Origin: Thermoflexales bacterium
Lineage (GTDB): Bacteria > Chloroflexota > Anaerolineae > B4-G1 > DUEL01
NCBI GenBank assembly: GCA_014360895.1
Contig: JACIWQ010000001.1
Location: 16,287-80,286 of the forward strand
Direction: 5' to 3'
DNA: 64,000 nt
The position numbers were made by a program, and so were the translations under genes. Under the pieces are notes generated by a model, which was not told the DNA's origin, did no database searches, and saw nothing but the letters and a program-made list of their open reading frames with translations. Positions 1 to 64,000 of the stretch are shown piece by piece (position 1 is the stretch's first letter; the number at the start of each line of letters is the position of its first letter).

Positions 1-911
1 AGTACGTTGAAGCAAGACCACAGCAGCCCTGGTTATAGAGAGCATCGCATCCCTGTTGCAGCGAATCCAATCTCGAACGACCGCTATCCGGGAAGTTCTC
101 CGGACAATAATGTCGGGAATTCAGAGACTCTCGGGCTTTTTCCAGTATAGACCCCGGAATATACACCCCCAAGGTCCGAGTTTCGGATAACCGGAATGTG
201 TTAAGGACACGAACAAAACCTTCCAGGTTGTCCTTGGTGGACAAGGTAAGCCAAAACCGATAGACATACTGGCCATTATCTACAAACACCGAGAGCATAT
301 GACCTTCAACAAAGGCTACCGCTGCATATCCGGCAATCACACTATTGGGCTTTGAAACCAATATTTGGTCCGTGATCCTCCCCATCCATTCCAACCACGC
401 CGATAAATCTCTATTATGAGATGCCCAGATATCAATGTCTAGCCCTCCTCCGATAAAGGAATAACGCCTCAAGATCCACTCCGCTTTGGAAGCAGACCTG
501 GGTACGTCTATTGTAATCTGCGGATGCCAGGTGCTGGGATATTCCAACGTAAATTGATAGTCACGGTCTGTTAACAATCGCCAGTGGCTGTTGTTTGCAG
601 CCGATCCTGCCTGTGCGACCTCTAACGCTAAAGTTGCTCTCTCATTATCTGGTCTGTCCAGGCACCGATCAACTGGGCGTTTATAAGCCCATGCTGGCCC
701 TACTATGGCGCCTACTATCAAGGTCACCGCAAGCGCCAACCCCAGCGTTTTAAGAATGAGTCCATTGCAAAAAGCCCGTTTCACCGCCGAGACGCAGAAC
801 ACGCAAAGACTTTGTTGTGTTGTAATGTAGAACCCTGCGCTCTCGGCGTCTCCGCGGCGAGTTTTTGCAGTAGAGTCAAGAATAGAAAGCCTCACAACCA
901 TTCTTCACCTC
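1..911 (-). CDS. Hypothetical membrane-anchored/secreted protein, partial (C-terminus runs off the window start). It begins MVVRLSILD... with an N-terminal TM/signal segment LILKTLGLALAVTLIVGAIVGPAWA.
   Basis: A manual reverse-strand translation of 1-911 gives an open frame of >300 codons with no stop. RBS GGAGGTG lies 4 nt upstream of the ATG at 911. The region is ~50% GC against ~66% elsewhere. It is absent from the ORF track because no stop codon falls inside the window. Confidence 0.5.
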
Positions 912-1010
912 CATAACGAGTGGGATGAGAATTGCTTGCACATCATATGTTAATGCTCCAGTTACCATATGTCAATACCGGAAATCCACTATTTTCTATT
1001 CCGAATTTCC

Positions 1011-1631
1011 CTACCCTACGAAGCCCTTCTCTACCGCCCAGCGCACCACCTCAACCCGGCTTTTCATCCCCAACTTCTCCAGTATCCGGCCCACATGCTT
1101 TTCCACCGTGTGCTCGCTGACGAAAAGCGCACGAGCGATCTCCCGGTTGCTCTTTCCCTCCGCCATCCACCGCAGTACCTCCCACTCCCGCTCTGTCAAC
1201 CCGCCGGGCCGCCTGCCCTGTGCCCAGGCCGTCACCTTCGCGACAACCTCGGGGCTGAAGTAGGCCTTTCCCCGCGCCGCCGCCCGCACTGCTGCCAGAA
1301 TCCCCTCCAGCGGCTCGTCTTTCAGCACGTACCCCACTGCCCCCGCCTCCAGCATCCTCAGCACCAGCCCCTCGTCCTCGTACGCGCTCAGCGCCACCAC
1401 CCGCACCGCAGGGCACTGCTCCCGCAGCGCCTGCGCCACCGCGATCCCGTTCATTCCCGGCAACCGGCAATCCAGAAGCACCACATCCGGCCGCAGCGCC
1501 TCCGCCAGTCGCAGGGCCTCCTCCCCGTCTGCCGCCTCGCCCACCACGCGGAGGTCTCCCCGGGCCCCCAAGGCCAATTGCAGCCCGGCCCGCACCACCG
1601 GGTGGTCGTCCACCACCAGCACCCGGATCAT
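1011..1631 (-). CDS. Two-component response regulator, NarL/FixJ (LuxR-HTH) family
   Basis: REC domain (VLVVDDHPVVRAG...D...LLDCRLPGMNG) plus C-terminal LuxR HTH (EREWEVLRWMAEGKSNREIARALFVSEHTVEKHV). Start placed at MIRV, within the longer ORF 1011..1673. Confidence 0.85.
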   Translation of the reverse strand: MIRVLVVDDHPVVRAGLQLALGARGDLRVVGEAADGEEALRLAEALRPDVVLLDCRLPGMNGIAVAQALREQCPAVRVVALSAYEDEGLVLRMLEAGAVGYVLKDEPLEGILAAVRAAARGKAYFSPEVVAKVTAWAQGRRPGGLTEREWEVLRWMAEGKSNREIARALFVSEHTVEKHVGRILEKLGMKSRVEVVRWAVEKGFVG

Positions 1632-1736
1632 CCCGCCCATCCTGGGACAACGTTTTTGTTTCCATTTTACCACATCCGGAGGTCTGTTGTCTACTGTAAG
1701 GATTTACAGGTGTTTTTTCTAGTTTTTTCAAAAGCA

Positions 1737-1774
1737 AAAGCCCTCCTGCAGGGAAGTCTGCAGGAGGGCCTTTT
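1737..1774 (-). terminator. Rho-independent terminator after rplM-rpsI (GC hairpin gccctcctgcag/ctgcaggagggc followed by a U-run on the minus strand)
   Basis: Perfect 12-bp inverted repeat with 6-nt loop. On the minus-strand RNA it is followed by CUUUUGCUUUUG. Confidence 0.6.
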
Positions 1775-1807
1775 CCGTGCCTTTCGCAGCCTTTGCGGCC
1801 CTTCGCG

Positions 1808-2209
1808 CTACCGTTTGGTGTACTGCGGGGCCTTGCGGGCGCGCTTGAGGCCGGGCTTTTTGCGCTCTTTGACCCGCGCGTCGCAGGTCAGGAGCCCCTT
1901 CTGGCGCAGGAGTGGCCGCAGTTCGGGGTCCACCTGGAGCAAGGCCCGCGCCAGGCCCAATCGCACCGCCCCGGCCTGACCGCTCATCCCGCCCCCCTTC
2001 ACCTGCACGGAGACGTTGAAGCGCCCGTCCATCCCGGTGACCTTCAACGGCTCCATCAGGCGCATCACGTCCGTCTCGCGGACGAAGTACTCCTGGAGGG
2101 GCCGGTCATTGACAATGAACTTCCCGTCGCCCCCAGGGTAGAGCCGTACCCGCGCGGTGGCCTCCTTGCGACGTCCCACACCCTCGTAATACTGTTGCTG
2201 TTCTGCCAT
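1808..2209 (-). CDS. rpsI: 30S ribosomal protein S9
   Basis: Ends ...[17 protein letters not shown]; full-length S9 similarity. Confidence 0.95.
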
Positions 2210-2228
2210 CGGTTCTCTCCTCGTCCCC

Positions 2229-2666
2229 CTACAACTCCAGCGGTTTCGGGTTCTGGGCCTGGTGAGGATGGTCCGGCCCGGCGTACACCTTCAGTTTCTT
2301 GAACATCCGCCGACCCAACGCGTTCTTGGGCAACATACCCCAGACGGCGTATTCAATGACGCGCGTCGGGTGACGGGCCAGCATGTCCCGCAGGCTGATC
2401 TGTTTGAATCCGCCCGGGTAGCCGGAGTGGCGGTAGTAGAATTTCTGGGTCAGTTTGCGGCCCGTGACCCGGACCTTCTCGGCATTGACCACGATGACGT
2501 AATCCCCGACGTCTATCATCGGAGAGTAGATGGGCTTGTGCTTGCCGCGCAGAATGCGGGCCACCTCCGTTGCCAGACGTCCCAGCGTCTTCCCGCTGGC
2601 GTCCACAACGAACCACTCCCGCTCCACTTCATCGGGTTTGGTGACGTACGTCTTCACACTCATCAC
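2229..2666 (-). CDS. rplM: 50S ribosomal protein L13
   Basis: Canonical L13 sequence ([10 protein letters not shown]... [11 protein letters not shown]). Confidence 0.95.
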
Positions 2667-2691
2667 TCCTTGCTTCTACGATTCGCTGAGT

Positions 2692-3432
2692 TTATGATTC
2701 CTCTGGATACCGCACCGCCATCAGGCAGAGGCCGTGCGGAGGGACCGCCGGTCCGGCCCGGCGACGGTCGCCGGAGACCAGGATTTGGCGGACCTCCTCC
2801 ACCGAGAGCCGTCCCAGGCCGACCCGAATCATCGTGCCCACCAGGGTGCGGACCATCCGATAGAGGAAGGCATTGGCCTCTATGTCAAAGTACAGCCAGG
2901 GCGGGTCGGCGTGCCACCGGGCCAGCAGCACCCGCCGGACGGTGTTTTCCCCCTTCGGCGGCGTGCCGAAGGCCGCAAAATCGTGCTCGCCGACCAGCAG
3001 GTCCGCCGCCGCCTGCATCGCCTCCACGTCCAGCGGCCAGGCCACATGGAAACTGGTCCGGCGGGCCAGCGGCGAACGGACCGGATGGTTGTAAAGGGTG
3101 TACCGGTAGTACCGGCTGATCGCATCGTACCGGGGGTGGAAGTCCGGCGGGGCCGGCGCCACCTCCCGGACCGCGATATCGGGTGGAAGCACCGCGTTCA
3201 GCGCCCGCAGGAGGGCCGTCAGCGAATGCTTCCAGTCGGTGTCAAAGGCGACAACCTGTCCTTCGGCGTGAACTCCCGTATCGGTGCGGCCGGCCGCCAG
3301 GACGGTGATGCACTCCCCCGTTACCTGCTCCAGCGCCCGCTCCAGGGCCTCCTGGACGGTGGGCCCGTTCGTCTGTCGCTGGAAGCCCTGGTAGTTCGTA
3401 CCGTCATAGGCCACGACCGCCCGGATGCGCAT
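2692..3432 (-). CDS. truA: tRNA pseudouridine(38-40) synthase
   Basis: TruA motifs (YDGTNYQGFQRQ, GRTDTGVHA). Canonical position between rplQ and rplM. Confidence 0.9.
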   Translation of the reverse strand: MRIRAVVAYDGTNYQGFQRQTNGPTVQEALERALEQVTGECITVLAAGRTDTGVHAEGQVVAFDTDWKHSLTALLRALNAVLPPDIAVREVAPAPPDFHPRYDAISRYYRYTLYNHPVRSPLARRTSFHVAWPLDVEAMQAAADLLVGEHDFAAFGTPPKGENTVRRVLLARWHADPPWLYFDIEANAFLYRMVRTLVGTMIRVGLGRLSVEEVRQILVSGDRRRAGPAVPPHGLCLMAVRYPEES

Positions 3433-3433
3433 G

Positions 3434-3489
<56 letters not shown>

Positions 3490-3498
3490 GATTTGTGG

Positions 3499-3900
3499 TT
3501 AGACCAGTTCCAGCACCACCATGGGGGCCGCGTCGCCCTTGCGGGGGCCCAGTTTGGTGATGCGGGTGTACCCGCCGGGCCGGTTCTGGTAGCGCGGCGC
3601 AATCTCATCAAAGAGTTTCTTGACCAGGTCCACCCGTTCCCCCTCGGGGGTGACGACCCAGCGGTTCATGCGGGCCGCCGCCAGACGGCGGGCATGGACG
3701 CCGTAGGCCGGGTCCTTCGCCGCCAGCCCCCGCTTGGCCAGGGTGATGAGTTTCTCCGCATGCCCGCGAATGGCCTCGGCCTTCGCTTCCGTCGTCTCTA
3801 TCCGCTCGTGGTAAATGAACGCCGAAACCAGGTTCCGAAACAGGGCCCGGCGATGGCCGCTGGAACGATTCAGTTTCTTTCCTGCCACGCGATGTCGCAT
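3499..3900 (-). CDS. rplQ: 50S ribosomal protein L17
   Basis: L17 sequence ([23 protein letters not shown]...). Confidence 0.95.
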
Positions 3901-3901
3901 C

Positions 3902-4909
3902 TTACAACTCTCCCGATTCGTCTAATTCTTCTTCCTTCTCCGGTGGCTGAGGCAGATAGGCCAGGTATCCGGCCGCGCCCAGTTTTTCCATTAACTCCGC
4001 CATAGACTTATCGCCGAAGTTGCGGATGGTCCGGACGGCCTCGTCGCCCCGGCTGAGCACTTCCAGGACTTCTCCGACCCGCGAGATGCCCGCCCGCTTC
4101 AGGGCATTGTAGACGCGCGCGGTCAGCCCCAGAGTCTCTATCGGGATCTCGTAGACCCGGGCGGGGATTCCCCGCTCCTCCTCCCCCACCAACTCCGGCT
4201 CCTCCGTGATGCCGGCGATGAGGCGGAAGTGAGTGACCAGAATCCGGGCCGCCTCCTTGAGGGCCTCCAGCGGGCCGATGCGGCCGTCGGTCCAGATCTC
4301 CATGTTCAGCCGGTCGTAGTTGGTCCGCTGGGCGACCCGCGCCCGCTCCACGTTGAACGCGACCCGCCGGACGGGACTGAACAGGGCGTCCACCGGAAGT
4401 TCGCCGATGGAGCGGCGCTCCCGCTCTTCGGCGGGCGAATACCCCCGTCCCCGCTCCACGGTAAACTCCATTTCCACTTTCGCCTCGGGCGAATCGGTCG
4501 TGAAGAGATAGAGGTCCGGGTTGAGAATCTCTATCTCCGGCGGCGCCTGGATGTCCCCGGCAGTCACCACGCCGTCCCCCCGGACGGAGAGGGTCATGCG
4601 CGTCGGGCCGTCGCCGTCCAACTTCAGGCGCAGTTGCTTCACCTGGAGGAGGATTTGCATCACGTCCTCCCGCACGTGCGGGATGGTCGCAAATTCGTGC
4701 GGGACGTCGTAGATTCGGACAGAGGTGACGGCCGCCCCGGGAAGGGAGGAGAGCAGGACCCGCCGCAGGGCGTTCCCCAGCGTGATCCCATATCCGCTCT
4801 CCAGCGGGCCGATGACAAACCGGCCGTACTGCTGGGTCAGCACCTCTTTTTCAATTTTCGGCAAAACCGGTGCGGCAAATCGGGGTTCCCTCTGTGCAGT
4901 CATCGCCAC
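3902..4909 (-). CDS. rpoA: DNA-directed RNA polymerase subunit alpha
   Basis: 335 aa with alpha NTD/CTD motifs. Canonical alpha-operon position. Confidence 0.95.
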
Positions 4910-5548
4910 CTACCGAGAGTAGTACTCCACGACCAGTTGCTCGTTGATCGGGATGTCCACATGCTCCCGCCTGGGCATTCCCAGGACCCGGGCGGAGAGG
5001 TCCGCCGCGTCCAGGGAGAGCCAATCGGGAACCCTCATCTCGTCCAGCATCTCGGCGCGTTCCTGGAAATACGGCCGCCGGCGGCTCCCCTCCCGCACGG
5101 CAATCCGGTCACCGGGCCGGACCAGATAGGACGGGATGGTAACCCGTCGGCCGTTGACGGTGAAGTGGCCATGCTGAACCAGTTGGCGGGCCTGGGCGCG
5201 CGAGTCGGCGAAGCCCAGCCGATAGACCACGTTATCCAGGCGGCGCTCCAGCAGGATGAGCAGATTCTCGCCGGTCAGGCCGGGCGTCCGCAGCGCCTCC
5301 CGGAAGTAGCGGCGAAACTGCCGCTCCAAGATGCCGTAAACCCGCTTGACTTTCTGCTTTTCCCGCAACTGGCGGAAGTAGTCCGTGGGCTGTCCCCGCC
5401 GGAAACGGGCAATCTGTCCGTGCTGTCCGGGCGGGTAATCCCGGCGCTCCAGGGCGCACTTGGGCGACATGCAGCGCGCGCCCTTCAGGAACAACTTCTG
5501 TCCTTCGCGACGACACAACCGACAAACCGGGCCTGTGTATCTGGCCAT
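4910..5548 (-). CDS. rpsD: 30S ribosomal protein S4 (zinc-finger form)
   Basis: [26 protein letters not shown]... S4 with N-terminal Cys cluster. Confidence 0.95.
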
Positions 5549-5581
5549 ACCCTGACTCCGTACTCCTTATTCCGTGAATGC

Positions 5582-5977
5582 TTACACCCGACGCTTCTTC
5601 GGCGGCCGGCAACCGTTGTGCGGGATGGGCGTTACATCGGTGATAGAGCGGATTTTCAGCCCCGCCGCCTGCAGGGAGCGGATGGCCGCTTCCCGCCCCG
5701 GGCCCGGCCCCTTGACCAGCACATCCACCTCGGTCACCCCGTTATCCAGGGCGTCTTTGGCCGCGCGCTGGGCCGCCTGACGGGCCGCGAAGGGCGTGCT
5801 CTTGCGCGAACCCTTGAAGCCCACCAGCCCCGCACTCGCCCAGTTGATGACGTTCCCCTGAGGGTCGGTGATGGTGATGATGGTATTGTTGAAACTGGCG
5901 TGAATGTGGGCCACGCCGCGCGGGATCGCGCGGCGCACCCGCTGGGTAACTCTCCGGCGTCTTTGAGCACGAGACAT
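5582..5977 (-). CDS. rpsK: 30S ribosomal protein S11
   Basis: S11 core motif ([18 protein letters not shown]). Confidence 0.95.
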
Positions 5978-5994
5978 AGCTAACTCCGTAAAAA

Positions 5995-6029
5995 CGTGAA
6001 AAGTGAAACGTGAAACGTGAAACGTGAAG
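5995..6029. repeat. Tandem heptamer array (CGTGAAA) x5 in the rpsM-rpsK spacer
   Basis: cgtgaaa agtgaaa cgtgaaa cgtgaaa cgtgaag, preceded by an actccgta motif. Confidence 0.85.
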
Positions 6030-6037
6030 GGTGGGTT

Positions 6038-6427
6038 TTACTTCTTCTTGGCGCCCCGGCGGCGGCCACGGCCAGGAACGGTCTTGCGCGGCCCCCGTTT
6101 GGTGCGCGCGTTGGTCCGGGTGCGCTGACCGCGCACCGGCAGGTTCATCCGGTGGCGCAACCCCCGATAGCACCCGATCTCTATCAGGCGCTTGATATTC
6201 ATCTGGACCTCGCGCCGCAGGTCGCCCTCCACCTTGTACTCGCGGTCAATAATCTCGCGCAGACGGGCCACCTCGGCCTCACTAAGGTCTTTCACCCGCT
6301 TATCCGGGTCCACCCCGGCCTTGCGCAGAATCTGATTGCTCAGGCTGCGCCCGATACCGTAGATATAGGTCAGACCGATCTCCACCCGTTTGTCTCTGGG
6401 CAGGTCTACACCAGCGATACGAGCCAT
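6038..6427 (-). CDS. rpsM: 30S ribosomal protein S13
   Basis: [26 protein letters not shown]... canonical S13. Confidence 0.95.
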
Positions 6428-6463
6428 ACGTCCTCCAACGGAATGCGTAAATACGTGTATTGA

Positions 6464-6577
6464 TTAGCCCTGTCGCTGCTTATGCTTCGGGTTCTCGCAG
6501 ATGACCCGAATCACGCCCTTGCGACGGATGATTTTGCACTTGGGACAGCGCCGTTTCACAGACGGTGAGACTTTCAC
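6464..6577 (-). CDS. rpmJ: 50S ribosomal protein L36 (Zn-ribbon type)
   Basis: Manual translation gives [37 protein letters not shown] with a C-x2-C-x12-C-x4-H motif. GTG start, preceded by an AGGAGG RBS. Too short for the ORF track. Confidence 0.85.
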
Positions 6578-6719
6578 GTTATCCTCCTGGTCTGAATACG
6601 TTCTTCCCCCCACAATTACACTTCATCGGAAATAGGACGCAGATGAACGCGGACGAGCACAGATTTCCCTAAAAGATACGTGCTGCGCCACCTGGCGCTA
6701 TTCCCGATAAAGTCTATTA

Positions 6720-7145
6720 TCAAGACACTCGGACCAGGGCTTCCCGGGCGCGTCGTTGCGGGATACTGGCCAAGCTCTCTTCTACCTCTTCAGCAGGCCC
6801 CAGAAAGTCAAAAATGCTGATTTCTTCGTTAATCGCGCACTTCTCGGGATCCCAGATTATCATCGTCCGGTCCCGGCTGATTTCAAATTTCTCCCTCTCT
6901 GCCGGGTCTGCATTGTACAGTGTCGGAATCCACCAGAGCGGCACAGATAGCCGTCGACCATCTGTCAGCGCGATGTGCATATATTCTTCGTCAAACCACA
7001 CCTGGTGAATCCGGGCCTCGCGCGGGAAGGTGTAGGCCGAGACCGGATACTGGACCTCGTACTTCTTAACCTGCACCTGTTCTTCGGACGGCTTTCCCTT
7101 TGTAAACATACCACTGTTCCAGTAAATATTCACGATGCTGCTCAA
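6720..7145 (-). CDS. DUF2442-like small protein (TA-like pair partner). The true start is probably internal, near 7073-7109.
   Basis: MHIALTDGRRLSVPLWWIPTL... resembles DUF2442. Lower GC than flanks. Sits in the slot normally occupied by infA. Confidence 0.5.
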   Translation of the reverse strand: MSSIVNIYWNSGMFTKGKPSEEQVQVKKYEVQYPVSAYTFPREARIHQVWFDEEYMHIALTDGRRLSVPLWWIPTLYNADPAEREKFEISRDRTMIIWDPEKCAINEEISIFDFLGPAEEVEESLASIPQRRAREALVRVS

Positions 7146-7353
7146 TGATCCGCAGGGCCCGTTGTAATTCTTCTCTCCTCAGGGCACGTCCGGCACGCGC
7201 CACCTCAATCTCCGGCTCCAACCAGATTTTCGCGTCGTTCCGATCGTCCTGCGTGCCTTTCCCTACATGAACGCTGGCCCGTGCCTCATAGCGGGCATCG
7301 TAACTGTGAAACCAGAAAATCAGCGATCCCTCCTGAAGGACCTTGGGACTCAT
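7066..7353 (-). CDS. DUF4160-like small protein (TA-like pair partner)
   Basis: FWFHSYDARYEARASVHVGKG motif resembles DUF4160, which commonly pairs with DUF2442. Immediately downstream of map. Confidence 0.5.
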   Translation of the reverse strand: MSPKVLQEGSLIFWFHSYDARYEARASVHVGKGTQDDRNDAKIWLEPEIEVARAGRALRREELQRALRIIEQHREYLLEQWYVYKGKAVRRTGAG

Positions 7354-8136
7354 TCAAAGCCCTTTTGCCCAAATATGCCACGGCGTCAGGATTTCCGCCT
7401 CCCCGTCCCGGATCAGAAGGGTGTGTTCAAAGTAGGCCGTCAGTTTGCCGTCCACGGAGACGACCGTCCAGTGGTCGGGCAGGGTCCGTACCCGGTAGTC
7501 GCCCGCCAGGACCATAGTCTCTATGGCGACGGTCATTCCCGACCGCAACAGCGGCCCCCGCCCCGGCTCTCCGTGGTTGGGAATCTGCGGCGGCTCGTGC
7601 ATCTGCCGACCGATGCCGTGGCCGGTGTATTCCCGCACCACGTTGTAGCCCCGGGACTCCACGTAGTTCTGAATGGCGGCGGAGATGTCGCCGACGCGGT
7701 TTCCGGCCCGGGCCCGGGCGATCCCGGCGTAGAGAGCGCCCTCCGTCACCTCCAGCAACCGCCGGGCCTCCGGGCCCACGTCCCCCACCGGCAGGGTGAT
7801 GCCCGCATCGCCATGGTAGCCGTCGTAGATGGCCCCGACGTCTATGCTGATAATGTCCCCTTCTTTCAGGACGCGCGGGCCGGGAATCCCGTGGACCAGT
7901 TCCTCGTTGACCGAAGTGCAGATCGCAGCCGGGAACGGATGCGGACTGCCCGGCGGATAGCCCTTGAAGGACGGGATGCCACCCAGGCGTCGGATCAGTT
8001 CTTCCGCCTTCTGGTTCAACTCCGCCGTGGTGACGCCGGGCCTTACCCACTCCCGCATCCGGTCCAGGACCTCGGCGACGATGCGCCCGGCCCTGCGCAT
8101 TTTTTCAATCTCGCCTGCCGACTTCAGTTGAATCAT
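7354..8136 (-). CDS. map: Methionine aminopeptidase type I
   Basis: 260 aa with MetAP metal-ligand motifs (HGIG..., D..ISIDVG). Confidence 0.93.
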   Translation of the reverse strand: MIQLKSAGEIEKMRRAGRIVAEVLDRMREWVRPGVTTAELNQKAEELIRRLGGIPSFKGYPPGSPHPFPAAICTSVNEELVHGIPGPRVLKEGDIISIDVGAIYDGYHGDAGITLPVGDVGPEARRLLEVTEGALYAGIARARAGNRVGDISAAIQNYVESRGYNVVREYTGHGIGRQMHEPPQIPNHGEPGRGPLLRSGMTVAIETMVLAGDYRVRTLPDHWTVVSVDGKLTAYFEHTLLIRDGEAEILTPWHIWAKGL

Positions 8137-8137
8137 T

Positions 8138-8860
8138 TCACCGCAGAGAACGCGGAGAACGCAGAGATTCCCCCACCTCTCCCGCGCCCCCCACGGTCAG
8201 GGAGCCGCAGGCGCTCTCCACGGCCGCCCGCAGGTCGGCCTGGACGTCTTCTATGGACTGTTCGCCGTCTATCTCCACCAGCAGGCCGACCCGGCGGTAA
8301 TAGTCCACCAGCGGCGCCGTCTGCTCCTGATAGACCTTCAGACGGCGGCGGTGGGCCTCCTCGGTCTCGTCGGGACGCTGGTAGAGTTCGCCGCCGCAGG
8401 CATCGCACACCCCGGCCTTCTTCGGCGGATTGAACAGGGTATGGTAGACGGCCCCACAACTCCGGCAGGTCCACCGGCCCGCCAGACGGGCCAGGGCCAC
8501 CTCCTCCCGCACCCGGATGAAGGCCACCATATCCAGCGCGGTCCCGTTGCCCCGCAGGAGCCGCTCCAGCGCTTCCGCCTGCGCGACGGTGCGCGGGAAG
8601 CCGTCCAGGATGAAACCATTGGTGCAATCCGGGCGGGCAATCCGTTCGGCGACCATGCCGATGGTCACCTCATCGGGCACCAGGTCGCCCCGCTCCATGT
8701 AGGCCCGCGCCTGGCGGCCCAGGTCTGTTCCCTTATCCAGATGCTCCCGGAACAGGTCGCCGCTGGCGACATGCGGGACGCCCAGCGCCTGCGCCAGTTG
8801 CTCCGCCTGCGTCCCCTTGCCCGCTCCGGGCATGCCCAGAAGGACAATGCGACAGCCCAT
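8138..8860 (-). CDS. adk: Adenylate kinase (with Zn-lid CxxC...CxxC). The C-terminus reads through a 9-bp repeat.
   Basis: Start at MGCRIVLLGMPGAGKGTQ (P-loop). LID cysteines CRSCG...CDACG. The tail ...GESLRSPRSLR is encoded by the repeat at 8142-8168. Confidence 0.93.
   Translation of the reverse strand: MGCRIVLLGMPGAGKGTQAEQLAQALGVPHVASGDLFREHLDKGTDLGRQARAYMERGDLVPDEVTIGMVAERIARPDCTNGFILDGFPRTVAQAEALERLLRGNGTALDMVAFIRVREEVALARLAGRWTCRSCGAVYHTLFNPPKKAGVCDACGGELYQRPDETEEAHRRRLKVYQEQTAPLVDYYRRVGLLVEIDGEQSIEDVQADLRAAVESACGSLTVGGAGEVGESLRSPRSLR
8142..8168. repeat. 3 x 9-bp tandem repeat CGCAGAGAA/CGCGGAGAA/CGCAGAGAT. Member of the CGCAGAGAACGC element family.
   Basis: Shares the 14-mer ACCGCAGAGAACGC with 46698-46711. 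Its reverse complement resembles 17876-17907. Confidence 0.8.
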
Positions 8861-8976
8861 AGGCTCACTCCGACTCCCGGGCCAGGTCGGCCGGAGACGT
8901 AATAGCCGCAAACCGCCTGGCAATTACCCGGATGGATTCCAGGATATGTTGCAGAATATCCCGGACCAGTTCCAGG

Positions 8977-9267
8977 TCATACACAAACAGCTTCCTGGTC
9001 AATCCGCTTCTTTAGCAGCGGATTCATCCGCTCCCGGTAGCGAACCACATCTACAGGCCGTTGCAGGAGTTCCTCCAGTTCCTGCTTGATGCCCACCAGC
9101 AGCAGCAAGTCCGGCCGCTCCAGTTCCACCACCACATCCACGTCGCTCTCATCCGTGGCTTCGCCCCGGGCCCAGGAACCGAATATCCCAATCCGGGTGA
9201 TACCGAACTTTTGGGCCCTCTGGTCGCGAAACTGGGCCAGGACGCGCAGGACCTCATCTCGCCTCAT
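8977..9267 (-). CDS. Nucleotidyltransferase (MntA-like, second copy)
   Basis: GIFGSWARGEATDESDVDVVV minimal NTase motif. Start at MRRDEV, within the longer ORF. Confidence 0.7.
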   Translation of the reverse strand: MRRDEVLRVLAQFRDQRAQKFGITRIGIFGSWARGEATDESDVDVVVELERPDLLLLVGIKQELEELLQRPVDVVRYRERMNPLLKKRIDQEAVCV

Positions 9268-9305
9268 CGGACCTACCTTTTCTCTCCCCATAAAAGCCCG
9301 GCCGC

Positions 9306-9653
9306 CTACCCTTCGCCCGATGCAGTGGGAAGCAACGGCTCTACCTTCTCCAGCAAATCCGGGACATCCTTTGTGGCCGTTTTCCAGACCTCTTCCCAAT
9401 CCACAATATCGTAGCCATGAATCAGATGATCTCGCATTCCCGCAATGAGCGACCAAGGTATATCACTATGCTGATCACGAAACTCCCGAGAAAGCCGCTT
9501 GACCGCTTCCCCAATCACCAACAGTTGGTACAATACGGCCGATTGGGTTTTGATGTCGTCCAGGAAGTTCTCCTTTGCCATATCAGCAACGAAGCCCATA
9601 ATGAGACGGGCCGCTCTGGCAATATCTAGCAACGTCACTTCATCCCGATGCAT
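9306..9653 (-). CDS. HEPN-domain toxin (HepT/DUF86)
   Basis: Rx4HxY motif RDHLIHGY. Overlaps the upstream NTase gene by 14 nt. Confidence 0.75.
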   Translation of the reverse strand: MHRDEVTLLDIARAARLIMGFVADMAKENFLDDIKTQSAVLYQLLVIGEAVKRLSREFRDQHSDIPWSLIAGMRDHLIHGYDIVDWEEVWKTATKDVPDLLEKVEPLLPTASGEG

Positions 9654-9972
9654 TCATCTCCCCAGCGCTGGAAAACAGAACTCGGGCCGTTTTCAAGATT
9701 TCCTGACGACGCAACCAGTTAGGACTTCGGAGCAAAGCCCGACGGGTAATCAGGTCAATCCCCCTCTGGAAGAGCCCTTCCAATTCCCGCTGCATCTGGA
9801 TATGTTCTAAAAGTCCCCAATCCGCATCCCGCTCAAAGTCAACCAGGAAATCCAGGTCGCTATCAGGAGAGAAATCCTCCCGCAATGCAGAGCCAAAGAG
9901 AGCCAGTTCGCGGATCCTCCAGCGCCGGCAAAACTGGGCAATTTGGTCATCCGGAACCGGCAAGCTCCTCAT
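9640..9972 (-). CDS. Nucleotidyltransferase antitoxin (MntA-like). Its ATG overlaps the secY stop (ATGA).
   Basis: LFGSALREDFSPDSDLDFLVDF NTase motif. Translationally coupled to secY. Confidence 0.75.
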   Translation of the reverse strand: MRSLPVPDDQIAQFCRRWRIRELALFGSALREDFSPDSDLDFLVDFERDADWGLLEHIQMQRELEGLFQRGIDLITRRALLRSPNWLRRQEILKTARVLFSSAGEMNASG

Positions 9973-11288
9973 CGGATGAATCCCTCATAGTGCCGCATCA
10001 GCAACTGGGCCTCCAGTTGCCGCATGGTATCCACCACGACGCCGACGACGATGAGCAGTCCCGCCGAGGTAATGAGCAGCACCCGGGTGTTCATCAGTAA
10101 CTGGACGATGAAGGGCAGAACGGCGACGCCCCCCAGGAACAGTGCCCCAAACAGAGTGATGCGCTTGTAGATGCCGTTGATGTAGTCCGCCGTCTGTTTG
10201 CCGGGGCGGATGCCCGGGATAAACCCGCCGTACTTCTGCAGGTTCTCCGGCAGGTTCTGCTGCTCCACCAGCACAAAGGTGTAGAAGTACGTGAACCCGA
10301 CGACGGCGGCGAAGTAGAGCACTGCGTAGAAGATGGTGGTGTACCACTCCACGGTGTGCCCGCTGAAGAAATTCATAATGTCCGTCGCCACCCGCGCCAC
10401 GTTCGCGTTGGACGAACCGGCGAAGAACTGGGCAATGACCGCCGGAAGGGTCAACAGGGACTGGGCGAAGATGAGCGGGATCATTCCGGCCATGTTGACC
10501 CGCAGCGGGATGTAGGTGCTGCCGCCGCCGTACATCCGTCGCCCGCGCACCCGCTTGCCGTACTGCACCGGGATGCGCCGCTCCCCTTCCTGAACGTAGA
10601 CGATCACAAAGATCACCAGCGCGGTGATGATGAAGAAGAAGAGCAGGCCCAGGAAGCCATCGCTGGTGTAAATCCGCGCCACGTTGGCCGGCGTCCGGGC
10701 CACAATGCCGCCGAAGATGATGAGCGAGATGCCGTTGCCGATGCCCTGCTCGGAGATCAACTCGCCCAGCCAGATGGCGAACATGGTGCCTGCCGTCATC
10801 GCCACCAGGACCGAGAGAGTCGGCAAGACGAACTCGGCCCGATGGAAGCCGAAGTTAGGCAGGACCGGGCGCGCGGCCGCGCTGTTGAATAATTGCGCCT
10901 GTCCCCAGGCCTGCAACATCCCCAGTGGAATGGTCAGGTAGTACGTCCACTGGTTCAGTTTCCGCCGTCCGGCTTCCCCTTCCTCCTCCGCCAGCCGCTT
11001 CAGCGCCGGGATGACCGGGACCAGCAACTGGATGATGATGGACGCGTTGATGTACGGATAGACCCCGTTGGCCAGCACCGAGTACTCCGCCACCGCGCCG
11101 CCGGAGAGCAGGTCCAGAATGTTGACCAGTTGGGCCGCCCCACCGGTCAGACTGCGCAGGGCCTCCCGGTCAATGCCCGGCACCGGCACGTGAGAGGCCG
11201 CGCGGAAGATGACCAGGATCAGCAGCGTGTAGAACAACCGCCGCCGCAGGTCAGGAAGCCTCAGGGCATCACGTACGGCCTGGATCAT
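9969..11288 (-). CDS. secY: Preprotein translocase subunit SecY
   Basis: 439 aa with 10 TM segments; canonical SecY sequence. Confidence 0.95.
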   Translation of the reverse strand: MIQAVRDALRLPDLRRRLFYTLLILVIFRAASHVPVPGIDREALRSLTGGAAQLVNILDLLSGGAVAEYSVLANGVYPYINASIIIQLLVPVIPALKRLAEEEGEAGRRKLNQWTYYLTIPLGMLQAWGQAQLFNSAAARPVLPNFGFHRAEFVLPTLSVLVAMTAGTMFAIWLGELISEQGIGNGISLIIFGGIVARTPANVARIYTSDGFLGLLFFFIITALVIFVIVYVQEGERRIPVQYGKRVRGRRMYGGGSTYIPLRVNMAGMIPLIFAQSLLTLPAVIAQFFAGSSNANVARVATDIMNFFSGHTVEWYTTIFYAVLYFAAVVGFTYFYTFVLVEQQNLPENLQKYGGFIPGIRPGKQTADYINGIYKRITLFGALFLGGVAVLPFIVQLLMNTRVLLITSAGLLIVVGVVVDTMRQLEAQLLMRHYEGFIR

Positions 11289-11297
11289 TGCGACTCC

Positions 11298-11543
11298 TTA
11301 TGCAGGTATTTCTTCTGGCACGCGCCGATGAATTGGCATCAGGGCTACATTCTCCAGGATCACCTGACGCATGACATCATCCCGTCCAAATCGCTTCAGG
11401 GCATCCAGAATCTCAATCCCTGCCAGACGTCCCTCGGCATCATAGTCGGCTGCGATCCCCTCCGCCAGATGCTGTGTGGTGACTGTTGTCTCCAGGAACC
11501 GAATATACAACGCGTCCACTTCCGGATCATATGTTACTCTCAT
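11298..11543 (-). CDS. DUF2283 small protein (TA-like pair partner)
   Basis: MRVTYDPEVDALYIRF... typical DUF2283 N-terminus. Lower GC. Confidence 0.65.
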   Translation of the reverse strand: MRVTYDPEVDALYIRFLETTVTTQHLAEGIAADYDAEGRLAGIEILDALKRFGRDDVMRQVILENVALMPIHRRVPEEIPA

Positions 11544-11551
11544 AATGCCCC

Positions 11552-11806
11552 CTAAAAATAGTACGCGTACACCGTCACCACGACGATTTCATCAGCCTCT
11601 TCGGCAAAGATGGGTCGCACCTGTTTGGTGGCATAAAATTTGCCGTTCCATTCTTGCCCGAAGGGAAAGTTCTTGCGACACTCCAGCCGTCCTCGCTCTG
11701 CGGGACACCACGAGGCAGTGCGAATCGCCTCTACAACTTCTTCCTCGGTAACTCCCCGATACCGCAACTGCTCTTGGGCGTGCCCGGAAAGACGGATGGG
11801 TTTCAT
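11552..11806 (-). CDS. DUF4258 small protein (TA-like pair partner)
   Basis: MKPIRLSGHAQEQLRYRGVTEEEVVEAI... typical DUF4258. Starts 3 nt after the rplO stop. Confidence 0.65.
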   Translation of the reverse strand: MKPIRLSGHAQEQLRYRGVTEEEVVEAIRTASWCPAERGRLECRKNFPFGQEWNGKFYATKQVRPIFAEEADEIVVVTVYAYYF

Positions 11807-11809
11807 TGC

Positions 11810-12289
11810 CTATCGCGTCCGGTAGCCGCCCCGCTCCCAGGGCAACTCCTCCACGGTGCCGCCCGCGGCCTCAATCTTGGCCCGCGCGCTGGCGGAGAAG
11901 CGGTGGGCCTTCACCGTCAGCGGGACCTTCAACTCCCCGCGCCCCAGGATGACCACCCACTCGTCGGCATCCCGGATCAGGCCGGCATCCGCCAGTTCCT
12001 GCGGAGTGACCACGCTCCCCGGCGCGAACCGGGCCAACCGGTCCACGTTGACCGGCGTGAAGCGGACCCGCCAGGGATCCCGAAAGCCGACGCCCCGCGC
12101 GAAGGGCAGTTTACGGACCAGCGGCAATTGCCCGCCCTCAAAGTACGGTGGGATGCTCCCCCCGCTGCGGGCCTTCTGCCCCTTCGTCCCGCGCCCGCCG
12201 GTCTTGCCCTGACCGGCCGCGATGCCGATCCCCTTTCGCTTGTGGCGCTTCTTAGACCCCTCAGCCGGTTGCAAATCGTGCAGTTTCAT
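11810..12289 (-). CDS. rplO: 50S ribosomal protein L15
   Basis: Gly/Lys-rich N-terminus ([13 protein letters not shown]); L15 family. Confidence 0.95.
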
Positions 12290-12480
12290 CCCTCAACCTC
12301 TTCCACCTTCAACATGTGCTGGACCTTGGCCACCATCCCCCGGATGGCCGGCGTATCGGCCTTCTCCACCGTCTGATGGAGCCGCCGCAGGCCCAGCGCC
12401 CGGACCGTCGCCTTCTGGTCCCTGGAATACCCGATTGGGCTGCGAACCAGGGTGATACGGAGAACTTTCCGCTTTTCCAT
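12286..12480 (-). CDS. rpmD: 50S ribosomal protein L30
   Basis: [18 protein letters not shown]...TPAIRGMV. Start placed at the ATG with a GAGGGAG RBS rather than the upstream GTG. Confidence 0.9.
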
Positions 12481-12548
12481 TGCCTGCTCCCTCGCCACCA
12501 GTCTATCCGTTTACCGGTCTACCAGTTTACCAAATTCCCAGATACCCC

Positions 12549-13085
12549 TTACCGCCCGCGCATCCAGAACGGCATGACCCGGGTCTCCGGCAGGCCCCGC
12601 TCGCGCGCCAGGTCCTCGTAGGAGCGCAGTTGCTTCAGGGCCTCCATGGTGGCCTTCACCACGTTGAGCATGCTGGAACTGCCCATGGATTTGGTCAGCA
12701 CGTCGTGGATGCCAGCCGCCTCCAGAACGGCGCGCACGCCGCCGCCCGCGATGACGCCGGTACCCGGCGAAGCGGGCTTAATCAGCACCCGGGCACCACT
12801 GCACTCGCCAATTGCATCGTGCGGGATGGTCCGCCCCACCAGTGGGACGGTGATCATAGAGGCCCGCGCCCGCTCCGTGGCCTTGCGGATGGCGTCCGGG
12901 ACGGCGCGCGCTTTGCCCACGCCGATGCCGACGCGGCCGTTGTGGTCGCCGACGACAGCTGTCACCCGAAAGGCGAACCGGCGCCCGCCCTTGATGACTT
13001 TGGCGACCCGCTTGATCTCCACGACCCGCTCGTCCAATTCTACTGGCGCCGTGGGCTCCAGTTCAAATTCCTGATCCAGGTCCAT
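12549..13085 (-). CDS. rpsE: 30S ribosomal protein S5
   Basis: Canonical S5 ([20 protein letters not shown]). Confidence 0.95.
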
Positions 13086-13118
13086 TCGCTCCTCCGTAGT
13101 CCGTGCTCCGTACTCCGT

Positions 13119-13487
13119 TTAGAAGTCCAAACCACCTTCGCGGGCGGCGTCGGCCAGGGCCTTCACCCGACCGTGGTACTTGTATCCCGCCCGGTCAAAG
13201 GCCACCTTGGTCACTCCCCGGGCCAGGGCGCGGGCCGCCAGAACCTTCCCCACCACCCGGGCCTGCTCCGTCTTCTTCAGCCCGGCAATCTGTTCGCGGA
13301 CTTCCGGGTCCAGGGTGGAAGCGGAGACCAGCGTATGCCCCACCGTATCGTCAATCACCTGGGCGTAGATATGCCGCAGGCTGCGAAAGACGTTCAGGCG
13401 CGGACGCTCGGGCGTACCGAACACCTTCTTGCGCACATGCTTGCGTCGGCGCAGTCGTCCTAACCGGCGATCTTTTTCTGCCATCAT
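13119..13487 (-). CDS. rplR: 50S ribosomal protein L18
   Basis: L18 family sequence. Confidence 0.95.
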
Positions 13488-13502
13488 CCTCGCTCCCGAA
13501 TC

Positions 13503-14072
13503 CTACTTCTTCCCCTTGCCCTTCCCCTTGCCTTTACCGGCCTTGCCGGCCTTCTGGCGAATCTGTTCGCCCAGGTAGCGGAGACCTTTCCCCAGGTACG
13601 GGTCGGCCGGGCGCCAGGCGCGGATTTCGGCGGCAATCCGTCCCACCGTCTCCTTATCCGCCCCCCGAACGGTGATGATGCCCGCTTTGGGGTCCACGTC
13701 AAAGGTAATACCCTCCGGCGGACGGACGCGGACCGGGTGGGAAAATCCCAGGTGCATCACCAGTGTCCCGTCGGGTTGGCGCTCGGCGCGGTACCCGACG
13801 CCGCGAATCTCCAGTTGCTTCTGGAATCCCTGGGAGACTCCTTCCACCATATTTGCCAGCAGGGCACGGGTCAGCCCGTGCAGCGCCCGGTGGTGCCGGG
13901 CGTCGGTGGGCCGGTAGACCCGCAGGGTGTTATCCTCTTTCACAATTTGCATCGCCGGGTCAAAGGTCCGCGTGAGAGTTCCCTTTGGGCCGCTCACGGT
14001 GACCTGGCTGCCCTGAATTTCCACCTTCACCCCGGGGGGCAAAGGAATCGGCATCCGACCAATTCGCGACAT
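13503..14072 (-). CDS. rplF: 50S ribosomal protein L6, with a KGKGKGKGKK C-terminal tail
   Basis: Start at MSRIGRMPI with an AGGAGG RBS. The ORF track's upstream extension overlaps rpsH. Confidence 0.93.
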   Translation of the reverse strand: MSRIGRMPIPLPPGVKVEIQGSQVTVSGPKGTLTRTFDPAMQIVKEDNTLRVYRPTDARHHRALHGLTRALLANMVEGVSQGFQKQLEIRGVGYRAERQPDGTLVMHLGFSHPVRVRPPEGITFDVDPKAGIITVRGADKETVGRIAAEIRAWRPADPYLGKGLRYLGEQIRQKAGKAGKGKGKGKGKK

Positions 14073-14082
14073 CCCGTCCTCC

Positions 14083-14496
14083 CTACCACACGTAGCAGAT
14101 GACCTCGCCGCCGACCCGCAGCCGTCGGGCCTGCTCACCCGTGAGGATGCCCTTCGGAGTGGAGAGGATGGCAATCCCCATCCCGCTCTTCACCCAGGGA
14201 ATTTCGGACGCGCGGGTGTAAATCCGGCGGCCCGGCTTGCTGACCCGTTGCAGTCCCTGGATGACGGACCGGCGCTTCCGCCGTTCCCCGACGTACTTCA
14301 GGCGAATCACCAGGCGGTAGCGAGGCTGCTCCGGCGACTCCACCACCCGGTAGTCCTCAATATACCCCTCTTCCTTCAGGATGCGGGCAATGGCGACTTT
14401 CATTTTAGAAGAGGGCATCTCCACGGTGGGATGCCCCACCGCAATCGCATTGCGCATGCGGGTCAACATATCGGCAATCGGATCTGTTACCGTCAT
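14083..14496 (-). CDS. rpsH: 30S ribosomal protein S8
   Basis: Canonical S8 ([13 protein letters not shown]). Confidence 0.95.
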
Positions 14497-14509
14497 CGGT
14501 CCGTCACCC

Positions 14510-14692
14510 TCACCAACTGGACTTGGTCAGTCCGGGAATGAGCCCTTCCAGGGCCAACTCCCGCAGGCAGATACGGCAGAGGCCGAAGCGGCGATAATAG
14601 CCGCGCGGGCGGCCGCACCGCTGGCAGCGGTTCCGCACCTGCACCTTATACTTCCGTCGCATTTCCCGATAGGGCATGCATTTTCTGGTCAT
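14510..14692 (-). CDS. rpsN: 30S ribosomal protein S14 type Z (zinc-binding)
   Basis: 60 aa with CQRCGR...CRIC. Confidence 0.93.
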
Positions 14693-14784
14693 ACCTGTAT
14701 CTGCTCCACCAGAGATGGTAATCGGAACTGAGAACTTACTGCTTATCCAAACTGCTCGTCAAACTCGGTCAGAATCCGCCGAAT

Positions 14785-14982
14785 TTACTCTTCGGAAACC
14801 GGGAATGTCTGCCCCGCTAATGCTTCCTGCCAACCCTGGCGAAAACTTGCCACAACAGGCTTCAGGGTGACACTTTCCCGAAACAGGCGAATCAGTTGAA
14901 GCAAATTCGGCCAGTACTCTCGGGGCGTCTCCCGAATCTCCTGAACAATTTGTTCTTCGGAAGTCAGAACGTAAACACTCAT
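14785..14982 (-). CDS. Small hypothetical protein (65 aa) inserted between rplE and rpsN
   Basis: Lower-GC ORF with no recognisable family. It occupies a spacer that is normally only a few nt long. Confidence 0.4.
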   Translation of the reverse strand: MSVYVLTSEEQIVQEIRETPREYWPNLLQLIRLFRESVTLKPVVASFRQGWQEALAGQTFPVSEE

Positions 14983-14996
14983 CGGCCTGTTTCTCG

Positions 14997-15545
14997 CTAC
15001 CGTCGGAACGGCATCCCCAGCAGTTCCAGCAGCCGCCGGGCCTCTTCGTCCGTCTTCGCGGTGGTGACAATGGTGATTTCCATGCCGCGAATTTTGTCAA
15101 TCTTGTCGTAGTTGATCTCCGGGAAAATCAACTGCTCCCGCAGCCCCAGCGTGTAGTTCCCCCGTCCGTCAAACGCAGAAGGAGAGACGCCCCGGAAGTC
15201 CCGCAGCCGGGGGAGCGCCACGTTGCAGAGCCGGTCCAGGAACGCCCACATCCGCTCGCCCCGTAGTGTCACCTTCACGCCGATAGCACGGCCAGCCCGC
15301 AACTTGAAACTGGCGACGGACTTGCGCGCTTTGGTGATGACGGGCCGCTGACCGGTGATGGTCGCCAGGTCCTGGACGGCGAAATCCAGCGACTTCGGAT
15401 TATCCAGCGCCTCCCCCATGCCGATGTTGATGACGATTTTCTGCAACCGAGGGACTTCCATGATATTGCGATAGCCAAATTCCCGCATGAGGGTCGGCCG
15501 AATCTGTTCCCGATACAAAGCTTGCAACCGCTGCATTGGACTCAC
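14997..15545 (-). CDS. rplE: 50S ribosomal protein L5
   Basis: Canonical L5. Confidence 0.95.
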
Positions 15546-15551
15546 CCTTTA

Positions 15552-15609
15552 CAAGATGCAAGATGGCAAGATGCAAGATGGCAAGATGCAAGATGGCAAG
15601 ATGCAAGAG
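15552..15609. repeat. Tandem array (CAAGATGCAAGATGG, 15-bp unit = 7+8) x ~3.5 in the rplX-rplE spacer
   Basis: caagatg caagatgg repeated. Generates spurious ORFs in all frames (HLAILHLAIL, DARWQDARWQ, MARCKMARCK). Confidence 0.9.
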
Positions 15610-15933
15610 TCAGAAGGACTGGCCGCACCGCTTGCAGATGCGCACTTTGCGCCCGTCCTCCTGGCGCTCAAAGCCCACCCGCGTGGCCTCTTTGCAATGC
15701 GGGCAGACCGGCATCACGTTGGAAAGATGGATCGGCGCCTCAAACTGGATGATGCCCGGCTGAATCTGTCCCCGGCCGGCGCGCATCGGGCGCTGATGCT
15801 TCTTGACCAGATTCACCCCCGAGACCACCACCCGGTTCTCCTTCGGAAGCACCTGCCGGACCTCGCCGCGCTTCCCCCGGTCATCCCCGGCGATGACCTC
15901 CACCGTGTCTCCCTTCTTAACCCGAATGCCCAT
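15610..15933 (-). CDS. rplX: 50S ribosomal protein L24 with C-terminal Zn ribbon
   Basis: KOW domain plus CPHCKEATRV...CKRCGQSF, as in the Thermus-type L24. Confidence 0.93.
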   Translation of the reverse strand: MGIRVKKGDTVEVIAGDDRGKRGEVRQVLPKENRVVVSGVNLVKKHQRPMRAGRGQIQPGIIQFEAPIHLSNVMPVCPHCKEATRVGFERQEDGRKVRICKRCGQSF

Positions 15934-15991
15934 TCTTCACCTCACGAACTACGAAATACGGAGTACGGAGTGTTGCGTATTCCGTATTCCG

Positions 15992-16363
15992 TTAGAGCAC
16001 CTCTGGTGCCAGCGAAATGATTTTCATAAAGCCCTTATCCCGCAACTCCCGGGCGACGGGCCCGAAGATGCGGGTGCCGCGCGGGTTGACGCCCGTCGCG
16101 TCCAGCAGCACCGCGGCGTTGTCATCAAAGCGGATGGTGGAGCCGTCGGGGCGCCGGTACTCTTTGGCCGTGCGGACGATGACCGCTTTAACCACGTCCC
16201 CCTTCTTCACCGACGCGTTGGGTGTGGCCTGCTTGACCGTCGCCACGATGACGTCTCCGACGTACCCGTACCGCCGCTTGGAGCCGCCCATCACCCGAAT
16301 GCACAACAGTTCTTTCGCCCCGGTGTTATCCGCTACGGTCAAACGGGTCTCCTGCTGGATCAT
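15992..16363 (-). CDS. rplN: 50S ribosomal protein L14
   Basis: [18 protein letters not shown] canonical L14. Confidence 0.95.
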
Positions 16364-16632
16364 GCCGCCACCTCCTCAGGGCGTTCGGCCCGTTCCAGAA
16401 TCTCTTCCACCACCCACCGCTTCAGCCGGCTGAGCGGTCGGGACTCCACAATCCGTACCAGGTCGCCGGTGCGGCAGGAGTTCTCCTCATCGTGGGCGTA
16501 GTACTTTTTCCGCACCCGCACCACCTTGCCGTAGAGCGGGTGGCGACGGGTCCGCTCCACCTGCACCACCACCGTCTTCTGCATCTTATCGCTGACAACC
16601 CGCCCGACCAGACGCTTGCGCCGTTCTCTCAT
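16360..16632 (-). CDS. rpsQ: 30S ribosomal protein S17
   Basis: Canonical S17. Confidence 0.95.
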
Positions 16633-16844
16633 CGCGTCGCCTCCTGCATCATCCGGGCCAACTCCCGCTCCCGCAGGATGGTCTTGATGCGGGCAATGTC
16701 CCGCTTGGTGGCGGTGATGCGGTTATTATCCTGCAGACGATTCATAAACCAGTCCTGCCGCAGGACGAACAGTTCCCGATAGGCGTCTTCCAATCGGGCT
16801 CGCAGTTCGGCATCTGTCAACAACCGGAGTTCTCTAGCTCGCAT
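16629..16844 (-). CDS. rpmC: 50S ribosomal protein L29
   Basis: [20 protein letters not shown]... The ORF track's 166-aa version is a 5' extension overlapping rplP. Confidence 0.9.
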
Positions 16845-16845
16845 G

Positions 16846-17268
16846 CTACTCTCCCACCAACTTTTCTCGGGTGACAAACTGGCACTTGATGGGCAGTTTG
16901 TTGGCCGCCAGCCGCATGGCCTCCCGGGCCTGCTCTTCGGGCAGACCGGCCAGTTCAAAGAGGATACGGCCCGGCCGAACGACCGCCACCCAGTGGTCCA
17001 CGGCGCCCTTGCCCTTGCCCATGCGGGTCTCAGCGGGCTTGGCCGTGACCGGCTTATCCGGGAAAATCCGAATCCAGTACTTCCCGCGCCGACGGACAAA
17101 GCGAACGATGGCCCGCCGCGCGGCCTCAATCTGACGGCCGGTGATCCATGCCGGCTCCAAGGCCTGCAGGCCGTACTCGCCGAAAGCGACCTCGGTGCCC
17201 CGGCTCTCGCGGCCCTTCATCCGTCCGCGCATCTGCTTGCGATATTTCACCCGTTTCGGCATCAACAT
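16846..17268 (-). CDS. rplP: 50S ribosomal protein L16
   Basis: Canonical L16. Confidence 0.95.
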
Positions 17269-17292
17269 CGGCTCTTCTCTCCTGCTAAATCA

Positions 17293-17559
17293 TTAAAGCG
17301 CCCGATAGACTTCTCTGCAATGACGAATATACATCACCGTAATCCGCCGCGCCTGCGTATCCACCTCGTATACAATGCGATAATCACCCACGCGAAGCCT
17401 GTACAACTGCTGTGAACCCTCCAACTTCTCCACACCTTGAGGAAAAGGGGTCTCTCCCAATTCCTCAATGCGCCTCCACACACGCTCAACGACCGACTTG
17501 GGCAAACGACGAAAATCTTTATGAACAGACGGCTTGAATTCGACGCTATAAGAGCTCAT
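17293..17559 (-). CDS. RelE/ParE-family toxin
   Basis: 88 aa ending ...QARRITVMYIRHCREVYRAL. Overlaps the upstream antitoxin gene by 14 nt. Lower GC. Confidence 0.75.
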   Translation of the reverse strand: MSSYSVEFKPSVHKDFRRLPKSVVERVWRRIEELGETPFPQGVEKLEGSQQLYRLRVGDYRIVYEVDTQARRITVMYIRHCREVYRAL

Positions 17560-17737
17560 CTTCTTTTAGCCGCCGTTTCATCTCCTCCAAACTGATCGGT
17601 TCCTCGTCCCGACGCTCCGCGATGACAGCCAAATCATGCAAATCTTCCAGCAGACGGCGATAACGTTTCAGGGAAAGAATCACGCCGATCTTTTTACCTC
17701 TCTCGTTGACCACATATCGCTCTCGCACAGTTTCCAT
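17546..17737 (-). CDS. Phd/YefM-like antitoxin
   Basis: 63 aa small acidic protein immediately upstream of the RelE/ParE gene. Confidence 0.6.
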   Translation of the reverse strand: METVRERYVVNERGKKIGVILSLKRYRRLLEDLHDLAVIAERRDEEPISLEEMKRRLKEDELL

Positions 17738-17875
17738 AAGACCCCTCTATCCAACGACTATCGTCCTGCCAGGTTATATTTCAGCCTTTCTCAAAACCCG
17801 TCAACCGTTTGCCGAGGCGCCGGGAATTCTCCCCATGGTCAGCCGGCTTCCGGCGAGATTGACAACCAGAAGAAG

Positions 17876-17907
17876 AATCCGCGTATCTCCGCGTTTATCT
17901 GCGCCCC
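17876..17907. repeat. gaatccgcgtatctccgcgtttatctgcgccc, a TCCGCGT-type repeat element
   Basis: Shares the 12-mer tccgcgtttatc with 46766-46799. Related to the reverse complement of 8142-8168. Confidence 0.7.
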
Positions 17908-17928
17908 CGGCCGTTTTCCGCCCAGGCT

Positions 17929-18609
17929 CTACACCACAAACGGCTGCGGTTGCTCCTCCACGACCTCGGGTTTCGCCTCCGGAGAGAGGACATCCCCCTT
18001 ATAAATCCAGACTTTTACGCCGATGCGGCCGTAGGTGGTGTAGGCCTCCGCGCGGGCGAAGTCAATATCGGCGCGCAGGGTCTGGCGGGGCACTCGGCCC
18101 TCCCGCATCGCGACCGGGCGGGCCATTTCGGCGCCGCCGATGCGCCCCTTGCAGACAATCCAGACCCCCTGGGCCCCGGCCCGCATGGCCTGCTGGATGG
18201 CCCGCTTCATCGCCCGGCCGTGGGAAATGCGGCGCTCCAGTTGGGCCACGATGTTCTGAGCCACCAGACGGGCGTCCAGTTCCGGTTGCTCCACCTCCCG
18301 CACGTCCACGTGCACCCGCTTGCCGGTCATCTCCTCCAGTTCCTGCCGGAGCACCTTCACCGCACCGCCCTTCCGCCCAATCACAATGCCCGGACGCGCG
18401 GTCCAGATGGTTACCTGCACCTGGTTCGGGAAACGCTCAATCTCAATTCGGGAGACCCCTGCCGGAGCCAGTTCCCGCTCTATGTACTCCCGAATGCGCA
18501 GGTCCTCCTGCAGCAGGTCCCGATAGGCCTTGCCGTCGGCGTACCAGCGGGCCTTCCAATCCCGCAGAATCTTCAACCGAAAGCCGTAGGGATGTACCTT
18601 TCGTCCCAA
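17929..18609 (-). CDS. rpsC: 30S ribosomal protein S3
   Basis: Canonical S3, with KH domain. Confidence 0.95.
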   Translation of the reverse strand: MGRKVHPYGFRLKILRDWKARWYADGKAYRDLLQEDLRIREYIERELAPAGVSRIEIERFPNQVQVTIWTARPGIVIGRKGGAVKVLRQELEEMTGKRVHVDVREVEQPELDARLVAQNIVAQLERRISHGRAMKRAIQQAMRAGAQGVWIVCKGRIGGAEMARPVAMREGRVPRQTLRADIDFARAEAYTTYGRIGVKVWIYKGDVLSPEAKPEVVEEQPQPFVV

Positions 18610-18677
18610 AATGTCCCTCCGTTGATGATTTGAACCACCAAGACACGAAGGTGGATCATTGGTGTCTTCGTGGTAAA

Positions 18678-19034
18678 CTATTCCTCCTCAAACTCATCCA
18701 GGACAACGGTGATGTGGGACGAGCGGCGGCGGATGGGACGATACCGTCCCCGGGCGGCGAAGCGCGGCCGCACCCCCTTGCCCGGCGCTACCCCCGGCCC
18801 CTCGTCGGCCACAATATAGGCGATGTACAGGTTGTCCCGGGAGAGGCCGATGTTCTCCTCCGCGTTGGCAACGGCGGAGCGGATGAGTTTCTCCACCGGG
18901 CGCGCGGCGGCGTGCGGCATCAGGCGCAACACCTCCAGCGCCCCCACCACGTCCATACCTCGCACCTGGTCAATCACCCGGCGCACCTTTCGCGCCGACA
19001 TCGGTATGTGCTTCGCCTGTGCGCGGACCTCCAT
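18678..19034 (-). CDS. rplV: 50S ribosomal protein L22
   Basis: Canonical L22. Confidence 0.95.
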   Translation of the reverse strand: MEVRAQAKHIPMSARKVRRVIDQVRGMDVVGALEVLRLMPHAAARPVEKLIRSAVANAEENIGLSRDNLYIAYIVADEGPGVAPGKGVRPRFAARGRYRPIRRRSSHITVVLDEFEEE

Positions 19035-19061
19035 GATTCGTACTCCGTATGCCGTATTCCG

Positions 19062-19355
19062 TTACTTCTTTTTCTTCCGAACTTCGCCCTTCTTCTCTTT
19101 GGTGATATGCCCCCGGTAGGTCCGGGTCGGAGCGAACTCCCCCAGTTTGTGACCGACCATATTCTCGGTGATATAGATGGGCACGTGCCGCCGCCCGTCG
19201 TGGACAGCGATGGTATGGCCCACCATTTGCGGGAAGATGGTGGAAGCCCGGGACCAGGTGCGGATCACCCGTTTCTCCCCCGCCCGATTCAGTTCTTCAA
19301 TTTTCCGCAGCAACTTCGGGTCTACATACGGGCCTTTTTTCAGCGAGCGTCCCAT
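19062..19355 (-). CDS. rpsS: 30S ribosomal protein S19
   Basis: Canonical S19. Confidence 0.95.
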
Positions 19356-19382
19356 ATTCGCTACTCCGTACCGCGTATTCCG

Positions 19383-20219
19383 TTATTGCCGGCGCTTGCC
19401 CCGGCGGCGGATGATGTACTTATCCGTCGTCTTATTACGACGGGTCTTCTTGCCCAGGGTCGGCTTGCCCCACGGCGTCTTCGGGCCGGGCATGCCGATG
19501 GGCGAACGCCCTTCGCCACCGCCGTGCGGGTGGTCACGCGGACTCATGGCCGAACCGCGCACATGCGGACGCCGTCCCAACCAACGCTTGCGGCCCGCCT
19601 TGCCCAACTTGATGTTGGCGTGCTCCTCGTTCCCCACCTGCCCGACCGTCGCCATACACTCTTTGCGGATCAGCCGCATCTCGCCGCTGGGCAGTCGGAC
19701 CGTCACGTAGTCCCCTTCCTTCGCCAGCACCTGGGCCGCGCAGCCCGCCGACCGGACCAACTGTCCGCCCCGGCCGGGATACAACTCAATGTTGTGGACC
19801 GTCGTCCCCAACGGGATCCGCTCCAGCGGCAGCGCGTTCCCCACCCGGACCTCGGCGTTCGGGCCGCTCATCACCGTATCTCCGACCTTCAGGCCCAGCG
19901 GAGCCAAGATGTACCGCTTCTCGCCGTCCGCATAGACCAGCAGGGCGATGCGCGCCGACCGGTTCGGGTCGTACTCTATGGAGGCCACGCGGGCCGGGAT
20001 ACCGTGTTTATCCCGCTTGAAGTCAATCAGACGGTACAATCGCTTGTGGCCGCCGCCCCGGTGGCGGATGGTGATCCGCCCCTGGACGTTGCGCCCGCCC
20101 TTTTTCCGCAAGGGAACCACCAGGCTCCGCTCCGGCTCCGTCTTCGTGATTTCCTCAAACAGTGAGCCGGTCATCCCCCGGCGTCCGGGCGATGTCGGCT
20201 TATAGACCTTGATCCCCAC
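19383..20219 (-). CDS. rplB: 50S ribosomal protein L2
   Basis: Canonical L2. Confidence 0.95.
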
Positions 20220-20220
20220 C

Positions 20221-20523
20221 TTAGCCCTCCAGCACTTCCAGTTCCGGGATTCGTTCTCCCTCGGCGAGGGTGACCACCGCCTTCTTCCAGGCCGGAATCC
20301 GCACCACCCGACGGCGTCCCCACCGACGGACGGCCTTGGCCGGCATGTTGGCGATGTTCACCGCCTCCACGTGGACCCGATAAATCGTCTCCACCGCCTG
20401 CTTGACCAGGGCCTTGTTCGCCCGCCGGTCCACCTCAAAGGTGTACTGCCGTCGGCGGAGCGAGGTGGCCCTCTGGGTCTTCTCCGTTAAAACCGGTCGT
20501 TTGATGACCTCGTAGATGTGCAT
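20221..20523 (-). CDS. rplW: 50S ribosomal protein L23
   Basis: Canonical L23. Confidence 0.95.
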
Positions 20524-20527
20524 GGCC

Positions 20528-21148
20528 CTACCCCAGAATGGACTCTATCACCAGCAGGGCGCCCAGCGGCATGACCACCTTCTCGTACTGCAACAGGTCG
20601 CGGATGTTCAGGTAACTGGCGTGGAGCGCCTTGACCTTTGGCAGGTTGCGCACCGACTTTTCCACCGTCTCGTTGCGGCCGGGCAGGAGAATCAGGGCAT
20701 CCTCCCCCACGTTCAGCCGGGAGAGGACCTCCCGCATTTCCCGCGTCTTGGGCTCGGGCAACTCCAGCCGGTCCACCACCACAATCTGTTGCTGGCCGGC
20801 CTTCACGCTGAGGGCGCTGCGCAGGGCGGCCCGGCGCATCTTCTTGGGCATCCGCTGTTCGTAACTGCGCGGCTTGGGCCCGTGGGCGATGCCGCCGCCG
20901 ACGAAAATGGGCGCATTCCGGCTGCCGTGGCGGGCCCGACCCGTCCCCTTTTGCCGGTACCATTTGGCCGTGGTCCGGTTCACCTCGCCGCGCGTCTTGG
21001 TCTTGTGGGTGCCCAGGCGGGCATTCGCCAGTTGCCGCACCAGCGCCTGGTGCATCAACGGCACGTTGATCGGCGCCTCAAAGATGTCGGGCCGCAATTC
21101 TATCTCATCCACTTGCTGCCCGCTCATGTTCCAGACGGGAACCTTCAT
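20528..21148 (-). CDS. rplD: 50S ribosomal protein L4
   Basis: Canonical L4. Confidence 0.95.
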   Translation of the reverse strand: MKVPVWNMSGQQVDEIELRPDIFEAPINVPLMHQALVRQLANARLGTHKTKTRGEVNRTTAKWYRQKGTGRARHGSRNAPIFVGGGIAHGPKPRSYEQRMPKKMRRAALRSALSVKAGQQQIVVVDRLELPEPKTREMREVLSRLNVGEDALILLPGRNETVEKSVRNLPKVKALHASYLNIRDLLQYEKVVMPLGALLVIESILG

Positions 21149-21191
21149 TGTCTACCCCCTACTCCACACTCCGTACTGCGCACTCCGTTCC

Positions 21192-21890
21192 CTACCCTTT
21201 GCGCAATTCCTTCGTCTTCCGGGCCTGTTTGATCATCACCAGGCTCCCCCGGTGGCCCGGGACGGCGCCGCGCACCGCCAGCAGGTTCCGCTCCGGGTCC
21301 ACCATGACCACTTCCAGGTTCTGGACGGTCACCCGGACGCCACCCATGCGGCCGGGCATCCGCAGCCCCTTCAGCACCCGGCCCGGCGTCGTGGTGGCGC
21401 CGATGGAGCCGTGACGGCGCTCCCGGTCCGATTGACCGTGGGTCTTGGGCTGACGGTTGAAACCATGGCGCTTGATGCCACCGGCAAACCCGCGCCCTTT
21501 GGACGTGCCCACCACGTCCACCCGGTCGCCGACCTGGAAGACATCCACGGTGATTTTCTCGCCTTCAGCGGGCGCCTCTTCCGGCTTCACGCGGAACTCC
21601 CGCAGACGGCGCAGCGGACCGGGTATCCCCTTCAGCACCCGTCGACGCGGGTGGGCAGAGTCCGTTTTCAGCAGGCCCAGGTGGCCCAACTGCCCGCGCG
21701 TCAGCCGAGAAGGCTTCACCGGCTCAAAGCCCAACTGGACCGCGCTGTAGCCATCCCGCTCCGGCGTTTTGACCTGGGTGACCCAACAGGGACCGGCCTC
21801 AATCACCGTGACCGGAATCGCCTCTCCTTCGGCGGTAAACAACGTGGTCATTCCGACCTTTTTACCCAGAATTCCCTTCACGATACTCAC
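21192..21890 (-). CDS. rplC: 50S ribosomal protein L3
   Basis: Canonical L3. GTG start with a GGAGGA RBS. Confidence 0.95.
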   Translation of the reverse strand: MSIVKGILGKKVGMTTLFTAEGEAIPVTVIEAGPCWVTQVKTPERDGYSAVQLGFEPVKPSRLTRGQLGHLGLLKTDSAHPRRRVLKGIPGPLRRLREFRVKPEEAPAEGEKITVDVFQVGDRVDVVGTSKGRGFAGGIKRHGFNRQPKTHGQSDRERRHGSIGATTTPGRVLKGLRMPGRMGGVRVTVQNLEVVMVDPERNLLAVRGAVPGHRGSLVMIKQARKTKELRKG

Positions 21891-22040
21891 TCCTCCATGG
21901 GACTGTCAGCCCTGGGACAGGCTGCATCATCCCGGTGGTCAGGATGGAAGGAAACAAGAATACGAGGAGACAAGGATGCAAGGGGTAGAGGGGTGGCACG
22001 CTCCAACCCCTGCCTACTTGCCCACTTGTTTCCTTGTCTA

Positions 22041-22349
22041 CTACAACTTAATTTCTATGTCCACGCCTGCAGGCAGGTTGAGCCGCATCAGCGCATCTAT
22101 GGTCTTGTTATCCGGCTCCAGGACGTCTATCACCCGCTTGTGGGTCCGGATTTCAAAGTGCTCGTGGGAGTCCTTGTCAATGAAGGTGGACCGGCGCACG
22201 GTGAAGCGCTCTATCTGGGTCGGCAACGGGATAGGGCCGACCACGGTCGCTCCCGTGCGCTCGGCCGCCTCCACGATGCGCCGGGCGGACTCGTCCAACA
22301 CGCGATGATCGTACGCCTTCAGGCGGATACGGATTCTTTGCTTGGCCAT
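22041..22349 (-). CDS. rpsJ: 30S ribosomal protein S10
   Basis: Canonical S10. Confidence 0.95.
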
Positions 22350-22368
22350 GTCGGTAGGCTGGTGACGG

Positions 22369-23586
22369 TTAGTCCAGAATCTTGGTGATGACGCCAGCGC
22401 CGACGGTCAGCCCCCCCTCGCGGATGGCGAAGCGGGAGCCCTGCTCCACCGCGACCGGCTCAATCAGTTCCACCATCAGGTTGACGTCGTCGCCGGGCAT
22501 GACCATTTCCACGCCCTCGGGCAGGGTGATGGTCCCCGTCACGTCGGTGGTGCGGATGTAGAACTGCGGCCGGTAGCCGGAGAAGAAGGCCTTATGCCGC
22601 CCACCTTCCTCCTTGCGGAGGACGTAGACCTGGGCCTCAAACTTCCGGTGCGGCGTGATGGTCCCCGGTGCCGCGACGACCATGCCACGGGCCACCTCGT
22701 CCTTGCTCACACCGCGCAGGAGCAGGCCCGCGTTGTCGCCCGCCACCACCTTGTCCAGTTTCTTGCGGAACATCTCCATATCGGTGACGACGGTCTTGAT
22801 GGGCCGGTCGCGCAGGCCGACGATCTCCACCTCGCTCATCGGGACCAGCGTGCCCCGCTCCACCCGGCCGGTGACGACGGTGCCGCGTCCCTTAATGCTG
22901 AAGACGTCCTCAATGGGCATCAGGAACGGCTTATCCTCCTCGCGCACCGGGGTGGGGATGTACTCATCCACCACGCGCATCAGTTCCCAGATGCACTGGT
23001 ATTCCGGCGCGTTCGGGTCGGTGCTGGTGGACTGGAGGGCCTTCAGGGCGGAGCCGCGTACGATAGGCGTCTCGTCGCCCGGGAAGCCGTAGGAGTTGAG
23101 CAATTCCCGCAGTTCCAGTTCCACCAGTTCCAGCAGTTCCTCGTCCTCCATCAGGTCCACCTTGTTCAGGAAGACCACGATGGCCGGGACGTTCACCTGG
23201 CGGGCCAGGAGGACGTGCTCCCGGGTCTGGGGCATCGGGCCGTCCGCCGCGGAGACGACCAGGATGGCCCCATCCATCTGGGCCGCGCCAGTGATCATGT
23301 TCTTGATGTAGTCCCGGTGGCCGGGGCAGTCCACGTGGGCATAGTGCCGCTTCTCGGTCTCATACTCCACGTGGGCGATGGCGACGGTCAAGATTTTCGT
23401 CGCATCGCGGCGGAACATCTTCGCGTCCGCCTTGGCGACCTCGTCGTAGGACTTGTATTCCGCCATGCCCCGCATGGCCAGCACCTTGGTAATGGCCGCC
23501 GTCAGCGTGGTCTTGCCATGGTCAATATGCCCGATGGTCCCCACGTTTACGTGCGGCTTCTCACGGACGAACTTTGGCTTTGCCAT
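22369..23586 (-). CDS. tuf: Elongation factor Tu
   Basis: 405 aa with GHVDHGKTT G-domain. Confidence 0.97.
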
Positions 23587-23734
23587 CTCTCCTCTCTCCT
23601 TTCGTCAGATGATTCACTGATTCAGAGATTTGTCGCAACCGATTCACAGACAGGTGGGAAAATAGTTCGGGCCGGAGTTATCCCCCGGCCCGAACGGCAC
23701 TGGAGAACAACTCCCAACTGAGTGAGAGCGTCTT

Positions 23735-25810
23735 CTACCAGCCACGACCACCATATAAGATGGCCTCCATCTGCTCTTTATCCACCGGTGCGTAGTGGTG
23801 GAATTCCATCGTGAACGTGCCCCGTCCCTGGGTCAGGGAGCGGACGTCGGTCGCATAGCCGAACATCCGGGCCAGGGGCACCATCGCCCGGACGGCGCGC
23901 ACGCCGCCCGGCCGCTGCTCCATCCCCTCAATGGCGGCCCCCCGACTGTTCAGGTCGCCGATGACCTCTCCCAGGGACGCCTCGGGCACCACCACCTCCG
24001 TCCGCATCACCGGCTCCAGCAGCACCGGCTTCGCCTCCTCCACCGCCCGCTTGAAGGCCATAGACCCGGCCACTTTGAAGGCCAGTTCGGTGGAGGTCTC
24101 CGCGTCCCAGGCCCCGTCCAGCAGGGTCACCTGCACATCTACCAGCGGGTAGCCCGCCAGGACGCCGCTCTCCATCGCCTCGCGGCAGCCTTCCTCCACC
24201 GCCTTCACGAAAGGCGGCGGCAGAAGTTTCCCCCGACTGGGGTCCTGAAACCGGAATCCGCCTCCCGAGGGCAGCGGCTCCACCGCCAGGCGCACCCGGG
24301 CATATTGGAGGTTCCCGCTGATGGGCCGGTCAAACACCGCCTCCGCTTCCGCCCGGGCGGTCACCGTCTCCCGATAGGCCACCCGGGGGCGCCCCACCCG
24401 TCCTTCCACGCGAAACTCCCGCACCAACCGGTCCACCAGAATCTCCAGGTGGAGTTCCCCCATCCCGGCTAGGATGGTCTGCCCGGTGTTTTCGTCGGTG
24501 CGGACGACGAAGGTGGGGTCTTCCTCCGCCAGCCGCCGCAGCGCCTGATGTAGTTGCTCCTGGTCCGCCGCCGTCTTGGGCTCAATCGCCACAAAGACCA
24601 CCGGCTCCGGGAACACGATGGGCTCCAGGATGATGGGAGCCGTCGGTGGGCAAAGCGTGTCGCCGGTGAACGTGGCCTTCAGGCCGACCACGCCGCCGAT
24701 GTCCCCCGCCGTCAGTTCGGGAATCTCCTCCCGGTCCCGGGCGAACATGCGCAGGAGTTTAGCAACGCGCTCTGTCTGCCCCTTGCCGGGGTTGTAGACG
24801 GAGGAGCCGACCTTGAGTTTGCCCGAGTAGACCCGCACGTAGACCAGACGGCCCACGTAGGGGTCGCTGGCCACCTTGAAGGCCAGGGCCGCCAGCGGCG
24901 CGTTGACATCGGCGGGCCGGGTCTCCGGTTCCCCGGTGCGGGGGTTTTCCCCTTCCACCGGCGGGATGTCCAGGGGGGAGGGCAGGTAGTCCACGATGGC
25001 GTCCAGCAGGGGCTGCACACCCTTGTTGCGCAGGGCGGAGCCGCAGAGCACCGGGACCAGCGTCCCGGCGATGGTGGCCCGCCGCAGGGCCCGCCGCAGG
25101 TCCGCCGCCGGAATCTCTTCGCCCTCCAGGTAGCGGGTCATCAGGTCGTCGTCCGTCTCCACAATCTGCTCCAGGACCTGCTCCCGCAGCACCTGGACCT
25201 CGTCGGCCAGTTCCGGGGGGATGGGCTCTATCACCGGCTCCTTGCCCAACTCGTCCACCCAGATCACCGCGTGCATCTCCAGCAGGTCCACCACGCCCCG
25301 GAAGGAGAGTTCCCGGCCGATGGGCCACTGGAGCATCACCGGGTTGGCACCCAGTCGCTCCCGGATGGTCTCGGTGGCGTGGGCGAAGTCGGCGCCCAGT
25401 TTGTCCATCTTGTTAATGAAAGCGATGAGGGGCACGCCAAAGGAGCGGGCCTGCCGCCAGACGGTCTCCGACTGGGGCTCCACCCCGGCGACAGCGTCAA
25501 AGACCACCACCCCTCCGTCCAGGACGCGCAGGCTCCGCTGGACCTCGGCGGTAAAATCTATGTGCCCCGGCGTATCTATGATGTTAATCTGATGGTCCCG
25601 CCAGAAGCAGGTGACGGCGGCGGCGGTGATGGTGATGCCCCGTTCCCGCTCCTGGACCATCCAGTCGGTGACGGTGGTCCCTTCGTCCACCGTCCCCATC
25701 CGATGGGTTCTACCCGTGTAGAAGAGAATCCGCTCGGTGGTAGTGGTTTTGCCCGCGTCTATGTGGGCGATGATCCCGATATTGCGAACCCGCTCCAGTG
25801 GCCATGCCAT
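23735..25810 (-). CDS. fusA: Elongation factor G
   Basis: 691 aa with [10 protein letters not shown]-domain. Confidence 0.97.
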
Positions 25811-25855
25811 CGCATCTGTTCCTCCGGGTCGCCCGGGCGCCCACCGGGACGGGTG

Positions 25856-26326
25856 CTACCACCGGTAGTGAGCAAACGCCTGGTTGGCCTCGGCCATCCT
25901 GTGGGTATCTTCCCGTTTCTTGATGGCGGCGCCGGTCTTGTTGACCGCGTCCATCAGTTCGGCGGCCAGTTTTTCGGCCATGGAGCGCCCGGAGCGATGG
26001 CGAGCGGCCTCCAGAATCCAGCGGATGGCCAAACTGGTCTGGCGGTGAGGCGGCACCTCCACCGGTACCTGGTAGGTCGCCCCACCGACGCGTCGGGGTT
26101 TGACCTCCAGAATCGGGGAGACGTTGCGCACCGCCTCTTCCAGCACTTCCAGCGCCGGTCGCCGCGTCCGCTCCTGGATAATGTCCATCGCCTGATACAT
26201 AATGCGGGTCGCCAGGCTCTTCTTGCCATCTTTCATAATTTTGTTGATGAACTTGGCGACCAGGACGCTGTTATAGCGCAGGTCCGGCTCAATTTCTCGT
26301 TTCGGTGGACGATATCGTCTGGGCAT
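25856..26326 (-). CDS. rpsG: 30S ribosomal protein S7
   Basis: Canonical S7. Confidence 0.95.
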
Positions 26327-26361
26327 TCTTCCTCACCGATCCTCCAGCCTGCTGTTTATCC

Positions 26362-26709
26362 CTACGCCTCGGGGGCTGGACGATTGACCCGAAGCAACCG
26401 TCCCTGGAGAGCAGGTTCTGCCTCAATTGCCCGGTGCACGCGCCGGGCTAACTCTTCAAAGTCTGGGTCAAAAGAGCATACAATAATGCCAGAGTGATCC
26501 GGGTTATCCCTGTGCAGGCGAATAAAGTGTCTCCGATTCATCGTCAGAATTGCCCGTCCCTCCTGACGGGCAAACAGGAGAACCGCTTCATCGGACATTG
26601 CCTGTCCCGTCTGACCGGCCTCCAACATTGTCAACACATCGTGCCCCAGTTTTCGCAGCTCCTCCACAACCGGCATCGGGAAATTCTCGTTTGCATATAA
26701 CCGGGCCAT
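26362..26709 (-). CDS. DUF5615 (PIN-like/Mut7-C-like) putative toxin
   Basis: 115 aa. Paired with the upstream DUF433 gene (1-nt gap). Lower GC. Confidence 0.65.
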   Translation of the reverse strand: MARLYANENFPMPVVEELRKLGHDVLTMLEAGQTGQAMSDEAVLLFARQEGRAILTMNRRHFIRLHRDNPDHSGIIVCSFDPDFEELARRVHRAIEAEPALQGRLLRVNRPAPEA

Positions 26710-26710
26710 A

Positions 26711-27055
26711 TCAGGCCGCCTCGTGCTCCCGAATTTGCTCTTCTATCTCTTCCCGATGGGCCCGATAATACGCCCAGGCATTTGCCAGGTCTTCCGCCCT
26801 CAGCGTCGGGTAGGCTCGCAGAAGGTCCGCCTCGCTGGCCCCCAGGCGCCGGGCCTGCACCAGCAGCCAGACCGGGATTCGGGTGCGGACGATACACGGC
26901 TCTCCTCCGCAGACATCCGGCGTACTCTCAATGCCAGGAAATGCCTCGCCCAGGTCTCGCACTACCCATTGCAGCACCTGGGCCTTTTCTGCCCGGGTCA
27001 TCTGCGCCAGAAGCCGCTCAGCTTCCCGCAATGGGCTGGTCAAAGTGCCAATCAT
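26711..27055 (-). CDS. DUF433 putative antitoxin
   Basis: GGEPCIVRTRIPVWLLV... DUF433 core. The start is trimmed to MIGTLTSP so that it does not overlap rpsL. Confidence 0.65.
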   Translation of the reverse strand: MIGTLTSPLREAERLLAQMTRAEKAQVLQWVVRDLGEAFPGIESTPDVCGGEPCIVRTRIPVWLLVQARRLGASEADLLRAYPTLRAEDLANAWAYYRAHREEIEEQIREHEAA

Positions 27056-27080
27056 ACTTCCCGAACCCGGAGCCAAACAC

Positions 27081-27542
27081 CTACTTCTTCCCTGGCTTCG
27101 CGCCGGGCTTGGCCGGGCCTTTGCCGCCCTTGCCGGCTTTGGTGCCGTACTTGGAGCGTTGCTGCGCGCGACCATCCACGCCCGCGGCATCCAGCGCGCC
27201 CCGGATGATGTGATAGCGGACGCCGGGCAGGTCCTTCACGCGGCCGCCGCGCACCAGCACTACCGAGTGCTCCTGCAGGTTGTGCCCTTCGCCAGGGATG
27301 TAGGCCGTGATCTCAATGCCGTTGGTCAGCCGCACGCGGGCGATTTTGCGCAGCGCGGAGTTGGGCTTCTTCGGCGTCATCGTCCGCACCTGGGTGCAGA
27401 CGCCCCGCTTCTGCGGCGCGCCCTTCGGCATGCGGAAGCGCCGCTGCTTGTACGAGTTAAAGATGTACTGCAGCGCCGGCGCCTTGGTCTTCTTTTCCTT
27501 CGGCTTTCGCCCTTTGCGAACCAGTTGATTGATCGTCGGCAT
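27081..27542 (-). CDS. rpsL: 30S ribosomal protein S12, with a 15-aa in-frame insertion and a Gly/Lys-rich C-terminal tail
   Basis: [13 protein letters not shown]...PQKRGVCT...[10 protein letters not shown]. The insertion [15 protein letters not shown] lies between PAL and KGAP. The tail is [17 protein letters not shown]. Confidence 0.93.
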
Positions 27543-27593
27543 AACTATCTCCCGGTCTACAGAGAAGGCCTCTTGCCCATTTGACGAGCGGGC

Positions 27594-27604
27594 ATTTTAC
27601 CACA
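27594..27604 (-). promoter_or_regulatory. Candidate extended -10 promoter (TGTGGTAAAAT) for rpsL-rpsG-fusA-tuf, in the rpoB/rpsL junction
   Basis: TGnTAAAAT on the minus strand, 52 nt upstream of the rpsL ATG. No good -35 at 17-bp spacing. Confidence 0.35.
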
Positions 27605-27614
27605 GGTTGTGAAT

Positions 27615-31544
<3,930 letters not shown>

Positions 31545-31579
31545 CCCACTCCCCCTATTGAAATAACCCGCGAACTTAT

Positions 31580-31608
31580 AGTATAGCACCAAAGGGCGAA
31601 TTTGTCAA
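31580..31608 (-). promoter_or_regulatory. Sigma-70-type promoter for rpoB: -35 TTGACA, 17-bp spacer, -10 TATACT
   Basis: Minus-strand sequence TTGACAaattcgccctttggtgcTATACT. The predicted TSS is ~27 nt upstream of the MNV start codon. Confidence 0.65.
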
Positions 31609-31629
31609 AAACCAGAAGGGGTGGGGGTG

Positions 31630-31835
31630 AGGGGGCGAAGCCATCCCACAGCCCGGCCGTCATTGCGAGCTCCCCAAGGGGGCGAAGCAATCCCCCCCGT
31701 CGCTTCTGGGAATTGCTTTGGCCACGTCGCGCCACGCGCCGAAGGCGCTCGCGCCGAGGCGAGCGGCTGCTTCGCTGCGCTCACAGTGACGACCTTGCCG
31801 CGTGGCAGGCGCTTCGCGCCCTCGCAATGACCCTT
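31630..31835. repeat. REP/MITE-like palindromic element: GTCATTGCGAGC ... CGAAGCAATCC ... GGAATTGCTTTG ... CTCGCAATGAC
   Basis: Terminal inverted repeats GTCATTGCGAG (31659) and CTCGCAATGAC (31821). Same family as 33911-33995 and 61029-61303. Confidence 0.8.
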
Positions 31836-32054
31836 CCACCATAGCGCAGGCTGTTCGCCTGTACCGCCATCCGTGGGGACAGGGGGTTGCCTCACTCTTT
31901 CCCCGGCCCTCTCCTGAGCAAAGGTCGGGAGAAGAAAGGGGGGGCATAGATACCCATCACCGAAGGCACATGCGGAGACAGCGGATGTGTACAGGTGTTG
32001 AGGTCGGCTTCAGAGAGTTTCGGAGAAAGCGAGCGCGTTTAGGGCGACCGTAAG

Positions 32055-33185
32055 TTAGAGATACTGTCGCAGTTGCCGGCTGCGACGGGGGTGACGTAAC
32101 CGGCGGAGGGCTTTGCCCTCAATCTGGCGGATTCGCTCCCGGGTCAGGCCAAACTTCTGCCCCACTTCCTCCAGGGTGTGACTCCGGCTGCCACCCAGCC
32201 CGAAGCGCAGGCGCAGGATGCGGGCTTCGCGGGGGCTGAGCGTGGAGAGCACTTCTTCTATCTTCTCTGCCAGCATCTTCTGATACGCGCTCTGGGGTGG
32301 GGTGGGCGTGGAATCGTCCTCAATGAATGCCCCCAGTTCGTTATCTTCCTCTTCCCCCACCGGGTGTTCCAGACTGAGCGGGCGCCAGGAGACGCGCAAC
32401 ATCCATTGGACTTTGCGGGGTTCCAGGTCCAGTTCGGCGGCAATCTCCTCGGGGGTAGGGGGGCGGCCGTATTCCTGTTCCAGTTGCTGGGCCGTCTTGT
32501 AGAGCCGACGGATGCGGTCGGACATGTGGACGGGGACGCGGATGGTCCGGCTCTGGTCGGCCACGGCCCGGCTGATGGTCTGACGGATCCACCAGGTCGC
32601 GTAGGTGCTGAATCGGTACCCCCTCCGGTAGTCAAACTTCTCCACGGCTTTCATCAGGCCGAGGTTCCCTTCCTGAATTAGGTCCAGGAAAGGGACCCCA
32701 CGACCAATGTACTTCTTGGCGATGCTGACGACCAGGCGGGTGTTCGCCTTAATCAGGTGTTCTCGTGCGGCCCGTCCCTCCTCCACCAGCGCTTCCAGTC
32801 GGGCCCGCTCTACCGGGTCCGTCCCGTTGTTCGCCAGGACCTTTTCCGCCTCGCGCCCGACCTCTATGATGTGAGCCAGGCGGGTTTCCTCTTCCAAGGA
32901 AAGGAGCGGCACCCGGGCCATTTCCCGAAGGTACAGACCGACGGCATCATCTGCCGCGATCCCGCTCAGGTCATCCAGGTCCACCTCGGCCAATTCGGCC
33001 AGGTCCTCCGTCTCCACTGCGGGCAACTCATCGTATACTTCAATGCCCGCTTCGCTCAACAGCGCGATGATTTCGTCCAGTTGCTCTGGAGAACTTTCTG
33101 CCTCGGGCAAGAGGTCCAGAATATCGCTGATCGTCAGGTACCCCTGGGCTTCCGCTTTCTCCAACAGTTCTTCCAGTATATCCAT
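32055..33185 (-). CDS. rpoD: Primary RNA polymerase sigma factor (sigma-70/RpoD)
   Basis: Regions 1.2-4.2 present ([47 protein letters not shown]). Confidence 0.93.
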
Positions 33186-33197
33186 CCTCTCTACTCC

Positions 33198-33698
33198 TTA
33201 TCCATCCCTGCTTTGCAGAAATTGAGCCAGGGGAGCCAGTCGGGGGTCCACTCTCTCCTCCGCGCAGCGGCATGGTTCCAGGTTCAGATTTGCTCCACAC
33301 TCCGGGCAGATGCCCTTGCAGTCCGGACGGCATAAGGGCTTCATCGGGATGTTGACCCAGATCTGCTCCCGCAGCAGTGGGAGGGGGTCATACCATCCCT
33401 CATCGGTGAGGGTATACGAAATGCCGGGGCGTGGCCGTCCACTCAGACCGATGGTCTCCTCTATCTCCAGGACGGTATCATATGGAAATGGTTCCAGGCA
33501 CCGGACACATTCTATTTCCACGCGGGTTTCTATCTGGGCTTCCACCAGAATACCGCCCTGGACACGGGTGAATTGGATGGGGCCGCGGAGGAAGGCCACC
33601 GAGATGTCATCCAGTTGCTGAGGGCCTTCATCCAGGGTGAAGGAGAGGCGCTCGCCTGGACGCGCCCCGATGAGCGGGGAAAGGTCTATCTGAACCAT
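33198..33698 (-). CDS. yceD: YceD/DUF177 family (23S rRNA accumulation protein)
   Basis: C-terminal CxxC...CPxCG...C..C cysteine motif typical of DUF177. Located 12 nt upstream of rpoD. Confidence 0.75.
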   Translation of the reverse strand: MVQIDLSPLIGARPGERLSFTLDEGPQQLDDISVAFLRGPIQFTRVQGGILVEAQIETRVEIECVRCLEPFPYDTVLEIEETIGLSGRPRPGISYTLTDEGWYDPLPLLREQIWVNIPMKPLCRPDCKGICPECGANLNLEPCRCAEERVDPRLAPLAQFLQSRDG

Positions 33699-33709
33699 AG
33701 AAACACAAA

Positions 33710-33788
33710 AGTACCAGGCACTTCCTCAGGCCCTGGGGGTCTCAGGAGAAAAGGTTTCGCTGAATCAACCGGGAATGTGCCTGGTACT
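33710..33788 (-). promoter_or_regulatory. Structured 5' leader of yceD-rpoD: perfect 12-bp inverted repeat AGTACCAGGCAC ... GTGCCTGGTACT enclosing ~55 nt
   Basis: Perfect IR between the predicted promoter (33826-33854) and the yceD start. Confidence 0.5.
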
Positions 33789-33825
33789 GAATCGTTCAAC
33801 CGCCTTTTGTGCTGGGTTTGCACAT

Positions 33826-33854
33826 ATTATAACAGAAAAGAAGGTGTTCGTCAA
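33826..33854 (-). promoter_or_regulatory. Sigma-70-type promoter for yceD-rpoD: -35 TTGACG, 17-bp spacer, -10 TATAAT
   Basis: Minus-strand sequence TTGACGaacaccttcttttctgtTATAAT. Confidence 0.55.
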
Positions 33855-33910
33855 GAGTTTTTGAGGCCAGTTTTGGGATTTTTCCGTCTTCTCAAGATTT
33901 ACGCACTGGG

Positions 33911-33995
33911 GAGATTGCTTCGGCCCGTGGGGGCCTCGCAATGACCTCCTACGCGCTCGCAGGGTCATTGCGAGCGGCAAAGCCGCGAAGCAATC
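33911..33995. repeat. REP-like nested palindrome GATTGCTTCG...CTCGCAATGAC...GTCATTGCGAGC...CGAAGCAATC
   Basis: Fully symmetric 85-bp element of the same family as 31630-31835. Confidence 0.85.
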
Positions 33996-34055
33996 TCCTC
34001 CTGTAAGCCAACTGCGGAACTCCTGCTCTTATTGAAATCCGGGAGGTCCGCCGGG

Positions 34056-34084
34056 TTGCCCGTTGGGGCATTTTCTGGTAATAT
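34056..34084 (+). promoter_or_regulatory. Candidate promoter for the ferredoxin-like gene: -35 TTGCCC, 17-bp spacer, -10 TAATAT
   Basis: Seen 44 nt upstream of the ATG at 34128. Confidence 0.35.
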
Positions 34085-34127
34085 ACAGGCGCGCCGGAAC
34101 AGTCCCATCTGTGCAAGGAGAACAGCC

Positions 34128-34529
34128 ATGAAAGTCCTCTCCTATCATGCTGAACTCTGCGTTGGCTGCCACATCTGCGAGGAGGTCTGCGCGGAGACCT
34201 GGTTCAAGACCCCCGACGCGGCGAAGTCCAGCATCGTGATTCGGGATGAGGGTTCGGGTCCCCTCCAGGCCACGTTCTGCGTGCAGTGCGGCGAATGTAT
34301 CGCCGTCTGCCCGACTCAGGCCCTGTATCGGGATAAACAGGGCATTGTCCGGTTGCGCAAGCAACTCTGTGTAGGATGCCTCTCCTGCGTGGGCTTCTGC
34401 CCGTACCTGGCGATGTTCTACCACCCGGACCTGCTGGAGCCGTTCAAGTGCGTGGCCTGCGGGCAGTGTGTGAAAGAGTGCCCCGCGGACGCGCTGGCCC
34501 TGGTGGAGATGCCCACTCCCACGCCGTAG
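34128..34529 (+). CDS. 4Fe-4S dicluster ferredoxin-domain protein
   Basis: Start at MKVLSYH with an AAGGAG RBS. Multiple CxxCxxCxxxCP motifs. Confidence 0.8.
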   Translation: MKVLSYHAELCVGCHICEEVCAETWFKTPDAAKSSIVIRDEGSGPLQATFCVQCGECIAVCPTQALYRDKQGIVRLRKQLCVGCLSCVGFCPYLAMFYHPDLLEPFKCVACGQCVKECPADALALVEMPTPTP

Positions 34530-34649
34530 ACATCGGCCGGTATCCCCCTCCACATTCCCGGAAGGGCGGGGGGAGAAAAACGAAACGGGGGGTGGAGCGA
34601 CGGCAACACCGTTGCTCCATCCCCCGTTTTTCTCAGGGGTGAAGACCCC

Positions 34650-36899
34650 TTACTGAACGCGAATCCGGCTCAGCAGGAGAAAGTCCCGACCGTCCTCCAG
34701 CCGAAGGCGCTCCCCCGTATCCGGTCGGTAGAGGCCGATTTCCACTTCGTAGAAGCCCGGCGGCGTCTCCGGCTTCACCCGCAGCGTGTAAGTCTCCCGG
34801 TAAACCTCTCCGGCCCGCCACTGGGATGTGGGTGGGGTCGGCGGACGGTCTTCCTGTCCCCAGATGGTCTGCGGCGGCTCCAGGATGTGGGTGAAGACGG
34901 TGTAGTCATGCTCCGTGGGGCCGAGGGCCCGCCAATAGAGGGTCAACACCACCGTCTCGCCGGGGCGCACCCGCCGGGGCACCATCTCGTACCCCACCAG
35001 TTCTATCCGGTCACCGAAGCGGTAAGAGACGGGGTTGGGGTACGGGCCGGGGCGGGGCCGAAGGGCCAGGTCCCCGAAAGAAACGTAGCGCCGGTCGTCC
35101 GGCTGCCCGGACACGGGCATCCGCTCCCAGGTGCGCAGGTCGTAGAACCCCACCCTCAGGGAAAGGCGCGCCGAAGCGACGGCGGTCTCCGGCACCCGTA
35201 GCCGGAAGACCTCCGCCCAGCGCGCCCCCGGTTGCAGTTGGGTTGCCCGGACCAGTCCCTGGCGGGGGTAACGGTCGTCCTGGGCCAGGATAATCTCCAG
35301 GTCGTCCACCAGATGGACAAAGAGGCTCCAATCCCGCGTGGGGGGACGCAGGGCTTCCAGATAGAGGGTCAGGTCTACGGTCTCCCCGGGCTCCAGGGAG
35401 GAAGGGCGGAGGCTGTAGCCCAGCAGGCGGAATTCGTCGCCGAAGGTCGCCCCCAGAGGATTGGGAACGGCCGCCGGGACGGGGAGGTCGGGGGGACGGT
35501 AGGCCGGGGCGATCCAGAGGACGGGCGCCCGCAGGGCCAGGGCTCCCAGGAAGAGGGCCGGCAGGGCCTGCAGGGCCCGTCCGATACGGCGGGATCGCCC
35601 AATGGCCAGGGCTATCTGCTCCCACCCGACCCACAGGCCCAGGGAGATGGGGCCGATGGCGGGGAACATCAGCCGCCCCTGGGAGGCCGGGGTCTGCGCG
35701 GTCCAGCGCAGGAAAGCGGCGAAGAGCACCACGACGTAGCCCAGGAGCCCCAGGCCGATGGCCCATTCTTCCCCCCAGGTGCGGGTGCGAAGCGCGCGGG
35801 CCAGCCCCCGGCCCACTCCCCACAGAAGCCCCAGGGCCGCCAGCGCGGTCCAGGCGTCCAGGACTCGGTAGACCCACACCGGCATCAGGACGTTCATCCA
35901 GCCGAAGACGCCCCAGAAGGACCAGCGGAAGCCCTGGAACTCCCGCAGGAGGTCGGCGGGAGTGGCCCGGCGCCGCCCCACGATGTCCAGCATCACGTTG
36001 AGGCCGAAGGGGTCGTGGTAGAGGGTCCAGTTGCGCCAGAACCACCAGCCGCAGAGAGCCAGAGCGACCCCGAAGGTCAGGAGGAAACCACGAAGACACG
36101 AAGACACGAAGGAAAATCTCTTTAAACTTCGTGTCTTTGCGTCTTTGTGGTAAACCCCCACCAGCGTCAGGGCGGCCAGGGGCCAGAGGGTCAGGCCGCT
36201 GAGTTTCGCCAGCGCCGCCACGCCCAACATAACCCCCAGCAGGAAGGCGCGCGGCCAGGAGACCCCCCGGCGCCAGATAACGGCCAGAACCCAGAGGCCG
36301 ACGGCGGTGGCGGTGTTGACCAGCGCGTCGTTGTTCACCGACGCGGTGACGAAAAGGAACATCGGGTTGACGGCGACCAACAGGCCGCTCCCCAAAGCCC
36401 AGCCGGGACGGTCAGGGAAGAGGAGGCGCACCCCGTTCACCGTCGCCAGGACCGTCAGCAGGCCCAGCGCTACCGAGGCCAGCCGCCAGAGATGAAGGGT
36501 AAGGACGGCGCCGTGCCAGGGGAAGGCTTCGGCGGGGCCATGTAGCACCTGGTTCCGATTGGCAATACGGGCAGCGTCGCCGGAGGAGGCGTGAGGGTTG
36601 GGGAGATAGACAGCATCCAGGTCATCCAGGGGGAGGCGAAAGAGGTGGGTGAACCCGGCCAGAAGGGCGTAGTAGAGAGGTGGCTGGCTGCCTTCCTGCC
36701 GCCAGGGCGTCTCTTCGCCGGGGCGCTGTACGGGCAGCCCCTCTCCCTGGGCCAGCCGGACCGCCATGTTGACATGATAGGTTTCGTCTGGGCATTCAAA
36801 GAGGGGATTGATCACACTGTGGAGGAGAGCCAGAATTAGGTAAAAGAACAGAAGCCAGGTTCGCCCCGAGTCAAAGAATCGGCAGGAGAGGCATCTCAT
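34650..36899 (-). CDS. GT-C glycosyltransferase, PMT/ArnT-like (GT39/GT83), paralog 1 of 3. Has two C-terminal beta-rich repeat domains.
   Basis: N-terminal loop DE motif (LFECPDETYH), 10+ TM helices, C-terminal duplicated ~110-aa domain. ATGA overlap with paralog 2. Confidence 0.8.
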   Translation of the reverse strand: MRCLSCRFFDSGRTWLLFFYLILALLHSVINPLFECPDETYHVNMAVRLAQGEGLPVQRPGEETPWRQEGSQPPLYYALLAGFTHLFRLPLDDLDAVYLPNPHASSGDAARIANRNQVLHGPAEAFPWHGAVLTLHLWRLASVALGLLTVLATVNGVRLLFPDRPGWALGSGLLVAVNPMFLFVTASVNNDALVNTATAVGLWVLAVIWRRGVSWPRAFLLGVMLGVAALAKLSGLTLWPLAALTLVGVYHKDAKTRSLKRFSFVSSCLRGFLLTFGVALALCGWWFWRNWTLYHDPFGLNVMLDIVGRRRATPADLLREFQGFRWSFWGVFGWMNVLMPVWVYRVLDAWTALAALGLLWGVGRGLARALRTRTWGEEWAIGLGLLGYVVVLFAAFLRWTAQTPASQGRLMFPAIGPISLGLWVGWEQIALAIGRSRRIGRALQALPALFLGALALRAPVLWIAPAYRPPDLPVPAAVPNPLGATFGDEFRLLGYSLRPSSLEPGETVDLTLYLEALRPPTRDWSLFVHLVDDLEIILAQDDRYPRQGLVRATQLQPGARWAEVFRLRVPETAVASARLSLRVGFYDLRTWERMPVSGQPDDRRYVSFGDLALRPRPGPYPNPVSYRFGDRIELVGYEMVPRRVRPGETVVLTLYWRALGPTEHDYTVFTHILEPPQTIWGQEDRPPTPPTSQWRAGEVYRETYTLRVKPETPPGFYEVEIGLYRPDTGERLRLEDGRDFLLLSRIRVQ
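36088..36150. repeat. 63-bp palindromic element (CACGAAGA x3 / inverted TCTTTGCG arm) embedded in-frame in GT-C paralog 1
   Basis: ccacgaagacacgaagacacgaagg-loop-cttcgtgtctttgcgtctttgtgg. AT-richer than the flanks. Encodes VYHKDAKTRSLKRFSFVSSCLRGF, which is absent from paralogs 2 and 3. Confidence 0.75.
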
Positions 36900-38743
36900 C
36901 TGGTCCCTCCAGGGAAGGCGGCTGGGATAGAGAGATGGAGCGTACCGGAATCATCCCTCCAAATCTGGGCCAGCAGGACCGCATCGTTGGGATACCTCTG
37001 ACCTGTCCCATCCCAGGCAGGCAGCCGTTCCATCGTGGGCAAGAAATAGAGCCCCGCCACGATGTCACCGGAAAAAGGCGAGTCTGGTGGCGGGAGCGGC
37101 AGGGTAAGCCGGTCTATGAAAATCTGGTCCTTCCGCCACACCGAAGTCGGATATGTTCCATATCCCGGATAGGTGTCCAATTGGGTTAGAATCACAGGAT
37201 GTCCTTGTTGCAGGGTCTCCAGGTGAATGAAGACACTGAAGTTCTGGTCCGTTTCTCTCAATGTACGCCAGTAGAAAGTTATGGCAAGAGCAGGACATTC
37301 GGGTAATTCTGTCTGTTCCAGGTCATAACCGATAAGTTCAAACTGCCCATCACCGAAAATCGCTCCCAGCCGGTTAGTTGGGATGGTTTCCAGATGTTTG
37401 GTGAGTGTTGGGCGAGGGTATACGGGGGAGAGATAATGGGCCGGAGCAATAACCGCATAAATTCCCAGCAGTGCTGCAAGGATACCCGGAATGATTGGGC
37501 GACGGAATATTTCGGTCAAGCCAACAGCCAGTGTGGCTCCAACGGTAATGGCAGCCGGAAAGAGCAGGCGTCCGCCTCCCATGAAAATGGCAGTTTGAGA
37601 GGTCAGGCGTAGCAATCCCGCAAACACGATAAGAAACCAGCCCCACAAGAGGAAGAAGAAAGGGCGAAGATGCTTCTGGCGCGCCAGTGCCAGTATTAAG
37701 CCGATAACTCCCGTTATGCAAAGCAAACCCAGAACCGCATAGATCGGGGGCTCTGCGAAAAGAATTCCGCCGGGGCTGAAATCCAGCCAGTAGGCTTTCC
37801 ACAGGAAAGTCAGTAAAGACCACAGGTCTCTCCACGTGAAAGGCGTGGTGCGGGGTCCGAGTAGCACAGGCAATAGGTTGGTAGCAAAGGGGTCGCCATA
37901 CAGGGTCCAATTGCGCCAGAACCACCAGCCGTCCACGATGAACACAATCAGTCCTGCGATCCCGGCCCAGAACAGGGGTCGGAAGTCGCGAATTTTCCGG
38001 GAGTGCCCAAGAGCGAGAAAGCCCCAAGGAACCAGTAAGCCCAGACCGCTCAGTTTGGCAAGAACAGCCAGTGCTATAGTGGCGCCGAAGATGATGCTCT
38101 GGCGAGGTGACAACCCATGTTGGATTATGTATCCTAATTGCCATAGTCCAATGTGGCATATTGCTACAGCCATTATGTCGTTGCTGAAAGAGGTCGCGAT
38201 AAACACAAACTGGGGGTTTAGCCCCACCATTGCCATAACCAGCATTGCTACCGGCCAATCAAGAAAAAGACGAGATAGAAAGTAAATAGCTATCAGCGCC
38301 ATGGCCCCACAGGTGAGCGAGACCAAGCGGCCAGTAAAAAAGATCGGCATATCGGGAAGAGCGATATAAGATGGTGTTATAGGATTCCGATTACCTATAG
38401 GGGTACCCAAGAAATGAGGATTAACTACAGGGGTTACCCCCTCATCGCGCAAGCCGAGAAGAGAGACAATCCCTGCAACTGTAGCATAGTAAAGTGGAGG
38501 TTGGTGACCTTCTTTCTCGACAGGCGTATGAGCATTCACCCCAACCTTAGTGGCATCTATAACAGGGAGTCCCTCTCCCGATACCAAGTGAAGGGTATAC
38601 GCATAATGATATGCTTCATCCGGTTTAACAAACAGCGGGTTTTCCAGAGCATAATATGTCCCCACTGTTAGGAATCCGCACAGGAAAAGCATGACCGCCA
38701 CTTTTTCCATCCAGCCTGGACTCTCTGCAGAAAGCCCTCGCAT
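36896..38743 (-). CDS. GT-C glycosyltransferase, PMT/ArnT-like, paralog 2 of 3 (one C-terminal repeat domain, lower GC)
   Basis: DE motif LFVKPDEAYHY. Start placed at MRGLSAE so that it does not overlap paralog 3. Confidence 0.75.
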   Translation of the reverse strand: MRGLSAESPGWMEKVAVMLFLCGFLTVGTYYALENPLFVKPDEAYHYAYTLHLVSGEGLPVIDATKVGVNAHTPVEKEGHQPPLYYATVAGIVSLLGLRDEGVTPVVNPHFLGTPIGNRNPITPSYIALPDMPIFFTGRLVSLTCGAMALIAIYFLSRLFLDWPVAMLVMAMVGLNPQFVFIATSFSNDIMAVAICHIGLWQLGYIIQHGLSPRQSIIFGATIALAVLAKLSGLGLLVPWGFLALGHSRKIRDFRPLFWAGIAGLIVFIVDGWWFWRNWTLYGDPFATNLLPVLLGPRTTPFTWRDLWSLLTFLWKAYWLDFSPGGILFAEPPIYAVLGLLCITGVIGLILALARQKHLRPFFFLLWGWFLIVFAGLLRLTSQTAIFMGGGRLLFPAAITVGATLAVGLTEIFRRPIIPGILAALLGIYAVIAPAHYLSPVYPRPTLTKHLETIPTNRLGAIFGDGQFELIGYDLEQTELPECPALAITFYWRTLRETDQNFSVFIHLETLQQGHPVILTQLDTYPGYGTYPTSVWRKDQIFIDRLTLPLPPPDSPFSGDIVAGLYFLPTMERLPAWDGTGQRYPNDAVLLAQIWRDDSGTLHLSIPAAFPGGTR

Positions 38744-38753
38744 ATTGTCCTCC

Positions 38754-41042
38754 CTACTGGCTATTGCAGCGTCTTTCCGGCTGCACTTCTGGAAACGCCA
38801 CCACATCCTCCGCCAGACGCTGGCCCGTTCCGTCATACGCCGGAATCCGCTCCAGCGTCTCCGGATGATACATCCCCACCCGCAGGATCAGCGGCCCCTC
38901 CGGCCGCTTCCCCAACGGAAGCCAATGGGTATCCAGCACCCGCTCCCCTCTCCGCCACCACGACGTCGGATAATCCCCGCCTCGCGGCGGCCCGTCATGC
39001 TGCGAGACCAGATTCCCCTCCCCATCCAGCAGGTGTACAAAGACGGTATAATCCTCCCTCACCTCCTCCTCTGCCCGCCAGTGAAGTGTCACCGTCAAAT
39101 ATTCCTGGCCTCCTTCCTGCTCCCACGACAGACCATACCCGTCCAGCCGGATGGTATCCCCCAGACGGTAATCGGTAGGGCAAGAAGGAGGCGGCGGCGA
39201 ATGGGCCGGGAGCAGGCGCCAGGGACCCAGGGCCACCATATCGCCGGATTGATCCTGGAGGGGAATGCGACCGGTTTGCCCGTCGGTCAGGCCGATACGG
39301 AGCCAGTAGAGGCCCGGAGCCGGAGCCCAATCGGGGATGGAAAGGATGTGGGTCTGGCGGACAATCTCCCCTGGCTTCCAGAGATCGCTGGGATAGAGGG
39401 TGCCACCCAGCCAGGTGTCTTCTCCGGCCACATACCGGGTCGGGTCCTGCGGGCCGAACTGAACCCATATCCGGTAGCGCTCCGTCAGAGAGATCGGTGT
39501 ATACCAGTAAAGGGTCAGCGTTACCGGATGTCCGGATTTCATCGGGCCCCGAAAAATCTCATATCCGAGGAGTTGCAGGCCGTTCTGAAAGTTTACGTTT
39601 ACCGACTGAACGCCCCTCGGGATTTGCTGGACGGGACGGGTCAGGGTGAAAGCCGGGCGGATGTAATGCCAGGGTATATAGGCATTGAATGCCAGGGCAA
39701 CTCCAGCGATGGCCCAGAGCACCAGGTGGGGGGCTTTCCAGCGAGTATATTGGGACAGCCCATATGCGGTGAGAATGGCGACCGGCGCGATGGTGGGAAA
39801 GAGCAACCGACCGTAGGGAGCGCCTGTAGCCAGGGCCCAGCGCACCAGCGCGATCGCGTTCAGCCCGAAAGCCAGCGCGAACAGGAATAGAGCACACCGG
39901 GTGGGGTGGGGCAGGCCCCCCCAGGAACCATCCGGGCGAAGCGCGCATAGTAATCCGATCCCGGCCAGGCCCATAAGCGTCGCGATGCCCCAGTAGACGG
40001 GCCTGTCCACCAGGATCAGTCCCCAGCCGAAGGCCGCCCAGTAGGTTTGGAAAACGGTCCACGCTTCCCTCAGGCCGAAGTGGGCCAGGGGAATTTGCCC
40101 TGCAAAGTGCGGACCAAATCCCAGCGGGTCACCGTAGAGCATGAGTCCCCGTAGATACCACCAGAGGCTCGGAGCCAGCGCAGCCACCAGGAAGAGACCG
40201 GCATCCCGAAGGCGCTTTTCCCATGAAGCCTGCTGGCAAATCGTGGCCAGACTTCCGATGGGCAGGAGCAGCAGTCCGCTCTGTTTGGTCAGCAGCGCCA
40301 GTCCGGCAATGCCCCCCAGGACGGCCCACTGACGTCCTGTGCCTCTCTGTATGCAGGATGGGATGTGGGCAAAAAACAGGGTGCAGAGGGCAATCAGCAG
40401 GTTGTCGTTGGTCACCCCCGCGGATAGAGCAACGAATTGGGGATTCAGGGCGACTATAGCGGCTGCTCCCAGGGCCATCCAGGGGCGATTCGGCCAGAGA
40501 CGACATGCCAGGGTGTGGGTGGAGAAGATGGTGATAGCACCGAAGCCCAGCGAAAGCATGCGCAGGAGATAAAGGGCTGGAACCGTATCGCCTTTTGGTC
40601 TCCAGACCAGGCGAACGTAGAAGTTCTTGTTCCAGGGGTCAGGGCCTGCGGTGGGAGCCCAACCTATCACCCAGTTGGGGTTGGGCACCAGCAGAGCGGG
40701 CAGGTCGCGCATCTCTGTCCAGGAAGTCAACAGGGCGCCCACCGCGTAGTAAAGGGGAGGCGCATAGAAAACTTTTGCCTCGGCGTATTCCAGCGACCGG
40801 GCCACATCCGCGCCGGTCAGCAGCCGATGTTGGGGCATCGCTCGGGGGGGCAGCGCGTGGTGGACAGTGATGTACCGGATGGTGTTGAGGTGGAAAGGTT
40901 CATCTGGGGACTCAAAAGGGGGGATGGTCAGGGCGAAGAGCACTCCCAGGGCCAGGAAGATCCCGATCAGCAGATGAACACTCTTTCGGGCAGGGGGGCG
41001 TCGGATCCACGCGACAGGGACTCTCTCCATACTGCTTTTCAT
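38754..41042 (-). CDS. GT-C glycosyltransferase, PMT/ArnT-like, paralog 3 of 3 (two C-terminal repeat domains)
   Basis: DE motif PFESPDEPFH. ATGA overlap with the upstream GT4 gene. Confidence 0.8.
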   Translation of the reverse strand: MKSSMERVPVAWIRRPPARKSVHLLIGIFLALGVLFALTIPPFESPDEPFHLNTIRYITVHHALPPRAMPQHRLLTGADVARSLEYAEAKVFYAPPLYYAVGALLTSWTEMRDLPALLVPNPNWVIGWAPTAGPDPWNKNFYVRLVWRPKGDTVPALYLLRMLSLGFGAITIFSTHTLACRLWPNRPWMALGAAAIVALNPQFVALSAGVTNDNLLIALCTLFFAHIPSCIQRGTGRQWAVLGGIAGLALLTKQSGLLLLPIGSLATICQQASWEKRLRDAGLFLVAALAPSLWWYLRGLMLYGDPLGFGPHFAGQIPLAHFGLREAWTVFQTYWAAFGWGLILVDRPVYWGIATLMGLAGIGLLCALRPDGSWGGLPHPTRCALFLFALAFGLNAIALVRWALATGAPYGRLLFPTIAPVAILTAYGLSQYTRWKAPHLVLWAIAGVALAFNAYIPWHYIRPAFTLTRPVQQIPRGVQSVNVNFQNGLQLLGYEIFRGPMKSGHPVTLTLYWYTPISLTERYRIWVQFGPQDPTRYVAGEDTWLGGTLYPSDLWKPGEIVRQTHILSIPDWAPAPGLYWLRIGLTDGQTGRIPLQDQSGDMVALGPWRLLPAHSPPPPSCPTDYRLGDTIRLDGYGLSWEQEGGQEYLTVTLHWRAEEEVREDYTVFVHLLDGEGNLVSQHDGPPRGGDYPTSWWRRGERVLDTHWLPLGKRPEGPLILRVGMYHPETLERIPAYDGTGQRLAEDVVAFPEVQPERRCNSQ

Positions 41043-42223
41043 CCTGATATCCAGTGGATCAGAAACGCCGCTGTCTGGCGGGCGATGCGGTCCCAGGAGA
41101 AGTCGGCAGCCAGGGCCCGCGCGCCCTCCTCCAGCCGGGCCCGCAGGCCCGGGTCGCGCCAGAGCCGCAGGACCGCCTCCGCCAACGCGCCCGCATCCCG
41201 GGGCGGCGCCAGGAGCATATTCTCCCCGTCCCGCACCTCCGGCAACGGCACCGCCGGACGAGTGGTGACAATGGCCCGCCCGTGGGCCAGGCAGGCGTGC
41301 AGCGTCCCCCGCCGGAAGGAGACGCCGTCCCGGTAGGGCAGGACGCAGACATCCGTCGCCAGCAGGCCCGCCGAGACCGACAGGGGGTCGGTGTAGCCGG
41401 TCCAGTGGACCCGCTCCGTCAGCCCCAGGTCGGCGATGAGGCCGTCTATGAAGGCGGCGTAGGCCCGGTTGGTGGGGTCAGAGGTGCCCACCCGCCCGCC
41501 GACCATCAGCAGGTGGGCCGGAACGCCCCGCTCCACCAGCATGCCCAGCGCCCGGATCAATTCCTCGCCGCCCTTGCTCTCGTTGAGGAAGCCGAAGTAG
41601 CCCAGGAAGAGGTCATCGGGGCGAACGCCCCAGCGGGCCCGTTCAGCGTCCCGGTCGTAGTTCGGAGGCGGGGTCGGCGGGATATTGCTCCCGATGGGGA
41701 TCACGGCCAGGCGGTCCCGGGGAATCTCCCCCTCCAGCCGGAGGTAGTCCTCGTGGTTGGTGACGATGACGCCGTCGGCGCGGCGGGCCAGCATCCGGAC
41801 GACGCGCCAGCGCAGGGGTCCGGCCTTGGGGAAGAGATAGGGGACCCGTAGGTCGTGGAAGGTCACAACGACCGGCGGGCGCGCCAGAGGCGAGGGAAGG
41901 AAGTGGACCGCCGGGTGCATCCCGTAGGCGGCGGCCTGGTACTGGAGGTTCAGGACGTCCAGGCGCGCCTCCCGGGCCACCCGCAGGACCTCCCGCCAGC
42001 AACCCCAGCGCCAGGAGGGGACAGAGCGGTGGACGGGGAGGCTATACCGTGCTTCGTATTCCGTTTTGCGGGTGGGGCCGGTGATGACGTGGACGTCGTG
42101 ACCCAGCGCGGCCAGCGCCTCCGCCAGCCGGAGGGTGAAGTCCCCCACGCCGCCCTCATCGGGGGGAAATTCGCCGGTGACCAATCCGATGCGCATAGTG
42201 ACTCCCTGGAGGGCGCGCTTCAC
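41039..42223 (-). CDS. Glycosyltransferase family 4 (GT-B, retaining)
   Basis: Glyco_trans_1-like C-terminal half (E..GG..E.. motifs). Confidence 0.8.
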   Translation of the reverse strand: MKRALQGVTMRIGLVTGEFPPDEGGVGDFTLRLAEALAALGHDVHVITGPTRKTEYEARYSLPVHRSVPSWRWGCWREVLRVAREARLDVLNLQYQAAAYGMHPAVHFLPSPLARPPVVVTFHDLRVPYLFPKAGPLRWRVVRMLARRADGVIVTNHEDYLRLEGEIPRDRLAVIPIGSNIPPTPPPNYDRDAERARWGVRPDDLFLGYFGFLNESKGGEELIRALGMLVERGVPAHLLMVGGRVGTSDPTNRAYAAFIDGLIADLGLTERVHWTGYTDPLSVSAGLLATDVCVLPYRDGVSFRRGTLHACLAHGRAIVTTRPAVPLPEVRDGENMLLAPPRDAGALAEAVLRLWRDPGLRARLEEGARALAADFSWDRIARQTAAFLIHWISG

Positions 42224-43140
42224 CGCACCATGGCGCGCACCACCTGCCGGTATGCCCGGATGCGCTCTGCCCGCAGGGCCCGCTTATGGCCCAGGAGCCA
42301 CTTGGCCCCTTCTACGCCCATCTGCCAGAGATAGTTGCCCAGAATGACCGTCCGCAGAATCCCTGCCGCGAGCGGACCGTGGTACTTGCGGAAATAGCGG
42401 ATTTTGCTGGTCTGGAAGTGAACATGGCGGGCCGGGAGGACCTGCTCGCTGCTCTTGCCCTCGTGGTGAATCACCCGCGCGGTGGGGAGATAGACGACCC
42501 GCCAGCCGGCCTCCCGAAACCGACGGCACCAGTCCAGTTCCTCCGAGTACATGAAAAACCCCTCGTCCAGCGGCCCCACCTGCTCTACCGCCTCCCGCCG
42601 GGCCATCAGCGCCGCGCCGGTCACCCAGTCCACATCCTGAATTTCGTCGTCGGGGCGGTCCAGGATGTAGTAGTGCGTCAGCAGGCGACGGGGGGCGTAG
42701 GGCTGGAGCCAGGTGGACTCAAAGAGAGCCGTTGTCAGAGTGGGGAAGCGGCGGCGAGAGGATTGCACCGTCCCGTCGGGGTTCAGGAGTTGCGGGCCGA
42801 CGACGCCGACATCGGGGTGGGCGTCGGCGAAGGCGACCATCCGCTCCAGGGCATCCCCCACCACCTCGGTATCCGGGTTCAGCAGGAGGACGTAGCGGCC
42901 CCGGGCGACGGCCAGTCCCTGGTTGTTGGCGGCGGTGAAGCCCCGGTTGTCGGCGTTGGCAATGAGGTGCACCTGGGGAAACTCCGCCCGGACCATCTCC
43001 GCGCTCCCGTCGGTAGAGCCGTTATCCACGACGATGACCTCCAGTGAGCAGGCAGGCTGGCTGGCGAGGACGGAGTGAAGACAGCGCCGGAGCAGGTCCC
43101 GGACGTTCCAGTTGACGATGAGGACAGAGAGGTCGGGCAT
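42220..43140 (-). CDS. Glycosyltransferase family 2
   Basis: LSVLIVNWN...DNGSTDGS...NPD...D GT2 motifs. Start at MPDLSV. The ORF track's upstream extension is a translation of the 8-bp repeat. Confidence 0.85.
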   Translation of the reverse strand: MPDLSVLIVNWNVRDLLRRCLHSVLASQPACSLEVIVVDNGSTDGSAEMVRAEFPQVHLIANADNRGFTAANNQGLAVARGRYVLLLNPDTEVVGDALERMVAFADAHPDVGVVGPQLLNPDGTVQSSRRRFPTLTTALFESTWLQPYAPRRLLTHYYILDRPDDEIQDVDWVTGAALMARREAVEQVGPLDEGFFMYSEELDWCRRFREAGWRVVYLPTARVIHHEGKSSEQVLPARHVHFQTSKIRYFRKYHGPLAAGILRTVILGNYLWQMGVEGAKWLLGHKRALRAERIRAYRQVVRAMVR

Positions 43141-43142
43141 GA

Positions 43143-43177
43143 ATGAGCAAATGACAGAATGACAGAATGACAGAATG
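43143..43177. repeat. Tandem 8-bp repeat (ATGACAGA) x3-4 in the 5' leader of the GT2 gene
   Basis: atgagcaa atgacaga atgacaga atgacaga, immediately upstream of the GT2 start codon. Confidence 0.85.
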
Positions 43178-43184
43178 GCCGATG

Positions 43185-44150
43185 TCAAAACCGGCGCCGG
43201 ACGATAAAGTCGGCCAGGTCCAGAAGGGCAGTCTTGTATTCGGAGGACGGGAAGGGTCGCAGGGCCTCTTTCGCTTCCCGGATGTAGTTGCGAGCGACCT
43301 GGAGGGAGCGGTCAATGGCCGGGGAGGCTGCGACCGCCTGGACTGCTTCCCGCACCGTCAGGTCGGATGAGCCGGAGGTGAGAATCTGTCGGAGGGCCGG
43401 GTGATCGCCGCTTTGCTCCAGAAAGAGCAAGACGGGTAGCGTGACCAGTCCCTGGCGGAGGTCGCTGCCGACCGGCTTGCCCAGGGTCTGCTCGTCGGCG
43501 ACGAAGTCCAGAATGTCGTCCACGACCTGAAAGGCCAGACCCAGTTGCTCCCCGTAGGTCCGCATTGCGGCGATGGTTTCCTCGGCGGCGTGGGCCAGGA
43601 TGGCTCCCGACTCCGCCGCCAGGGCAATCAACGAGGCGGTTTTGGCGTAGATGCGCTGCTCGTATTCCTGGAAGGTGGGCACTTTCCCGCGCCCGTCAAA
43701 CATCTGGCGGATTTCGCCGTTACAGATGACCATCAGCGTCTCGGCGAACCGCTGCACCAGGCGGACGTTGGCCGTTTGGGCGACCAGATAGGCCGCCCGC
43801 GCGAAGAGGTAGTCGCCCGTCAGGACAGTGGCGGCAGGGGACCAGCGGGCGTTGAGGGTCTCCGCCCCCCGGCGCATCAGGGAGCCGTCAATGAGGTCAT
43901 CGTGGACCAGAGTGGCAGTGTGGAGCATTTCCACACCCGCGGCCGCGAAGAGGGCCACATCCGGGTCCGCCCCGCACAGGCGAGCGGAGAGGAACACCAA
44001 AGCCGGACGAAGCCGTTTACCTCCGCTCCCCAGCAGAAGTTCCACCGCGCCGGTGATCGCCGGATGCTGGTCCGGCGCGGATTCCTGTAACAGACCCTCC
44101 GCTCGCTGAAGGTCGTCCTGGATCGGGTGGAAAAAAGGCAACGATGACAC
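43185..44150 (-). CDS. Polyprenyl diphosphate synthase (trans-IPPS, IspA/IspB-like)
   Basis: Two DDxxD motifs (LVHDDLID, VVDDILD). Confidence 0.88.
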   Translation of the reverse strand: MSSLPFFHPIQDDLQRAEGLLQESAPDQHPAITGAVELLLGSGGKRLRPALVFLSARLCGADPDVALFAAAGVEMLHTATLVHDDLIDGSLMRRGAETLNARWSPAATVLTGDYLFARAAYLVAQTANVRLVQRFAETLMVICNGEIRQMFDGRGKVPTFQEYEQRIYAKTASLIALAAESGAILAHAAEETIAAMRTYGEQLGLAFQVVDDILDFVADEQTLGKPVGSDLRQGLVTLPVLLFLEQSGDHPALRQILTSGSSDLTVREAVQAVAASPAIDRSLQVARNYIREAKEALRPFPSSEYKTALLDLADFIVRRRF

Positions 44151-44232
44151 AGACGGTCTCCGGAATGGGGGATACCATGCGGCGTCCGGCGGGAGGTCCG
44201 CCGTCCGCTGGCATCATTATGCCATTTTCCAA

Positions 44233-44985
44233 CTACTCCGTCAAGTGAGCCCGCTGGCGGTCATACAGCCCGGCTCGTCCATTGCGGCGGATGCGGACGA
44301 CCTCCCAGAACATGTTCCAGGAATCCCGCAGGGGACTGACCCGGCTACCTTCTCCGTAGTACCAGTCAATGGGAACCTCCACGATGCGGTAACCGCGCCG
44401 TCGGGCGATGTAGAGCACTTCCACATCAAACGCCCAACCGTCCAGTATTTGCACGGAGAAGAGGTCGCGCGCCACCTCCCGGCGGAAGCACTTGAAGCCG
44501 CATTGGGTATCCTGGATGCCCGGCACCGCCAGAACGCGCACCACAGTGTTGAAGACGCGCCCCATCAGGTGGCGGTACCCGGGTTCGTTGAACCGGCGCG
44601 CGCCCGGGGCTTCGCGGGAGGCGATAGCGACGTCGTAGTCGGAGAGGGCCGGGGGGAGAAATCGGGACACCTGTTCAATGGGCATCGCCAGGTCGGCATC
44701 GCAGATGAAGAGATACTCTCCCCGCCCCTCCAGCATCCCCTTCCGCACTGCCGCCCCCTTCCCCCGAATGGGCTGGTAGAGCAGGGAGACAATGGGATGT
44801 TCGGCCGCGACCGCCCGGACGACCTCCGCCGTCCGGTCGGTGCTGGCGTTATCCACCACCAGGACCTCCACCGGATACGCCTGCGCCTCGGCGAAGGCGA
44901 CGACCTGCGGGAGGGTGGTTGGCAGGCGATGCTCTTCGTTGTAGGCCGGGATGATGATGGTCAGCAGCGGCAATGGTTCGGCCAT
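44233..44985 (-). CDS. Polyprenol-phosphate hexosyltransferase (Dpm1/Ppm1/GtrB-like GT2, soluble form)
   Basis: IIIPAYNEE...DNASTDRT...DADL...GFK GT2 family 2 motifs. TAATG overlap with the upstream thioredoxin gene. Confidence 0.8.
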   Translation of the reverse strand: MAEPLPLLTIIIPAYNEEHRLPTTLPQVVAFAEAQAYPVEVLVVDNASTDRTAEVVRAVAAEHPIVSLLYQPIRGKGAAVRKGMLEGRGEYLFICDADLAMPIEQVSRFLPPALSDYDVAIASREAPGARRFNEPGYRHLMGRVFNTVVRVLAVPGIQDTQCGFKCFRREVARDLFSVQILDGWAFDVEVLYIARRRGYRIVEVPIDWYYGEGSRVSPLRDSWNMFWEVVRIRRNGRAGLYDRQRAHLTE

Positions 44986-45416
44986 TATGGCTCCTGTGAT
45001 CCAGCGACGGCGGCCCGGATGGCCGCCCGGTCGGGCAGACCGGCCTGGGCATAGACCACCTGTCCCCCCCCGTCAAAGACGATGAAGGTGGGGACGGCGC
45101 TCACGCCGTACTCCCGGGCCAGGGTCAGGCCGGCCTGACTCATCACGTCAATCCGCAGCACCTTCGCGGTTCCGCCCAGTTCCTTCTCTAACCTGTCCAC
45201 GGCAGGTTTGGCCATCAGGCAGGCGCTTCAGGTGTTGGAGAAGAACTCCACCGCGACAGGCCGCCCGCCGCGAATCTCCTGCCGAAAAGCTTCCACAGAG
45301 AGGTCATCGGCGGGAGTCCGCAGGAAGAGCCAGCTCCCCACCAGCAGGCCGAGCACCAATAGAAGCGCCCAGTTCTGCCGGAGCAGGTCGTAGAGCATAT
45401 ACCCGATAGCGTTCAC
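44985..45416 (-). CDS. Membrane-anchored thioredoxin-fold protein with an in-frame TGA at the first Cys of CxxC. Either a selenoprotein (UxxC) or a disrupted gene.
   Basis: Track ORFs 45228..45416 and 44985..45215 are in the same frame, separated only by TGA plus 4 codons (SACL). Joined sequence: ...RPVAVEFFSNT[TGA]SACLMAKP...VPTFIVFDGGGQVV = Trx fold with a cis-Pro. ATGA and TAATG overlaps with the neighbouring genes. Confidence 0.5.
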
Positions 45417-45994
45417 TTTTCTCCTTCCATCAGCCGAAAGATGCCCAGCGCGCGGGTCTCCTCTCGCCGGAGGTGAAACCCCGCCCGTCGGACGCTCCGG
45501 ACCGTCTCCCGGTTCAGGTGACAGACGCCGTTCCAGGCAAACCAGAGGGGATGAAGGCGGTCCGTCAGCCAGGCCCCCAGGCCCCGCCCCCGGGTGTGCT
45601 CCAGGAGGAGCAGACGGCCGCCGGGCCGGAGGACCCGGTAGACCTCTCCCAGGGCCCGCTCCGGCTCGGCGACGGAGCAGAAGACCAGGGAGCCCGTCAC
45701 CGCGTCAAAGGCGCCGTCCCGGAAAGGGAGGCGGTGCACGTCGGCCCGGACGGCCCGGACGCGGGCGCGGGTCGTCCGGCGCAGGGCCCGCCGGAGCATC
45801 GGGGCGCTGAGGTCCAGCGCGATGACAGCCGTCGTCGGGGGATAGAGGGGGAGGTTGACGCCGGTGCCGACGCCCACCTCCAGCACGCGCCCTTCCACCT
45901 GCGGGAAGGCGCGCCGCCGCATCTGCCGCAGAACCGCCATCTCCAGCGGCAGGAGGCCCAGGTCGTATCCGGAGGCCAGCGCGTCAAAGACCAT
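45413..45994 (-). CDS. Class I SAM-dependent methyltransferase
   Basis: VLEVGVGTGVN motif I; UbiE/COQ5-like. Confidence 0.8.
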   Translation of the reverse strand: MVFDALASGYDLGLLPLEMAVLRQMRRRAFPQVEGRVLEVGVGTGVNLPLYPPTTAVIALDLSAPMLRRALRRTTRARVRAVRADVHRLPFRDGAFDAVTGSLVFCSVAEPERALGEVYRVLRPGGRLLLLEHTRGRGLGAWLTDRLHPLWFAWNGVCHLNRETVRSVRRAGFHLRREETRALGIFRLMEGEK

Positions 45995-46008
45995 AGGATG
46001 CAGGAAAT

Positions 46009-46037
46009 GTAGGACAACTGCTCGCAGTTGTCCTACC
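46009..46037. repeat. Perfect 13-bp inverted repeat GTAGGACAACTGC-tcg-GCAGTTGTCCTAC
   Basis: Hairpin between the vapC stop and the methyltransferase start. No U-tract. Confidence 0.6.
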
Positions 46038-46086
46038 GCAGGAGTTTCGCGACGAACGATGGGAATGTCCCCCGCAGAACCTCCAG

Positions 46087-46452
46087 TTAAACCCTGTATG
46101 GGACCCGAATGCCTTCCCAGTCGGGAGCGAAATCCTTCGTGTTACGGGTGACCAAGACGGCGCTATAGAGTTGGGCTGTAGCCCAGATTATGGCGTCCGG
46201 TAAACGAAGGCGGCGATACTGTCGGCGAATGTCTACTGCTTTCTCAGCCACCGCAAAGTCCACCGGGACGATCTCAAAATAGGTTTGCAGGAAATCGCGC
46301 ACCTCTTCCTCATTCTCTCCAGCGCCGACCAGAGTCTCTATCCACGTAACGAGACTGATTAAAACACGGTCGTATCGGCGATATTCTGCGTCGGCCTCTG
46401 GAAGGCCGTTGAGGGCGTCTATCACGATGTTCGTATCAAACAGAGCGTTCAT
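46087..46452 (-). CDS. vapC: PIN-domain toxin VapC
   Basis: MNALFDTNIVID...D...TRN PIN acidic residues. Confidence 0.8.
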   Translation of the reverse strand: MNALFDTNIVIDALNGLPEADAEYRRYDRVLISLVTWIETLVGAGENEEEVRDFLQTYFEIVPVDFAVAEKAVDIRRQYRRLRLPDAIIWATAQLYSAVLVTRNTKDFAPDWEGIRVPYRV

Positions 46453-46673
46453 TCCTCACGCTCCCATTCCGAGCGAAGTTGTTCCTGAAATTCCAGTGCA
46501 TCTATGCCCCGTCCTTTCCACGAGCCGAAAGCCGGGTGATCCTTCAACGAGCGGCGTGAAGGAACCCGCGCCGATAATTGCCGTCGGAGGAAGAGAATGA
46601 AATCCAGGACCTCGCTCTGTTTCTCCGGCGGCAAGTGTACCACCTCTTTCTGAATCTGCTCCAGCAGGCTCAT
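46449..46673 (-). CDS. VapB-like antitoxin
   Basis: 74-aa small protein overlapping vapC by 4 nt. Confidence 0.6.
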   Translation of the reverse strand: MSLLEQIQKEVVHLPPEKQSEVLDFILFLRRQLSARVPSRRSLKDHPAFGSWKGRGIDALEFQEQLRSEWEREE

Positions 46674-46697
46674 CGTTACCTCCCTTTTTCGGGTTCA

Positions 46698-46799
46698 ACC
46701 GCAGAGAACGCAAAGGACACAGAGAAAATTCCCATAATCACCTTTGCGTCCTTTGCGATGAGAAAATCCGCGTTTATCCGCGTCCATCCGCGTCCATCC
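46698..46799. repeat. Composite repeat: a palindromic CGCAGAGAACGCAAAGGACACAGAG...CCTTTGCGTCCTTTGCG element followed by (TCCGCGTnnA) x3
   Basis: Shares ACCGCAGAGAACGC with 8142, tccgcgtttatc with 17876, and tttgcgtc(c)tttg with 36131-36148. Overlaps the uvrA stop. Confidence 0.75.
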
Positions 46800-49638
46800 C
46801 CAGAATCCGCCGCAGGAACTGGCCGGTGTAACTGGCCTCCACCTGCGCCACGTCCTCCGGCTGGCCCTCGGCCACCACCCAGCCCCCGGCGTCGCCCCCC
46901 TCCGGCCCCAGGTCTATGATCCAGTCGGCCACCTTGACGATGTCCGGGTGGTGCTCTATGATGACCACCGTGTTCCCCGCGTCCACCAGCCGGTTCAGGA
47001 CCGCCACCAGTTTGTCCACGTCCGCCGCATGCAGCCCCACGCTGGGCTCGTCCAGGACGTAGAGAGTCCGCCCGGTGGCGATCTTGGAGAGTTCCCGCGC
47101 CAGTTTCACCCGCTGCGCCTCCCCGCCGGAGAGGGTCGGCGCGGGCTGCCCCAGCCGGATGTAGCCCAGCCCCACGTCCTGCAGCGTCTGGAGTTTGCGC
47201 CGGATGGCCGGGAACGGGGCGAAGAACTCCGCCGCCTCGTCCACCGTCATATCCAGCACCTCGGCGATGTTCTTCCCCCGGTACCGAACCTGCAGCGTCT
47301 CCCGGTTGTAGCGTTTCCCGTGGCAGACGTCGCAGGGGACGTAGACGTCGGGCAGGAACTGCATCTCAATCCGCAGGACGCCGTGCCCCTCGCACGCCTC
47401 GCAGCGGCCCCCCTTCACGTTGAAGGAGAACCGCCCGGCCCGGTAGCCGCGAATCTTGGACTCCGGCAACGAGGCGAAGAGGTCCCGGATGGGCCCGAAG
47501 AGCCCCGTGTAGGTCGCCGGATTGGAGCGGGGCGTCCGCCCGATGGGGGATTGGTCTATATTGATGACCTTGTCTATGTGCTCCACGCCCTCAATCGTAT
47601 CGTGCTCCCCGGCGGGCTCCCGGGAGCCGTGGAGGATCTGGGCCAGGCGTTTGTAGAGGACGTCCACCAGCAGGGTGGACTTGCCGGAGCCGGAGACACC
47701 GGTGATGCAGACGAACATCCCCAGGGGGATGCGGACGTCTATGTTCTTCAAGTTGTGCTCCCGCGCGCCCCGGACCACCAGGAACTGGCCGTTGCCGGGG
47801 CGGCGCCGGCGGGGGACCGGGATCCGCCGTCGCCCGGAGAGATACGCCCCCGTCAGGCTGACGGGGTGGTTCAGGACGTCCTCCAGCGTCCCGGCGACGA
47901 CGACCTCCCCACCCTTCTCTCCGGCCCCCGGCCCCAGGTCAATGATCCAGTCGGCGGCCCGGATCATCGCCTCGTCGTGCTCCACCACCAGCAGCGTGTT
48001 CCCCAGGTCCCGCATCGCCTTCAGGGTGCGGATGAGCCGGTCGTTATCCCGCATATGCAGGCCGACGGTCGGCTCGTCCAGGACGTAGAGGACGCCGGTC
48101 AGTTGGGAGCCGATCTGCGTCGCCAGGCGGATGCGCTGGGCTTCCCCGCCGGAGAGGGTGTCGGCCGTCCGGTCCAGCGTCAGGTAGTCCAGGCCGACGT
48201 CCACCATAAACTGGAGCCGGGAGCGGACCTCCTTCAGGATGCGGTCGGCGATGATGCGCTCCTTCTCGGTCAGGCGGCCCTCCAGTTCGTTCAGCCAGGC
48301 CAGGAGTCTGCTGGCGGGCCAGCGGGTCAGTTCGTAGATGTTCTGCCCGCCGACGGTGACGGCCAGGGCTTCGGGGCGCAACCGCGCGCCGCCGCAGGCC
48401 GGGCAGGGCCGTCGGGTCATAAATTCTTCTATTTTGGCGCGGATGTAGTCGGAGGTCGTCTCCCGGTAGCGGCGCTGGAGGTTGGGGATGACGCCCTCAA
48501 AGGGGGCGCGGTAGATGCGGCGCCCGCCGTCCCGCGCGGTGTAGACGATGGGGACCTCCTCGCCGCCGCTCCCGTAGAGGATGAGGTTCCGCTGGGCCGG
48601 GGTCAGTTCCCGCCAGGGGACGTCGGTGGGGATGTGGTAGTGGCGGGCGGCGGCCTCCAGCAGTTGCCAGTAGTAGCCGTCGTGGTCGTCGGTGTTCCAG
48701 GCGACAATCGCCCCTTCCTCCAGCGAGAGGTCCGGGTTGGGGACGATGAGGTCCGGGTCCAGTTCGGTCCGGGTCCCCAGGCCCTGACAGGTCCGGCAGG
48801 CGCCGTGGGGGCTGTTGAAGGAGAAGGTCCGCGGCTCAATCTCCGGCAAGCTGATCCCACAGACCGGGCAGGCCAGATGTTCGGAGTAGAGGAGGTCGCG
48901 CGGCGGGTCGGAGGAGACGTCGTTGATGACGACGATGCCGTCCCCCAGCCGGAGCGCCGTCTCCACCGAGTCGGTCAGGCGGGTGCGGAAGTCGGCGTCG
49001 GGCTCCTCGGGGATGATGAGCCGGTCCACCACCGCCTCAATGGTGTGGAGTTTGTACCGGTCCAGTTCTATCTCCTCGTCCACGTCCCGGACGACGCCGT
49101 CCACCCGGACGCGGACGAAGCCGGCCTTGCGGACGTCCTCCAAGACGGACTGGTGGTGGCCCTTGCGGTCCCGGACCAGGGGGGCCAGGACCTGGAAGCG
49201 GGTACCGGGCGGGAGGGCGAGGACGGCGTCCACAATCTGCTGGGCCGACTGGCGGGTCACCTCCCGGCCACACTTGGGGCAGTGGGGGATGCCGATGCGG
49301 GCGTAGAGGAGGCGGAGGTAGTCGTAGATTTCGGTGACGGTGCCCACGGTGGAGCGGGGGTTATGGGAGACGCCCCGCTGGTCAATGGAGATGGCGGGGG
49401 AGAGGCCCTCAATGGAGTCCACGTCGGGCTTCTGCATCTCCCCCAGGAACTGGCGCGCGTAGGCGGAGAGGGACTCCACGTAGCGGCGCTGTCCCTCGGC
49501 GAAGATGGTGTCAAAGGCCAGGGAGGACTTCCCCGAACCGGAGATGCCGGTGATGACGACCAGGCGGTTGCGGGGAATCTCCACCGTGATGTTCTTGAGA
49601 TTGTGCTGCCGGGCGCCCCGGACGATGATTTTGTCCAT
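46774..49638 (-). CDS. uvrA: Excinuclease ABC subunit A
   Basis: 954 aa with two ABC ATPase modules and zinc fingers. Confidence 0.96.
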
Positions 49639-49959
49639 TTGTGTACGGCGTGTTTCGGGATGTGTATGGGAATTTTAACACGGTGCGGGAGAACGGGCAA
49701 CCGGGCTCCGTGTCAAGCCAAATGATAATGTTACCGGGAGGGGGTCACCCGTCAAAGGAATCCAGCGGAAGACCTGTCGGAACGCATCTTCTACCACCCG
49801 ATAACTGCGGCCTAAGAAGGCCCGAAGTTCCATGCCAACTGCCGGGCTGCCAGGAATTGGGCAAAATGGCCTGGCTACCCCCATATGTAGGGGCCGATTT
49901 CGGAAACACGATCAAAAATGAGCGAACCATGGGATTTTACGTGAAAGAACGCGCGCAAT

Positions 49960-49988
49960 TGGCAACTCCCCCAGAGTGTGTTAAAATA
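49960..49988 (+). promoter_or_regulatory. Candidate promoter for the cooC-like gene: -35 TTGGCA, 17-bp spacer, extended -10 TGtTAAAAT
   Basis: TTGGCAactcccccagagtgtgtTAAAAT. Leaves a ~170-nt leader containing a 22-codon uORF (50012-50080, MESRGQSLVETIMEWWGDGNTA) with a GGAGGGGGG RBS. Confidence 0.45.
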
Positions 49989-50164
49989 CGAGTCGCATGG
50001 AGGGGGGAATATGGAGAGCCGGGGACAATCGCTGGTAGAGACGATAATGGAGTGGTGGGGAGATGGAAATACGGCCTGACGCTGGTCAGTTTTGACGCCG
50101 ATTTGGACCGTACGCCGCGCGGCCGCCGGACGCCCGGTCAGATTCTGGAAACGGGGAGAGACCT

Positions 50165-50968
50165 ATGAGCACACTGCAGAAAATCGCCATCACCGGCAAA
50201 GGGGGAGTCGGCAAGACCACCCTGGCCGCCCTGCTGGCCCACATCTACGCCCAGGAGGGGCGCAACGTCATCGCCATTGACGCCGACCCGGCGGGCGGAT
50301 TGGCCGGGGCCCTGGGCTTCCCACCCGAACTGGCGGAGAACCTCACCCCCATCTCCGAGATGGAAGACCTCATCTACGAGCGGACCGGCGCCAAACCCGG
50401 CTCCTTCGGCGGTTTCTTCAGCCTGAACCCTCGCGTGGACGACATCCCCGACCGCTTCAGTATCCTCCACAACGGCGTGCGGCTGCTCAAACTGGGCACG
50501 CTGGAGAAAGGCGGGTCCGGCTGCCTCTGCCCGGAGAACGCCCTGCTGAGGGCGCTGGTCACCCACCTGCTCCTCTACCGGGGCGAGATGCTGATTATGG
50601 ACATGGAGGCCGGGGTGGAGCACCTGGGACGGGCCACCGCCCAGGCCGTGGACGCGATGCTGGTGGTGGTGGAACCGGGGAGACGGAGCATAGAGGTCGC
50701 CGAACGGATCCGGGAACTGGCGGGCGACATCGGGCTCAGGCAGCTGTTCGTCGTGGGCAACAAAGTCCGCACCGACGCCGACCGGGCCTTCATCGCCGGA
50801 CAGAGCCCGCTGCCGGTGGTGGGCTACCTCTCCGCCAGCCCGAGGGTCATTGAGGCCGACCTGCGGGGTATGGCGGTGTATGAGGCCGCGCCGGAGGCCG
50901 TGGAGGAGGCCCGGGCCATCGCGCGGCAACTGGAAGCATTGGCGGAAGGGGCCGAACCGGAAGGGTGA
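50165..50968 (+). CDS. CooC/AcsF-like MinD-family P-loop NTPase (CxC motif, putative Ni-insertion accessory protein)
   Basis: KIAITGKGGVGKTT Walker A. GSGCLCPENA CxC motif. Confidence 0.75.
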   Translation: MSTLQKIAITGKGGVGKTTLAALLAHIYAQEGRNVIAIDADPAGGLAGALGFPPELAENLTPISEMEDLIYERTGAKPGSFGGFFSLNPRVDDIPDRFSILHNGVRLLKLGTLEKGGSGCLCPENALLRALVTHLLLYRGEMLIMDMEAGVEHLGRATAQAVDAMLVVVEPGRRSIEVAERIRELAGDIGLRQLFVVGNKVRTDADRAFIAGQSPLPVVGYLSASPRVIEADLRGMAVYEAAPEAVEEARAIARQLEALAEGAEPEG

Positions 50969-51014
50969 GACCCCCTGCCCGTTTCCCGGCCCGGGGCCCG
51001 TTCCGGAGGGAACC

Positions 51015-51740
51015 ATGGGTGTAGAGGCGGAAGTGCAGGAAAAGGTGGCAGCAGAACCCCGGGTGGAAGTCGTCTATATCCACCCTCCCCCGGTCTATTA
51101 CCCCGAATCGGATGGGCGGCCGATGGGCGAGACGGACGCGCACATCAATCAACTCATCTACCTCCGGGAGGCCCTGGCAGATTACTTCCGGGATGACCCC
51201 AACGTCTACGTGGCGGGCAATCTCTTCGTGTACTATGTGGAAGGCGACCCGTCTCAGGTCGTGGCCCCCGATGTCTTCGTGGTAAGGGGTGTCCCCAAAG
51301 GCGAGCGTCGTTTCTTCCAGGTCTGGAAGGAGGGCCGGGCGCCCGACGTGGTCTTTGAACTGACGTCCAAAAAGACCCGCTACGAGGACCTGGGGGCCAA
51401 AAAGGGCATCTACGAATTGCTGGGCGTGCAGGAATATTTCATCTTTGACCCCCAGGGGGAGTATCTCCAACCGCCGCTGATGGCCTTCCGGCTGACGCCC
51501 CAGGGGTACCGACGGGTGGAAGAAGCACCGCTGGTGAGCCAGGTGCTGGGGCTGGAATTGCGGCTGGAGGGGAACTTCCTGCGACTGGTGGACCCTCGCA
51601 CCGGAGAGCGGCTGCTGACGCCCCTGGAGGCCCAGGAGGCCCGCCGTCAGGCCGAAACGGCCCTCCGCCGGGCCGAAGAGGAAATAGAGCAGCTGCGGGC
51701 CGAACTGGCCCGGTTGAAGGGAGGCGAATCCCCGGAATGA
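51015..51740 (+). CDS. Uma2-family (DUF820) PD-(D/E)xK endonuclease-like protein
   Basis: APDVFVV...PDVVFELTS motifs. Start at MGVEAEV with a GGAGGG RBS. Confidence 0.75.
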   Translation: MGVEAEVQEKVAAEPRVEVVYIHPPPVYYPESDGRPMGETDAHINQLIYLREALADYFRDDPNVYVAGNLFVYYVEGDPSQVVAPDVFVVRGVPKGERRFFQVWKEGRAPDVVFELTSKKTRYEDLGAKKGIYELLGVQEYFIFDPQGEYLQPPLMAFRLTPQGYRRVEEAPLVSQVLGLELRLEGNFLRLVDPRTGERLLTPLEAQEARRQAETALRRAEEEIEQLRAELARLKGGESPE

Positions 51741-52507
51741 CAACGATAGGCCATTCACCCGGTTGCATCCCGAGAGGTCGCCTGCACTACCAACGGGTTC
51801 TCGGATGGGCTCTGACCTTGTCCCTTCTCCTGCCGGCAGCCGTCCACGCAACCCCCGGCCCCCCCGAATCCGCTTACGTCCCCGGGGTGCTGGGACACCG
51901 CCAGGAGCGCCCGCTCAGTTGCGAGGCCCGCTCGGCGGTGGACCTGGCCGCCTTCTGGGGCGTCGCCGTCAGCGAAGAGGACTTCTTCGCCACCCTCCCT
52001 CGCTCCGATAATCCCCACTCCGGCTTCGTCGGCGACGTGGACGACCCGCCGGGGAGCCTGCCCCCGGGCGGCTACGGCGTCTACGCCGGCCCCGTCGCCA
52101 TCGCCCTGCGCCGGTACGGGCTGGATGCCCACGCCCACCGCTGGTTCGGGCTGGACCCCCTGAAAGAAGAACTGGCTGCCGGACGCCCCGTCGTCATCTG
52201 GGCCACTTACCGCATGCTCCAGCCGGAAATCGCCTCCTGGACCGCCGCCGACGGCACCGTCTCCATCGTCGTCCAGTGGGAGCACACCTTCATCGCCGTC
52301 GGCTACGACGCCGACGGCCTCTATCTGATAGACGCCTACGACGGGCGGACCCACTACTACCCGTTCAGCTTGTTTCTCCCCGCCTGGATGCAACTGAACG
52401 AGATGGCGGTGACGGTGAGCGGACGCCTGGACGGCCCCCCGTACCCCTGGACGGACATTCGGGCCGGGGGTTCCCATCCCTGGCCCTCGTTTCTACCCGT
52501 ATGGTGA
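51737..52507 (+). CDS. Secreted C39-like papain-fold cysteine peptidase
   Basis: Signal peptide, Cys in PLSCEARSA and His in HTFIAVGYD. ATGA overlap with the Uma2 gene. Confidence 0.55.
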   Translation: MTTIGHSPGCIPRGRLHYQRVLGWALTLSLLLPAAVHATPGPPESAYVPGVLGHRQERPLSCEARSAVDLAAFWGVAVSEEDFFATLPRSDNPHSGFVGDVDDPPGSLPPGGYGVYAGPVAIALRRYGLDAHAHRWFGLDPLKEELAAGRPVVIWATYRMLQPEIASWTAADGTVSIVVQWEHTFIAVGYDADGLYLIDAYDGRTHYYPFSLFLPAWMQLNEMAVTVSGRLDGPPYPWTDIRAGGSHPWPSFLPVW

Positions 52508-52536
52508 CCCGAATCCAACCCTAACAAGGAGGAACC

Positions 52537-53493
52537 ATGCGCAGTCTGAACGAAGTGCGGAAGATGCTGGAGAAGGTCGGCATTCCCGGTCGGGATGCCT
52601 ACGACCTGCCAGATAGCCCCAAGCGCTTCCCCGACGGGGCCCACTACCGGATGGAAATCTCCGGCGTGGAGCGACCGCAAGTACTGGAAGCGCTCATTGA
52701 CGAGATGCACAAGCGGAACGTCCCCATCCACCGGCTCATCTCCACCGTGATGGGCTCCACGCTGCTGGACGATGCCGAACTGCGAGACTTCGCCCAGATG
52801 GCGGCGGAGGCGAAACTGGAAGTCATCATCACCCCCGGCCCCCGCTCCGGCTGGGACGTGGGACGGCAACTGGCGACGCCGGAAGGCGCCCTCTCCGGCC
52901 TCCGCTACCGGGGCTCCGACCAACTCTCCTACGTCATCGCCGAGATGCTCCGCTGCATTGACATCGGCTTCCGGGGCTTCCTCTGCATTGACGAGGGGCT
53001 GCTCTGGCTGGTCAACCAGTTGAAGAAGACAGGGGACATTCCCGAAGACGTGGTCTTCAAGGTCAGCATCTTCGCCGGACACGCGTCGGCGGCGAGCGGA
53101 AAGGTGCTCCAGATGCTGGGCGCCTCCACCTTCAACCCCCTGGGCGACCTCTCCCTCCCGCAACTGGCCTCTATCCGCCAGGCGGTGGACATTCCGCTGG
53201 ACCTGCACATCTACCTCTCCGACTCCTTCGGCGGTTTCAACCGCTTCTACGAGGGGGCGGAGATGGCGCGGGTCTGCGCACCCTGTTACTTCAAGATTGA
53301 GCCGGGGCCCGCGCTGGCCGCCGGGGCCGGCGCGATGTACCGCCCCTGGACCAGCCCGGACTTTCTGGCCTGGCAGGCTCGGGAGAAGGTGAAGTACGCC
53401 CAGATTATCCACGAACTGATCCAGGCCACCTACCCCCACCTGAAACTCTCCGACCAGGGCCCGGCCGACCTGGCGATTCCGAAGCCACGGTAA
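52537..53493 (+). CDS. Hypothetical protein (318 aa), no family recognised
   Basis: Clean ORF with RBS and even codon usage, but no motifs I can place. Confidence 0.4.
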   Translation: MRSLNEVRKMLEKVGIPGRDAYDLPDSPKRFPDGAHYRMEISGVERPQVLEALIDEMHKRNVPIHRLISTVMGSTLLDDAELRDFAQMAAEAKLEVIITPGPRSGWDVGRQLATPEGALSGLRYRGSDQLSYVIAEMLRCIDIGFRGFLCIDEGLLWLVNQLKKTGDIPEDVVFKVSIFAGHASAASGKVLQMLGASTFNPLGDLSLPQLASIRQAVDIPLDLHIYLSDSFGGFNRFYEGAEMARVCAPCYFKIEPGPALAAGAGAMYRPWTSPDFLAWQAREKVKYAQIIHELIQATYPHLKLSDQGPADLAIPKPR

Positions 53494-53517
53494 TCCCGTT
53501 GGGAGAAGGAGGGAAGA

Positions 53518-53760
53518 ATGGACATTTTGACGGTAGAGGACTGGCTTCAGGCTATGGAGCGAAAACTCCAGGAGCAAGAGCATCGCCTTCGGGAAATGGA
53601 AGTCCGAATGCGGGAACTGGAGGAGCGGGTCCAGGCACTGGACGCCGAAGTGCGCCGGTACCGGCAGCGAATGGCGATGCTGGAGAGAATCCTAATAGAA
53701 AAAGGCCTGATGCGGCCGGACTTCTCCGGCTATGACCGCTGGTTGACCCCTCTTCACTAA
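53518..53760 (+). CDS. Small coiled-coil protein (80 aa)
   Basis: Heptad-rich sequence QEQEHRLREMEVRMRELEERVQALDAEVRRYRQRMAMLERI with an AGGAGGGAAG RBS. Confidence 0.45.
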   Translation: MDILTVEDWLQAMERKLQEQEHRLREMEVRMRELEERVQALDAEVRRYRQRMAMLERILIEKGLMRPDFSGYDRWLTPLH

Positions 53761-53787
53761 CGACTCTGATCCCAGGAGAAAAACCCG

Positions 53788-54654
53788 ATGGACCTGACCG
53801 AACCCCTGGTAGAATTGATCCGCCGGGCTTCCACCGACCTGCCCGCCGACGTAGAGGCCGCCCTGCGGGCCGCCCGCGATCGGGAGGAGGCCGGTTCGGC
53901 CGCCGCCAGCACGCTGACGGCCATCCTGGAGAACGTCGCCCTGGCCCGTGCCCGATCCCAGCCCATCTGCCAGGATACGGGCACCCCCATCTTTCACATC
54001 CGCTACCCCGCCGGGATGAGCGCCGGAAAACTGCGCGCGCAGGCCGAAGCGGCCGTGGCCGAGGCCACCCGCCGGGCCTACCTGCGCCCCAACGCCGTAG
54101 ACTCCATCACCGGGCGGAATAGCGGCAACAACTTGGGCATCGGCTTCCCCGTCTTCCATATGGAAGAGGTGGAGGACGAAATCCTGGAAGTCGCCCTGCT
54201 CCTCAAAGGAGGGGGCAGCGAGAACGTCAGCACCCAGTATAGCCTCCCCTACGAGCCCCTGAAGGCGGGCCGGGACCTGGAGGGGGTCCGGCGGGTCGTG
54301 CTGGACGCGGTCCACCGGGCCCAGGGTGAGGGGTGTGCCCCAGGCGTCCTGGGCATCTGCATCGGGGGCGACCGGGGGACAGCCTACACCCACGCCAAGA
54401 TGCAACTCCTCCGCCCGCTGGATGACGTCAACCCGGTGCCGGAACTGGCCGCGCTGGAGGAGCGATTGCTGCGGGAGTGCAATGAACTGGGGGTGGGCCC
54501 CATGGGCTTCGGTGGGAGGACCACCGTTTTCGGCGTCAAAATCGGCGCGGCGCACCGGTTGCCCGCTTCCTTCTTCGTCACCATCGCCTATATGTGCTGG
54601 GCGTGCCGTCGGGCGCGGATGGAAGTGAAGGACGGAACTGTGGTGTACTCCTGA
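53788..54654 (+). CDS. Class I (Fe-S) fumarate hydratase / L(+)-tartrate dehydratase alpha subunit
   Basis: CQDTG motif; ~288-aa alpha subunit typical of two-subunit enzymes. Confidence 0.85.
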   Translation: MDLTEPLVELIRRASTDLPADVEAALRAARDREEAGSAAASTLTAILENVALARARSQPICQDTGTPIFHIRYPAGMSAGKLRAQAEAAVAEATRRAYLRPNAVDSITGRNSGNNLGIGFPVFHMEEVEDEILEVALLLKGGGSENVSTQYSLPYEPLKAGRDLEGVRRVVLDAVHRAQGEGCAPGVLGICIGGDRGTAYTHAKMQLLRPLDDVNPVPELAALEERLLRECNELGVGPMGFGGRTTVFGVKIGAAHRLPASFFVTIAYMCWACRRARMEVKDGTVVYS

Positions 54655-54677
54655 TCCCGGCCAGGGAGGAAAAGGAC

Positions 54678-55310
54678 ATGGCAACCGTTTACCTGACCGT
54701 CCCTATCTCTGAAGAAGCTGTCCGTTCCCTCCAGGTGGGGGATACGGTCTACCTTTCCGGCGTCATCGTCACCGGACGGGACGCCGCCCACAAGTACATG
54801 GTGGAGACGTTCATCCGCTCCGCCGCCGTGCCGGAGAGCGAGCGGGCCCTCTACGAGGAGTTGCGCCGATTGCTGGCGGGCAGCGCCATCTACCACTGCG
54901 GGCCGGTGGTCCGCCAGCGGGAGGACGGGCGCTGGGAGTTTGTCGCGGCCGGTCCCACCACCTCTATCCGGGAAGAGCCCTACCAGGCCGACGTCATCGC
55001 CCACTTCGGCCTGCGGGGAGTCATCGGCAAAGGAGGAATGGGAGCCCGGACCTTGCGGGCTTGCCAGGAATACGGCGCGGTCTACCTCCACGCGGTGGGC
55101 GGGGCTGCCACCCTCATCGCCGACGCCGTCAAAGAGGTCCTGACCGTCTACAAAAAGGACGAGTTCGGGGTACCGGAGGCCTTCTGGGTGATCCGGGTGG
55201 AGAACCTCCCTCTGGTGGTAACGATGGATAGCCACGGGCGCTCCATCCACGAGGAAGTGCGGGCGGTCTCCGAGGAGCGCCTCCAGGGGTTGTTGGGGAT
55301 TCCGGCATAA
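54678..55310 (+). CDS. Class I fumarate hydratase / tartrate dehydratase beta subunit
   Basis: Start at MATVYL with a GGGAGGAAAAGG RBS. Beta-subunit swivel-domain similarity. Confidence 0.85.
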   Translation: MATVYLTVPISEEAVRSLQVGDTVYLSGVIVTGRDAAHKYMVETFIRSAAVPESERALYEELRRLLAGSAIYHCGPVVRQREDGRWEFVAAGPTTSIREEPYQADVIAHFGLRGVIGKGGMGARTLRACQEYGAVYLHAVGGAATLIADAVKEVLTVYKKDEFGVPEAFWVIRVENLPLVVTMDSHGRSIHEEVRAVSEERLQGLLGIPA

Positions 55311-55320
55311 AAGCAGACGG

Positions 55321-55345
55321 GCCGGGAACTTTTTCAGTTCCCGGC
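55321..55345. terminator. Bidirectional hairpin terminator (GCCGGGAACT-ttttc-AGTTCCCGGC) between fumB and tRNA-Pro
   Basis: Perfect 10-bp stem. U-rich flank on the minus-strand side. Confidence 0.6.
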
Positions 55346-55359
55346 CCGTCTGTCGTCTC

Positions 55360-55437
55360 TGGTCGGGGCGGACGGATTTGAACCGTCGGCCTCTACAACC
55401 CCATTGTAGCGCGCTAGCCAAACTGCGCCACGCCCCG
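55360..55437 (-). tRNA. tRNA-Pro (anticodon GGG)
   Basis: Manual fold: acceptor CGGGGCG/CGCCCCG, D-stem GCGC, anticodon stem CUACA/UGUAG with loop AUGGGGU, T-arm GACGG-UUCAAAU-CCGUC, discriminator A, encoded CCA. Confidence 0.8.
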
Positions 55438-55535
55438 CCTGCTTGTATTATAGCAGGTCCGCCGATTTTGGCAAGTACGAAGCGCCAACACGAGCAAGAA
55501 GACAACCCGTTGGCCACTATCGGAGGACACCGACA

Positions 55536-56297
55536 ATGAACCTGTCCGGCAAAGTCGCTCTGGTCACCGGAGGAGCGGTGCGGGTGGGGCGCGCCATCGC
55601 CCTGGGGCTGGCCTCCGCCGGCGCCCATCTGGCCGTCCACTACCACCGCTCCGCCGACGCGGCCCAGGAGACTGTCGCCGAGGCCCGCCGGCGGGGCGTG
55701 AAAGCCATCGCCCTCCAGGCCGACCTGGCAGGCCCGGAAGAGGCCCGGGCACTGGCCCGTGCAGCGGAGGCCCACTTCGGCCGCGTGGACATCGTCGTCC
55801 ACGGCGCCTCCCCCTTTGTGCGGGCCTCTCTCTCCGGAACGACCCCCGAAATCTGGCGTCAGGTTCTGGGAGTACTGGTGGACGGGTTTTTCATCCTGGC
55901 CCGTGAACTGACGCCGGGGATGGTCGCGCGCGGGGAGGGGAACATCGTGGTGATTCTGGACCGGGGGACCTTTGACCCCTGGCCGGACTTTCTGGCCCAC
56001 AGCGTGGGCAAAAGCGCGCTCTGGGCACTGGCCCGGAATCTGGCGGTGGAACTGGCCCCCCATGTCCGGGTGAACGGAGTGGTGCCCGGGCCCGTCCTCC
56101 CGCCACCGGACTACCCGGAGGAGGACCGGGCCCGGATTGCCCGGGGAACCCTGCTGGGGCGCTGGGGCGACCCGCAGGATGTGGTGGAGGCCGTCCTCTT
56201 CCTCCTCCGCTCGGACTACATCACCGGAGAAGTTCTCTTTGTGGACGGAGGTGAACGCTGGGCCCATCGCCGTCCGGTCGGTTCCCGCCTGGAATGA
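55536..56297 (+). CDS. SDR-family oxidoreductase (pteridine-reductase-like)
   Basis: Start at MNLSGKVALVTGGAVRVGRAIA (TGxxxRxG cofactor motif). YHRSA resembles the FolM/PTR1 subgroup. Confidence 0.8.
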   Translation: MNLSGKVALVTGGAVRVGRAIALGLASAGAHLAVHYHRSADAAQETVAEARRRGVKAIALQADLAGPEEARALARAAEAHFGRVDIVVHGASPFVRASLSGTTPEIWRQVLGVLVDGFFILARELTPGMVARGEGNIVVILDRGTFDPWPDFLAHSVGKSALWALARNLAVELAPHVRVNGVVPGPVLPPPDYPEEDRARIARGTLLGRWGDPQDVVEAVLFLLRSDYITGEVLFVDGGERWAHRRPVGSRLE

Positions 56298-56392
56298 ATT
56301 GCAAATCTCCGGCATGATGATATAATAACGCTATCTGGCCGCCCTCTTGATCATAGAAACCATTTCCACCCCAATATACACGGAGGTTCAAA

Positions 56393-56659
56393 ATGGCATA
56401 CGTCATCACCAGTCTGTGCAAGCGGGCCGGGGCCTGCGTGGACGTCTGCCCGACCGACTCCATCCACTTCGTGGACGGTGACCCCAACTGGCCCACCTAC
56501 TACATTAACCCCGAGACCTGCATTGAGTGCGGGGCCTGCGCCGCGGAGTGCCCCAACGAGGCCATCTTCCACGAGGATGAGGTGCCCGACGCCTATAAGG
56601 CCGATATCCAGAAGAACGCCGATTACTTCAAGGTCGGCCCGGGGAAAGACCAGGTGTAG
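56393..56659 (+). CDS. Ferredoxin (FdxA-like, 7Fe type)
   Basis: CKRAGACVDVCP and CIECGACAAECP cluster motifs. Confidence 0.85.
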   Translation: MAYVITSLCKRAGACVDVCPTDSIHFVDGDPNWPTYYINPETCIECGACAAECPNEAIFHEDEVPDAYKADIQKNADYFKVGPGKDQV

Positions 56660-56674
56660 CCTGATCCCTCAACG

Positions 56675-56711
56675 AAAAGGCCGCCCCCGTGGGGCGGCCT
56701 TTTTGTTTGCC
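56675..56711. terminator. Rho-independent terminator AAAAGGCCGCCCC-cgtg-GGGGCGGCCTTTTT (bidirectional, between convergent genes)
   Basis: GC-rich 11-bp stem flanked by an A-tract and a T-tract. Confidence 0.8.
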
Positions 56712-56741
56712 CAAAGGGATGGGCAAAGAAGCCGCTGCCTA

Positions 56742-58697
56742 TCACTCCTCCTTCAGCCAGTCCGCCAGTTCCTCCGGCGTCCCCGCTTCTACGGGGACGT
56801 AAATGATGCCCGGATAGTACCGTTCAAAGAAGGCCCGCAGGTCCCCGCCCCAACCTGCCGGATTGACCGCCATCACCCGCCGGAAATCCAGGTCGCCGAT
56901 GCCGGCGTCATCGGCGCTGCCCCCCACCGTGTACCGGTGGCGGTCCCACGTCGCCGCCACCACCGCCCGGGCCCAGGCCCAGTCGGCCAGCGGGGGCAGA
57001 AGGACGTAGGTCCGGCCGTACTGGACTCGAGGCAATCCACCGGATGGGGGCGGCCCTCCCGGCGTGCCAGGGGACGGCGGCAGGGCCTGCAGAACCTCCA
57101 CCAGTTCCTCCGGCGTCCCCGCCTCTACCGGGATGTAGGCCACCCCCGGATAGTACTGCTCAAAAAATGCCCGCAGGTCGCCGGGCCAGCCCCCCGGATT
57201 GACGGCGACCACCCGCCGGACCGACAGGTCGCCGATGCCGGCGTCGTCGGCGCTGCCGCCCACGGTGAAGCGGCGAGTGTCCCATGTGGCCTCCACTACC
57301 GCCTCCGCCCAGGCCCGGTCGGCCTGTGGGGGCAGCAGGACGTAAGTACGCTCATACGGCACCCGGGGCGAACCTCGCACCGGCTCCAGATACCGCCGGG
57401 CGTTCAGGTAGTCGCTGTTGGGCCGCAGTTTCAGCCCCCCGATTCTCATCCCCAGGTGCAGATGCGGGCCGGTCGCATAACCGGTCCGCCCCGCCAGACC
57501 GATCACTTCTCCGGCCGAAACGGTGGCGCCGTGCGGCACCAGAATCTCCCGCAGATGACAGTAGAACAGGACGACCTGTCCCACTCCGGGCACATGGCTG
57601 GTGACCCGGACGTAGTTCCCGTAGGCCTCCGCCGACGCGCATTCGGCCTGTCCCCGCAGGCAGGCCAGGACGGGAGAGCCCTCCGCTGCCTGCAGGTCCA
57701 CTCCCTCATGTCCGCCATGCAGCCAGTACTTCTGGGCGACGGGGTCCCAGGAGGCCTCGTAGTATATCTGTTGACGGTCGCCGTAGGCCTGGGTGTAGGC
57801 CCGGGTGACCGTCGGCCAGACCAGCCGCAGTGCGGCCGGATGGGGCATCCGCCTGCGGCTGCCCACTGCGTCCGGAATGGCCGTCGGGGTGCCGTCGGGG
57901 CGAAGCCAGGTCAGCCCGGCCCATCCAGGGTCTGGAGAGCGCAGGAGAAAACTGTAAGCCCCCTCTATCCGGTCGTACTGGGTACAGAAAAAGTAGAAAT
58001 CGGCGTACTGGGCGCCCTTCTCGGCGTCCGATTGGGCCGGGTTGATGTTGGCGAATTGGGAGAGGACGACCGGTTTGGGGCGAACCTCGGGCCGTTCCAA
58101 GTAGAGGCGCAGGAAGCGCAGGGCGCCGTTGTAGTTCTCCATTTCCGCCCGAGTCGCCCAGTAGACATGGCAGCAGACAAAGTCGGCGGCGGTCAGCGCG
58201 TCCCGGCAGTCGTTCAGGAACACCTCATCGGGGACGACGGGAGCCAGGCCGGGCAAAGAGGGGCCCGCCGGGGCCAGGCCGGGGAAGCCCACCCGCAGGG
58301 GGGGCCCGAAACGGCGGCGCAACTCCTCCGCCACAGCGACGAACCATGCGGAAAAGGCGGCGGGCGAATCCCAGGAGACGCCGTAACCGCGTTGAGCCGT
58401 GTTGGGCTCCCCGTGGATTTCAAAATCGGTGACGCCTTCGCGGAGGAACGCGGCTACCAGAGGAGCGAAGTCCTCCACGAACCTATCCGGCGGGGTCGGC
58501 TCCGTGCCGGGCCGGGGGCTCAGCAGTTGGACCAGGAAGCGCTGAATCCCCAGCCCCCGGTAGGCCCCCAGGTCGGACACCGGGTTGACTCCTGCCCGCA
58601 ACCGTACCGCTTCCACGGCGGCCTGCTGAAGGACTGCCAGGTCTGCCGGGCGAACCGGGCCTTCTCCGGCCGTCACTCCTGCTTTGGCGAAACTCAT
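56742..58697 (-). CDS. Multidomain cell-wall hydrolase: GH-like TIM-barrel N-domain, M23 (LytM) peptidase domain, and two tandem ~105-aa C-terminal repeats
   Basis: FEIHGEPN (NEP-like) motif. M23 motifs HGGHEGVDL...HLHLG. Nucleotide-level ~315-bp tandem duplication at 56742-57400. Confidence 0.7.
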   Translation of the reverse strand: MSFAKAGVTAGEGPVRPADLAVLQQAAVEAVRLRAGVNPVSDLGAYRGLGIQRFLVQLLSPRPGTEPTPPDRFVEDFAPLVAAFLREGVTDFEIHGEPNTAQRGYGVSWDSPAAFSAWFVAVAEELRRRFGPPLRVGFPGLAPAGPSLPGLAPVVPDEVFLNDCRDALTAADFVCCHVYWATRAEMENYNGALRFLRLYLERPEVRPKPVVLSQFANINPAQSDAEKGAQYADFYFFCTQYDRIEGAYSFLLRSPDPGWAGLTWLRPDGTPTAIPDAVGSRRRMPHPAALRLVWPTVTRAYTQAYGDRQQIYYEASWDPVAQKYWLHGGHEGVDLQAAEGSPVLACLRGQAECASAEAYGNYVRVTSHVPGVGQVVLFYCHLREILVPHGATVSAGEVIGLAGRTGYATGPHLHLGMRIGGLKLRPNSDYLNARRYLEPVRGSPRVPYERTYVLLPPQADRAWAEAVVEATWDTRRFTVGGSADDAGIGDLSVRRVVAVNPGGWPGDLRAFFEQYYPGVAYIPVEAGTPEELVEVLQALPPSPGTPGGPPPSGGLPRVQYGRTYVLLPPLADWAWARAVVAATWDRHRYTVGGSADDAGIGDLDFRRVMAVNPAGWGGDLRAFFERYYPGIIYVPVEAGTPEELADWLKEE

Positions 58698-58769
58698 GGT
58701 CGGCCTCCCCTGAGGACACGGAGAAGAGGTTTTGGGGCGGCGGCCCTCGGCCGTCGCCCCTACCCTCCG

Positions 58770-60497
58770 TCAGGCAAAAAGGGATACGAAGGCAAACTGC
58801 TCCACGTCCACCAGTCCCTGATCCGTCAACTTCAGCGCCGGGATGACTTCCAGGGGCAGGAAACTCAGCGTCATCAACGGGTCTGGCAGAGCCGTCCCCA
58901 GCGATCGCGCCGCCTGGGTCAGATTGTCCATCTGAAGACGGACCGTCTCTACGGGCTGGTCCGACATCAGGCCGGCGACGGGCAATGGCACGGTGGCCAG
59001 TATCTGCTCCTCCACCGCGACGGCCAGGCCGCCGCCCATCCGGGCCACCGCGCGCGCGGCGGTCATCATAGAGACGTCGTCGCAACCGGCGACAATGAGG
59101 TTATGGGCATCGTGCCCCACGCTCCCCGCCAGGGCCCCCCGACGAAGCCCCAACCCCTGCACAAAACCGAGCCCCACGTTGCCGGTCCCCCGGTGCCGCT
59201 CTATGACGGCCAGTGTCAGGATGTCCCGCTCCGGATCGGCTATGACCTCCCCGTCCCGCACGGGGAGTTCCTCCACCCGGTGCTCCGTCAGGACCTGGTC
59301 GGGGATGACGCCGATGATCCGTACCCGAACGCTCCGGGCGCCTGCGTCCGGTGCCCCGATCCGCAGGGAGACCCGGTCCCAGTCCACCCGCACCGTCTCC
59401 CGCACCGGCGAATCGTCCGCCAGCGGTTCGTCCCATCGGCCCACCGGCTCTCCGGCCTGGGCCACCAGATGACCGGCGGAAAAGACCATCTCCGGGCGGA
59501 ATTTTTTCAGGTCCGAGAAGACCACCAGGTCGGCCCGCAGGCCCGGGGCGATAGCTCCCCGGTCACGCAGGCGGAACCACTCGGCCGCGTTCAGGGCGGC
59601 CATCTGGATGGCCGTCACCGGGTCCAGCCCTTCAGCGACCGCCATCCGGATGAGGTGGTCCAGATGCCCCTCATCCAGCAGGTCGGCCGGATGGCGATCG
59701 TCGGTGCAGAAGGCGCATCGGCGGCTGTTTTGGGGGGTGATGGCCGGTATCAGGGCCCGCAGGTTTTTTGCCGCCGTGGATTCCCGGATAAAGACCCGCA
59801 TGCCCAGGCGGAGTTTCTCCAGCATCTCAGCGGCGGTGGTGCACTCGTGGTCCGAACCGGGACCGGCGCCCACGTATGCCTGAAGCCATTTCCCGCTGAT
59901 CCCCGGGGCGTGGCCATCTATCACCTGTCCCCGAAACGACTCCACTTTTGCCAGCACGTCGGGGAAACCCAGGACCAGGCCAGGGACATTCATTAATTCG
60001 GCCAACCCCAGAACGCGAGGGAGATTCGCCAATGGCTGGAGGTCGGCCGCGCTCAACTCGGCGCCAGCGGTCCCCATTGTGGTGGCCGGTACGCAGGAGG
60101 GAAGGTTCACGTAGACGGTTAACGGCAGACCCTCCGAGGCCTCCAGCATATAGCGAATCCCGGCCGTCCCGGCCACGTTGGCAATTTCGTGAGGGTCGCA
60201 GACAACCGTCGTCGTCCCCCGAGGCACGACAGCACGGGCGAACTGATACGGGGTCACCATAGAGGACTCTATGTGGACATGGGCATCTATCAGGCCGGGG
60301 CAGACGTAGCGACCTCCCAGGTCTATTTCCTGGCGGCTCTCATATCCACTCCCGATGCCGACGATATGACCATCGGCAATCGCGACATCGGCCTCCATAA
60401 TTTCGGCCGTGTACACATTGATGACCCGTCCGTTTCGGAGCACCAGTTCGGCTGGCTCGTCACCCCGCGCGATAGGGAGAAATCGGGTCAGTTCCAT
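58770..60497 (-). CDS. ade: Adenine deaminase
   Basis: Start at MELTRF with a GAGGAGG RBS. Amidohydrolase HxH (GLIDAHVHIESS) and adenine-deaminase C-terminal domain. Confidence 0.85.
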   Translation of the reverse strand: MELTRFLPIARGDEPAELVLRNGRVINVYTAEIMEADVAIADGHIVGIGSGYESRQEIDLGGRYVCPGLIDAHVHIESSMVTPYQFARAVVPRGTTTVVCDPHEIANVAGTAGIRYMLEASEGLPLTVYVNLPSCVPATTMGTAGAELSAADLQPLANLPRVLGLAELMNVPGLVLGFPDVLAKVESFRGQVIDGHAPGISGKWLQAYVGAGPGSDHECTTAAEMLEKLRLGMRVFIRESTAAKNLRALIPAITPQNSRRCAFCTDDRHPADLLDEGHLDHLIRMAVAEGLDPVTAIQMAALNAAEWFRLRDRGAIAPGLRADLVVFSDLKKFRPEMVFSAGHLVAQAGEPVGRWDEPLADDSPVRETVRVDWDRVSLRIGAPDAGARSVRVRIIGVIPDQVLTEHRVEELPVRDGEVIADPERDILTLAVIERHRGTGNVGLGFVQGLGLRRGALAGSVGHDAHNLIVAGCDDVSMMTAARAVARMGGGLAVAVEEQILATVPLPVAGLMSDQPVETVRLQMDNLTQAARSLGTALPDPLMTLSFLPLEVIPALKLTDQGLVDVEQFAFVSLFA

Positions 60498-60641
60498 CGG
60501 ATACCTCCTCGGATTTGTGCCTGAAATTCTGCCTGCCGAAAGACACAACTCCTCCCCTCCGTCCACACCCCCTATTCCTGCCATGTCGGCCGGTTTCTCC
60601 TCCCATATATGACCTCTTCCCCGCTCCATGCCCCGTTTCGG

Positions 60642-60900
60642 ATGTGGATAAACCGCCGATTTCTGTGGATAACTCCAGCTACCTGTGGATAACCCCTTTG
60701 GACGTGGCGACTCTTTTCAAAGAACTCGCCCTCCCCCGATGGTCTCTCTTCCGGGTCCTTTCACTGTTTTCCCACGTCTATCCCCGTCCTCCGAAAACAG
60801 TATCTGCTTTCCCATCCCCCACTAATACACCCTGTCAGTCCCCGCTACACAAGGATTGGGACTCTTTCACCCCACTCGTCCGGTTATCCACAAATCCACA
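60642..60900. promoter_or_regulatory. Cluster of DnaA boxes: 4 perfect TTATCCACA and 1 AAATCCACA
   Basis: TGTGGATAA at 60642, 60663 and 60683, phased 21 and 20 bp apart in the same orientation. TTATCCACA at 60884 is inverted. AAATCCACA at 60892. A lower-GC stretch lies at 60900-60960. Confidence 0.6.
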
Positions 60901-61028
60901 GGCGCTATGATGACTACGGACAAAAGGGCAGAAAAGTACTATAGGTTGATCATTGCGAATACCCCATGCGTTGAGCGCACTCGGACAAATCAGAAACTCT
61001 GGTGATCGTTGCGCGGGCGCGAAGCGCC

Positions 61029-61303
61029 CGAAGCAATCTTTAGAAGCGATGGGAGATTGCTTCGCCCTTCGGGCTCGCAATGACGGTTGGGAGGTCATTG
61101 CGAGTTTGGTTGGCCGAACGACGGAGATGGGTGGTTCACGCTTCGGGCTCGCAATGACGGTTGGGAGGTCATTGCGAGGGGCGATAGCCCCGAAAGCCTG
61201 CCACGAGCAGAGCGTGGTGGCAATCCCCATATAGTGGTGGGGGGATTGCTTTGCCCTTCGGGCTCGCGATGACCTTTCGCCGTCTGCAGCGGCTCGCAAT
61301 GAC
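61029..61303. repeat. Array of REP-like hairpins (CGAAGCAATC/GATTGCTTCG; CTCGCAATGAC-ggttgggag-GTCATTGCGAG x2; further CTCGCRATGAC copies)
   Basis: Same family as 31630-31835 and 33911-33995. Track ORFs 60835..61542 and 60953..61234 are translations of these repeats. Confidence 0.85.
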
Positions 61304-61340
61304 CTCTGGCGAAACAAGGGAGAGAACAGGAGATGCTCTC

Positions 61341-62009
61341 TCATCGCAACAATGCCACTGCGAGAGCTGAGTACGTGAATATCCCAATGCCATTGAGCAC
61401 TCCTCCGAGCGCCCACCATGCCAGATGTTTTCGCCGTTCCAACCAGGCCAGAAGCAGACAAATCGTCGCGATGATCAAAGCAAAGGAGAGGATAACCCAC
61501 AGGCTCACATGACCAATCATCCGGGCATCCAGATACCGCCACGCATGGGCCTGGTAGGCCATCTCCTCATACCAGGAGTGGACGAGAGTACCTCCCGCCG
61601 TGATGAGCGCTGTGGTAAGGCCGGTGCCAAGTCGGGGACGTAGCCGGAGGAAAAGATACCCCAGTTGCAGGAAAGCGAACCCCCATCCGGCAACGATGTA
61701 ATCAGGGGTGTCCAGCACTTTGAATAGTGAATAGTCGTAGATCAACGTGCGGACCACCCGGGCATGGTAGAAGTCGGTCAGCAGTTGAGGGAGATTACAG
61801 GCCAGGGCAAAAACCAGCAGCCGCAGAAACAGAGGATTCCGGCTGATTCCGATGTAAACCAGGTAAAGGGCCACCATGAGCCATGCAATGAGGGAAAACA
61901 TCCATGGCCACCGAAAAAGGAGCCCGGTGAGAGAAACCCCGATGACAACCAGCGCCATAGAGATGCCAACCAGAAGGTCAGTGCGACGATTCATCCCTCT
62001 CCCCCGCAA
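61341..62009 (-). CDS. Hypothetical integral membrane protein (~6 TM)
   Basis: Hydrophobic segments throughout; no family recognised. Confidence 0.5.
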   Translation of the reverse strand: MRGRGMNRRTDLLVGISMALVVIGVSLTGLLFRWPWMFSLIAWLMVALYLVYIGISRNPLFLRLLVFALACNLPQLLTDFYHARVVRTLIYDYSLFKVLDTPDYIVAGWGFAFLQLGYLFLRLRPRLGTGLTTALITAGGTLVHSWYEEMAYQAHAWRYLDARMIGHVSLWVILSFALIIATICLLLAWLERRKHLAWWALGGVLNGIGIFTYSALAVALLR

Positions 62010-62937
62010 GGAAGTCTTGAACAGTCTGAAGCGTTGTGTATGCAGGTTGCCAGTTCAGTTCCCGGCGGGCTTTCTCGTTGCTGGCTACAAGAGGGAACCG
62101 GGTCAGGTTGACCTGACCGGGATGGGTGACACAGTCCATCTGCTCTATCTGCCAGAGAAGGCCAAAGACCAGACGGGCGACAGGCCAGAGGAAGTTCATC
62201 AATTGCTTCCCCGCCCTGCTCCAGATCTCCCGCCAGGGAAGCCAATCGTCGGGGGTCGCATTGAAAGGTCCCCGGGCATCGCTTTGTAGGCTTTTCTCTA
62301 TCAAATCCACAAGGTCGTCCTCATGGACAAACTGACCGGGAGCGCGTCCTCCATCAACAATAACCGCGCGGGGGCGTCGGAGAAAGTCTGCCAGAGGCCC
62401 CCGGGCGCGGGGTCCGAGAATCCCCGGAGGACGCAATATGATGCATGCAGTTTGCGGATGTTCTTTTGAGAACTCCTGACAAAGTCTCTCCACCTGGCCT
62501 TTATGCACACCGTAGGGGTAGGTGGGATTGGGGCGGAGGGGATGCTCCTCAGTCAACGGGATGGGGTTATCGGACCAGGCACCATAGGCCACGATGCTGG
62601 AAAGAACGACCAGGCGACGAATTCTCGCTTCCCGGCAAGCTCTCAAAACGTTGGCTGTTCCGCCTACATTGACCTGTTCCATCAGGGCCAGGCGGCGAGG
62701 ATGGGGAAAGAGGATGAACGCGGCGTGAACCAACGTGTCTATCCCATAGTGCCGAAGGATTTCTCCCAGCGCCGGGTCGCGAATATCCAGCGTTTGGAAG
62801 ACTCCATTGGGGGGAGGAGGTGTTTCCAGGGGCTGGATATCCAGACCAACGATTTGCTCTACGTTGGGGTTGGCTCCCAGTCGGGCCATCAACCGCTGGC
62901 CCACGTATCCTGCTGCCCCGGTAACCGCGACGTTCAT
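61978..62937 (-). CDS. NAD-dependent epimerase/dehydratase (extended SDR)
   Basis: Start at MNVAVTGAAGYVGQ (GxxGxxG motif). Confidence 0.8.
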   Translation of the reverse strand: MNVAVTGAAGYVGQRLMARLGANPNVEQIVGLDIQPLETPPPPNGVFQTLDIRDPALGEILRHYGIDTLVHAAFILFPHPRRLALMEQVNVGGTANVLRACREARIRRLVVLSSIVAYGAWSDNPIPLTEEHPLRPNPTYPYGVHKGQVERLCQEFSKEHPQTACIILRPPGILGPRARGPLADFLRRPRAVIVDGGRAPGQFVHEDDLVDLIEKSLQSDARGPFNATPDDWLPWREIWSRAGKQLMNFLWPVARLVFGLLWQIEQMDCVTHPGQVNLTRFPLVASNEKARRELNWQPAYTTLQTVQDFLAGERDESSH

Positions 62938-63815
62938 CCTTTCCTCCCCGATTTCTGAGACGGAGCTGACTCGTTCCGGCCTGTGGACCGGGCCAATCGG
63001 TTGTAGAGTGTCCGCAGGTTGGCCGCATGAAGACGGGGGGCTTCTCCGTTGAGCGCCACGCGGGGAACGCCGCATTTCTCCACGTCGGTTTTGAGGAGGG
63101 TGGCCCGGCGCCGTTCGTTGTGCACCGCTTCGGCCGCAATCCGCTGAATGGTTTCCAGATACGCGATGTTGGTCCGCAGCGCATCTTTGACCTCCCCCCG
63201 CAGAATGACCTCCCCGTGTCCCTGAACAATGCTTTCGGGTTCTATGGCCTGGATTTTCCGGAGCGATTGTTTCAGCATCTCCGGATCACCGTCCACAATG
63301 GTGGGAATGGGCATCATGGCATCTCCGGCGAAGAGCACCAGGTCTTCTTCCACATAGATGGAGATGCCATCGTCGGAGTGGCCGGGGGTCTCAAAGATGC
63401 GCAGTGTCTTACCCCCCAGGGAGATGATCATTTCTCCCTGATCCAGCACGATGTCGGGCAGGCGGAGGGTGACATTCTCCAGGAGGTCCGGTGCTTCCAC
63501 CCGCGCGGCTTCCAGTCCCTCTTCCCCGGACGTGAGCAGGTGTTCGCGGCAGCGCGCGTGGGCGATAATGGGGACATCGGGGAACAGGCAAGCTCCGTAA
63601 ATGTGGTCGGCGTGGTAGTGGGTGTAGATGATGTAACGGAGGCCGGCCGGCGCCCGACGAGACAGGAACTGGAGGATGGCCTGGGTCTCTATCGGAAACG
63701 GGAGCGTATCCACCAGGACAGCTCCCGCTGGGGTCACGATGACGCCAGCGGTGACCTGGGTATAGAGATCGCTGGTAAAGAGGTAGATGTCGGCGGAGAC
63801 CCGTTCCTGGAGCAT
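62934..63815 (-). CDS. MBL-fold metallo-hydrolase
   Basis: HYHADH zinc motif. Start at MLQERV with an AGGAAGAG RBS. Adjacent to the epimerase start. Confidence 0.8.
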   Translation of the reverse strand: MLQERVSADIYLFTSDLYTQVTAGVIVTPAGAVLVDTLPFPIETQAILQFLSRRAPAGLRYIIYTHYHADHIYGACLFPDVPIIAHARCREHLLTSGEEGLEAARVEAPDLLENVTLRLPDIVLDQGEMIISLGGKTLRIFETPGHSDDGISIYVEEDLVLFAGDAMMPIPTIVDGDPEMLKQSLRKIQAIEPESIVQGHGEVILRGEVKDALRTNIAYLETIQRIAAEAVHNERRRATLLKTDVEKCGVPRVALNGEAPRLHAANLRTLYNRLARSTGRNESAPSQKSGRKG

Positions 63816-64000
63816 GGTTCTCTTCCTTAGCCTGCTGTTTGTAGAGGGGAAGAGGGGCACTGATGCCTCCGATCTCTCCCCTGGGGAAGACAAAAAGATG
63901 ATAGCATAAACCGGAGGGGGTGTCAAGCCGCCGCCAGTGAGGTTCGGACGTGAGTTCGGACAGGGGGATTTGCAAGATTTCCTCACCCTACCCCCAGCGG

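Follow-up and report, generated by a model that had tools for sequence, protein, structure and literature searches.

A probable chromosomal replication origin located away from dnaA in a Thermoflexales bacterium, and homologous modules across Chloroflexota

Our analysis of a 64-kb stretch of the genome of an uncultured Thermoflexales bacterium (hereafter the window) identified a composite element at positions 60559-60960 which, judging from its sequence, is most likely the replication origin (oriC) of this organism. This reading rests on three properties taken together, namely a layout that matches published origin-unwinding modules, conservation as a unit while the neighbouring genes change, and a switch in GC skew at the homologous modules of related species. 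The analysis established the sequence anatomy of the element, its autonomous conservation, its homology to dnaA-linked origins, and the compositional switch at its homologues. By homology with characterised origins we infer that DnaA would bind, that the DNA would unwind and that replication would fire at this locus, as follows: DnaA would occupy three strong boxes (60643-60692) and an oppositely oriented tandem pair of boxes (60884-60900); an ATP-DnaA oligomer would grow from the tandem pair, over a 4-nt GC clamp, onto one strand of a triplet tract that begins at 60905; the oligomer would open the least stable DNA of the spacer (~60905-60960); and the replicative helicase would be loaded at this opened region, leading to bidirectional replication. 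The locus falls within a known class of elements. Mildly new are the phylum-wide occurrence of the composite, usually away from dnaA, and the weakness and possible misplacement of earlier BUS (basal unwinding system) calls for cultured Chloroflexi. The Thermoflexales subclade to which the window belongs also has a conserved non-canonical triplet tract.

The window encodes a cluster of ribosomal-protein, SecY, Adk, Map, EF-Tu/EF-G, and rpoB genes, followed by rpoD and uvrA, together with a ParA-like ATPase and metabolic genes. The element is flanked by two minus-strand genes (Table 1). The left neighbour had been called an adenine deaminase gene (ade) in the first-pass annotation, in agreement with our Pfam Adenine_deam_C match; a protein 100% identical to it has been deposited as coming from a Thermoflexales bacterium. 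The true start of ade is at position 60497, where a GGAGG ribosome-binding site precedes it, and with this start the boxes fall in an 843-bp spacer between the two genes. The right neighbour, a DUF6989 membrane-protein gene, is missing at the corresponding position in three close relatives (L002, L129, and L130). Scans of the 64-kb window for dnaA signature motifs and for the Pfam domains of dnaA and dnaN were empty, which bears out the earlier statement that neither gene is nearby; the G+C content of the window is 63%, and not 66% as had been given. A sigma-70 consensus scan found no promoter in the spacer, and a search against Rfam for a purine riboswitch or other structured RNA upstream of ade returned no match at E≤1 between 58 and 64 kb. 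We also noted a ParA/CbiA-family ATPase gene at window positions 50165-50968, ~10 kb from the module, whose position is kept in L002, L129, and L130; no ParB partner was found among its annotated neighbours.

Table 1. Features of the candidate origin and of its flanking genes, in window coordinates.
Feature	Position	Strand	Description
Adenine deaminase gene (ade)	58770..60497	-	Pfam Adenine_deam_C; left neighbour, outside the element
Outer weak DnaA-box-like site	60559..60567	+	CCGTCCACA; three mismatches, TCCACA core conserved
Conserved block	60600..60611	none	CTCCCATATATG; ~35 bp outside the three-box array
Three perfect DnaA boxes	60643-60651, 60664-60672, 60684-60692	-	TGTGGATAA on the plus strand; start-to-start 21/20 bp
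Spacer between array and tandem pair	60693..60883	none	191 bp; conserved islands, e.g. CCCCCACTAATAC at 60816-60828
Tandem DnaA-box pair	60884..60900	+	TTATCCACA + AATCCACA; 9-mer abutted by 8-mer; flanks the unwinding side
GC clamp	60901..60904	+	GGCG; 4 nt between boxes and triplet tract
DnaA-trio-like tract	60905..60919	-	plus strand reads CTA TGA TGA CTA CGG; minus strand 3'-GAT ACT ACT GAT GCC-5'
Candidate DNA-unwinding element	60905..60960	none	least stable duplex of the intergenic region
DUF6989 membrane-protein gene	61341..61994	-	right neighbour, outside the element

The perfect DnaA box TTATCCACA is present in exactly four copies in the window, all of them within 250 bp (60643-60892). 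Chance alone predicts 0.16 copies in 64 kb, and none of 100 dinucleotide-preserving shuffles gave more than one, so that the improbability claimed in the first-pass annotation for four perfect 9-mers was upheld. For an oriC, at least three DnaA boxes with at most one mismatch are expected within a few hundred bp, far above chance, and the element has four perfect ones. When one mismatch was allowed, ten further TTATCCACA-like matches were detected in the window, all of them scattered singletons; neither the perfect nor the one-mismatch scan revealed a second box cluster within the 60 kb left of the module. The three boxes that had been described as sharing one orientation at 21- and 20-bp spacing are on the minus strand (starting at 60643, 60664, and 60684). 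This array is oriented away from the unwinding side and is invariant or nearly so in relatives. The inverted perfect box and the adjacent AAATCCACA noticed ~200 bp further on were likewise recovered, at 60884-60892 (plus strand) and 60892-60900, respectively; AAATCCACA has two mismatches and overlaps the perfect box by one base, giving an 8-bp start-to-start offset.

Two conserved features lie outside the array. The outer weak site aligns to TTATCCACA in L002, to TCATCCACA in L129 and L130, and to TCTCCACA in L004, and its TCCACA core is invariant across all five relatives aligned. Closer to the array, five relatives share the invariant sequence CTCCCATAT (60600-60608), which accompanies the module even where, as in L004, a different gene flanks it; the version of this block in the Thermoflexales locus L064 is TCCCATAT. 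The block might serve as an outward promoter element or as a site for protein binding.

The opposite end of the module was compared with the basal unwinding system (BUS) of bacterial origins, a definition also attributed to Richardson (2016, 2019). In a BUS, a DnaA box, often in tandem and with the upstream box nearer to the consensus, precedes three or more DnaA-trios (3'-NAN-5', with 3'-GAT-5' as consensus), beyond which the DNA is AT-rich (Pelliciari et al., 2021; PMC8287927). The spacer between box and trios is at most 16 bp and most often 13, including a GC-rich region that averages 4 bp; up to two mismatches are tolerated in the first box and up to four in the optional second box; and the trio strand is the complement of the strand that reads 5'-TTATCCACA (PMC8287927). 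In the window, a perfect box and an 8-mer second box are followed by the 4-nt clamp GGCG and then by CTA (3'-GAT-5') as the box-proximal trio, so that the box-to-trio spacer is 12. Trios read CTA CTA… on the strand that carries 5'-TTATCCACA, a reading that draws in part on E. coli oriC. Only triplets 1 and 4 of the window tract are canonical. Since the middle adenine is confined to these two, the tract departs from the formal trio rule of at least three consecutive 3'-NAN-5' triplets, and three such triplets in a row are absent in every other frame of the trio strand too. Runs that follow this rule are found in homologous modules, for example those of L064, L014, L041, and L042.

The least stable 40-mer of the 843-bp spacer starts at position 60905, which is the first base of the first triplet. 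Its dG is -48.6 against a window mean of -60.8 (sd 4.4), ranking 136 among 63,961 (top 0.2%). The lower-GC stretch first reported at 60900-60960 was confirmed at 53-62% AT versus 37% in the window; it should be noted that the candidate unwinding element as a whole is only ~60% AT and that DNA of still lower stability occurs at several other intergenic sites of the window. We also considered, and rejected, trios in a different frame or on the opposite strand: the plus strand does have a periodic adenine (TAT GAT GAC TAC), but this is the wrong strand for the orientation of the boxes, no suitably oriented box is located rightward, and homology sets the register at GGCG/CTA. An unwinding element on the left of the three-box array was discarded as well, as neither a trio-like tract nor unstable DNA is present there.

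Past the low-GC stretch, the REP-like hairpins mentioned in the first-pass annotation correspond to hairpin-forming repeats at ~61010-61310, and six REP-like arms lie between the candidate unwinding element and the DUF6989 gene. The same palindromic family is found at 31659-31831 and 33933-33975, in units of ~47 nt with arms CTCGCAATGAC / GTCATTGCGAG. It is present in Logan contig L007, which derives from the same organism, and absent from the loci of all relatives, so that these repeats are a lineage-specific insertion and not a part of the origin.

Relatives were sampled as loci around ade orthologues, in tiles of 8-22 kb. In L002, L129, and L130, whose ade is 91-93% identical to that of the window, the cluster lies upstream of ade and the genes on its other side differ from those of the window. 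In L004 (ade 85% identical), it is located ~2.5 kb from ade with two genes intervening, between an epimerase gene, which is here the leftward gene, and a bPH_5 gene; this module retains its three boxes with 21/20-bp spacing, and its fourth box is found 240 bp further along. No box cluster was detected within 10 kb of ade in the relatives at 76-80% identity (L008, L131, and L132), and in L008 and L131 ade is only 27-57 bp behind its upstream gene, with no boxes between them. In the close relatives, 240-241 bp separate the first box of the array from the tandem pair. An alignment of five modules gave a mean identity of 69% for the spacer, within which the three boxes, the TCCACA outer core, the tandem pair, the 16 nt that follow the pair, and CTCCCATAT are invariant or nearly so. 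The triplet tract is almost invariant among the four closest relatives, in the subclade form CTA TGA TGA CTA YGA. Taking into account that the structure of the module is kept while its neighbours change, the element is selected as a unit that is not tied to the ade promoter.

Two further observations concern L004. Comparison of this locus with window positions 41039-44150 and 58770-63000 showed that a GT4-GT2-polyprenyl synthase block, ade, and the epimerase gene differ between the two in their side or strand around the module, with several rearrangements that break close to the module and leave its interior intact. A truncated gene beside the L004 module was considered as a possible recF, a neighbour that would have tied this module to the classical dnaA-dnaN-recF region, but it encodes an AAA_15/AAA_21-type ATPase (GPNASGKTTFLDV) and not RecF.

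A scan of one genome per GTDB species for three boxes at 21/20(±1) spacing returned at least 120 loci, and at least 63 loci carrying this array belong to Chloroflexota, with all classes represented. The tandem 17-mer TTATCCACAtATCCACA, which the window also has, accompanies the array in opposite orientation in at least 29 Chloroflexota modules, and in most of the other Chloroflexota modules listed the first box is separated from the tandem pair by 240-313 bp. Among these listed matches, the first triplet is CTA, exactly 4 nt past the tandem pair, in 27 of the 29 modules; a GC-rich clamp, mostly GCCC or GGCC, occupies the matching position in nearly all 29, and the typical tract reads CTA CTA/CGA… and runs into AT-rich DNA, with canonical tracts in many of these modules. 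The window tract is exactly in register with the CTA CTA CTA tracts of its homologues, including that of the Thermoflexales locus L064 (CTA CTA CTA CGA CTA). The full composite was found in ~30 other Chloroflexota species among the matches listed.

Motifs of dnaA were detected within the 8-kb tile in 2 of the 63 Chloroflexota loci versus 19 of the 57 non-Chloroflexota loci, among the matches listed, suggesting that an origin apart from dnaA is common in the phylum. The first-pass annotation had considered a relocated origin; our results support an origin apart from dnaA, but the word relocated is misleading for a phylum with this pattern. In the Dehalococcoidia locus L069 the composite lies directly downstream of dnaA, and in the Poribacteria loci L058/L089 it is beside dnaA, with L089 at chromosome coordinates 1-8000. 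The recurrent neighbours of the module vary by class (a ~335-aa unannotated protein with deoxynucleoside kinases, a BFN-domain protein, bPH_5, or an epimerase), and neither dnaA nor dnaN was found as a recurrent neighbour in the Chloroflexota loci listed. A literature search found no paper specific to Chloroflexota origins.

Several side observations came from the same set of loci. In 19 Anaerolineae/Chloroflexia loci, a ~335-aa protein with no Pfam match is encoded directly on the three-box side of the module (including L012, L013, L021, L024, L048, L052, L053, L060, L102, L113, L121, and L124) and is flanked, often on both sides, by deoxynucleoside kinase genes (PF01712). In Chloroflexales, the neighbour is a BFN-domain protein (PF02577). 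Arrays of 10-15 DnaA boxes in the same orientation, with a period of ~21 bp, are found next to the BUS-type module, or within a few kb of it, in some Chloroflexia/Anaerolineae (L092, on one contig with L021; L032; L104; and the second clusters of L009 and L097); these long arrays may titrate DnaA or belong to a split origin as its second part. In the 29 modules listed, CGA (3'-GCT-5') outnumbers every other triplet at trio positions 4 and 5 and also occurs often at position 2 (e.g. L013, L026, L060, and L121). Both this use of CGA and the CTA TGA TGA CTA YGA form of the window's subclade depart from the middle-adenine rule.

A replication origin is marked by a plus-strand GC skew that is negative to its left and positive to its right, regardless of the orientation of the element. 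The composite marks such an origin-type switch across the homologous Chloroflexota modules. Among the listed Chloroflexota loci that offered at least 1.5 kb of sequence on each side, the raw skew difference (right minus left) was positive in 26 of 34, with a mean of +0.066 (p=0.003; this and the other skew p-value below are optimistic, since the Chloroflexota loci tested come from related species and are not fully independent). The difference in dnaA-adjacent controls from other phyla was +0.072. Gene orientation is neutral at the module, with 49% of coding bases pointing away from it in the 34 loci, which shows that divergent transcription is not the source of the switch; as a candidate signal in its own right, a switch in gene orientation was absent, and in this phylum it speaks neither for nor against an origin. 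A weighted regression over 347 flanking genes gave a side effect of +0.030 (t=8.1), separate from that of gene strand, and of +0.047 (t=6.9) at third codon positions. At the level of loci, the strand-corrected difference was positive in 27 of 38 (t-test p=9e-5), and for loci with the full composite in 14 of 17, with a mean of +0.111; loci that lack the module had a mean of -0.017, and 33% of them were positive.

Within the window, same-strand genes have skews of -0.03 and -0.07 on the left (M23 peptidase and ade) and of +0.01, +0.04, and +0.08 on the right (DUF6989, epimerase, and MBL), and the difference is positive at all flank sizes in four close genomes. For the window locus alone, with only 2.7 kb on the right, the difference amounts to +0.078, which places it at the 88th percentile of arbitrary positions; as 12% of arbitrary window positions switch as much or more, this value by itself is only consistent with an origin. 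The cumulative GC skew of the window has its minimum at ~29 kb, at the boundary of the ribosomal-protein/rpoB block, a gene-driven signal that is uninformative at 60.7 kb. Genes that are highly expressed or essential run in the direction of replication and are often located near the origin. The ribosomal-protein, SecY, EF-Tu/EF-G, and rpoB cluster, rpoD, and uvrA (1-50 kb) are all directed away from the module, so that this translation/transcription block (1-33 kb) and uvrA would be co-directional with a fork leaving it; the three genes on the right of the module are directed toward it, which speaks against an origin.

Explanations other than a main origin have to be weighed against these results. 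High-affinity boxes clustered away from dnaA would also be expected of a site for DnaA titration or recycling, like E. coli datA/DARS or the B. subtilis DnaA-box clusters, which modulates the availability of the initiator and does not fire. In loci of the datA/DARS type, such an effect on the nucleotide state or availability of DnaA depends on IHF/Fis. The degenerate triplet tract and the modest AT-rich element are compatible with such a site, and the extra long same-orientation box arrays that some Chloroflexota have near the module indicate that non-origin arrays exist in the phylum. However, datA, DARS, and DnaA-box clusters are not known to have an unwinding module made of tandem boxes, GC clamp, and trios, whereas the element has one that is in exact register with canonical modules and under purifying selection; moreover, homologous modules are located at an origin-type skew switch and correspond to the dnaA-linked origin in L069 and L089. 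We regard titration or recycling as the sole role of the element as very unlikely. The degenerate trios of the window's subclade could also point to an auxiliary or decaying origin, or to one half of a split origin, with the main firing site elsewhere, for example by dnaA. Two box clusters are found a few kb apart in some Chloroflexota (L009, L097, and L021/L092), the Chloroflexia locus L110 has a triple box beside dnaA with no visible trio module, and the 64 kb of the genome analysed leave room for a second or stronger cluster elsewhere. Against this explanation, relatives keep the degenerate tract almost unchanged, which speaks against decay, the 60 kb leftward of the module contain no second cluster, and the skew switch is found at this very type of module and is strongest with the full composite, so that we consider a subsidiary origin unlikely, if somewhat less so than a titration site.

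DnaA is a transcription factor in many bacteria, and the first-pass annotation had raised DnaA control of the ade promoter. The module would then be a transcriptional operator through which DnaA regulates ade, or whichever gene reads leftward; the three boxes are indeed placed 146-195 bp upstream of the ade start, and CTCCCATAT, which lies between them and the leftward gene, might act as a promoter element. A DnaA-regulated promoter should keep its boxes linked to one gene across relatives, and for ade we found the opposite: the module of L004 is separated from ade and has the epimerase gene leftward, and in L008, L131, and L132 ade has no boxes, so the proposal of control over ade does not hold. 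Neither a sigma-70-type promoter nor an Rfam element was found in the regions scanned, and an operator would leave the trio module and the skew switch unexplained. Such an operator is the least credible of the explanations considered and extremely improbable; a secondary regulatory effect on the outward gene may exist alongside origin function.

If the element is the origin, it provides the most probable replication start of this genome, and with it the layout of its replichores. Peak-to-trough methods require an origin, and its position would permit growth-rate estimates from metagenomic coverage. The near-perfect composite found in dozens of uncultured Chloroflexota offers a simple sequence signature to locate origins, and predictors guided by dnaA may misplace those of Chloroflexota, given that they are usually not beside dnaA. 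The conserved non-canonical tract of Thermoflexales represents a natural test of how strictly DnaA needs the trio motif. The locus leaves our overall understanding of bacterial initiation unchanged.

A broader proposal, which we put forward tentatively and with some doubt, is that the true origin of most Chloroflexota (Anaerolineae, Chloroflexia, Thermoflexales, Thermomicrobiales, and others) consists of the array and an opposed tandem-box BUS, unlinked to dnaA/dnaN. As a further part of this proposal, the frequent CGA of Chloroflexota trio tracts is joined by the conserved CTA TGA TGA CTA YGA of the Thermoflexales subclade, which breaks the middle-adenine rule and would imply that single-stranded DNA is read differently or with the help of an additional factor. 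Should the phylum-wide rule hold, the weak BUS calls for cultured Chloroflexi would point to the wrong place; low genome coordinates are the usual location of dnaA. Such weak calls are listed in Table S1 of Pelliciari et al. (2021) for Anaerolinea thermophila, Roseiflexus RS-1, Chloroflexus aggregans, Thermomicrobium roseum, and Caldilinea aerophila (PMC8287927). They were made on DoriC-predicted origins, have boxes with 2-4 mismatches and 3-5 trios, and in three of the five cases are located at low genome coordinates (18-460) (PMC8287927). The uncultured relatives, by contrast, have the near-perfect composite, and the DoriC-predicted origins of these cultured species may be mispredicted.

Compared with Bacillus-type BUS (B. 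subtilis incC and the rows of Table S1), the element shares the tandem pair with the upstream box nearer to the consensus. Table S1 gives canonical examples in the 3'→5' direction as 9-mer, abutting 8-mer, 4-nt GC clamp, and trios (PMC8287927); in this notation, with fields separated by slashes, B. cereus reads AATAGGTGT/ATAGGTGT/TCGG/GATAATGAT… and Geobacter AATAGGGGT/ATAGGTGT/CGGG/GATGAC… (PMC8287927), and the window reads AATAGGTGT/TTAGGTGT/CCGC/GAT ACT ACT GAT GCC. The B. cereus, Geobacter, and Selenomonas rows have an abutting 8-mer as second box and a spacer of 12, exactly as the element does, and the 9+8 layout is listed for further species as well; in the Deinococcus row the second box is a full 9-mer and the spacer is 13 (PMC8287927). 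BUS origins and the element also have in common a 4-nt GC-rich clamp, 3'-GAT-5' as the first trio, and less stable DNA after it. The element differs from them in that the middle adenine is present in 2 of the first 4 triplets and a run of at least three trios is missing, in that its downstream DNA is only ~60% AT, in that the module is not between dnaA and dnaN, and in the addition of a three-box array that faces the opposite way ~190 bp upstream.

E. coli oriC lies between gidA/mnmG and mioC, ~40 kb from dnaA. This origin is likewise unlinked to dnaA and compact (a few hundred bp), with the strong boxes R1 and R4 in opposite orientation at its ends and the unwinding element just outside the box that faces it. 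In contrast to E. coli oriC, the window has no 13-mer repeats, the unwinding-side box of the element is a tandem 9+8 pair, and the flanking genes are different. The datA, DARS1/2, and B. subtilis DnaA-box clusters resemble the element in having several consensus boxes away from dnaA; unlike the element, they are not known to have a box-clamp-trio-unwinding module or to mark a replication-strand switch, whereas the homologues of the element do mark one. The dnaA-linked loci L069 and L058/L089 have the same parts in the same order and orientation, that is, the 21/20 array, the tandem pair, the clamp, the trios, and AT-rich DNA. They differ from the element in being directly beside dnaA and in having canonical AT-rich trio tracts, and ~166-185 bp separate the array from the tandem pair in these loci, versus 241 bp in the window.
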